Assembly (NCBI GenBank): GCA_963663405.2
Contig: CAXXSM010000003.1
Coordinates: forward strand, 1-42,116
From: a bacterium
GTDB taxonomy: Bacteria; Hinthialibacterota; Hinthialibacteria; Hinthialibacterales; Hinthialibacteraceae
Length of the DNA: 42,116 nucleotides
Direction of reading: 5' to 3'
In this document: piece after piece, positions 1 through 42,116 of the stretch
Layout of the letters: every line of letters starts with the position of its first letter
Position numbering within the stretch: position 1 is the first letter of the stretch
Translations under genes and position numbers: made by a program
Notes under the pieces: model-generated
Told to the model about the DNA's origin: nothing
The model's input: only the letters and a program-made list of their open reading frames with translations
Databases searched by the model: none

Positions 1-306
1 CGCGCCACGTTCCCCGCCGGGACTGTAACCGGTTCGCCGAAGATTCGCGCGATGGAGATCATCGAAGATCTCGAAACCACCCGGCGCGGCCCTTACGCGG
101 GCGCTGTGGGCTGGTTCGGATTGACGGGTGACTTGGATTTCTGCATCACTCTGCGCACCATCATCGTCTCAGGCACGAAAGCCTACATCCAAGCGGGCGC
201 GGGGATCGTCGCCGACTCAGACCGGCGCCTGGAACATAAAGAATGTATGAATAAAAGCCGCGCCATGCTTCGCGCGATCGAAATCGCGGAGTGTTCGAAG
301 GAATAA
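1..306 (+). CDS. trpE: Anthranilate synthase component I / aminodeoxychorismate synthase I, C-terminal part (5' truncated by window edge)
   Basis: Frame open from base 1: [21 protein letters not shown]...[10 protein letters not shown]...AGAGIVADS...E..EC.NK, the chorismate-binding C-terminal motifs. pabB cannot be excluded. Confidence 0.85.
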
Positions 307-308
307 TC

Positions 309-887
309 ATGTTACTGGTCATCGACAACTACGATTCGTTTACCTATAACTTAGTACAATACTTGGGAGAGCTCGGCTCCGGAATGGAGATTTACCGGAA
401 CGACGCTATCACAATAGCCAAGATGAAGCGGAAAAAACCGGACGGAATCATCATCTCACCCGGACCGGGAACGCCGGACGATGGAGGAATCTCCCTCGAA
501 ACGATCGAAAAGTTTCATAAAAGCACCCCGATTCTCGGCGTCTGCCTGGGCCATCAATGCATCGGCCAATACTTCGGCGGCGTAGTCAAACGCGCGGATC
601 GCCTCATGCACGGCAAAACGTCCCTGATCTATCACGATGGGAAAGACCTGTTCAAAAACCTGGACAATCCTTTTGAAGCCACCCGCTATCATTCCCTTCT
701 TGTAGAAAAAGACACGCTCCCCAATGTTTTCGAAACCACCGCCCACACGGACCAAAACGAAATCATGGGCCTCAAACACAAAAAATACCCCACCTACGGA
801 GTCCAATTCCACCCCGAATCCATCCTCACAACGGAAGGAAAACACCTGTTATCAAACTTTCTGAAACTGATTGAGAAGAAGAAATAA
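309..887 (+). CDS. trpG: Glutamine amidotransferase class I (anthranilate/ADC synthase component II)
   Basis: MLLVIDNYDSFTYNL, SPGPG, GVCLGHQ, RYHSL and QFHPES motifs. ATG at 309, just after the trpE stop. Confidence 0.92.
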   Translation: MLLVIDNYDSFTYNLVQYLGELGSGMEIYRNDAITIAKMKRKKPDGIIISPGPGTPDDGGISLETIEKFHKSTPILGVCLGHQCIGQYFGGVVKRADRLMHGKTSLIYHDGKDLFKNLDNPFEATRYHSLLVEKDTLPNVFETTAHTDQNEIMGLKHKKYPTYGVQFHPESILTTEGKHLLSNFLKLIEKKK

Positions 888-924
888 AATTTAAGATAGT
901 AATATTTTGAAAATCAGAACAATT

Positions 925-1606
925 TTACGTGGATTTTATTCGAACTTTTTTTCTAAGTGACATAATCTTCAACCTTCTGTGATTTGTCTTTATCTTTTGG
1001 CGGTTTTGTTTCAAGAAAAAATTGGTTTGTTTATTCGAAGTCAAAGAAAATTGAGATTGGTATTTTGTTTTTTGATTTTCGATCCATTCTTTGCCGCCTT
1101 TCAAAATAAATGTGGGCTTATAGAGCGAAAGCAATTCATATAAACTTATGTACTTTATTTCAAAATGCTCACAAATATTTGGAATTTTCACTTTAGATCC
1201 GTATGGTTTTTTTTCTTGTTCTAAATTGTTTTTTTTCTCAAAAGTCACTACTACAGAACTATCCGCTTTTGCCTGAGCCAAAAGCATGGGATCGGCTCCT
1301 TTAGAAAATTGCATACTTCTTTCGGGCTTGTAATTAGTTTCAACGTAATCTGATATTAATCCTAACTGTTCAAGAACTTCAGAAATTGGTTCTATAAATA
1401 CATTGTGTTTATTTACCTTTTGGCACCAATTTGACAAATCGTCTTCCTGTTTACGCAGCTCTTCATAAATGGCCGATACACTATAATAAGGTTCTATCAA
1501 ATAATCTTTGCTCAAGAAACTCCCAAAATGCAGGAACTATTGCGAAAGGGTAAAATTGGTTTTTGGGTTGGATGAATACATTTGCATCTAGGCAATATCG
1601 GTCCAT
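925..1606 (-). pseudogene. DUF4411-family PIN-like protein, interrupted by one +1 frameshift (real or sequencing error)
   Basis: ATG at 1606 reads MDRYCLDANVFIQPKNQFYPFAIVPAFWEFLEQRLFDRTLL then TAG (1483-1481). The next frame continues YSVSAIYEEL...DDLSNW...ADPMLLAQA...VVTFE...KVKIPNICEHF, typical of DUF4411. Lies directly downstream of the IrrE-type gene. Confidence 0.8.
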
Positions 1607-1607
1607 A

Positions 1608-2801
1608 TTATTTTCCTATGCCTAGTTCTTCCGCGGCCCTATTTATTGAGGAAGGATTCTTTTTATCGCACAAATCTACAGCATCTCTATATAGCAGTTT
1701 TCCTTCATACGTTGCAGACACTAAATGACTTGTAAAAAGGCGGCTGTTTTGAGAGAGGAATACGTTGATCCCTCCACCACCTCCACTTCTTTCTCTGTTT
1801 TTTTTCTTTTTGTTTTCCTCTTTTGTTTTGTAATAATTTAACCATTCAATATACTTATCATCGTATTCTTGTTTATTTATAATTTCTAAATCGTATGCCC
1901 TTCTTAATACTACTAAATGACTAACCTGAAATTTCAACCTTATCTTTTTAAGATTTTCATCGAGATTTTTATTTCTATCCCATAAATCCAATAAATCGTC
2001 ATCTGGAACTAAGAATTTAGCGGCAACCGCATTACACAAAATTTCAACATCGTTTGGGTATTTTTTATCCGCTTTGACGCTTGCATTGGAGACCCCCTCC
2101 TCGTTTATCCATATATGTGCCAATTCATGAATTAACGTAAATGTTTGCGCCGCTTTATAATCATTGGAATTTATGAATATGAATGGAGCGTATTTATCAC
2201 ACAGCACAAATCCACGAAATTCATCGATGTCGAGTTTTCTCTTCGTATAATCTCTTACATATCCTCTTCTCAAAATTACTACACCCTTGTCTTCACATCT
2301 ACGAACCAATTTAGTAAAATAGCGATCAAATCCTTTTACTTCCATCCTAAACGCTTCATCAATAGCAAGAGTGTTGGCAATATCTTTTGCTATAACCTCC
2401 GGCTTATCATTTTTTGTGAATCTGCCGACAAATCCCAATTCATCATAACCAGACTCAACTAAGTATTCTCTTAGCCATTCTTGTTTTCTAATCGTACTGA
2501 ATAGAACTTCTTGAAATTCAGTACTGTAATCAGTTACTCCTATACTGCCTACTGTTCTTAAATCCGGTATAGGTAAAGTTTCTTTTGGGGGAGAGGATAA
2601 AAATAAATAACCATATGGAATTAACAAAGCTTCCGCTAAACTATGAATCTGTTTGAATGTAGGTAATTTATTGCCTCTTATCCAATCTTCAATGGTATTT
2701 GGCTTTACATTTATATGATCGGCCACGGCATCCATTGTCAGGGAATTTTTAGCGATCGCCCATTCTACAATATTTCGATTTATGTATGCTTGTGTATTCA
2801 T
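1608..2801 (-). CDS. XRE-family HTH fused to ImmA/IrrE (DUF955) zinc metallopeptidase
   Basis: N-terminal HTH (TIEDWIRGNKLPTFKQIHSLAEAL), LPIPDLR, FRGF, FTLIHELAH (HEXXH) and EILCNAVAAKFLVP. AT-rich. Confidence 0.9.
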   Translation of the reverse strand: MNTQAYINRNIVEWAIAKNSLTMDAVADHINVKPNTIEDWIRGNKLPTFKQIHSLAEALLIPYGYLFLSSPPKETLPIPDLRTVGSIGVTDYSTEFQEVLFSTIRKQEWLREYLVESGYDELGFVGRFTKNDKPEVIAKDIANTLAIDEAFRMEVKGFDRYFTKLVRRCEDKGVVILRRGYVRDYTKRKLDIDEFRGFVLCDKYAPFIFINSNDYKAAQTFTLIHELAHIWINEEGVSNASVKADKKYPNDVEILCNAVAAKFLVPDDDLLDLWDRNKNLDENLKKIRLKFQVSHLVVLRRAYDLEIINKQEYDDKYIEWLNYYKTKEENKKKKNRERSGGGGGINVFLSQNSRLFTSHLVSATYEGKLLYRDAVDLCDKKNPSSINRAAEELGIGK

Positions 2802-2997
2802 TTCTCTTCGCTTTGTGAAACACGATACATTAATCGTTTTTCCTTAATTTATAATACAATATTTCTCCAGAGAATTCCTATTTACTTATCATATATTATA
2901 TCACGAGTGTATTGATTCTCTTCTATTTTCTGACCTATTGTCATGCTATCCTTGCTCCTTTACTTCTAAATTATCGAGAAGAAGAGATGAGATAGCA

Positions 2998-4050
2998 TTA
3001 ATCCACTTCATACCCCAATTCCCCCATACACTCCTTCACCCGTGGATAAATCCGCATCGCGTTTTTGTAGTAGATCTTCTCCAATACATCCCGTGGCAGC
3101 GCGAGGCCTTGGATTTCGTCTTGACTGAAAAAGCTGCCTTGAACCACCGCATCGGTTTCGAGAATTTGGAAAGTCCGGAAGTAGCGCTGGGCGTATTGTT
3201 TTGTCTGTTCCTCATTCTGCCATTTTCCAACATCCGTGCCATAGAGGATACGATCGGCGTATTCGATCATGAATGAACGGAGGTTATCACGGTTTACAAG
3301 GTTGTAATATTGAAATGTCGCCGCCAGGTCGACATTGAAATTCGGGAATGTCGCCAATGTGTTGCGCAGGTAGTCGATCTGCCCATCCTGGCAAATCGCC
3401 CACATGCAATGCGCGCAAACCGCATGAAGGTTCGGATGTCTCTCCAGCACGTGACGCCACGCGATGATCTGTTTCCAATATTCCACCGGATCGGGAAGCC
3501 ACTCCGTCCGATTTCCCCACGGGCCGCAGGGGTCCGCGATATGGATGGACGCGGCCAGCATCCCGATCTCTTCCATTTTGGAGAAGGTAGGCTCGTGCGC
3601 GGGATTGTCGATGTATGGGTATCCTTCTTCTCCCGGTTTCATCATTCGATGTGGAGGTCCGGACCAGATTTTATACCCGATGAATCCACGATCGAGCCAT
3701 TGCTGCAACTCGTCCGGTGGATATTTCAAACCGTCGGACGTTCGATAATCCGAGATACAGCAGAGCATGCGTCCCTTGCCCGCTTTCATGATGTCATCAA
3801 ATTTCGAGACCAGATCACTTCGGCCGCCAAGGTTGATCCAGAAAGCTAAATCCGCTTTATGTGTTTGAATCAAAAGGTCCCGGAGTTCGAGATATTTCGA
3901 GATGGCGTCTACATCATCAGTGGCGTGTGTATGAACGTCGATTCGTGGGATATCGGGATATGCCGTTTCGTCCTGGGATTGCGCAGAAAGAATGGCGAAA
4001 AGCGAGAAGATAAAAATAAGGGTACAGTTGAGAAATGGTTTTTTCATCAT
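2998..4050 (-). CDS. Secreted amidohydrolase-family (Amidohydro_2) protein
   Basis: Signal peptide, IDVHTH metal motif, GFIGYKI, SIHIAD, VCAH, DRILYGTD and C-terminal LEKIYYKNA. Confidence 0.85.
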   Translation of the reverse strand: MMKKPFLNCTLIFIFSLFAILSAQSQDETAYPDIPRIDVHTHATDDVDAISKYLELRDLLIQTHKADLAFWINLGGRSDLVSKFDDIMKAGKGRMLCCISDYRTSDGLKYPPDELQQWLDRGFIGYKIWSGPPHRMMKPGEEGYPYIDNPAHEPTFSKMEEIGMLAASIHIADPCGPWGNRTEWLPDPVEYWKQIIAWRHVLERHPNLHAVCAHCMWAICQDGQIDYLRNTLATFPNFNVDLAATFQYYNLVNRDNLRSFMIEYADRILYGTDVGKWQNEEQTKQYAQRYFRTFQILETDAVVQGSFFSQDEIQGLALPRDVLEKIYYKNAMRIYPRVKECMGELGYEVD

Positions 4051-4131
4051 CGATACCTTTCGGCAGGCGAATTGGAAATCTTTTGTTTATTGTTTACGAT
4101 TTCTTTGCGTTTGTCATGTGGTAGAATGGGA

Positions 4132-5022
4132 TCACGCCAACAACCTGCGGAAAGCGGTTTCAATCTCCGCGTCTTCAAATACGAATCCAGATTGTGTCAA
4201 TTTATCCGGCGTTACATGGGCGCTGCAGAGAATCGTCTCCTTCGCCAATTCTCCGAATAGCAACCGTGCGGCGAAGGCGGGGAGTGGGAGGAATGCGGGG
4301 CGGTGGAGAACTCGTCCCAATGCTTTCGAAAATTCAGTATTCGAACATGGATTGGGTGAGACGGCGTTGACGGGGCCTTCGATGGCAGGCTGGTTCAAGA
4401 TAAATGAAATTATGCGGACCAGATCATCGATCGTGATCCAGCTGACAATCTGCTTTCCATCGCCGATAGGACCGCCCAGCCCCATCGAAAAAGCGGGAAG
4501 CATTTTTTTCAATGCGCCGCCTTCCCGCGCGAGCACAACGCCGATGCGCAAATTGACTACGCGGGTATTCACAGAGCGAAGCGGATCGCAGGCTGCTTCC
4601 CAATCCCGCACGACTTCGGCAAGGAAGCCTTCTCCCACTTTTGCGCTTTCATCAAGGCGTTCTTCTCCTCGATGCCCGTAAAATCCAATAGCGGATGCGG
4701 CGAGGAAAGTTTCCGGTGGCGCTTCTACATCCGCCAGCGCTTCGCAGAGCAGCCGGGTTCCCTCAACGCGGCTCGTTCGAATGCGATTCTTCTTCTCTTG
4801 CGTCCATCGCCCGGCGATATTCTCCCCTGCGAGATGAACGACCGCGTTGAAGCCATTCAATCGCGATGGATCAAGGCTACCCGCAGCGGGATTCCAGACA
4901 ATCGCTTCCGGCGATGGATCTTGCCGCCGTGTGAGATAACTGACATCCCACCCTTCGTTTCCCAAGAGAGGAAGGAGCCGCGACCCAATAAGGCCGCTGG
5001 CTCCTGTGACGAGAATTTTCAT
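4132..5022 (-). CDS. TIGR01777-family NAD-dependent epimerase (YfcH/SDR39U1-like)
   Basis: MKILVTGASGLIG, HLAGENI, SRVEGT, SAIGFYG, LRIGVVL, GLGGPIGDGKQ, SWITIDD, GPVNAVSP. Confidence 0.92.
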   Translation of the reverse strand: MKILVTGASGLIGSRLLPLLGNEGWDVSYLTRRQDPSPEAIVWNPAAGSLDPSRLNGFNAVVHLAGENIAGRWTQEKKNRIRTSRVEGTRLLCEALADVEAPPETFLAASAIGFYGHRGEERLDESAKVGEGFLAEVVRDWEAACDPLRSVNTRVVNLRIGVVLAREGGALKKMLPAFSMGLGGPIGDGKQIVSWITIDDLVRIISFILNQPAIEGPVNAVSPNPCSNTEFSKALGRVLHRPAFLPLPAFAARLLFGELAKETILCSAHVTPDKLTQSGFVFEDAEIETAFRRLLA

Positions 5023-5039
5023 GGTATCTACCCGGAACG

Positions 5040-6344
5040 CTAGATTTCCCACTGCGTTCGTTTTGGAATTGTAAGAAGCCGGTTGGCTTCCTCATCGTTT
5101 AAGAAACATTCTTCTTTTGGATCCCACTGCAGTGGCCGTTTAACGCGCTGGGCGATTCCACCCAACAGCAACAGACTGGCGGCGCGGTGCGCTGTTTCGA
5201 TATCGCAGATGGTTCGCCTCCGCGTTTTGACGCATTCAAGGAAATTGCCGGAATGACTTTCAGTTTTGTAAAGACGCTTCGCGCCGGGGCCGAGTTCTGT
5301 TTCTAAAATGCTGGGCGGATCGGAAATGAGATGTTCCCGGTCGACGGCGATTCGCCCTTCCGTTCCAAAGTACCAGCCGCCGCCGGTTTCCCCGATCTTC
5401 TCTTCTTTATAAGGCCGCCCATAAACCACTGTGCCATCGGCGTACCGGTAGACCGCTTTCCCGTCATCGTCTATGCCGATCACGACGGGTCCTGTGCGGT
5501 CCGCGCCCAGGCTCCACTGCACAATGTCGTAATGATGCTGCCCCCAATTGATCCCACCGAATCCGAATAAGTGCGCGTGAGGATTGCCCTGATAGGGCAG
5601 CATCGGCGCGGGACCAAGCCAAAGATCCCAATCAAAGTCTTCCGGAACAGGGACGGTATTTTCAAATGTCTCGGGCCAGATCGCGCCGCCGCCTTCACGA
5701 TAGGCGTAAATGCTTTTCATCTTTCCAAGACATCCATTCCGGATCAATTCACAGGACCGGTGGAACTTCCCATCGTATTCCGACCGCTGCTGGGTTCCCG
5801 CCTGGAAGATGCGGTTGTTTTTCTGGATCGCTTTCACTGCCGCCTGGCTTTCACGGATCGTGACCGCTGTCGGTTTTTCGCAGTAGACATCCTTGCCCGC
5901 GTTCGCCGCGTAGACGGTCATTGTGGCGTGCCAATGAATCGGCGTGGCGATCAGCGCCGCGTCGATATCGTTCCGCGCCAGCAGATCGCGGAAATCGCGA
6001 TACGCTTCACAGGCTTTGTAACTCCCTCCGTTCGCTTGTTTCGTATAAAACTGATTGACCCGGTCGCGGGAACTTTCTCTTTTTTTGCGCCAGACGTCAC
6101 ACACGGCGGGAACGATCACATCTTTTCTCGCAAGGTACCCCCCCGGCAGATAGGTCCAGGCTTCTCCAAAGAGGTGGCCGTTTCCCATAGTCCCCATTCC
6201 AATAAATCCCATCGACACCCGCTCACTCGGAGCGGTGGAACCATCTTTCCCCAATGCCGTTGAAGGGATTACCAAAGCCGCCCCCAAGGCGGCGCCGCTG
6301 TTTTGAAGGAATGTCCGCCGCGTCAATCGTTTATGATGATTCAT
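5040..6344 (-). CDS. Gfo/Idh/MocA oxidoreductase with Tat signal peptide
   Basis: TRRTFL twin-arginine signal, GFIGMGTMG, IATPIHWH, DVYCEKP, QAGTQQRS, DWDLWLGPAP. Confidence 0.9.
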   Translation of the reverse strand: MNHHKRLTRRTFLQNSGAALGAALVIPSTALGKDGSTAPSERVSMGFIGMGTMGNGHLFGEAWTYLPGGYLARKDVIVPAVCDVWRKKRESSRDRVNQFYTKQANGGSYKACEAYRDFRDLLARNDIDAALIATPIHWHATMTVYAANAGKDVYCEKPTAVTIRESQAAVKAIQKNNRIFQAGTQQRSEYDGKFHRSCELIRNGCLGKMKSIYAYREGGGAIWPETFENTVPVPEDFDWDLWLGPAPMLPYQGNPHAHLFGFGGINWGQHHYDIVQWSLGADRTGPVVIGIDDDGKAVYRYADGTVVYGRPYKEEKIGETGGGWYFGTEGRIAVDREHLISDPPSILETELGPGAKRLYKTESHSGNFLECVKTRRRTICDIETAHRAASLLLLGGIAQRVKRPLQWDPKEECFLNDEEANRLLTIPKRTQWEI

Positions 6345-6537
6345 TAGTTATTGATCCCCTTTCACCGATTCATATTGATGTTTATCGTTTCATGAAAACT
6401 CAATTTTGGATCGCTCTAGTCAATAGTTTTGATTGAGCCTATCGATCTATCCTAAACTGTCGAACAAGTTTCAACTATACTGTAACGCATTCCTCAATCG
6501 AGAGATAGATACCTACTACACGAAGGCCGATCGAAAA

Positions 6538-7962
6538 ATGAGTGATATCATATCCGGCGCCTATAGCCGCGTGAATGACGCGTTTAAATCACGTTTGCGG
6601 GAGATTTTTACGCCGCAGCGGGTATCTGATGATGAAGTGGATATCCTGACGTACGCGTACGACGCGACCCGGAAAGAATTCCCACCGGAGGTGGTGGTCT
6701 GGGCGCAGTCGGCGGTGGAGGTTTCCGCATTGATGAAACTCGCCTGTGAATGTCGCGTGCCTGTCTATCCGCGTGGAGGGGGAACTGGTTTAACCGGGGG
6801 GGCGCTCGCGGTGCAAGGTGGTGTGTTACTCTCCTTGGAACGTATGTCCAATATGGAGCCAGTCGATAGAAAGAACTGGCAGGTTACCGCCGAACCGGGA
6901 ATTCAACTGGCGGCGCTGAAATCAGCGGTTCAGAAAGAAGGCTTTTTCTTCCCCCCCGATCCGTCCAGCGCAAAATCCGCTTCGTTGGGTGGCTGTCTCG
7001 CCGAATGCGCTGGAGGTTTGAACTGCGTTAAATACGGTACGACCAAAGATTGGGTGATGAAAGTCGAAGCCGTCACGCCAACGGGGGATATTATCAATCT
7101 CGGTTCAAAAGCGCGGAAAAGCGTAACGGGATTCAACCTACTCCCCCTGCTGATTGGCTCGGAAGGAACACTGGCGGTGATTACTAAAGCCACGCTGCGC
7201 CTGATCCCCAATCCAACCGAACGCGCCACATTTATCGCGCTGTTCGACTCGGTTTCCGAATCCGCCAACGCGGTGCAGGCGATGCTCTACAGCGGCGTCA
7301 CTCCCTGCGCGCTGGAGATGATCGACCGCGTCAGTCTCGAAGCCGCCAACAAACATGTTCAAGATGGAAACATGCCTGTAGTCGAAGCGCTGCTCCTTGT
7401 AGAGACGGATGGACGCGATCGAGAGACCGTTTTTGATGATCTCCGAGTCCTGATGGAGATATGCCGGCAGGAGGGCGCAACAGAAATTCAAGAAGCTCAT
7501 TCGGATGAAGAACGGCTGAAACTCTGGGGAATCCGGAAAAGCCTAAGCCCCGCGATGTACGCTATGGCGCCCCTGAAAACAAACGAGGATATCTCTGTCC
7601 CGATCTCTGAATATCCCGCCATGCTGGAGAAAGCGTATCAGATCGCGAAGAAATATGACGTGCTTACTCTCTGTTTTGGACACGTGGGAGACGGAAACAT
7701 TCACGTCAATTTCATGTCCCACAACGAAAACGATCCCGATGTGTATGCGGCGGTGGATGAATTGTTCCGCGCGGCGGTGGCCCATGAAGGTTCCATCTCC
7801 GGCGAACATGGGATTGGAATCACGAAAGCCCCCTACCTGCATTACGAACTAGGAATCCGCGAACAAGAAATCCTGCGAGAGATCAAGAATATATTCGATC
7901 CCCATCACATTCTAAATCCAGGCAAACTCGCGCTAAACGAACCGGCGCGAAGAACAGAATAA
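6538..7962 (+). CDS. FAD-linked oxidase, glycolate oxidase GlcD / D-lactate dehydrogenase family
   Basis: PRGGGTGLTGG, FFPPDPSS, KYGTT, GSEGTLAVIT, GHVGDGNIH, GSISGEHGIG, FDPHHILNPGK. ATG at 6538 chosen as start. Confidence 0.88.
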   Translation: MSDIISGAYSRVNDAFKSRLREIFTPQRVSDDEVDILTYAYDATRKEFPPEVVVWAQSAVEVSALMKLACECRVPVYPRGGGTGLTGGALAVQGGVLLSLERMSNMEPVDRKNWQVTAEPGIQLAALKSAVQKEGFFFPPDPSSAKSASLGGCLAECAGGLNCVKYGTTKDWVMKVEAVTPTGDIINLGSKARKSVTGFNLLPLLIGSEGTLAVITKATLRLIPNPTERATFIALFDSVSESANAVQAMLYSGVTPCALEMIDRVSLEAANKHVQDGNMPVVEALLLVETDGRDRETVFDDLRVLMEICRQEGATEIQEAHSDEERLKLWGIRKSLSPAMYAMAPLKTNEDISVPISEYPAMLEKAYQIAKKYDVLTLCFGHVGDGNIHVNFMSHNENDPDVYAAVDELFRAAVAHEGSISGEHGIGITKAPYLHYELGIREQEILREIKNIFDPHHILNPGKLALNEPARRTE

Positions 7963-8339
7963 ATTATGCGTATCATACAATTTATATGTATGGTGTGTAA
8001 TTAAAAAACAGTGGGCGTCGATATTAACTTCGATTGGTGTTTGAAATCATAGATATCTTATCTTATATATGTGCTATCACATCCATTATAAGATGCATCA
8101 AGAGAAAATACTCAGACAATTGAAGAGTAGTGTTGAGATTGAAAAACCTATTTATGTAAAATGTAGAGAATTCAAGTGGTCGATGAGTGAACAAATGTGC
8201 TATAATTAGAAAAAGACCTGTTATCATCTCGTAAGAATAATTTTTTTCACTGGACATGACAGATTGAATCATGGTAAAAAGATAAATGTCGGAGTTTAAG
8301 ATCAAATTGATCTTCTTCAAGATTTGGTGGTAAGAAAAG

Positions 8340-9170
8340 ATGGAAAAAGAAATCCAACTTGCTTTTGAACTATTTGAGCATCCCAAAAAAATGTCTGCGG
8401 AGGATATTTCCGAGATTTTAATTGGTACGGCGGATGCTTTAAAATTTATTTCGCAGGAAATAACTAGATCTCAAGATGAATTAAATAATTGGAAGGTCTT
8501 ATATTTAAGTATGAATAGTCCATTTCATGCTGTTTTTTCTCCCAGTGAACAATGTCCCCTAGATACTTCTTTGGAAGCACGGAGTATTTTTTTTTCCGGC
8601 CAGGAGCTTATATCTAAGAGTCACAAGATTCCAGAAGCATTTAGCAAGGATGCGATAGAATCACTTAATAGAGTATATGCTGCCAGAAAAAGAACGGGGA
8701 AAAGCGCTCGTTTTATGTATGACGAGTATGAGCTCGTAAGCAATACAACTCTTGAAAACAATTTGAGCGTTTTACTACAATCACTCACTAGTTTTGAACA
8801 TTACGAATGGACTACCTTAACTGGTAAACTTCAAGAGTTGAGTGGGAAAACACAGTCGGGGAAAAAAAATCCTTATTTCACTCTAAAACCAAATTTATTT
8901 AGCGCTTCCGTGAAGTGTTATTTTGATGATGATGAGAATGACTTTCAAAAAATTCATGATAATTTAAAACTAAATCCTATAGATATATCCGTTTTTGGGA
9001 AGGTTAAATTCAATGTAAAAGGTCAACCGCTCCAAGTAACTGAAATAAAATCTTATAGAATAATCCCGAAAGTTGACTCCATATTGAAAAAACGAAGTGA
9101 AATTGACTTGAATCTAACTAATGGTGTCAATTCTGTAGATTATATCAAGCAAGTAAGAAACGAAATCTAA
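8340..9170 (+). CDS. Hypothetical protein, probable partner of the downstream PIN protein
   Basis: 276-aa AT-rich ORF ending 2 nt before the PIN gene. The beta-rich C-terminus is OB-fold-like by eye only. Confidence 0.7.
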   Translation: MEKEIQLAFELFEHPKKMSAEDISEILIGTADALKFISQEITRSQDELNNWKVLYLSMNSPFHAVFSPSEQCPLDTSLEARSIFFSGQELISKSHKIPEAFSKDAIESLNRVYAARKRTGKSARFMYDEYELVSNTTLENNLSVLLQSLTSFEHYEWTTLTGKLQELSGKTQSGKKNPYFTLKPNLFSASVKCYFDDDENDFQKIHDNLKLNPIDISVFGKVKFNVKGQPLQVTEIKSYRIIPKVDSILKKRSEIDLNLTNGVNSVDYIKQVRNEI

Positions 9171-9172
9171 TT

Positions 9173-9785
9173 ATGCTATTGATTAATCAAAAGAATATGC
9201 TTTGGGATTCTTGTATTTGTATTGACTTTATTAGTGCTTTTATGGGAAAAGGAATCGTAATTCCAGATAGGGATCAAGAATATTTCGAGGCGATCAAGGA
9301 AATTTGGCAAAGCTTTGAGGAGGGTAGAATAGTAATTTATGCTTCTACTCTAGCCTTTGTGGAATCAGTTAAAATAGATGGAATATCTTCACCATTGCAA
9401 GTTCTCGAAGTCAGAAAATTTTTTCAAAGAATTTATAATAATATGATAGCGATCGGTCAAGAGATCGCGGAAGGGGCAAACACAGTTAGATCATTGGCTC
9501 AAATTAGCCTGTGTCAATATGACTCAATACATTTATCCACAGCTATTAATATGAATATTCCAATATTAATAACACGTGACGATAAAAAACCGAGACCTTT
9601 TTTGAAAAGAGATAACAAGTACAAAACAAAAAATGGACAATAATATCAGAATTTTAACCCCTGAAAAATACCTTCAAATATTAGAAGATGAAAGAGTTGA
9701 ACTTGAAATGAAGAATATAAAAGAAGAAATAGAAAAGACGCTTAAAAAAGACAAAGCGAAAGGACAAAGAAGATTAATAGATTAG
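9173..9785 (+). CDS. PIN-domain (VapC-like) nuclease; frame stops at 9643 but the +1 frame continues to 9785
   Basis: LWDSCICID, STLAFVE, YDSIHLSTA and ILITRD acidic PIN motifs. Across the A6 run at 9628-9633 the +1 frame reads MDNNIRILTPEKYL...RLID*, and IxIxTP is a usual PIN terminal strand. Confidence 0.75.
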
Positions 9786-9912
9786 TGTATATTCATGAGG
9801 AGTAAATAGAGAAGCCACATTTATTGATCAATTATAATCTGGCTTGATATAAATGGAATAGTAAATTTTCGAAGTGTTTTATCAATTAACGTCCTACAAT
9901 AGGCTTGCGATC

Positions 9913-11001
9913 ATGCGTCCCCTTTTGATTTTAGGTATAATCCAATTCGGCGCGTTGATTCTATGCGTGAATCGATCCGCTGACGCGCAGACCACGCCTT
10001 CACTGCCGCCATCTGTGTTGAATTCCGAGTCGGACAATAATTCCTTGGGCGATATTCTCAAAACGGATCTGCTCAATCGCCTTCGGAAAACCGCCGAGGA
10101 GATCAACAAGCAATCTTCGAACAAAACACGAAAACCTCGCCCTGAATTGGGACAACGGCGCGGTGTGTTCGAACCGGTTGACCTATCCGAATACCTAGGG
10201 CCGGACGGGGATCAAGAAAAAGCATGGGACATTCTCGAAAAAAATGGAAAAGTGCCCCCGCGTTCGGTTTTCGAACCTCCCAGCGTTCCCCAAGACGCTA
10301 CATCCCCCATCCAGGATCTTTGGAAAGACGCGCCTTTAGAAAAACGAATGAATTACGTGGAAGACCTGATGAAACGGCGCAAGTATTATTCGGCGCAGAA
10401 TGAGCTCGATGAAATCCTTGAAACCGGTCTAAAAGGGGATGATCTTGTGAATGCGTTGGTGATGCGTGAAAAAGCGCTGTTTCATTTAAAACATGGGAAA
10501 ACGGTCGAGAGCGATTACTACCGTCTGAAAGCGTATTTCCCAGACGACAAACGTATCGATGAATTAAAAACCTATCTGGAGGACCAATCCGGCATCAAAC
10601 CGCTGCAAGACACCGTTCTCAAAAATCCCTCCAATTCTCAATCGCAGCGTTTATTGCTTGATCAATATATCAAACATCAATGGCTCGATTTCGCGGAGGA
10701 ATTTTTTGGCGTGACGATCAACGACACGTCCGAAGCCTCCATCCAGAGTCTGTCCGAGGTCTATTACCGGAAACAAGATCACCCTATGTTGATCGAACTA
10801 TCCCGCGCCGCCCAAAACCTCTTCCCTCATCAAGCAATCTATTATTACAACGAAGGCGCCGGTCTGTACGCAAAGGGAGATCCCGTCTCGCTTCATGAAG
10901 CGAAATCCGTTTTCGATCAAGCTTTCAAACTGGCCCGGCAAAAAGGTCTCCAAGAAAAGATCAATTGGTACCGTTCCCATCTTCCCTCCACAAAACGATA
11001 G
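9913..11001 (+). CDS. Exported TPR-like helical repeat protein
   Basis: Signal-like N-terminus (MRPLLILGIIQFGALIL...ADA), Pro-rich linker, TPR-like helices (AAQNLFP..AIYYYNEGAGLYAKG...AKSVFDQAFKL). Confidence 0.65.
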   Translation: MRPLLILGIIQFGALILCVNRSADAQTTPSLPPSVLNSESDNNSLGDILKTDLLNRLRKTAEEINKQSSNKTRKPRPELGQRRGVFEPVDLSEYLGPDGDQEKAWDILEKNGKVPPRSVFEPPSVPQDATSPIQDLWKDAPLEKRMNYVEDLMKRRKYYSAQNELDEILETGLKGDDLVNALVMREKALFHLKHGKTVESDYYRLKAYFPDDKRIDELKTYLEDQSGIKPLQDTVLKNPSNSQSQRLLLDQYIKHQWLDFAEEFFGVTINDTSEASIQSLSEVYYRKQDHPMLIELSRAAQNLFPHQAIYYYNEGAGLYAKGDPVSLHEAKSVFDQAFKLARQKGLQEKINWYRSHLPSTKR

Positions 11002-11022
11002 ATTCTAACACTTCTTTCTTCA

Positions 11023-11120
11023 TATAAACCAACATGATTGAGATCACAACTTGCAGATGAAAATGAGTTGCGGGAGAAATCGTGAACGAGAAAGTTTCGG
11101 AAACTCATTTTCATATAAAA
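11023..11120 (+). repeat. Dispersed palindromic intergenic repeat, copy 1 (58-bp core 11057-11114)
   Basis: 13-bp inverted arms ATGAAAATGAGTT/AACTCATTTTCAT. Core is 52/58 identical to copy 2 and 46/58 to copy 3 (manual alignment). Confidence 0.9.
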
Positions 11121-11200
11121 CACAAGATATTCCAGACAAACTTCATAAATCATCGATAGCCTGTACAATTTTACTATTCAACTAATACAAGGGGGCATCT

Positions 11201-11791
11201 ATGGACATAATACATATCCGGCAAGCGATTATTAGCGTATTTAACAAAGAGGGCGCCGCTGAACTCGGTCAAGTATTAACTGAAGGAGGCGCGCGTATTT
11301 TATCGACTGGTGGAACAGGAAGGGCGTTGAAACAAGCGGGGATTGCGTACCAGGAAGTGAGTGAATACACCGGTTCGCCTGAAATGCTGCAGGGACGCGT
11401 GAAAACCCTGCATCCAAAAATTCATGGTGGGCTTCTCTTCAAGCGGGAAGATCAATATCAAGTCGTCGAAGCGGAGCAATACGGGATCAAACCGATCGAT
11501 CTAGTCGCCGTCAATCTCTATCCCTTTGCCGCTACGATCGCCAAACCAGGGGTGACCATTGAGGAAGCGACCGAGAATATCGATATTGGGGGGCCGACAA
11601 TGATCCGCGCGGGTGCGAAAAATTTCGCGTCGGTCACGGTCGTAACGGATCCCAGTGACTATGAAGTGATTATGAGTGAATTCAAGAACAATGGGGGAGT
11701 CTGCTTGGCTACACGGCGCCGGTTGGCGGCGAAAGCTTTTGAGCACACCTCTGAATATGATCGAACCATTGCCCAGTATCTAGCCAAATAG
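11201..11791 (+). CDS. purH: IMP cyclohydrolase (N-terminal MGS-like domain of PurH only)
   Basis: AIISV, ILSTGGT, YTGSPEMLQGRVKTLHPKIHGG, VNLYPF, ENIDIGGPTMIRAGAKN, AF.HTSEYD. Stops at 196 aa with no AICAR transformylase domain. Confidence 0.88.
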   Translation: MDIIHIRQAIISVFNKEGAAELGQVLTEGGARILSTGGTGRALKQAGIAYQEVSEYTGSPEMLQGRVKTLHPKIHGGLLFKREDQYQVVEAEQYGIKPIDLVAVNLYPFAATIAKPGVTIEEATENIDIGGPTMIRAGAKNFASVTVVTDPSDYEVIMSEFKNNGGVCLATRRRLAAKAFEHTSEYDRTIAQYLAK

Positions 11792-11816
11792 ATTGATCCA
11801 ACAGGATAAAAAGGTC

Positions 11817-12242
11817 TTATTTCTCCACGGGAGAAACGGAACGGACAAGGTCACCCAGGGCGATGACCGAAGGGCTCTGGAAGCCGCTGATTTGATCCTG
11901 CCGAACGTTGAGATGATTTCTTTCAGACCTGCTTACGCCACCATGAGTACTCGACGTCTGCGCCAGGGTCGCCGATAGCACAGTTGTAGATTGACTGCCC
12001 TCTCTTTGCCGGGGCGTCAAGACGCTCATTTTTTCCTGTACGTTGTACGTTACCAATTCCGCCTTGATCAATTCCAATTTTCCTAACGATGCGTTCGAGG
12101 AAGGATCGAATATTTCTTCTCCCTCTTCATAGATGAAGAAATGGCTTCCCGGCGTGACTCCCTGCTCGTATCCCAGATTAACGATCACTCGCTGGTTATC
12201 CAAGATTCGTACGATTTTCCCGCGTAGATAGTTCTTTGTCAT
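11817..12242 (-). CDS. Small beta-barrel protein resembling the FlgT C-terminal domain
   Basis: GKIVRI...VIVNLGYEQGVTPGSHFFIY..GEEIFDPSSNASLG...IALGDLVR pattern. Confidence 0.6.
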   Translation of the reverse strand: MTKNYLRGKIVRILDNQRVIVNLGYEQGVTPGSHFFIYEEGEEIFDPSSNASLGKLELIKAELVTYNVQEKMSVLTPRQREGSQSTTVLSATLAQTSSTHGGVSRSERNHLNVRQDQISGFQSPSVIALGDLVRSVSPVEK

Positions 12243-12395
12243 GGCCTTATACTCCAAAGCCGGGAGCGTGTTTTTCTGCGCTCCCAGCGTTTTGAATCAA
12301 TGCTCCCCGTCTCCGGTTCGATTGACGCGGCGCAGCTGCGCATTGGTTTCTAATGTATAGTAAACGATTGCGCGGCGTTTCTATTTCATTTTTTT

Positions 12396-13889
12396 TTATC
12401 GTACCCGTTCCCAAACCGGTGGATAATAATCATCTTTTGATTTTCCCAGCACGACAGGAGTGATTCCGGCGATCTCGCAGAGATAGATTAACGACTGTAC
12501 ACAGTTTCCATCGACTCCCAGAACGTGATTGCAGGGGAATACGCTGACAAATTCCTCGAAATCACACTCTAATTTGGCGTGCACATGAGGCCATGTCGGA
12601 TCTGTCATCTCGTTCAATTTTTTCCGCTCCGCCTCGGATAATTTGACAGCCTCACCGCGCATGATGGTCATGAATGGTTTATCGTCCCACAATCCCAACC
12701 GGGCGAAAGTCATTTTGCCTGGTTTTGCGTCGAATTCGACGGATGCGCCGCCCGCTTTGAAATAGAATTCGAGGGCGGGGTGGAATGTGATATGCTTGTA
12801 ATTCTCTTCCGGGTTGGAACTGCGCGCGGCGTACCAGCTGGCATGGTTGCCGGAATTGCACCAATCCCAAAGATCGCGATCGGGATGATAGAGGCGCACG
12901 TCCATGAAGAGTGTGGGGAGCCCGCCGGTAACATATTTGAGCAATTGCATGGTGATCGCGGCGTAGGTGTCCGCCTCCGTCGAGCAAACCACCGGCTCCT
13001 TGGGGCCATTCCAGTCGTAGGGATCGTTCATCAACATTTCCGGCACATCACCGAGACAGACGTGTTCAGTCAATTCCCTCTGCCCTTTCAAGCCGCAGAA
13101 ATCGAAGCCCTTATCTTCATTCACCTCTTTCATCGCCAGATAGAGGCGGATCTGTGTTTCAAGCGTTTCTTCGGAAAGAATACGCCCGTCGTATTTCAGC
13201 CGATCGCCCAGCATCTTTTCAAACCATTTACGGCCTTTTTTCACTTCGTCCGGATCGACATTTTCCATGACTTTCACGAGCCATAACTGGTCGATCTGCC
13301 GGATCGTACAGCCCAGGCTTTTCAGCGTTGGAGTCAAATGAGGAAAGCCGGTTTCCATCCCCATCGAGTGCCCGCCATAACAACCGAAGACTTCATTGTG
13401 AATGACCGTCACGGCCTGGCTGGCGCGAATCCAGTTAAGTACCCGTTTCTGTGTTTTTTTGTCATCGATTGAACCGATGATGCGGTGAGTCCGTTTCCCG
13501 GCCTGCCGCAGCGCGCCGTCCGTCGCCAGAAGACCGACATTGCCCGGAAACTCGCCATTGTTGTTGGACAGGCTCAAGACCGGCACATCACCTATGCTGT
13601 TAAGAAAAGGCCAGCAGAGGAAAGGAAAATTCCAAACGTTGTACAGCATAATGACTTGCTTGCAATTGGCGCGGGATAGTTCTTCCCCTACTTTTTGCGC
13701 GCTTCGTGTACCAACAATAGTCTCACTGCCGGTAACTACTTCGGGCGCGCTGCCATCGAGATTTTTCATCTTTTTGCGGATGAAATCGGCCCACTCATTC
13801 ACGACCGCCATATTCGCTTCGTTGTTGATGGTATACACATGTTCGCGCTCATCATTGAGCATGGCAATTCCAATTGGGGTTGTTCTCAT
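12396..13889 (-). CDS. L-fucose/L-arabinose isomerase family protein
   Basis: GGHSMGM, GLKGQREL, STEAD, FMDVR, CNSG, GKMTFARL, TWPH and PCNH motifs of FucI-like isomerases. SD GGAGG upstream. Confidence 0.8.
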   Translation of the reverse strand: MRTTPIGIAMLNDEREHVYTINNEANMAVVNEWADFIRKKMKNLDGSAPEVVTGSETIVGTRSAQKVGEELSRANCKQVIMLYNVWNFPFLCWPFLNSIGDVPVLSLSNNNGEFPGNVGLLATDGALRQAGKRTHRIIGSIDDKKTQKRVLNWIRASQAVTVIHNEVFGCYGGHSMGMETGFPHLTPTLKSLGCTIRQIDQLWLVKVMENVDPDEVKKGRKWFEKMLGDRLKYDGRILSEETLETQIRLYLAMKEVNEDKGFDFCGLKGQRELTEHVCLGDVPEMLMNDPYDWNGPKEPVVCSTEADTYAAITMQLLKYVTGGLPTLFMDVRLYHPDRDLWDWCNSGNHASWYAARSSNPEENYKHITFHPALEFYFKAGGASVEFDAKPGKMTFARLGLWDDKPFMTIMRGEAVKLSEAERKKLNEMTDPTWPHVHAKLECDFEEFVSVFPCNHVLGVDGNCVQSLIYLCEIAGITPVVLGKSKDDYYPPVWERVR

Positions 13890-13938
13890 TGTCTTTCCTC
13901 CAAGAATCCGGACACGCCGGTATCACTTTTCTCATCCA

Positions 13939-14004
13939 GCAAATGAAAATGAATTGCGGTAGAAATCTTGAACGAGCAAGTCTCGGAAATTCATTTTCAT
14001 ATAA
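13939..14004 (+). repeat. Dispersed palindromic intergenic repeat, copy 2 (core 13943-14000)
   Basis: Arms ATGAAAATGAATT/AATTCATTTTCAT. Same orientation as copy 1, with a compensatory G-C to A-T change. Confidence 0.9.
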
Positions 14005-14181
14005 TAGTTTAAAGTGTGGTTAAATTTTTTAGATTTGTGAAGTCTAAACTCTTTATAAATCCATCAAAATTCTAGAATATTAAAAAGATTTCTTATTCCC
14101 TATCTTGTCTAGATTTCGCAGAACACGTGAATAGAAGGCGAGTGGAGCTAAAAACAATTGATGTCACTCTTGACATTCCTA

Positions 14182-14210
14182 TTGAATTTTTTCAAGGAAT
14201 TACATATAAT
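14182..14210 (+). promoter_or_regulatory. Sigma70-type promoter upstream of gyrA
   Basis: TTGAAT (14182-14187), 17-nt spacer, TATAAT (14205-14210). Confidence 0.55.
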
Positions 14211-14526
14211 AATGTTATGATTCCTTTATGGTTATGATTTTTTTCATAACTCTTCCCATATCAAAATTGGGAACGCGATGGGATGTTATGCTATTTTGAC
14301 GGTTGAGGACGATTCGCCTCTTATCTCTAACCGAAGCGTCTTCCTCCAATAATACTACGAAAAGTTTTTAATAACCAAAATATGAAAATGGTTGATGATT
14401 ATTAAATGTTGAACAGCGGACATTAAGAAATTGGACAGGCGGCGATCCCAGGCTGAATGACGGCCCCTCCCATCGCAATTGACTATCTCATGAATTTCTG
14501 CTCGCAGGTGATTTGGAGCGCATTGT

Positions 14527-17034
14527 ATGTATTCGCAGAACGAACGTATTAAACCGATTAATATTGAAGAAGAAATGAAGACATCGTATATCAGTTACGC
14601 GATGTCTGTTATCGTGCAACGAGCCTTACCCGATGTGCGTGATGGCCTGAAACCGGTTCACCGGCGAATTATCTACGCTATGAAGGGATTGGGCCTCGGC
14701 CATCGTTCTTCCTATAAGAAATCCGCCCGTATCGTGGGGGAAACGATGGGGAAATACCATCCCCATGGCGATTCGGCGATCTACGACACTCTCGTGCGGA
14801 TGGCGCAGGATTTTTCCTACCGTTATCCCCTCGTCGATGGACAGGGCAACTTCGGTTCGATCGACGGCGACAATCCCGCCGCCATGCGGTATACCGAAGC
14901 CCGCATGGACGCGATTTCGGAAACACTGCTGACCGATATCGAAAAAGAGACCGTCGATTTTATGCCCAACTTCGATGGGGAGCATATGGAACCCACCGTT
15001 CTCCCGGCGGAACTTCCTAATCTGCTCATCAATGGCTCTTCCGGGATCGCGGTCGGTATGGCCACGAATGTGCCCCCACACAATCTCAGCGAAGTAATCA
15101 GCGGCGTTATCGCCATGATCGATGATCCGGAAATCGACCTGCGCGGACTCATGGAACACATCCAAGGCCCCGATTTCCCCACAGCCGCCTGTATCTGTGG
15201 CCGCGCGGGAATCGCCGAGGCCTATGCGACCGGACGCGGGCGTGTGATCATGCGCGCCATTACTCATAAAGAGCAACTTTCAAAAGGGAAAGAGGCGATC
15301 GTCGTCACTCAGATCCCTTACATGGTCAACAAAGCTCGGCTGGTTGAAGAAATCGCCAACTTGGTGAAGCTGAAGAAAATTGAAGGCATCTCGGATCTGC
15401 GTGACGAATCGGATCGCGATGGAATGCGGATTGTAATCGAAATGAAGCGCGGGGAAAATCATGAAGTGATTTTAAACCAGCTCTTCAAACATTCGAAACT
15501 GCAATCCACCTTTGGTATCATTCTGCTTGCGCTTGTTAATAATCGCCCGCAGTATCTTACGCTTCATGAAATCATTTCGCACTTCATCGAACACCGCCGC
15601 GAGGTCATCGTTCGCCGGACGGAATACGATCTGCAAAAAGCGGAAGCCCGCGCGCATATTCTTGAAGGTCTTCGGATCGCGGTCGACAACATTGATGAAG
15701 TAATCGCTATAATCCGGGGTTCCCACAGCCGTGAACAAGCCATGGACGGCTTGATGACGAAGTTTGAATTGACTGAAATTCAGGCCAAAGCCATCCTTGA
15801 GATGCAACTACAGCGGTTGATCGGGCTGGAACGCGAAAAACTCGAAAACGAATACCAGCAATTGCTTAAAGATATCGAATACTACAAGAAAATTCTCAGC
15901 ACCCCCGAACTGGTTCTCTCCATCATGAAGGAGGAACTCCTCGAACTGAAAACGCGCTTTGGTGACAAACGGCGCACCCAGATTGTCTCGGACGCGGCGG
16001 ATCTGGAAATTGAAGACCTGATCGCCGAAGAGAATATGGTGGTCACGATTTCCCACACCGGTTATGTGAAACGAATCGCCACATCCGTCTACCGCCGGCA
16101 GATTCGAGGGGGCCGTGGCATTACCGCCATGAGCACCAAAGAAGAAGATTTCGTTGAGCAACTCTTCATCGCCTCGACACACCACTATCTGCTTTTCTTC
16201 ACGGATATGGGCCGGGTGCATTGGCTGAAAGTCTATGAGATCCCCCAGGCTGGAAGGGTTTCCAAAGGCAAAGCCATCGTCAACCTGCTGCAACTTGAAC
16301 GGGGAGAGAATGTCACCGCGATGGTGCCTGTCGCCGAGTTCGCTGAAGACCGCTATCTTATCATGGCGACGAAAAACGGGACGATTAAAAAGACGGATCT
16401 GAAAGCGTTTTCCAATCCAAGGAAAGGTGGGATCTACGCGATTACCCTCGATGAAGGCGATCGGCTCCTGAGTGTTTGGCTAACATCCGGCGACGATGAT
16501 ATCTTGCTGGCCACACGGAATGGCATGGCCATCCGCTTCTCTGAAAATGATGTCCGGTCGATGGGACGCGCGGCCCGTGGGGTTCGCGGGATTCGTCTTG
16601 ATGAAGGTGACAGCGTCATCGGTATGGTGATCTGCAAAGAAGACGCGTTTCTACTCACCGTCACTGAACACGGATATGGTAAGCGAACCGCCCTCTCACA
16701 ATACCGGAAAATCCGGCGCGGAGGAAAAGGCGTGATTGATATTCAAACCACGTCCCGTAACGGAAAAGTTCTGGGAATCCTGGAAGTGTTCGATGATGAT
16801 GAATTCATGATTATTACCAAGGGTGGTGTCGCGATCCGCATGAGCGTCAATGGAATCCGCCCGATCTCGCGCAATACACAGGGTGTGACGTTGATCCGTC
16901 TTGAAAAGGGTGATCAAGTCGGAGCGATTGGAAAACTCCCCGAAGCGAAAGAAGAAAAGAAAGTCAACGCAAACGGTGTCCAAAACGGTGAGGAAGAAGA
17001 AATAATAGAAAATCCAGAAAATTTAGAAGAATAA
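14527..17034 (+). CDS. gyrA: DNA gyrase subunit A
   Basis: [42 protein letters not shown] (catalytic Tyr), GyrA box QIRGGRG, beta-pinwheel repeats and acidic tail. Confidence 0.97.
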
Positions 17035-17278
17035 CGAGCATTCAGAATAAGAATCAATCGATGTATTGGTTACAATCTGGATTTTATAAACTTATGGAGG
17101 AAGAATTTACCTGATTTATAGCTTTGGTTTGGAGTTTTGTTCCCGGTTCTTAAAATGAAACTCAAAATGAAAAATATATTTAAGTATAATAAAAACAAGT
17201 ATTTGAGAACAATAAGTCAAAGTTGGCATCCCTCTTGCTTTATTGCTTTACTGTCAGAAGCGATGAAAGGCAAGAAGG

Positions 17279-17593
17279 ATGAGACTTCTGGAATTCATCG
17301 ACTACACAATATCACCTGTACTAAAATTTTTAATCTGTGGAATACTCGCTCTGGCAATTTTTATCGTGCATTTCTGGGAGCCAAGACGGAAACGGAAACT
17401 GATAATCCCCAAAAACCAAGGGATTTTAAACGATTTGGAATTCGATCCAGCGGAATACTCACAGGATATGCGGTCACTGATTCCCGCTGAAGAAGAGACT
17501 CTCTTCGGCGCTCATAGCGAAACGCTGGAAGCATTAGATGACTATATCAAGGCGCTCAAGCGTCATCAAATTAATAGCATTGACGAAGTCTGA
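17279..17593 (+). CDS. Small single-pass membrane hypothetical protein
   Basis: 104 aa with one hydrophobic helix (FLICGILALAIFIVHFW) followed by RRKRK. Purine-rich sequence upstream. Confidence 0.6.
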   Translation: MRLLEFIDYTISPVLKFLICGILALAIFIVHFWEPRRKRKLIIPKNQGILNDLEFDPAEYSQDMRSLIPAEEETLFGAHSETLEALDDYIKALKRHQINSIDEV

Positions 17594-17729
17594 AAAGAGA
17601 CAGGAGAGTAAAGCAGTACCCTTTAACACGCGTCCACACGATGTGTGAGGAGCCTCGGACCTTCCTCCCTCAGCAAAACCGAACTCCTCCCTCATCGCCC
17701 TCAACCCTGGGGGCCTTTGTGCCCCGTTG

Positions 17730-17761
17730 GCGCCAGATGACCTCTGGCGCAATTTTTTTTT
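17730..17761 (+). terminator. Intrinsic terminator
   Basis: GCGCCAGA-tgacc-TCTGGCGC followed by AA and a T9 run. Confidence 0.75.
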
Positions 17762-17854
17762 ATATGAAAATAAGTCTCCAGAACTTTCTCATTCGTAAAC
17801 TCTTCCGCGACTCATTTTCATATGCAGTTGTGATCTCAATCATGATGATTTATA
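17758..17854 (-). repeat. Dispersed palindromic intergenic repeat, copy 3 (core 17764-17821), inverted relative to copies 1 and 2
   Basis: Same 58-bp core length. Also shares the exact 18-mer CATGATTGAGATCACAAC with copy 1 (11033-11050 vs reverse complement of 17827-17844). Confidence 0.9.
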
Positions 17855-18099
17855 AGGATGATTTATGAAAATAGCCATTTTTTCATTCCTTTCTAAACTT
17901 ATTATCACTTGCATCCTGTAGTCTCATTGATGAGGCTTTATTTTGGTAGTTTTTACTGTCATTAGATATCGGTTTCAGCACGTTAATCGTTATCTCTTTC
18001 CAAAACCGAACCTTAATTCAAAAAAATAATCTGTTACTCTTTGTAAATCTCTTTCGCTTGTTATAAACTAATAGATTCAATTGATTCACGAGGGATGAT

Positions 18100-18912
18100 A
18101 TGACTGAATGGCGTGTGTATGGATGCGGGTCGGCATCATCGAACCTTTCTTTGCAGACTAGTTATGAAATTGTTGATGGGGATTCGAATCTTCATATTGA
18201 CTTTGGCAACGGCGCCATCTATCAGCGCTGCCGCGCTGTTGGCGATATCAATCAAGTCCTGGATGATATCCAACACATCTTCATCACCCATTGTCATCCC
18301 GATCATTGCATTGAATTGACCCGCCATGCGGTCGCTTGGCGGTATACGCCTGGATACAGCCCCGGCAAGCCCGTGCATCTCTATGGCACAGAAACCACAT
18401 TGAACGCTGTCCGGAAGATGTTGGGCAATGGGGGGCTGGACCATATTTTTGATGAAGTCTATATCCCGCATGAAATCAAAGCCGGTAAATCTTTCCTGAT
18501 CGAGGATTTGACCATCACACCATTCAACGTGAAACATATCCCCGGCTCTGTCGGTTTGCGGATTGAGACCACCTCTGGACAGCGGATTGTGTTTACCGGT
18601 GACACGGGGCCTTTCGATGAATTGAGCGCCCAACTCGAAAACCTCGATCTTCTCATCGCAGAAGCGAGTTTCGCCGAAACGCAGCTGTTCATGCACCTCC
18701 GCATAGAAGAAACCGCGAAACTCGCCGGTGAAGTGAATCCAAACACTCTCTTACTCGTCCATTTTTATCCGGAAATTGAATGTAAACCGGTGGAGGAATT
18801 GCGGCAGGTTGTGTCGAAATACTATTCGGGCCCGCTCTTTCCCGCGCAGGATGGCCTCGCGCTTCGATGGAATGACGGCAAAAAGGAATGGATTCCATCA
18901 AGGATGTTTTGA
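18100..18912 (+). CDS. MBL-fold metallo-hydrolase (RNase Z/PhnP-like)
   Basis: GCGS, IDFG, ITHCHPDH (HxHxDH), VKH, FTGDT, LIAEA, MHL, LLLVH. Confidence 0.85.
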   Translation: MTEWRVYGCGSASSNLSLQTSYEIVDGDSNLHIDFGNGAIYQRCRAVGDINQVLDDIQHIFITHCHPDHCIELTRHAVAWRYTPGYSPGKPVHLYGTETTLNAVRKMLGNGGLDHIFDEVYIPHEIKAGKSFLIEDLTITPFNVKHIPGSVGLRIETTSGQRIVFTGDTGPFDELSAQLENLDLLIAEASFAETQLFMHLRIEETAKLAGEVNPNTLLLVHFYPEIECKPVEELRQVVSKYYSGPLFPAQDGLALRWNDGKKEWIPSRMF

Positions 18913-18924
18913 TGGGATAGATTT

Positions 18925-21900
18925 TTATTCCCGCTCAAAAATTTTCCACCCACTCACCGCCGTTCCATTTCTGCTCAGATAGACCGTCACAATCGTTTTT
19001 GTGAAACCCAGCGCCGCGAAATCCGGAATTCCATCCGCGTTCATATCCCCCGCTCTTGTTATGTGTGGCTTTGCGACGGTTTCGAATGCGATGGGCGTAT
19101 CGAAATCTTTGGCCAGGCGGATGGAAACCGAATTGTTGCTCTTTTGCGCGATGAGAAGATCGCCTCGTTCATCTCCGTCCATATCACGTAGCTGAATGTA
19201 TGAAGATTCTGCGGTGACTCCAATGGTTTTCATCCGGTTTAATCCTGGAGAACCGGCGCTGTAGAACAGATTGACGCCATATTTCCCCGCGTTGGCGACC
19301 GCAAAGTCGAGGTACTCGTCCTCATCGTAGAATCCAGGAGTCAGCATAAAGGGATCTTGACCCGCCTTCCGGCTTTTCTGCGGAAATAAGACACCTTCAT
19401 CGCGGATCGTATAAATCGTGATCTGAGCCAATGTTTTTCCAAGAACGAGCGCTTCAGTGCGCCCATCATTCTCTAGGTCGGTGATGAGGATATCCATTGT
19501 GTCACTGCCGAGATAGATCGTGCGTTCCTCACCGAAACCGCCTCCTTCGACACCCGGCAGGATAGAGAGCAGGCCTGCGAAATCTCCAACGGTGATAATA
19601 TCCGGAATCCCATCTCCTGTGTAATCGGCTAGATAAGACCGTTCCGGCTCATCGAGCAGGTCGTAACGGCTCCGCAGCGTCAATGCCTGATTGGAGGAAT
19701 AGTCAACGATCGCGACGTGCGGCTCCAGCCCTAATGAAAGCAGCAGCGGCGCCCCGGATTCATTGGTCAATGGGATGATGGAGCGTGGGAACGATTCTTC
19801 AACAAACCGCTGCGAAACATGAAGCGTCCGGTCTGGACGGTATTCGATCGTGATCAATTCATTCGTGGTTTCCGAAATCACGAACAGTTCATCTTCCCCA
19901 TCGCCATCCCCATCTACGAACGCAAGATCCCTCAACCCATCCGCCTTCACATCAATATCGATCCGCTCGTACCGGTCAAAGAATTCCGCGGGCGTAGCGG
20001 TCGGGGGTGGAGTCGGCGTCCAGGTAGGAACGGGGGTGTCAGTCAATGTTGGGATAGGCGTTCGCGTCCCTGTCGGAGCCGGCGTTTTCGTTGGTGTCGG
20101 TGTAGGCGTTGAAGTTAACGTTGGGACAAGAGTATTCGTCGCTGTTGGAATAGGCGTGTTAGTAGACGGCGCCGGTGTTCGGGTATTGGTCGCTGTCGGG
20201 ATGAGTGTATTCGTTGGCTCCGGCGTTGGGGTATTCGTTGGAATTGGTGTTTCAGTTGGCTCCAGTGTTGGGGTATTAGTTGGAGTGGGTGTTTTAGTTG
20301 GCTCCGGTGTTGGGGTATCCGTTGGAGTGGGTGTTTTAGTTGGCTCCGATGTTGGGGTATCCGTTGGAATTGGCGTTTCAGTCGGCTCCGGTGTTGGAGT
20401 ATTCGTTGGAATTGGCGTTTCAGTTGGCTCCGGTGTTGGAGTATTCGTTGGAATTGGCGTTTCAGTTGGTTCCGGTGTTGGAGTGTTCGTTGGAATTGGC
20501 GTTTCAGTTGGCTCCGGTGTTGGAGTATTCGTTGGAATTGGCGTTTCAGTTGGCTCCGGTGTTGGAGTATTCGTTGGAATTGGCGTTTCAGTTGGCTCCG
20601 GTGTTGGAGTATTCGTTGGAATTGGCGTTTCAGTTGGCTCCGGTGTTGGAGTATTCGTTGGAATTGGCGTTTCAGTTGGCTCCGGTGTTGGAGTATTCGT
20701 TGGAATTGGTATTTCAGTTGGTGTAGCTATTGTAGTTTCTTGCAAAAGCCAGCCCCAAGTTTTATTGTTAGATCTAAAAAAATATTCAAGAAGAATTATG
20801 TCTTTCCATTTGTCTCCATTAAGATCGGCAAATTGGATTTTCCCAGGTCTAATGAATCCTGTTTGATAGTTTAAAGGACCAAATGGAGTTCTATCAATAA
20901 ATTTCCCTTCTTCAGCTTTAGCAATAATAATTGTTGAGGGATTGGTTAATTCTTTTTGCGATGCATATATCTCCTTTTTCCCATCTTCATTTATATCACA
21001 TAATCCAAAACAATATGAATCGGTTCCAATATTGTATTCTGAGGAGCTCTTCGTGAATTTAAAATTGGGCGTTTGTAAATATAACTTAAGATTTGCAGTT
21101 AAAGGATAAGGACTATTATGTATGATGAGATCTAAATAATCATCATTATTTGTATCCATAAATCCAATATTGTAAGGAGCTTCAATTTCAGTATTTTCGT
21201 AAATAGGAGATCTATCAAAATGACCATTGTCGTTTCCTTTATAAATATAGATACCAGTAACATCTCCACTAGGTGTAGTATTTAAATAGCCATCATGTAG
21301 TAATAATGTAAGATCATTTATTCCATCACCATCAATATCTTTTAAAACCATTTTTTCTGTTGTTACTGAACCTGTATTTAATGGATCAATTTCTGTTTCT
21401 ATTGTTTCAAATGTATTATCACTCTTATTAAATAGTTGATAAATAGCACATCCATCTTGACCTTGAATTGTTGATATAGGATTGATAAGTATATCAGTAA
21501 ATCCATCATTATTCGTATCACCAACTTCTATTTTTAGCGGTGAAGAACCTTGAGATTTATTATCAAATATTAGAACTCTCTTTTTGATTGTTAAATTTAG
21601 TTCTTCAAAATATAATATTTGGACTGATTTGATAGATGAATTGTCACTTGAATTTGTTACAGCAGTGAATATCAATTCTAGCGGACCTTCATTGTCAATG
21701 TTCGCAGCTAATACTTGATACGGTTTATCATTACCAAGGGGAAATCGTAAAGATTCATTATCTGTATTATGAACCGTAAAATCTTTAATAATTACTATTT
21801 CTTTATCATTAGGACACGCAAAGATAATTTCAGGGATTTCATTACCATCCAAATCCTGGACTAAGAAATCGCGAATATAAGAAACATTTTCTAATGTTTT

Positions 21901-22047
21901 ACTTTCGAAGTATCCAAACATTGGCCCACCTTCTTGTTCAGAATAGGGCACCAAAATTGGCTCATCTTCCTGCCCCCAAACCCATCCCGGAAATACGCCA
22001 AACGCTGCGATTATCCACACAAAAACAGCAAAACTATATCGTTTCAT
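18925..22047 (-). CDS. Large secreted FG-GAP/VCBS-repeat protein with a Pro/Thr-rich linker
   Basis: Signal peptide from ATG 22047. Two blocks of DxDGDGxxD Ca-binding repeats separated by a ([14 protein letters not shown])n linker. Confidence 0.85.
20200..20703 (-). repeat. 42-bp coding tandem repeat (8 near-perfect + 4 degenerate units; [14 protein letters not shown])
   Basis: Unit GTTGGAATTGGCGTTTCAGTTGGCTCCGGTGTTGGAGTATTC repeated head to tail with no spacers. Confidence 0.95.
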
Positions 22048-22147
22048 CGGTTGTTTACACTCAATTTGTTGGAATTTAATGGTGTCGCGTATACTCAGTA
22101 TATTACAAGTGCCGCAAAACAACTACTTTTTCCGTATCTAATCCAAT

Positions 22148-22171
22148 AAAAAAGTCTCCCAACTGGGAGAC
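22148..22171 (-). terminator. Intrinsic terminator after fliS
   Basis: Minus strand GTCTCCC-agtt-GGGAGAC-TTTTTT. Confidence 0.75.
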
Positions 22172-22211
22172 CATGAAAGGAGAATTGTTTTTTCTGTTTT
22201 AAAAAGGGTGG

Positions 22212-22742
22212 TTAACCACGGATATTCAACCGCGGACGCTGTTTTTCTTCCGGGGCAGGTTTGGATACAGCCGGTTTGGCGATACGGGCGGCGGCTTGCG
22301 AGGCGATGACGCCGATGGACCGAGTCTGTGGGGCTGTCCCTGTGGATATCTCTCGTTCCTCATTGAACTTCTCCACGGCTTTGGTCCAACCCTGGCGCAG
22401 TTCCTCCACGATAGGAAGCACCTCATCGATCATTTTAACATCTTGCTTGATGTTGGCTTTCACCAAGTGGTGATAGACAAAGTCGTAGATGCGAAGAAGG
22501 TTTTCCGCGATCTCACCGCCCTGTTGAAAATCGAGGGCGACCATCAATTCGGTGAAAATGCGCTGGACTTTTGTTAATTCCGTATGCGCTTTTTCGATTT
22601 CCTTCGCGGGAATGGCTCGTTTCGCGATATGGAGTTTTTTTACCGCCGCGTCGAAAAGCATAAGCAGGAGCTGCGGTTGACTCGCGGTTTCAATACGTGT
22701 TTTTAGATACTGTTGTTGAGGATCAGCCAAATTTGTAACCAC
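22212..22742 (-). CDS. fliS: Flagellar export chaperone FliS, with a C-terminal extension
   Basis: Y.KT.IETASQPQLLLMLFDAA, KVQRIFTELMVALD..GGEIAENL..IYDF, L.KANI, ELRQGW. GTG start 7 nt after AGGAG. Confidence 0.9.
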   Translation of the reverse strand: MVTNLADPQQQYLKTRIETASQPQLLLMLFDAAVKKLHIAKRAIPAKEIEKAHTELTKVQRIFTELMVALDFQQGGEIAENLLRIYDFVYHHLVKANIKQDVKMIDEVLPIVEELRQGWTKAVEKFNEEREISTGTAPQTRSIGVIASQAAARIAKPAVSKPAPEEKQRPRLNIRG

Positions 22743-22878
22743 CAAGTATCTCCTACGGTTTTTCAATAGAAAAAATATTGCTCATTTTATTAATTGTAGC
22801 ACGAATGATTCCGTGAATCAATTTTTCTATGCTCTATTGCTCCCGTTTAAGACACGGGCGCTGGTTTGTTCCTGTTTA

Positions 22879-25215
22879 TCAACCGGCGGCTAATTCCTGT
22901 GTTAGATAATCACTGATTTGCTGCGATTCAGAAAGCGCGACCTCCATTGCGGTAAATCGTTGTCGCAGTGTCGCTTCCATCGCTGCCGCCCGGTCTTCGT
23001 ATCGTTCGATCTGTTCGTTAAGACTATCGATCCGGTCCTGGATGCCATCCGTAGTCACATCCAAAATCCCCGTGTTATAGGCGGTGAAGGTATCAAGGGT
23101 ATCCGATAAATAATCTGAAAAACCGATATCCGCGGCTGTAAAGATATTCTTGACAAGTTCGGGATTCTCATTCAAGGCGGCTTGGAAATCGGTGCTGTTA
23201 TAGGTCAGAGTTCCCGCCGTTGAAAGGGAGATCCCGATCGAGGCCAAACTGCTGGCGCCGCCTTCGCTGATGATGCTGCCCGCGATTTGATCTCCATAGA
23301 TGGCGCTTTTTATCCCTAAATCTTTCGCCGTCGTTCCACTTCCATATTCCTCGATCTTGAATTGACCTGTGCCGCCGGATTCATCGATAATGTTGATTGA
23401 ACGCCCGCCCGCGTTGATTTCCGCGCGTACGCTGACATCAGTATTATAATTAATCTCATCCAGAACGTCTTGAATGGTCTCGACATTGGAAAGGTCTATC
23501 GTCGCGGATACTCCAGACCGGTCGGTGATGACAATACTTCCAAAATCGATCCCGGCGCCATCGTTCAACTCTTCCACTTTAACGGATGGCATCGTGAGAA
23601 TTGAGCGGCTGATCGTACTGGATAAGGCGCTTTCCAATCGCCGGATTGTGGAATTCCCAAATAAAATCCCGTTTTCTTCTCCCTCGGGATCGTAATAGGT
23701 TTGATCGGCGATTAGTTCCGCCAGACTATTAAAGGCCGACACAAAATCTTCGACTACAGATGTGACTTGTGAGAGGTCTTCTTCAATCGATATATTGACA
23801 ACCGAACTGCTCTCATTGACCAGAGCCAATGAAACTCCATCTCTCAAATCGGTGATGAGATTCGTTTGACGGTTGACAGTCACTCCGTTGTATTTAAATT
23901 GTGAATTTTCCCCTTGCTGATCCACATTTTTAAACAGATTATCGACAATTCCAAGGGTTTTTAAAACATTATCTGGATCGCTGGTGAAAAGGGGAACGCC
24001 GGAATCACTACTGATTTCCAGGCGGGATGCGCCTCCCACGGTGATGACCTGGGCGGAGATATCAGAACTCCCGGCGGAGGCGGTGACGGCGTCGTTGATC
24101 GCGTCGGCGATATCTTCCAGCGAATCCGAATCAAGATCGACAGTCACATCAATCGAAAAACTGGAATCCCCATTGGTTAATTGGAAGGTGGATTCGCTGG
24201 TCTCTCCTAATCCCATTAAATCGCCAACGGAAAGCACGGATGAAGAGAGTTCCTCACTCTGAATGCCGGATAATACTCCAAGATTCGTCAAGACGGAATC
24301 CGGATCATCAAACTGGGTGGGAATGCCTGTATCGCTGGTGATGAGCAACCGTTCATCGCCACTTGCGTCTGATGTATCGACATAGGCGTGGATGTTGGTG
24401 CCAGCGGCGGCGGCGTTGATCTCATCCCGGATGTCATATAAGGTTTTCCCAGCGCCTGCGAGTGTGACATCCACACTATATTGTCCCCCCGCGTCGTAAA
24501 TCGTGAATGTTTCCCCCCCCGCGTCATAATCGAAGGTTTGTCCAACCGTAAAGAGATCTCCGATCGCGCCATAGCTGTTCGCGTTAACGGTATGATCATA
24601 ATCGACATCCGATGTGATCAATCCCAACGACTCAAGTACCCCATCCGTTCCAACTTCCCGCATTTCGAGTTGATTGACGCCCGCGCTGGCGGCGCTGACG
24701 AGTAGTTTATATTGGTTGGATGAGATCTGCAGAACGGATGCGTTCGCGTTTGTGCTGGAACCGTTGATTTTTGAGGCGATGGAAGTGAGGGTATCTGTTT
24801 CCGTGACCGATAAGAGCTGACCATTGACGATAAATTCCCCGGTTAGCCCTAATTCATCGGTTGGATTAGAATAGATATCCGAAGAGATTTGTTCGACTTG
24901 CGCCAGATTCTCTACCTGTATGGTGAAACTTCCAGTTGAAGCGGAACTGCTGGCGGAAACGGTTACAATGCTTTCATCGGAGCTAGCCGCTTGCTTTCCG
25001 TTAAACAAGCCAACGGAACCAAGGCTTTCTCCCGCGACTCCTAGTCCCAAGACACTCGCGTTGACCGCTTGAAACGATGCGAGTTCGAGAGTATAGGTTT
25101 CAATCCGGCTTTCAAGCTGCTTAACGGGCGCGCGGGCCTGTATATCCAGAATTGACTCGATCAATTCCGTTGTATTAAATCCGGATATTAAACCTTCAAT
25201 CGCGAAATTCGTCAT
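22879..25215 (-). CDS. fliD: Flagellar filament cap protein FliD (long form, 778 aa)
   Basis: GLISGFNTTELIESIL N-terminus, VENLAQ, NGVTVNRQTN.ITD..DGVSLAL, FVSAFN, G.LFGNS, L.SIGIS, C-terminal LRQRFTAME. Confidence 0.92.
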   Translation of the reverse strand: MTNFAIEGLISGFNTTELIESILDIQARAPVKQLESRIETYTLELASFQAVNASVLGLGVAGESLGSVGLFNGKQAASSDESIVTVSASSSASTGSFTIQVENLAQVEQISSDIYSNPTDELGLTGEFIVNGQLLSVTETDTLTSIASKINGSSTNANASVLQISSNQYKLLVSAASAGVNQLEMREVGTDGVLESLGLITSDVDYDHTVNANSYGAIGDLFTVGQTFDYDAGGETFTIYDAGGQYSVDVTLAGAGKTLYDIRDEINAAAAGTNIHAYVDTSDASGDERLLITSDTGIPTQFDDPDSVLTNLGVLSGIQSEELSSSVLSVGDLMGLGETSESTFQLTNGDSSFSIDVTVDLDSDSLEDIADAINDAVTASAGSSDISAQVITVGGASRLEISSDSGVPLFTSDPDNVLKTLGIVDNLFKNVDQQGENSQFKYNGVTVNRQTNLITDLRDGVSLALVNESSSVVNISIEEDLSQVTSVVEDFVSAFNSLAELIADQTYYDPEGEENGILFGNSTIRRLESALSSTISRSILTMPSVKVEELNDGAGIDFGSIVITDRSGVSATIDLSNVETIQDVLDEINYNTDVSVRAEINAGGRSINIIDESGGTGQFKIEEYGSGTTAKDLGIKSAIYGDQIAGSIISEGGASSLASIGISLSTAGTLTYNSTDFQAALNENPELVKNIFTAADIGFSDYLSDTLDTFTAYNTGILDVTTDGIQDRIDSLNEQIERYEDRAAAMEATLRQRFTAMEVALSESQQISDYLTQELAAG

Positions 25216-25449
25216 GATTCCATCAAAGCCTCCCAGCCCAAAGCGGTATCAATCCAATACCCATCAATTCGGCGCGAGCCAAAAAACAATTGGAAATACA
25301 AAAAAAAATCGATGGTAATTGATTCCAGCAAGCCTGAATGCAGATAGAAAAATGCACAGAAAACTTCTCTTGGCTCTATTAATTTAGTAGAGCCACCATA
25401 TCGCATTCGGCGGTTTGACAGCATGTCATTCGAGACCATCTTTTTATCG

Positions 25450-25476
25450 TTATCGACCAAAGAGAATAAAGATTGA
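25450..25476 (-). promoter_or_regulatory. Sigma28 (FliA)-type promoter for fliD-fliS
   Basis: Minus strand TCAA-N15-GTCGATAA versus consensus TAAA-N15-GCCGATAA. Confidence 0.7.
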
Positions 25477-25861
25477 GTTTTCAACACAAAATCACCCTGA
25501 TTTTATCATTTTTTTATGGAGCGTAAAACAAAATTACATTTCGCAACATATATGTGAAAAGGAGACTAGGAAAAATTTGCTTTTAATTATTCTTCTCACG
25601 AATCTGTAAGCGATTGCATTTGATAATAAAACCAACTGATATAAATGAATTTATGGAAACTCAACTATAAATCCCGCCGATCAATGGAAGTGGATGTTTG
25701 GTATAAAAGAAGCAAAAGATGGACCAAATAAATAGTTATAGACAGAGGAGTTTAGTAAAATAATGACAGTAACGCGTTCTATATTGGCAGGATCAATAGA
25801 ACAGAACGCTATTCAAGGACGGTATGTCTAGAATATGTACAAGTCTCTGGGGAAAAAGCAC

Positions 25862-26290
25862 TTATGCTTTGTTGTCATACATCAGGCCCATCGTCTTTTG
25901 AATTTTTTCGGTGATTTTACGTACCTCTTCCGGAGGAACTTCCCGAATCACTTCTTGGGTTTCTTTATCAATGATCATGATCGATGTTTCTTCCGAATCA
26001 TGATCGACGGAAATATGCAACCGGCGCGAGGACGCTTCTGGTTCAACCTCCGTTTCTGAATCAACCGGATCGCTAGACCTGCTGTTAGTATTCTTCCAAC
26101 CGGTCACTTCTTGATTTTCTCGTCGAGTGGTCTTCTCCTCGAGGATCATAGACACAACCGTATTGGGCACTGGGGCGTCTGCCTTCTCAATGGATGAAGG
26201 CGCGTGATCCTTTGCTTCCGGAACCCGTTCATCCGTTAAGACGACGCCCGCCGCTCGTGGACTATGAGAAGCAATTGCGCCGACTTGCAT
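25862..26290 (-). CDS. flaG: Flagellar protein FlaG
   Basis: C-terminal RRLHISVD...IMIIDKETQEVIREVPPEEV..I...I....GLMYDNKA. Lies between flagellin and fliD. Confidence 0.88.
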   Translation of the reverse strand: MQVGAIASHSPRAAGVVLTDERVPEAKDHAPSSIEKADAPVPNTVVSMILEEKTTRRENQEVTGWKNTNSRSSDPVDSETEVEPEASSRRLHISVDHDSEETSIMIIDKETQEVIREVPPEEVRKITEKIQKTMGLMYDNKA

Positions 26291-26375
26291 GATTCATTCA
26301 CCTTTCTAACAACAGCGGGATCGAAGACACCTCATTCAATCCTAGTGTTGATTTTCTTTCTGTTTGATTTCCATT

Positions 26376-26408
26376 CGCTGGGAAGTGGAATGGATCCACT
26401 TCCCAGCG
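26376..26408 (-). terminator. Perfect 14-bp hairpin after flagellin 1 (no U-tract; stabiliser or partial terminator)
   Basis: CGCTGGGAAGTGGA-atgga-TCCACTTCCCAGCG. Confidence 0.6.
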
Positions 26409-26430
26409 TGATTCATTCAAGTAAGACGTT

Positions 26431-29028
26431 TTATCCCAGAAGGGCTAAGAATCCCTGACTTGTGAAGTTCGACTGGGCCAGCACGGAGAGACCCGATTGC
26501 AACAAGACTTGGTTTGTCGCATACTCGGTGGACTCTTTCGCAATATCCACATCGCGGATTCTCGATTCGGAAGCCGTCAAGTTTTCCGAAGAAACGCTCA
26601 TATTGGAGATTGCGGCTTCGAGGCGGTTCGTCGCCGCGCCGAGAATGGACCGTGTTTTATTGACCTGCGCTAAGGCTTCATCAATAATACGGATACTTTC
26701 ATTCGCGCCGTTCAGAGTCGTGACATCGATATCCGCGACCGTGCGGCCGCTGCCCCGTCCAAAACCAAGGTTTTCAGAAGTCAGATCACCGATCGCCGCG
26801 GTGAAGGATTGTTCCGAAAAGGCGCCAACGTGGAAATTCATCGAAGTATTCACGGTGGAGATAATAATCGTCCGGCCTGTATCGACGAGTCCGTCTGTCC
26901 GCTGCGTAACATCGAGAACTCCATCGAAGTCCACCGTGACAAACCGGGCAACCCCTCGATTACCGCCACTATTTCCATCAATGAAGACTACGTCTTGATT
27001 CCCGTTTTGGAAGGTGACTTTTTCACCCCCGTTCAACTGACCGACGAATTCACTCGGTGTGGCTTCCAGTTTGTCCACGCCTTTCGCAAAACCGCTCCCG
27101 ACCCGGAAGGTGACTTTCGGTTGAGCAACTCCTTGGATAGTTGATTCTTCACCAACCAGTGTGACCATTTGACCCGCTTCCGCCCGCACTTCTTCCCCAC
27201 CGGCGATGCGGAATGTAGCCGACTCGGCGAAACCTTCCCGAGTTAATACACCATCGTCTTGGAAAGTGTATTTGTTCGTGCTTGACGCCGCGCTGTTAAA
27301 TGTCAGCGTAAACTGCATTTCTGAATCGGAACGGCCGATATCGTCGACCAATTGCAAGACTCCGGACGAAGTAAAAGTAAAGAGCGCGTCTTCAAAGCGG
27401 GATTGGACACCATCCGCAAGGCCAATCGTATTATTCGTCACCGTGTAATCCCGCGTGCGGTAATTCAGTTCTTGAATCAAGCCGGAGATGGAACGGAAAC
27501 TGAAATCGTTTAGATTCGTGTCCACTTCGTTCTGGTTCCCGGCGGTGTCTGTATTGTCAAAGGTAAACGCCGCTTCGAACGTTGTCCCATCCGCGTTTGT
27601 GCCGGCTAGCGTGATTGTATCGCCGCTTTGCAGAGTCGTGCCACCCGTGTAAATCCCTTCCACAAACGCTCCGTTAATGACCAAGGATTTTGTGCCTGTC
27701 CCCGTAATGGATGCCGTGCGGCTCATAATAGCGCCATTGCCATCGTAGAACGTAATGGTGCTTTCCATCTTTTTCGCCTGGGCGGCTTGGACGTTGTAGA
27801 CTTCAATGTCAAATTGACCGACGCCGAAGGTGGAGCCGGTAATGGAGGAAATGGTGTTTCCAATTTGACCGGCTCCGGAGAGAGCCGAATCTATCCCGAT
27901 CGCGCCTGACCGGGTTACGCCATTGGACTGACTTACAAAATTACTGTCCCGGAGCAGGGTGATATTGATGCTGGATTCATTGGTATAGTTCCCATCATTG
28001 AAGAACAACAAGCGGCCTATATTAGCTCCGGCGCCCAGAGAGACCGTTGTCCGGAACGCGGTGGGGACACTGGCGGTTGTTGTCACGCCAAAGAGAGCCT
28101 TTTCCGCTTGATCGATCGCCCGGTTGATTGTGCCAATCAGTGAAGTCGCCGCATCCGTCGCGGCGGTATCTGTCGCTACACCCATCACTGTCTGACCGCT
28201 CAAACTCAACGTTCCATTGAACTTTGTCACTCCATCAGACAGAACTCCTTCAAACGTGAAGACGTCGTAGACGCCGCTTCCCGCATGAGCGGAAATCGAG
28301 ACGCCATTAAAGAAAATACCGCTCACACTATCAGTCGCGTCCGCCCCACTGCCTCCAAACAATTGGGCGTCGGAGAAATGGGCCATACTCACTGCGATGT
28401 CCGTCTGATTGCGGATTCCTGTGTTGAGGGTTTGAATTTCCCCCACTCCGTCCCCTGCGATGATCTGAGTGGTTCCCGTATTTGTTCGGACAATATTCAG
28501 AAAGGATTTTCCGCTGGCGAGCGTACTGGCGACTGGTGAGGCGTCGATGCTTAAACCGATCTCTTCCTGGCCATCGATCGTATTGGTTGTGATGGAAAAA
28601 TCACCATTCAACAGGAAATTGCTGGTGAACTGGGTGGTATTGGCGATTCGAGTGATTTCGTCAATACTCTGGAACACCTCATCCTGCAAAGCGCGGCGGG
28701 CGTTGAGATCGTTGACCGCCGTATTCGCCGCCTGGATCGAGAGCTGACGGATCCGGTTCAAACGGGTTGTGGTTTCTTCCAAGGCGCCTTCCGCGACATT
28801 AATCAAGTTGATGCCGCTGGAAGCGTTATCAACGGCTTGATCTAATCCTTGGACCTGGGTGCGAAGATTGTTTGCTACGCTCAATCCGGCGGCGTCATCT
28901 CCTGCACGGTTGATGCGAAGTCCAGACGATAAGCGTTCGATGCTCTTTGAAAGAGAGCGTTGGGTGTTATTTAAATTCCGGTTGGCGTTCAGAGACGCAA
29001 TATTGTTGACAACTCTTGAAATACTCAT
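26431..29028 (-). CDS. fliC: Flagellin 1 (865 aa, very large central domain)
   Basis: MSISRVVNNIASL...SIERLSSGLRINRAGDDAAGL and C-terminal RSILGA.TNRLE...SESRIRDVDIAKE...QVLLQSGLSVLAQSN. ATG at 29028 after AAGGAGG. Confidence 0.95.
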   Translation of the reverse strand: MSISRVVNNIASLNANRNLNNTQRSLSKSIERLSSGLRINRAGDDAAGLSVANNLRTQVQGLDQAVDNASSGINLINVAEGALEETTTRLNRIRQLSIQAANTAVNDLNARRALQDEVFQSIDEITRIANTTQFTSNFLLNGDFSITTNTIDGQEEIGLSIDASPVASTLASGKSFLNIVRTNTGTTQIIAGDGVGEIQTLNTGIRNQTDIAVSMAHFSDAQLFGGSGADATDSVSGIFFNGVSISAHAGSGVYDVFTFEGVLSDGVTKFNGTLSLSGQTVMGVATDTAATDAATSLIGTINRAIDQAEKALFGVTTTASVPTAFRTTVSLGAGANIGRLLFFNDGNYTNESSINITLLRDSNFVSQSNGVTRSGAIGIDSALSGAGQIGNTISSITGSTFGVGQFDIEVYNVQAAQAKKMESTITFYDGNGAIMSRTASITGTGTKSLVINGAFVEGIYTGGTTLQSGDTITLAGTNADGTTFEAAFTFDNTDTAGNQNEVDTNLNDFSFRSISGLIQELNYRTRDYTVTNNTIGLADGVQSRFEDALFTFTSSGVLQLVDDIGRSDSEMQFTLTFNSAASSTNKYTFQDDGVLTREGFAESATFRIAGGEEVRAEAGQMVTLVGEESTIQGVAQPKVTFRVGSGFAKGVDKLEATPSEFVGQLNGGEKVTFQNGNQDVVFIDGNSGGNRGVARFVTVDFDGVLDVTQRTDGLVDTGRTIIISTVNTSMNFHVGAFSEQSFTAAIGDLTSENLGFGRGSGRTVADIDVTTLNGANESIRIIDEALAQVNKTRSILGAATNRLEAAISNMSVSSENLTASESRIRDVDIAKESTEYATNQVLLQSGLSVLAQSNFTSQGFLALLG

Positions 29029-29049
29029 TCTTCTTCCTCCTTGAAAAAG

Positions 29050-29073
29050 CGATTCGGCTTCCCTGCCGAATCG
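29050..29073 (-). promoter_or_regulatory. CsrA-type hairpin in the flagellin 1 leader
   Basis: CGATTCGGC-AGGGAA-GCCGAATCG just upstream of the SD. Confidence 0.7.
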
Positions 29074-29521
29074 TGTGACCATGAGGGTGCGATTTTGGTC
29101 ACAACAGGTTCATTTTGGGTGCGATGGTTGAATACTTTTTTCCACTCGAAACAGTTTAATCTCTAGTACAGCGGATGCGGCCGCTTTTTTATAGAGACTT
29201 GTTTCGGTTGGAAGCGGGGAGTATTCACCCCGAGTTGTCCATATAATTCCTTCGTTTCACAGGTTGTCAGCCTCGGGCGCCACTCCGGCGCGGAAGGATT
29301 TCTATGTTGTCTTCGTAACTTTCCTCTCTCCTTTCCTCACTCTCCTTATTAATAAATCAAACCGTTATTGATTTAAATTCTGGTATCTGCATCGTCCTTC
29401 ATGTACATTCGACTTTGCGGAAATCCAACATTACATGAAAATATTTTGTGAGACAAAATTTCTAGTTGACTTTGATAGAATCTATTACATATTTGTTGAA
29501 CATGGAAATAGACATTAGGTA

Positions 29522-29549
29522 ATATCGTCCACTTTCCCGATTTTCTTGA
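29522..29549 (-). promoter_or_regulatory. Candidate sigma28 promoter for flagellin 1
   Basis: Minus strand TCAA-N16-GACGATAT; spacer is 1 nt longer than consensus. Confidence 0.5.
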
Positions 29550-29894
29550 GTAAATTTTGCCTAGTGACACGAGCTGAACAGGAGGAATTTGCCTACTTAT
29601 TTATCAATTTTTCATTGAAATTACACGATTTATTAACTAATGGTGTATAAATTCTAGTATAAATTGTCCTGATCTGGTTTGACCTGACATCCGCAAATGT
29701 TGCTTATTCACTGTTTGGTGAAGCTATTTATAATAAGGTTTTTATTATTTCTTGTACGGGTGTGATATTCGTATTCCATCATTTCAGTATCTTTACTCTT
29801 CCATTCATTTACATTATTTTTCGTGTGATAAGGGATACGCCAGAATCTTGTCTGGATTAAAAAGTATCCTTCAATCCAATGCGGAGCGAATCGT

Positions 29895-31787
29895 TTGAAT
29901 TCGGATGGATATGAACCTATTTATCCTGGATTAGACACGTCTCTCTACGAATTAAATCTAGAGTACTTGCGCCGGTATTATTCGGATTTATACGAAACCA
30001 TCGTGAACCGCCGATACGAGCCGATGTATCGCATCCGGTTGGGAGGCGATCCGCAAGCCCCTGGCTGTCAAATCCAACCCCGGACATCCACCGCGCCCAG
30101 CCGGGGAGACCGGGGATTGATTCATGGCGCCTCTCCTTGGAAAGAAGCGCAACATACAGCGGAGCAGATTCCGTGGCGGCAGGCGGGATTGATTTTTGTC
30201 CTCAATACAGGTCTCGGTTATACAGCCCGTCTTCTTTCCCAACAGATTTATTTATATAGATTGAATAAAAATCAACTCATCCGTCTTGTTTTTGTTGAAG
30301 AAGACATCGAACTGTTTCGGAGGAGTCTTTATCTGCACAATTGGACGAGATTGTTTGCGCAATCGGAGAACCTATTTATTGCCGGTGTTCCACTCTCGAA
30401 AACGCTTCATCATCCCGTTCTCAACTCCTATCCACCGGTATATCAAGAAGCGGCGTTGGTGATTCCCGGAGGTCATCTATCCCCACGAGAAACGAAGGAA
30501 ATCACTCTCCTTACACAAGAAGCGCAAAATCGGAAAGAATGCGCCGGTCAGTATATCCAAAATGCCCTTCATCTTCTTCATAACCGACGTGAGTTTTTCC
30601 GTCCCGTCAAGCGCCCCAAGCGGATTCTCTTTCTATCCCATTACATGATCCCCATGCAAAATATGATAATGAACATTCTCAAAACGTGGGGTTATGAATG
30701 TAAATTGATCCCCCTGCTGAATGATCCCAAAGCCAAAGAGCATGCATTCGGATTCTATCGTAAATGGGCCTGGTTGGATATGCTGAATGATTTCAAACCG
30801 GACGCTCTTTTTATGCTGACGGACACGGCGGACGATTTGACAGACGGCAGCGATCTTTCCACAATCCCAATCCCCAAAATCGTTTGGTTTTTGGACGATC
30901 CACTCCGTCAAATCCGGTTCCGCGACCGGCGATTTACAGAACGGAAGAATACGTTTCTGTTTTGTTATGATAAAACCCATCTGGATAACCTGCGCCGCCT
31001 TGGATTCCGACATGTGTTTTATCAGCCGTTCGGCGCGTCGTTTGGACCGGATTTCCAAGGATTGATTGATGGAGAGACGCATCCTGGCGTTACGTACGCC
31101 GGTTCAATTCTGGGCGAAGTCGAAATCCTTAACCGCTGGCTTTTTGCCCCTTACATGCCGGAATTGATTCCGATTCTTCAGCAGGCGGGTGAAGAAATCG
31201 CCGCAGGAAAATGGCGGTCCGAACATGAATGGATTGAGGAAAATGGTATCCCAGATGAAAGACTGGATCGTACGATCTATGTTCGTTACTTGCAGGATTA
31301 CATTACAAATAAAAAACGAATCTCGATCCTCTCAGCTGCGGTGGAATTCAATTTACGGACCTATGGGAGTGAAATGTTTAAAAGTGAATTGATACCGGAA
31401 AGACTTAGGAAATGTTACCAGGAAAAAAGACTTCACTACACCGTCGAACTACCTGGTATTTATGCGCACAGCGCAGTCAATTTAAATATCAATCACTGCC
31501 AAAGCAGGACGGGAGTACAGGCGCGGATCTATGATGCGCTCTCAGTGGGTGGATTTCTACTCACCGATTCCAATCCTTCGATCGAAGAGGAATTCGATAT
31601 CGGAAAGGAGTTGATCTGTTATCATTCTCCTGATGAATTGAAGGATCTGTTGCGATTTTATTTAAACCACGAATCCGAACGCAGGAAAATCGCTCAAGCG
31701 GGTCAACGGGTAGTATTGGAAAAATATACATTGGAGAAACGGCTCAAACAGATTTTTCAAAAAGTGGAAGAACTTGTGGAAGAGTAG
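29895..31787 (+). CDS. Glycosyltransferase (CgeB/DUF3880 + Glyco_trans_1_2-like) with a Maf-like N-terminal region; probable flagellin modification
   Basis: TGLGY...VFVEEDIELF N-terminal region, WFLDDP, FCYD, YAHSAVNLNI, ARIYDALSVGGFLLTD, EEFDIGKELICY, ERRKIAQAGQRVVLEKYTLEKRL. Confidence 0.8.
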   Translation: MNSDGYEPIYPGLDTSLYELNLEYLRRYYSDLYETIVNRRYEPMYRIRLGGDPQAPGCQIQPRTSTAPSRGDRGLIHGASPWKEAQHTAEQIPWRQAGLIFVLNTGLGYTARLLSQQIYLYRLNKNQLIRLVFVEEDIELFRRSLYLHNWTRLFAQSENLFIAGVPLSKTLHHPVLNSYPPVYQEAALVIPGGHLSPRETKEITLLTQEAQNRKECAGQYIQNALHLLHNRREFFRPVKRPKRILFLSHYMIPMQNMIMNILKTWGYECKLIPLLNDPKAKEHAFGFYRKWAWLDMLNDFKPDALFMLTDTADDLTDGSDLSTIPIPKIVWFLDDPLRQIRFRDRRFTERKNTFLFCYDKTHLDNLRRLGFRHVFYQPFGASFGPDFQGLIDGETHPGVTYAGSILGEVEILNRWLFAPYMPELIPILQQAGEEIAAGKWRSEHEWIEENGIPDERLDRTIYVRYLQDYITNKKRISILSAAVEFNLRTYGSEMFKSELIPERLRKCYQEKRLHYTVELPGIYAHSAVNLNINHCQSRTGVQARIYDALSVGGFLLTDSNPSIEEEFDIGKELICYHSPDELKDLLRFYLNHESERRKIAQAGQRVVLEKYTLEKRLKQIFQKVEELVEE

Positions 31788-31814
31788 GGAAGAGCGAAAG
31801 AAGAAGAGGGAATG

Positions 31815-33242
31815 TTACAAGAACGAACTTAAATGCCCGACGACAATTTTTCCCGCCTCGACGATCGAATCACACAACCGCCGCGCTTCCTCTTCACTGA
31901 AATACTTTTCGAAGTATTCGGTGTTGGTCATATAGACCATTTTATCGTTGTAATGATACCGTTCGGCATCGTAAAAGGTGCCCAAATTTTGCAGGACGCC
32001 TCGCAAGAGGAGTTCATAAAGGGCGAAATCTTGTTTAAAGACTTCAAAAATCCGATTCATCGTTACCGGCCAATCCTTCGCGAGCGTATTCCGCAGCGCC
32101 GACACTTCTTCTACAAAGAGAAGGGCCGCCCCGCATACATCACGAATCCGACTCAGTTCCCAAGTGTTTTGGCGGATTTGGGTTCGGGTGCGTTCGAGTA
32201 GATCGTTATTATTAAGCTGCGCCTGGTTTTGGTATTGTTCCAGGAATTTGTTTACCAACATCCAATCATAATTGCGTTGAAAGCGGTGGAGCGCGTAACT
32301 CCAGACTTCATTCGGCACGGAACCAACCGCTTCAACCTTTGGATTGGGTTCGATTTTTTTCCCCACGCATCGAATCCGGCCGCATAATTCCGCTGACGCG
32401 TTCATGAATCCTGCTTTGAATAAAGTGAAAATGAGGGAATGGAAAGGGAACGCGCATCGCTCTTCACTCTTTAGGCAGAGCCGGTTAACGCGGGGATTCA
32501 CCGCTGGATTTTCCACTTCGACATAAATCACGCCTTCGTCTTTGATGTGAGGATGAATTTTATTCAATACCTCCAACGGTTGGGTGGTTTGTCCCAGCGC
32601 GTCAAAACAAAAGACAATATCAAACTGGTCATCCTCTTCGAGTCCGGCGTTCATTACCGGTTTTTCCGATTGGAAGAAAGGATCGTCCATAGGAAGAGAA
32701 GACGTGTCGTCCGGTGGAGATTCCGCAGTGGTGTTTTCTGGTGAAGCGTCTTCCGTTTTCTCTGTATCAAAGAATGGATTCTCAACGAGGAACGGATCGC
32801 TGACTTTTTCCGATACGCCGGTAGGGGATTCCTGTGTTTGTGTTTCCTTTGTGTCACTTTCCTGAAGGAGCCGGTCAAGCGAAATTGTTTTGACTGCCCA
32901 GCCTTCTTCTTTCAGTTGGGATTCAAAGCGTTTTTTCTTCGAGTAAATCTCCAGCGCGCGCCCAGGTTCTTTCGCGTAACCGGTGAATTGCCGCAGCCAC
33001 TCCAACGGTTCTTGAGAAGGAGGCGGCGGTTCGGCTCCCGTCTCCCATCCATCCGAAAAGAGATCGCCCTGGGACGATCGATCGACAATGGGATTTTGGA
33101 AGATCAACGCGCATTCGCGGCAGATTGAAAAATGGACCCGCGTATCCATCGCCCACTCACGCATCAGTTGATCTTCCTTTTCCCAGTGCCAAAACGATTG
33201 ATGATTGGCGCTCTTACAGACCGGACATTGAACATCCGTCAT
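31815..33242 (-). CDS. Zn-ribbon + class I SAM-methyltransferase-like protein (degenerate)
   Basis: CPVC...CREC.LIFQNP, FDIVFCFDAL...PLEVL.KIH..IK.EGVIYVEVEN. The glycine-rich motif I is replaced by ALEIYSKKKRF. SD GAGGAG before ATG 33242. Confidence 0.65.
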   Translation of the reverse strand: MTDVQCPVCKSANHQSFWHWEKEDQLMREWAMDTRVHFSICRECALIFQNPIVDRSSQGDLFSDGWETGAEPPPPSQEPLEWLRQFTGYAKEPGRALEIYSKKKRFESQLKEEGWAVKTISLDRLLQESDTKETQTQESPTGVSEKVSDPFLVENPFFDTEKTEDASPENTTAESPPDDTSSLPMDDPFFQSEKPVMNAGLEEDDQFDIVFCFDALGQTTQPLEVLNKIHPHIKDEGVIYVEVENPAVNPRVNRLCLKSEERCAFPFHSLIFTLFKAGFMNASAELCGRIRCVGKKIEPNPKVEAVGSVPNEVWSYALHRFQRNYDWMLVNKFLEQYQNQAQLNNNDLLERTRTQIRQNTWELSRIRDVCGAALLFVEEVSALRNTLAKDWPVTMNRIFEVFKQDFALYELLLRGVLQNLGTFYDAERYHYNDKMVYMTNTEYFEKYFSEEEARRLCDSIVEAGKIVVGHLSSFL

Positions 33243-33437
33243 GATATTCTCCTCATAATTCAATGTAGTTTTACCGTATCACGAATTCGCTCCCCAGACG
33301 AGTCATGACTATCCATCGCGGGAATCAATTGGATGGCCATGGCGCCGGAGTGGACGTCTTCGCCAGTAGAGGGTGGATTGGAACCACCCTCATGTATAGA
33401 TCCGCGGAAGATCCTTCCACTTTCGTTCGCTGATCCA

Positions 33438-36002
33438 CTACCCGAGCAGCGAGAGGAAGCTTTGGGGAAGGAAATTCGCCTGCGCCAGGACCGAAACACC
33501 CGCTTGAAGAAGCACTTGGCTGCTTGCGTAGGCGCTTGTTTCTTTTGCAAAGTCCGCGTCCCGCAGTCGCGATTCCGCCGCAAGAAGATTTTCAGACGAA
33601 ACGCTCAGATTGGCGATTGTGCCTTCCATCCGATTGGTCGCCGCGCCCAGCAGTGAGCGTGTGCGATTGATCTGATCCAACGCTTTGTCAACAATCTCCA
33701 ACGCTTCATTGGCGCCGGAAAGGGTGGTCACATTGATCGTCTCGACTGTGCGACCTTCGTTGGCGAAGCCAAGATACTCCGCAGTCAGATTGCCGATGCT
33801 GGTCCGGAAATACTCATCGGAAAAAGCGCCGATTTGGAAGTTGAGAGATGAATTGATTGTCGAGATTAAGAGTGTTACGCCTGGATCCGGTTCATCCGTC
33901 GCTGATTTAGTGATATCTAATATCGTGTCGAAATCCACTGTCAAAATCCGCGCTACACCACTCGCAAACGTCTCGTCGTCGATAAATTCCACATCCTGCG
34001 CGCCATTTTGAAATGTGACCGCTGGGCCTCCATTCAAGCGTCCGATAAATTCCTGGGCTTGCGTATCGAGGATATCCTTGCCGACTTTTAAATTTGATCC
34101 AACACGGAGAGTCACCCGTTCAGGCACTTCTCCTTCCTTGGTCGCTTCTTGTCCATTGAGCGTGATAACCTCTCCCGCCTTGGCTCGAACCGCCTCGCCT
34201 CCATTGATGCTGATGGACGCCGATTCGGCGAAGCCTTCTTTGATCAGATCCGCGTCATCATTGATTGTGTATGCCGGAGTCGCCGAGGAATTGCTGTCGT
34301 TGAATGTGAACGTGAAGTCCAATTGGGAATCATCCCGCCCGAGATCATCGATTAATTGAAGTTTGCCATCCGCCGATAGTGTGAAGAGCGCGTTATCGAA
34401 ACGGGTTTTCTTACCATCCAACGAGTTGATCGTATAATCCCGTGTCCGGTAATTGAGTTCCGCGATCAATCCAGACAGGCTGGCGAATTGGAAATCATTC
34501 AAATCGGTGTCTGTGGAAGGTGTGTCACTGAATGTATAAACGCTCTCAAACGTCGCGCCATCTACATCCGTTCCCCGTAAGGAGAGGGTATCCCCATTCG
34601 AGATCGAAACACCACCGGTGTAAATTCCATCCACAAAGGTTCCGTTGAGAGACAAGCCCCGTGTCGTGCTCACAAGAGAGGCGGTTCGTGAGAGCGTGGC
34701 GCCTGTGCCGTCGCGGAAAATGATGGTGCTTTCCAGTGTCCGGTTCTGGGCGGCTTTAACATCATTGACTGTGATTTCAAATTCCCCGGTCGTGAACGTC
34801 GAGCCTGTGATCGCAGTAATCGAATTCCCGATCTGTCCGCCTCCGGAGAGGATGGAATTCCTGCCCAAGACCTCGGAGCGTGTCACTCCAGCCGCTTGAG
34901 ACACCACATTCCCCCCCCGGATCATCGAGACGTTGATCTCCGATTGGTTAATGTAGTTCCCCTCATTGTAGAGAAGCAGCCGGCCTAAGTTGGCGCCCGT
35001 CCCAATCGTGACTGTCGTTCGGAACGAAGTCGGCACACTGGCGGTGGTTGTCACTCCAAAGAGAGCCTTTTCCGCGTTGTCGATCGCGCGGTTGATGGAT
35101 CCCACGAGAGACGCCGCCGCGTCGGACGCCACCGTGTCGGTGGAGACGCCAAACTGGGCCGCTCCACTGAGGCTGAATGTGCCGAAAAACTTCGTCACTC
35201 CATCGGCTAAATAGCCATCAAACTGAAAGACATCATACATACTGTTCCGCGCCGCGATGGAAACGCCATTAAAATACTCGCCATCGAATCCATCGCCGGC
35301 GACAGAGCCGCGTCCACCGAATGAACGCGCGTCGGAAAAATGAGCGACGCTGACGGCGATGTCGGTCGCGTCATTCGTTCCGAGGTGCATCGTGCGCGAA
35401 ACTCCATTTGAATCCAGCCCAGGGATCAGCTGGGCGAAGCCGTTTTCCGTCCGGATAATGTTAAGATAGCTGACGCCGGACTCCAACGTGCTCGAACTGG
35501 GGCCGCTGTCGATGCTAATGCCATAATTCATGTTGTAATCTTGCCCTGCTTTAATCTCCGAGACAACGCTGTAGTCTCCGTTGAGAAGCAGGTTGGCGCT
35601 GTATTTCGTCGTATTGGCGATTCGAGTGATCTCGTCAATGGACTGAAACACTTCATCTTGCAGCGCCTGCCGCGCCAGAAGATCGTTGACGCCGGTGTTC
35701 GCGGCCTGGATCGCCAGCACCCGGATCCGGTCGAGCCGGTTCACCATCTCTTCCATCGCGCCTTCGGCGATGTTGACCAGGTTGATTCCATCCTGGGCGT
35801 TCATGACGGCTCGATCGAGTCCCCGGACCTGTGAGCGGATGCGCGTGGCGATCGTCAGGCCAGCGGCGTCATCACCGGCGTTATTGATCCGCAAACCGGA
35901 CGAGAGCCGTTCGATCGATTGTTGGAGATCCCGGCTCGTCGCATCGAGGTTCCGATTTGCGGTAATGGCGGCGATGTTGTTGTTAATCCTGGTGATACTC
36001 AT
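33438..36002 (-). CDS. fliC: Flagellin 2 (854 aa)
   Basis: Conserved flagellin N- and C-termini. Central domain is collinear with flagellin 1. Confidence 0.95.
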   Translation of the reverse strand: MSITRINNNIAAITANRNLDATSRDLQQSIERLSSGLRINNAGDDAAGLTIATRIRSQVRGLDRAVMNAQDGINLVNIAEGAMEEMVNRLDRIRVLAIQAANTGVNDLLARQALQDEVFQSIDEITRIANTTKYSANLLLNGDYSVVSEIKAGQDYNMNYGISIDSGPSSSTLESGVSYLNIIRTENGFAQLIPGLDSNGVSRTMHLGTNDATDIAVSVAHFSDARSFGGRGSVAGDGFDGEYFNGVSIAARNSMYDVFQFDGYLADGVTKFFGTFSLSGAAQFGVSTDTVASDAAASLVGSINRAIDNAEKALFGVTTTASVPTSFRTTVTIGTGANLGRLLLYNEGNYINQSEINVSMIRGGNVVSQAAGVTRSEVLGRNSILSGGGQIGNSITAITGSTFTTGEFEITVNDVKAAQNRTLESTIIFRDGTGATLSRTASLVSTTRGLSLNGTFVDGIYTGGVSISNGDTLSLRGTDVDGATFESVYTFSDTPSTDTDLNDFQFASLSGLIAELNYRTRDYTINSLDGKKTRFDNALFTLSADGKLQLIDDLGRDDSQLDFTFTFNDSNSSATPAYTINDDADLIKEGFAESASISINGGEAVRAKAGEVITLNGQEATKEGEVPERVTLRVGSNLKVGKDILDTQAQEFIGRLNGGPAVTFQNGAQDVEFIDDETFASGVARILTVDFDTILDITKSATDEPDPGVTLLISTINSSLNFQIGAFSDEYFRTSIGNLTAEYLGFANEGRTVETINVTTLSGANEALEIVDKALDQINRTRSLLGAATNRMEGTIANLSVSSENLLAAESRLRDADFAKETSAYASSQVLLQAGVSVLAQANFLPQSFLSLLG

Positions 36003-36027
36003 GATATTCCTCCGTGAATTGGGCCTT

Positions 36028-36045
36028 TCCGGCGTCCATGCCGGA
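36028..36045 (-). promoter_or_regulatory. CsrA-type hairpin in the flagellin 2 leader
   Basis: TCCGGC-ATGGAC-GCCGGA. The SD itself reads ACGGAGGA. Confidence 0.7.
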
Positions 36046-36123
36046 TCGATTTTGGGTTACAGACTTCTATTTTGAAACGGCGAGCCACGCCAGAATTATG
36101 CAGTTGGGCGCTGTTCGTTTGGC

Positions 36124-36204
36124 AAACAAAAATAAGGCAACGCGCCGGGACGTCGAGTGAATCGCCCCGGCGCACATTGCCAAACAACTGACGTGACTGT
36201 GCGC
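36124..36204 (-). promoter_or_regulatory. Putative transcription attenuator (terminator/antiterminator) in the flagellin 2 leader
   Basis: Terminator GGCAA..GCGCCGGG...CCCGGCGC.TTGCC-TTATTTTTGTTT. Upstream GCGCACA can pair with TGTGCGC in its 5' arm. Confidence 0.55.
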
Positions 36205-36697
36205 ATTATTCTTGAACAACGTAACGGTAAAAGCCAATCACTAGAAATTGCCCCTGGACAGAGCTATTCTTAGACAGCCTATCCTGTGTATGGGCGTGTT
36301 TCGGCTTGCGGCCCAGCGTAAGTAAATGCAAAGCTGCCGGTGGGCAGTGTTCACTGGTTGCAGGGCCTTAATTCCCGCTGCGTCTTATATACAATCTTGC
36401 CTTCTCTCCGCGGTTTTTCGGGGGCGCTGTAGGAGACCGCGGGGAACGCAAAGACTGCTGTACTTACAGTGACCCTTGAATACGTCACATGAAGTCCCAG
36501 TTTCACCAGAAGGTGGCCATTATGGTCCCTCCCACCGATCCCAGGCAGTCAACCTGGTTCATTCTCTATTTTTAAACAGAGATGAAGGCGGGTTATGTAG
36601 TCGTCATAGACGGTACATTCTCCTTTTCCATACTCGAAGCGGTGACCATACGAAGCGCGTATAGCGAGGCTCGAGCCGGTTTGTTATAGATAAACCT

Positions 36698-36724
36698 TTA
36701 TCGTTACCCCTGTCGTGGGGTATA
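36698..36724 (-). promoter_or_regulatory. Candidate sigma28 promoter about 690 nt upstream of flagellin 2
   Basis: Minus strand TATA-N15-AACGATAA. Confidence 0.45.
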
Positions 36725-36938
36725 TAAGTCAATTCTCAAATAAGGAGTTTCCTCATACAGAAACCTTTCTCTATGCTTGTTCTAATTCATCTTTTGGCAA
36801 TCTAAACGCTCTTATATCTCATATCTCACCAATTCTTCGTCTGGATAAGTCAGATCGAAGCGGCGTTACTTATAAATCCGCTTTCATTGTTCCCACCCGG
36901 CGGATGGCGCCGCTGGGGAATGGACGTATATGGTGTAT

Positions 36939-37448
36939 TCACTTTTTACATACACATGCCTCGATCGCATCGCCGCAACATTCCTGTTCCGGCATCGCAG
37001 GACTGCGAGAATCCACTCCTGTCCATTCGATTGTTTCCGGTTCGAGATCCAGTGGACGCAACACCACAGTCTCCCCGTCTTGTTCTCCTGTAATGAATTT
37101 TGAGAGTTGTGGGAAGGAGGGTTTCCAAGAACCCAATCCTGAAAGCCAGCCTTGCCGCAGATGTTCTGCGAATCCTTTTAACCACAGGATAAGGCGCTGC
37201 TTTCGGGATTGAGATTCCGTGGATTCCCTCCCTCCGCTTCTCTCCGTTTCGCCTGGTTTCGATCTTCGCTCCCATTGGAGCCGGGGAACCTCCACTCCAT
37301 CCCACGGACGGAGGAAGAAGAAAGTTGTCCGCCGGATGGCATAGTGGAGTTTTGGCCGCACCCATCTATTCCCTCGGCGCCACCGTTCCGGGACCGATCG
37401 AACGCCGATCGGCCGGTAGGAACTGATTGAGTCACGAATCGAATCCAT
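36939..37448 (-). CDS. Hypothetical protein (frame uncertain)
   Basis: Strong SD AAGGAG 6 nt before ATG 37448. No recognisable domain, and other frames are open in parallel, so indels are possible. Confidence 0.4.
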   Translation of the reverse strand: MDSIRDSISSYRPIGVRSVPERWRRGNRWVRPKLHYAIRRTTFFFLRPWDGVEVPRLQWERRSKPGETERSGGRESTESQSRKQRLILWLKGFAEHLRQGWLSGLGSWKPSFPQLSKFITGEQDGETVVLRPLDLEPETIEWTGVDSRSPAMPEQECCGDAIEACVCKK

Positions 37449-38302
37449 ACTTGTCTCCTTTGCCGGTACACATTCACGTGAAATCCAAACAGCCGCACCC
37501 GCTGGATTCCCGTTAAGCGGGACACCGGGCGGAAAGACGATACGTTTGACGAAACAAATTTCTCTTTATAAAACAAAGCCTGCGTCTAAACCGTTTTGAT
37601 GTCATAGCGAATGACCTTGGTTCTCTTTCAATCATGAATCGGCGCTTGTTGGCAAGGCCGTCATCCATTCAACGATTTCTCCGAAGGCGGCGCCTTTATT
37701 CGGAAAATCATGGAGTGGATGAGGTTCCAATCACCTCACTCGATTCCGTTGAAATCTCGAACGATCCCTTGTCCTTTACTGGAGACGGCAGTCCCCGTGT
37801 GGACGTTTCTCGACGCCTTTCTCTCTTCTATACATCGATCCTATAGAGGAAGAGAATACGAGGCCTAACGCTTGGAAGAGAGGATTCATCAAACCATCCA
37901 TCTTCCATCACTCGTTCTCCCGCCCATCACTATGGGCAAAGTGAACTCGTGATAAACGTCCCGTTCTCAAGGCAATCGTTTTTAATTTTTTTCCGCTCTG
38001 CGGCTATTGAACTTCCTTCGTTAGCCGGCGGCGCCATTTCAATCTTTAATCTCTCTTTATGCCTCTCCTTTCTGTTTTGTACTGGAACGCGATGGTCCAG
38101 TGTTCACTAAGGATGAAGGAGCCGATCGTTTTGGGCCTTCATCAATCCCTTTTGAAGCGCGCGGGAATGTTCGAATCCCAGCCTTACATCGCTTCAACGC
38201 TTTCGCCGAAATACGATTCGGAAAACCATTGAAGAGATGGCGTAACGCTTGATAAGGCTTGTTTACACTGTCTTTGTTCTATTGCCTCCGCTGGTTTCGA
38301 GC

Positions 38303-38338
38303 CGGGGCAGGGAGGCGGAGCTATGGCTCCCTGCCCCG
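38303..38338 (-). terminator. GC-rich 12-bp hairpin after flagellin 3
   Basis: CGGGGCAGGGAG...CTCCCTGCCCCG, with a weak U-tract. Confidence 0.55.
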
Positions 38339-38386
38339 CGTTCTTTATCTGCTAAGGTAGTTGAAACTGACCGGTAATCCGTTTGT

Positions 38387-40948
38387 TTATCCGAGTAATG
38401 AAAGCAGCCCCTGCGGTAGGAAATTCGCCTGCGCAAGGACCGACGTGCCCGCCTGGAACAAGATCTGATTGGATGTGAAGGCCGATACTTCCGAGGCGAT
38501 ATCCACATCGCTGATCCGGGATTCCGACGCGGAAAGGTTTTCAGAACTGACCGATAGGCTGCTGATTGTTGTCTCCATCCGGTTGGTGAACGCGCCCAAG
38601 GTGGACCGGGTCCGGCTGACTTGATCGAGCGCTTTATCCACAATTTCGAGCGCCTGGTTGACGCCGGAAATTGTCGTGACATTGATGACAGATACAGTTT
38701 TCCCGCTGCCGCGTCCATAACCGAGATTGTCGCCACTTAAATCAGGGATATTGATTCGTAAATCCTGTCCTTTAAACGGTCCAATCTGGAAATTGAGAGA
38801 ATTGTTGATCGTAGACAGGAGAATCGCTCGTCCTGTGTTGGCGGATCCATCTGTGGGCGGACCGGTAATGTCGATTACGCTGTCGAAATTCAGCAATATG
38901 GTCTCCGCCACACCTTCAACCTCGCCGCTTTCAAAGAAAACGTTTTGGTCGCCGTTTTGGAAGGTGACCAGAGGCCCTCCATTCAAACTGCCGACGAATT
39001 CCTGCGCTTTGACTTCCAGTGTATCCGAGCCCTGGGTAAAGATGGAATCTTCCAACGAAGTCCGGGAACCGCCACCGAACCGCATGGTCAATTGTGGTGT
39101 GGATTCACCCAGCTTGGTCGGCTCCGTTCCGTAGAGAGTCACCGTCTCCCCAGCCTCTACGCGGATTCGTTCTCCCCCGTCTACGACGATCGTGGCGACT
39201 TCCGGATTTCCATCAATCGCGATTTGTGATCGATCCGAAAGAGTGCGCGTCGTGTTATTATCTTCCACTTTCATAAAGAAACTGGATTCAGAATAATTCG
39301 CGGTGTCGTCGATCAGTTGAAGCGTGCCCGCGCCGGTCAGTGTCAACACTGCGTCTTCAAACGCGCTCTGTCCGTCTGGGCCTTGGACGCCTTGGGAGCG
39401 GTCGCGGTAATTCAATTCCCGGATCAATCCTTCGATCGTTGCGAACTGCCCGTCTCCCAGGTCGGTGTCCGTGTTGACGCTATTAGAGATGGTAAAAACA
39501 TTTTGGAATGTGGAGCCGTCGGCGTTGGTCCCCTCGAAAGTGAACACATCATTGGCTTCAAACAGAATCCCGCTTTCCGCCGTGGTGAAATCCGAATTGA
39601 CAAACGTTCCATTCAGGATCACATTGCCCGCTAATTTCAAACTGGCGGTCCGGGAAAGAATGGCGCCCTGCAGATCCGTAAAGACAAGAGTGCCGTCCAT
39701 TTTCCGGCGGTTTGGAGGCAGGACATCAGAAACTTCGATCTGAAAATTCCCTGTGTCGAACGTGGATCCAGTAATCGCCTGCCACCGTGTTCCCATACTG
39801 TCCCCCCACGTCTTGTCCTTTGACGTAATCGCGCGTGGAGACTGTCGATCGTTAAGGTCTCCCACGCTGTTTGTAACGTTAAAACTATTTGGAATGAGAG
39901 GGAGCGTCAGTGATATTCGAAAAACTGGTCTTGGTATCTCCCTCCTCTTTGGCGCTGAAAAAACCGAATTCGTCCCTCCGAGGTATCGCCGACACCGACT
40001 GCGGCGATGCTGACGTGTGTCTGCACGAAACTGCCGGGGATGTTGAGAGAAACACCCCAAACAAAGCCACCTCGCGTTGTCGATCGCCGCCTGAACCTGT
40101 TCGATCAAATCCCGCAATGTATGAGCGCCCATCGAATCGGACACACTGATGGCGCCCGCGAACGGCGTTACACCATCCGACAGTACGCCTTGAAACGCGA
40201 TCATATCGCTGGCGCCGATCGAGACGCCATCGAATGTGAGGGCGTTTTAAGGTGTCATCCATACCCGCCGCCCGGCCCGCCGCGTCCCGAACAAACTGCC
40301 CCGTCGTGACGGCGATATCGGTCGAATCTTTGATTCCCGTGGCGAATATGCTTGGCCGTCATCTTTCTTATATGGAATAAGGTTTTCATATCCTTTCATT
40401 GGTTCGAATAAGATTGAGTATTGATGTGCCGGCGCGGAGACTGCTCGCGTTTGGATCGCTGGAAACTTGCACGCCGATATCATCCTGCCCCCCTGTGACG
40501 CCTGTCACGGTGGCGTTATCGCCAGTAAAAAGAAGGCGCGAACTGAATCGCGCAGTGGAAGCGATGCGGTTGACTTCGTCGACTTGTTGAAAGACCTCAT
40601 CTTGGATCGCTTGGATCGAAGCGGCGTCGTTGGTTCCTGTATTCCGGCGGCGATGGCCAATTCCCGGATCCGTTGGAGACTAGAGACCAGCGAATCCAAA
40701 GACGCTTCAGACGTGTTGGCCATGCTGATGCCGTTTTCCGCGTTGAGGATCGCTTGATTGGTGCCTGCGAATCTGCGTTCGCAGCCGTTCGCGAATGGTC
40801 AGACCCGCAGCGTCATCGCCCGCCCGATTATACGCAGTCCAGAGGACAATCGTTCAATATTCTTGTTTAGTCTTGTGCTGATCCGGTTGAGATTGCGCGA
40901 CGACGCCGATATGGAGGCGATATTATTGTTGATACGCGTAATGCTCAT
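38387..40948 (-). pseudogene. fliC: Flagellin 3 (about 850 aa), 5' third broken by several frameshifts, likely assembly errors
   Basis: ATG 40948 reads MSITRINNNIASI...NIERLSSGLRI, with further fragments in other frames (ANTSEASLD..VSSLQRIRELAI). The C-terminal part is intact (RSTLGAFTNRME...QILFQAGTSVLAQANFLPQGLLSLLG). Confidence 0.88.
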
Positions 40949-40975
40949 GGTTCGTATCCTCCCTGATACTTAAGG

Positions 40976-41027
40976 CCCAACATCCGTGTCGGGGTTTTGA
41001 AGCGTTCCCCATCCATCCTGCGGGGAA
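40976..41027 (-). promoter_or_regulatory. Two GGA-loop (CsrA-type) hairpins in the flagellin 3 leader
   Basis: CCCGAC-ACGGAT-GTTGGG and TTCCCC-GCAGGATGGAT-GGGGAA. Confidence 0.7.
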
Positions 41028-41169
41028 AGTAGAGCGTGAGCGTTCGCCGTATCTTGATAGGGGTCAGTCTCGTGGCTCGTTCCAGAGCTAAGGCGATTTA
41101 TGTTAATCGTAACCCGTTCTTCTTCTGGAGCGGCTCGCGTTTGGAGACCATGTGAAGCGCTCTCCAGGA

Positions 41170-41195
41170 TTATCGCCACAATTATATGAACTTGA
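41170..41195 (-). promoter_or_regulatory. Candidate sigma28 promoter for flagellin 3
   Basis: Minus strand TCAA-N14-GGCGATAA; spacer is 1 nt short, in an indel-prone region. Confidence 0.4.
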
Positions 41196-41407
41196 GCCTT
41201 CGCGGCTTTTCACATTCAACCGATATACCCTTCCTGATTTCCTCACCCTGCAATCATTCAATCTTCATTCTTCAATCACTAGGAATCTTCCTTTTTGGAT
41301 ATCGGCCTTTGGGGAATTGACTTTATACTATTTTTACATAAACCATTCCTTCTACATGTTCACTGTCTACCATGAATCAATAGAAGCAATGAACTGACGG
41401 AGAAACA

Positions 41408-41962
41408 GTGTTGGATTCAAGTGAATTGACAATATTTGATTGTTGGAATGATTGCTGTGGCGCTGGGCTGCGACGCGTTTTCCGTGGCGCTGGGGATTGG
41501 CGCGGGAAAACCGTTCAAGGGACAGACGTCCGCCTGGGATTCCATTTTGGATTGTTCCAAGCGCTGATGCCCATCATCGGCTGGGGGATCGGATCCGGCG
41601 CCGTGAGATGGGTTCGGGAATGGGATCATTGGCTTGCGTCGGGGATTGTGCTCCTCATCGCCGTTCATACGCTCGTAGAAGCGATGCGTCTAACCGGAAC
41701 GCCGAAAATCGATTTCTCCGTGGGTGGTATTTAGTGACGCTTTCCACCGCGACGAGTATAGACGCCCTTGCAGTGGGTCTTGTTTTGGCGTCGCGGAGAT
41801 CGCTCTTGGGGGCCGTGTCTAGCGATTGGACTCGTTGCCGGGGGGATGACTGTTTCGGGTTTATATATTGGGCGTTTTTTGAAAGCGTCGTTTGGCCAAA
41901 TTGTTGAGATCGCCGGGGGGATTCTTCTTCTTATCGTCGCCATGAAATTATCGACGATTTGA
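41408..41962 (+). pseudogene. mntP: Manganese efflux pump MntP, split by frameshifts (likely assembly errors)
   Basis: Fragments in three frames: MIAVALGCDAFSVALGIG, FGLFQALMPIIGW..DHW, LSTATSIDALAVG, and GRFL...EIAGGILLLIVAMK. Confidence 0.8.
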
Positions 41963-42000
41963 GCTGGAGGAAAGACGGGGATTTATCCCCTGATTCTCTA

Positions 42001-42116
42001 TCAAGCCAGTAGAAATCCCAGTATTCCCGCGCGATAACGTAATAGATCATTGGCCGGATTGTGATCCGGATCAGATCGCCTTCCCGGCCGACCAGCCCTA
42101 CAACCGCCGCCGCCGC
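42001..42116 (-). CDS. L-lactate permease C-terminus (partial, one apparent indel)
   Basis: AAAAVVGLVGREGDLIRITIRPMIYYVIA / GILGFLLA*, the typical LctP end. Confidence 0.65.
   Translation of the reverse strand, partial: GGGGCRAGRPGRRSDPDHNPANDLLRYRAGILGFLLA

Follow-up and report, generated by a model that had tools for sequence, protein, structure and literature searches.

The flagellin 2 leader and its conservation

The window analysed here is the whole stretch of 42,116 nucleotides at the start of contig CAXXSM010000003.1, from a bacterium of an uncultured lineage that carries 3-7 giant flagellin genes per genome. Flagellin is among the costliest proteins of a motile cell and, to our knowledge, its post-transcriptional control is known mainly from short CsrA-bound leaders and a few sRNAs in model organisms. 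On the minus strand of the window the gene for flagellin 2 is preceded by a leader (36003-36627) that is non-coding, family-specific and folded into several domains, and upstream of it lies a second structured RNA, which we call X. The leader of a sister paralogue, flagellin 1, is also found in the window and the features of all three are collected in Table 1.

The initial annotation had described a structured leader of about 690 nt with no credible ORF ahead of flagellin 2, and had placed its 5' end near 36690. When the whole leader was folded, 36003-36640 was found to be more stable than shuffled sequence (z -5.87, 0/20 shuffles) and the outer pairing TTTGGCAA/TTGCCAAA that had been pointed out was present in the minimum-energy fold, but the extent has to be shortened because the earliest conserved position of the leader is at about 36627. 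As claimed, there is no credible ORF, the longest within the leader being at most 62 aa. When the leader ORFs were searched by tblastn against 15 related leaders the matches were short, fell in all three frames and lay over a conserved hairpin, which indicates nucleotide rather than protein conservation.

Among 20 genomes of one family, which are mutually related and mostly incomplete assemblies so that the counts overstate independence, 16 show the parts of the leader in an unchanged order before the orthologous flagellin. Model R1 gave one match in each of these 16 genomes and the remaining four, which had no R1 match, carry a divergent version of the leader. In the sister families the leader is absent, R1 giving no match in any of the 15 genomes of other families. 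Model R2 recovered all 16 R1 loci, one of them at E 0.08 only. A flagellin start lies downstream in 16/16 R1 loci, and the order of the blocks and their spacing relative to the start codon were constant in all 16 leaders. An exact-pattern scan for the three-way junction described below returned 47 stretches from genome_contigs and 53 from metagenome_contigs, only seven of which passed both models; six of these were genome_contigs records with identical scores, probably family genomes already in the set, and the seventh, metagenome contig L099, added nothing new, so the alignment could not be enlarged. The search of Rfam that had been suggested earlier gave no match at the gathering score in the whole window and none inside the leader at E<=10, where three weak matches all fell outside it (38276-38339); the leader is thus in no Rfam riboswitch class. 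The RNA evidence comes from two RNA libraries, in which just two contigs fell within 33400-38500. One is a metatranscriptome contig that spans 36349-36563 at about 97% identity and is a weak hint of transcription, DNA carry-over being possible, and the other, a single contig as well, spans 37150-37324 and covers part of X.

Table 1. Positions of the features of the flagellin 2 leader, RNA X and the flagellin 1 leader in the window
Feature	Position	Strand	Sequence or remark	Basis
Sigma28-like site	36698-36724	minus	TATA-N15-AACGATAA; candidate promoter, this genome only	exact string
5' module	36593-36627	minus	AAGGAG, CGTY, about 10 nt, ACAUAA	aligned in 16/16 leaders
Three-way junction	36531-36592	minus	z -4.0	minimum-energy fold
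Junction P1	within 36531-36592	minus	CCCGCC/GGUGGG	
Junction P2	36558-36586	minus	variable hairpin	
Junction P3	36541-36557	minus	CCAGG-UUGACUG-CCUGG	
Motif hairpin	36396-36453	minus	conserved motif CUACAGCGCCCC (36421-36432) in loop	folding
Degenerate P5 counterpart	36185-36204	minus	holds GCGCACA (36198-36204)	alignments
Hairpin P6	36136-36181	minus	GC-rich; invariant loop UCACUCGA (36153-36162)	
U-rich tract	36124-36135	minus	UUAUUUUUGUUU (TTATTTTTGTTT as DNA string), directly after P6	terminator scan
Single-stranded motif, second copy	36104-36114	minus	ACAGCGCCC	
Upstream CsrA-type site	36029-36044	minus	hairpin CCGGC-AUGGAC-GCCGG, ANGGA in loop	
Second CsrA-type site	36000-36016	minus	ANGGA over Shine-Dalgarno, CACGGAGGAAUAUC-AUG, then flagellin 2 start codon	
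RNA X	37271-37422	minus	structured; about 650 nt upstream of the leader	
X hairpin H1	37388-37416	minus		
X hairpin H2	37349-37366	minus	loop GGGUGCGG	
X hairpin H3	37290-37349	minus	loop UUCUUCUUCCUCC	
X closing stem		minus	GGGAA/UUCCC, encloses H2 and H3	
Flagellin 1 leader	29026-29307	minus	likely main target of X	
Flagellin 1 leader, three-way junction	29248-29307	minus		
Flagellin 1 leader, loop motif	29117-29124 and 29085-29092	minus	UCGCACCC	
Flagellin 1 leader, GGA hairpin	29052-29071	minus		
Flagellin 1 leader, RBS	29026-29042	minus	AAGGAGGAAGAAGAAUG	
Canonical sigma28 site	41299-41325		TAAA-N15-GCCGATAT, ahead of third flagellin	exact string

Promoter candidates, the 5' module and the three-way junction

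The sigma28-like site that had been proposed as the promoter of the leader does exist and agrees with 9/12 positions of the sigma28 (FliA) consensus used here (TAAA, 15 nt, GCCGATAA), but a sigma28 scan of 15 relatives gave no comparable site at a comparable place. Since the site is not conserved, the leader may have its start further upstream, or it may form one transcript with X. Inspection by eye for sigma70, sigma54 and ECF-type promoters around the 5' module gave nothing consistent, and no promoter-like site was found when the minus strand was scanned from 35800 to 38600. The 5' module also precedes the junction in the leaders of the other paralogue and may be part of a promoter, a 5' stabiliser or a further GGA site.

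In the junction, P1 and P3 together were 90.9% paired compared to 30-55% in slid controls, with compensatory changes at 6/11 pairs, and the junction was present in 29/34 flagellin leaders of two paralogue types. The junction, as well as the invariant loop of P6, may be a protein-binding or stability element. By eye, a mini-ORF encoding MATFW follows the junction but it was rejected because it is not conserved, a stop replacing the start in one relative and the lengths differing in others. Conservation of the structure in relatives was another check named in the initial annotation, and the stems were indeed found to be kept through compensatory changes across genera. These changes also bear on whether the conserved blocks work as DNA, serving flagellar transcription factors as promoter, operator or enhancer sites. 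The spacing within the 5' module (CGTY, 10 nt, ACATAA) is fixed in 16/16 leaders and would suit a protein-DNA site, but this explanation is very unlikely, because pairing in the stems is maintained through compensatory changes and through G-U pairs, which on the opposite strand would read as A-C mismatches, and because hairpin stems change completely in sequence while their loops stay constant.

Loop motifs, hairpin P6 and the question of a terminator

The stem that had been noted at about 36395-36455 was confirmed as the motif hairpin at 36396-36453 (-27.9 kcal/mol, z -4.1, 0/200 shuffles). By eye, differing stems surround the same loop motif in the relatives, and AGCRCCC was present in 15/16 leaders. 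A conserved cis helix for the ACAGCRCCC motif was considered and rejected, as a complement of at least 7 nt was found in 3/16 leaders only. The repeat GCAG(T)CTTTGCRTT is visible in the window sequence, as had been reported, but was not seen by eye in the relatives. Hairpin P5, which is degenerate in the window, has the stem CAACC/GGUUG and the loop AAUCGCGCC in the relatives.

Hairpin P6 was found in 16/16 leaders (-28 to -48 kcal/mol); it was 90.4% paired compared to 33-49% in slid controls, and compensatory changes were found at 8/13 pairs. In the initial annotation P6 and its U-rich tail were a terminator, GCGCACA was the arm of an antiterminator, and the leader was inferred to be an attenuator. 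In the window the hairpin and the tail are both present and were picked up by the terminator scan, but a T-run of at least 5 within 40 nt after P6 was found in only 1/16 leaders, that of the window genome alone. Similarly, GCGCACA is a perfect 7-nt complement of TGTGCGC in the 5' arm of P6, but this pairing is missing from the minimum-energy folds, and when it was looked for in the relatives it was found in the window only, the corresponding segment of the relatives folding as P5 instead. With the U-tract in one leader of 16 and the antiterminator pairing confined to the window, a terminator/antiterminator riboswitch is unsupported as a conserved feature, and there is no link either from the junction to an expression platform. 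The U-tract, to which P6 owes its terminator look, is a peculiarity of this genome, and what this means is that what looks like a convincing terminator may, in a single genome, have arisen by local accident over a conserved element whose role is different. Since P6 and the U-tract pass the terminator scan and the 7-nt alternative pairing is perfect, attenuation in this genome is possible.

As a general explanation, attenuation would mean that a ligand-sensing aptamer picks either the antiterminator (GCGCACA/UGUGCGC) or the P6 terminator and that flagellin 2 is thereby under transcription attenuation. Besides the GC-rich P6 followed by a U-tract and the alternative pairing 24 nt upstream, what favours this is the aptamer-like junction, with its conserved unpaired bases and covarying stems. 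However, the junction is separated from P6, which lies downstream, by about 350 nt and occurs also in the leaders of the other paralogue, which are without P6, no Rfam riboswitch was matched, and the loop sequence of P6 is invariant, which is needless for a terminator. Considering in addition the single U-run of at least 5 and the window-specific pairing, we find this explanation improbable. In Clostridioides difficile a c-di-GMP class I riboswitch lies ahead of flgB; the leader studied here is likewise long and structured, stands ahead of a flagellar gene and in this genome has a hairpin and a U-tract, but differs in that it has no Rfam match, its terminator is not conserved and the gene context implies no ligand. 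A partner for the P6 loop was also considered and rejected, as CGAGUG or GAGUGA was found in 6/22 sister-paralogue leaders only and at scattered places.

The terminator-like P6 of the window could also mean that the stretch from the junction to P6 is a small RNA of its own, or that it forms the 3' end of a transcript which starts at or before X and stops at P6, and that the promoter of flagellin 2 lies between 36003 and 36124. Consistent with this, a scan of the minus strand gave no intrinsic terminator in the interval from X to the leader, and the RNA-library contigs lie over parts of both X and the leader. This is nevertheless unlikely, because the U-tract is missing in the relatives, the minus strand has no promoter-like site between 35800 and 38600, and the segment after P6 has conserved RNA features, namely, the ACAGCRCCC motif and the CsrA hairpin, and not promoter-like blocks. 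The block order and the spacing to the start codon, which are the same in 16/16 leaders, argue against it as well.

Predicted CsrA operator at the end of the leader

A hairpin with A(N)GGA in its loop was found at -32 to -37 in 16/16 leaders, its stem varying between genomes, and an ANGGA overlapping the Shine-Dalgarno sequence was found in 16/16 leaders as well. The spacing of the GGA motifs is 21-26 nt in the 16 leaders, which suits one CsrA dimer. In this genome fliW adjoins csrA (FliW, C132:103334-103690; CsrA, C132:103888-104046) and both proteins are above the Pfam cut-offs. Both hag of Bacillus subtilis and flaA of Campylobacter jejuni are controlled by the CsrA/FliW mechanism, and the flagellin 2 leader is like the leaders of these two genes in its pair of A(N)GGA motifs, of which one sits in a hairpin loop and the other over the Shine-Dalgarno sequence, as well as in the fliW that adjoins csrA here. 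The excerpted text of PMC4894983 gives for flaA the same two-site CsrA design with a spacing of 21 nt, the dimer optimum being about 18 nt, a leader length of 45 nt, and a partner switch of FliW. From the sequence and from this analogy we infer fairly strongly that the last 45 nt of the flagellin 2 leader are a CsrA operator. A CsrA dimer sitting on the ANGGA of the loop and that of the Shine-Dalgarno sequence would block ribosome binding, and upon export of flagellin FliW would be freed and the block by CsrA would be relieved.

Unlike the 45-nt leader of flaA, the leader studied here is about 625 nt long and has about 580 nt more of conserved structure upstream of the predicted CsrA sites. 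The predicted operator would thus end a leader of about 600 nt with further domains, namely, a junction that two or more paralogue types have in common and hairpins whose loops are fixed. The hairpins upstream might be docking sites for trans-acting partners and not parts of a ligand-sensing attenuator, a weaker inference than that of the operator. Overall, it is rather probable that 36003 to about 36627 is a multi-domain 5' leader for translational control within an RNA network among the flagellin paralogues.

RNA X and the sister flagellin mRNA

The structure of X was 84.8% paired with compensatory changes at 21/31 pairs, which was reached in 0/500 shuffles, and its model R3 gave one match per genome in 19/20 family genomes and none in 15 genomes of other families. 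A promoter and a terminator were looked for around X and neither was identified. In the sister flagellin, UCGCACCC was found in 18/22 leaders of the sister-paralogue type compared to 0/19 leaders of other types, with 21/29 of the sites in hairpin loops, and the loops UUCGCACC of the sister leaders are complementary to the GGUGCGA loops of X. When the third loop of X was compared with the RBS of the sister flagellin, Watson-Crick runs of 10-15 nt were found in 16/19 comparisons, with compensatory changes in genomes G016, G002 and G018, whereas the RBSs of 16 other paralogues, which served as control, gave runs of 5-9 nt. Between X and the examined flagellin 2 leader the complementarity is weak: the pairing with P5 depends on a G-U pair and, in the window, is degenerate, and the runs with the flagellin 2 RBS were 6-9 nt, where G002 and G018 showed no compensatory changes. 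Two hairpins, P5 as found in the relatives and the one that displays the conserved motif, are similar to the UUCGCACC loop hairpins of the sister leaders.

One explanation, which we offer tentatively, is that X docks on the sister flagellin mRNA, and more weakly on the examined leader, and might together with CsrA-FliW decide which flagellin is translated. X, which is possibly dual-function, lies between two flagellin paralogues and would present two or three GGUGCGA loops and an anti-Shine-Dalgarno loop; these would dock onto the matching loop hairpins and the RBS of the sister mRNA, and with less strength onto P5 and the GCRCCC motifs of the flagellin 2 leader. In this genome the docking motif may have become the antiterminator arm GCGCACA beside a newly gained U-tract, in which case binding of X could also switch termination in the leader. 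The initial annotation had given as an alternative a large ncRNA that chooses among flagellin paralogues; this fits better than the attenuator, but for the separate X and not for the leader itself. What is of interest here is a neighbouring RNA with co-evolving complementarity to the start region of a sister flagellin, and if the explanation is true, Rfam would gain new RNA families and there would be a testable model for flagellin paralogue choice by RNA-RNA contacts.

Loop-loop (kissing) antisense control is known from CopA/CopT and RNAI/RNAII of plasmids. X and the sister leader are like these pairs in their complementary loops of 7-8 nt and in stems that covary on both partners, but X and its target are about 8 kb apart, not on opposite strands of one locus, and the target would be a flagellin mRNA. 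Base-pairing sRNAs derived from UTRs, MotR, FliX and others, are reported for the flagellar regulon of E. coli (PMC10578931), and an sRNA pair for that of C. jejuni (PMC11187230). Like the UTR-derived flagellar sRNAs, X lies within a flagellin gene cluster and is complementary to a flagellin RBS. Unlike them, it has three structured loops (two of the kissing type and one anti-Shine-Dalgarno) and its predicted targets bear matching loop hairpins; it is also overlapped by an ORF.

A Shine-Dalgarno sequence and an ATG that precede X are conserved and therefore translation of the overlapping ORF is possible. X as an ordinary protein gene was, however, rejected, as the amino-acid similarity of this 169-aa ORF reaches no further than about residue 56, its frame is broken in 3/13 relatives, and the compensatory changes in the stems are non-synonymous on one side. 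The 13-mer GGAGGAAGAAGAA was also found at four other places in the genome, one a possible RBS of a small ORF, another inside a sigma-factor-like ORF and two unclear.

Conservation and structure of the flagellin 2 leader

Upstream of flagellin 2, the stretch of about 625 nt at 36003-36627 (minus strand) is a structured leader that is real, conserved and hitherto undescribed. Its DNA is single-copy within its own genome. Among the other genomes of the family, BLASTN found pieces of it in 7 of 19, and among more distant genomes in none of 21, these pieces being three collinear blocks that are always directly upstream of the orthologous flagellin. When R1, a covariance model built on the hairpin block, was run on the comparison sample, which consisted of only 20 related genomes, mostly incomplete, it gave one match each in 16 of the 20, the window's own counted, and none in 15 genomes that represent other families within the class. 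R2, modelled on the 5' block, recovered each of these 16 loci, with E<=1.5e-5 for 15 of them and 0.083 for one, and a flagellin start is downstream of the leader in every one of them. The four genomes that R1 did not match have a recognisable but more divergent leader. When genome and metagenome collections were scanned for exact patterns, most of the 100 stretches found were chance matches, and the 7 that both models accepted added nothing new. The Rfam search suggested in the initial annotation left the leader without any Rfam model, as nothing in the window reached the gathering score and at E<=10 there were only three weak matches, all at 38276-38339, and in the literature searched we found no paper on such a structured leader in this lineage.

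The 638-nt leader folds at -224.5 kcal/mol compared to -195.8 +/- 4.9 kcal/mol for shuffled sequences (z -5.87; reached by 0 of 20 shuffles), the junction region folds with z -4.0, and the stem that had been drawn by inspection was confirmed as that of the motif-displaying hairpin (z -4.1). The earlier statement that this stretch holds no credible ORF also holds, since the longest ORFs are <=62 aa and tblastn of them against 15 related leaders gave short matches whose three frames overlap on the conserved hairpin, as nucleotide conservation would produce. In the three-way junction, P1 and P3 were 90.9% paired in a MAFFT alignment compared to 30-55% with the partner slid, with compensatory changes at 6 of 11 pairs and a covariation score reached by 0 of 500 shuffles. 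Likewise, P6 was 90.4% paired compared to 33-49% when slid, with compensatory changes at 8 of 13 pairs. The P6 loop, UCACUCGA, is invariant; an RNA partner for it was looked for and none was found. For the conserved 5' module, possible roles are a promoter part, a stabiliser of the 5' end or an additional GGA site.

Features of the window, with leader elements of flagellin 2 in order of coordinate
Feature	Position	Strand	Description
fliD	22879-25215	minus	
flaG	25862-26290	minus	
Flagellin 1 ORF	26431-29082	minus	Start codon probably at 29028 rather than 29082 (longest-ORF start)
Flagellin 1 leader	29026-29307	minus	Same three-way junction, two UCGCACCC sites, GGA hairpin, extended RBS
Weaker sigma28-like site	29522-29548	minus	CAAG-N15-GACGATAT, ahead of flagellin 1
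Glycosyltransferase-like gene	29895-31787	plus	Between flagellin paralogues
Methyltransferase-like gene	31815-33263	minus	Between flagellin paralogues
Flagellin 2	33438-36002	minus	854 aa
A(N)GGAGGA	-11	minus	Over Shine-Dalgarno; 16/16 leaders
Hairpin with A(N)GGA loop	-32 to -37	minus	16/16 leaders; stems vary by genome
Second ACAGCRCCC		minus	After P6, before GGA hairpin
Long hairpin P6	36136-36181	minus	13-27 pairs, -28 to -48 kcal/mol; 16/16 leaders
Hairpin P5		minus	Stem CAACC/GGUUG, loop AAUCGCGCC; well kept in most relatives
Motif-displaying hairpin	36396-36453	minus	Loop shows CUACAGCRCCC; motif in 15/16 leaders
Three-way junction	36531-36592	minus	P1 CCCGCC/GGUGGG; P2 hairpin of free sequence; P3 CCAGG-YUGACNN-CCUGG
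5' module	36593-36627	minus	AAGGAG, CGTY, ~10 nt, ACAUAA; 16/16 leaders
RNA X	37271-37422	minus	Probably extends to about 37150; ~650 nt upstream of junction
Third flagellin	38387-40947	minus	Interrupted by several frameshifts and stops
Canonical sigma28 site	41299-41325	minus	TAAA-N15-GCCGATAT, ahead of third flagellin

Terminator-like hairpin and predicted CsrA operator

The initial annotation had read the leader as an attenuator in which a terminator hairpin with a U-rich tail competes with an antiterminator. In the window, P6 is indeed followed by UUAUUUUUGUUU (36124-36135), but this U-tract is not conserved, as T-runs within 40 nt past the upper stem of P6 reach 5 in the window, 4 in a single relative and no more than 3 in the 14 others; in relatives the P6 stem carries on downward with unrelated sequences. 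In the window the proposed antiterminator arm GCGCACA (36198-36204) finds a perfect match of 7 nt, but this pairing is not in the minimum-energy folds, and nothing corresponds to it in relatives, which have P5 in place of the arm; in the window P5 is degenerate and GCGCACA occupies its place. A terminator does not require an invariant loop. Because the U-tract is not conserved, the antiterminator has no counterpart and the P6 loop is invariant, a conserved switch is not accepted, and the attenuator reading is unsupported as a conserved mechanism. A local, recently gained attenuator in the window's genome alone is possible, since P6 with its U-tract is picked up there by a simple terminator scan and the 7-nt pairing is perfect.

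The function that can be assigned to the leader most securely is a predicted translational control of CsrA type at the 3' end. Its last two elements are an ANGGA hairpin loop and an ANGGA over the Shine-Dalgarno sequence, the same design as that of C. jejuni flaA (PMC4894983), where ANGGA is found in a pair of loops, of which the second covers the ribosome-binding site, with a spacing near the 18-nt dimer optimum. CsrA represses B. subtilis hag too, and FliW is the antagonist in both the hag and flaA systems (PMC4894983). The FliW and CsrA genes adjoin in the window's genome. Sequence and gene content together point to the 3' end of the leader as a putative CsrA operator.

Junction in other flagellin leaders and candidate promoters

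The three-way junction also occurs outside the flagellin 2 leader. The junction loop motif with the upstream ACAUA is present twice in the window's genome, once ahead of flagellin 2 and once in the flagellin 1 leader. A further 40 flagellin leaders of the family were retrieved, and by script 29 of 34 leaders (16 of flagellin-2 type and 18 of flagellin-1 type holding ACAUAR, 13 of the latter passing) had a P3 stem with at least 4 of 5 pairs, with 12 different P3 stems in all; P1 in this script was the best of 35 offsets, which flatters its count. At locus L141 of one relative (G005), only a fragment remains of the flagellin behind the leader, whose GGA hairpin is degenerate. The junction, GCACCC sites and extended RBS are retained by the flagellin that follows downstream.

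The sigma28-like promoter proposed earlier, TATA-N15-AACGATAA at 36698-36724, agrees with 9 of 12 consensus positions and is plausible in the window's genome, but it has no counterpart in 15 relatives. The sigma28 sites ahead of the third flagellin and flagellin 1 are each 100-210 nt upstream of an ACAUAR element. A degenerate junction-like element is seen at about 41092-41103 for the third flagellin. One metatranscriptome-library contig spans 36349-36563 (7 differences in 215 nt; DNA carry-over possible) and a second RNA-library contig spans 37150-37324, over part of X; these contigs give neither ends nor strand.

RNA X and its predicted targets

In 12 of 15 relatives the neighbouring structured RNA, X, is 77-87% identical at the nucleotide level. 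It folds into two hairpins, H1 and H2, whose stems covary and whose loops are GGUGCGA, and a long hairpin H3 with loop UUCUUCUUCCUCC, closed by the stem GGGAA/UUCCC. The fold was 84.8% paired compared to 36-49% when slid, with compensatory changes at 21 of 31 pairs, and 0 of 500 shuffles reached it. Its many G-U pairs place X on the strand of the flagellin genes. Its covariance model (R3) gave a single match in each of 19 of the 20 family genomes, the other having only a 2-kb contig at the locus, and none in 15 genomes of other families.

The H3 loop is exactly complementary to the flagellin-1 type start region AAGGAGGAAGAAGAAUG. When X was compared to the flagellin-1 type leaders of its own genome, the longest Watson-Crick run was 10-15 nt, usually 13, in 16 of 19 comparisons; the three short runs (6-7 nt) were in second copies with a different start region, and the ribosome-binding sites of 16 other paralogues, used as control, gave runs of 5-9 nt. 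Compensatory changes in X and target were seen in G016 (GGAGGAAGAAAAA with UUUUUCUUCCUCC) and in G002 and G018 (AUGGAGGAAGAAAAG with CUUUUCUUCCUCCAU or a near variant). UCGCACCC is found in 18 of 22 flagellin-1 type leaders compared to 0 of 19 leaders of other types, 21 of its 29 sites are in hairpin loops whose stems vary from genome to genome, and the docking loop UUCGCACC of these leaders is the complement of the GGUGCGA loops of X. From these complementarities, the picture is that of a putative kissing-loop antisense pair.

The alternative in the initial annotation, an ncRNA selecting among flagellin paralogues, fits better than a switch, but for the separate upstream RNA X, complementary to the flagellin-1 type ribosome-binding site, and not for the leader itself. 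X against the flagellin-2 ribosome-binding sites gave runs of 6-9 nt with no compensation in G002 and G018. P5 of flagellin-2 leaders is built like the docking hairpins of sister leaders (loop AAUCGCGCC compared to AUUCGCACC) and could pair with X through six Watson-Crick pairs and one G-U, and the GCRCCC motifs offer 6 pairs to X. X may thus make genuine contact with the flagellin 2 leader; the window's copy of P5 is degenerate, and compensatory changes were not seen. The RNA network around the leader probably holds the greater biological novelty.

A 169-aa ORF (36939-37448) overlaps X and is probably not an ordinary gene, and a conserved Shine-Dalgarno sequence and ATG are about 40 nt before H1; X may be translated, dual-function or part of a longer RNA. 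Upstream of X there is a small basic ORF (37513-37668, minus), whose versions in relatives are about 33 aa and end in ...R.LAYA-stop, and directly after it a further hairpin with a GGUGCG(A) loop (about 37488-37508, minus). A block upstream of this ORF (~37640-37700, minus), common to several relatives and by eye composed of UUUUCCGAA, a hairpin and UUCGGAGAAAnCGUUGAAU, could represent a promoter region or an additional RNA element.

Gene cluster and genome

The setting of the window is a flagellar cluster on the minus strand; the genome assembly (8.4 Mb) is incomplete, at 82% completeness, and family genomes have 3-7 flagellin genes. The third flagellin is a pseudogene unless its interruptions are indels of the assembly. 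The flagellins of the cluster are very large (ORFs of 778-883 aa), which, with the glycosyltransferase-like and methyltransferase-like genes between the paralogues, suggests modified, giant flagellins. The 13-mer complementary to the H3 loop occurs at four more places in this genome (G000), on contigs C21:25032, C66:2401, C91:50848 and C118:116519; the C118 site resembles the ribosome-binding site of a 54-aa ORF and the C91 site is inside a sigma-factor-like ORF.
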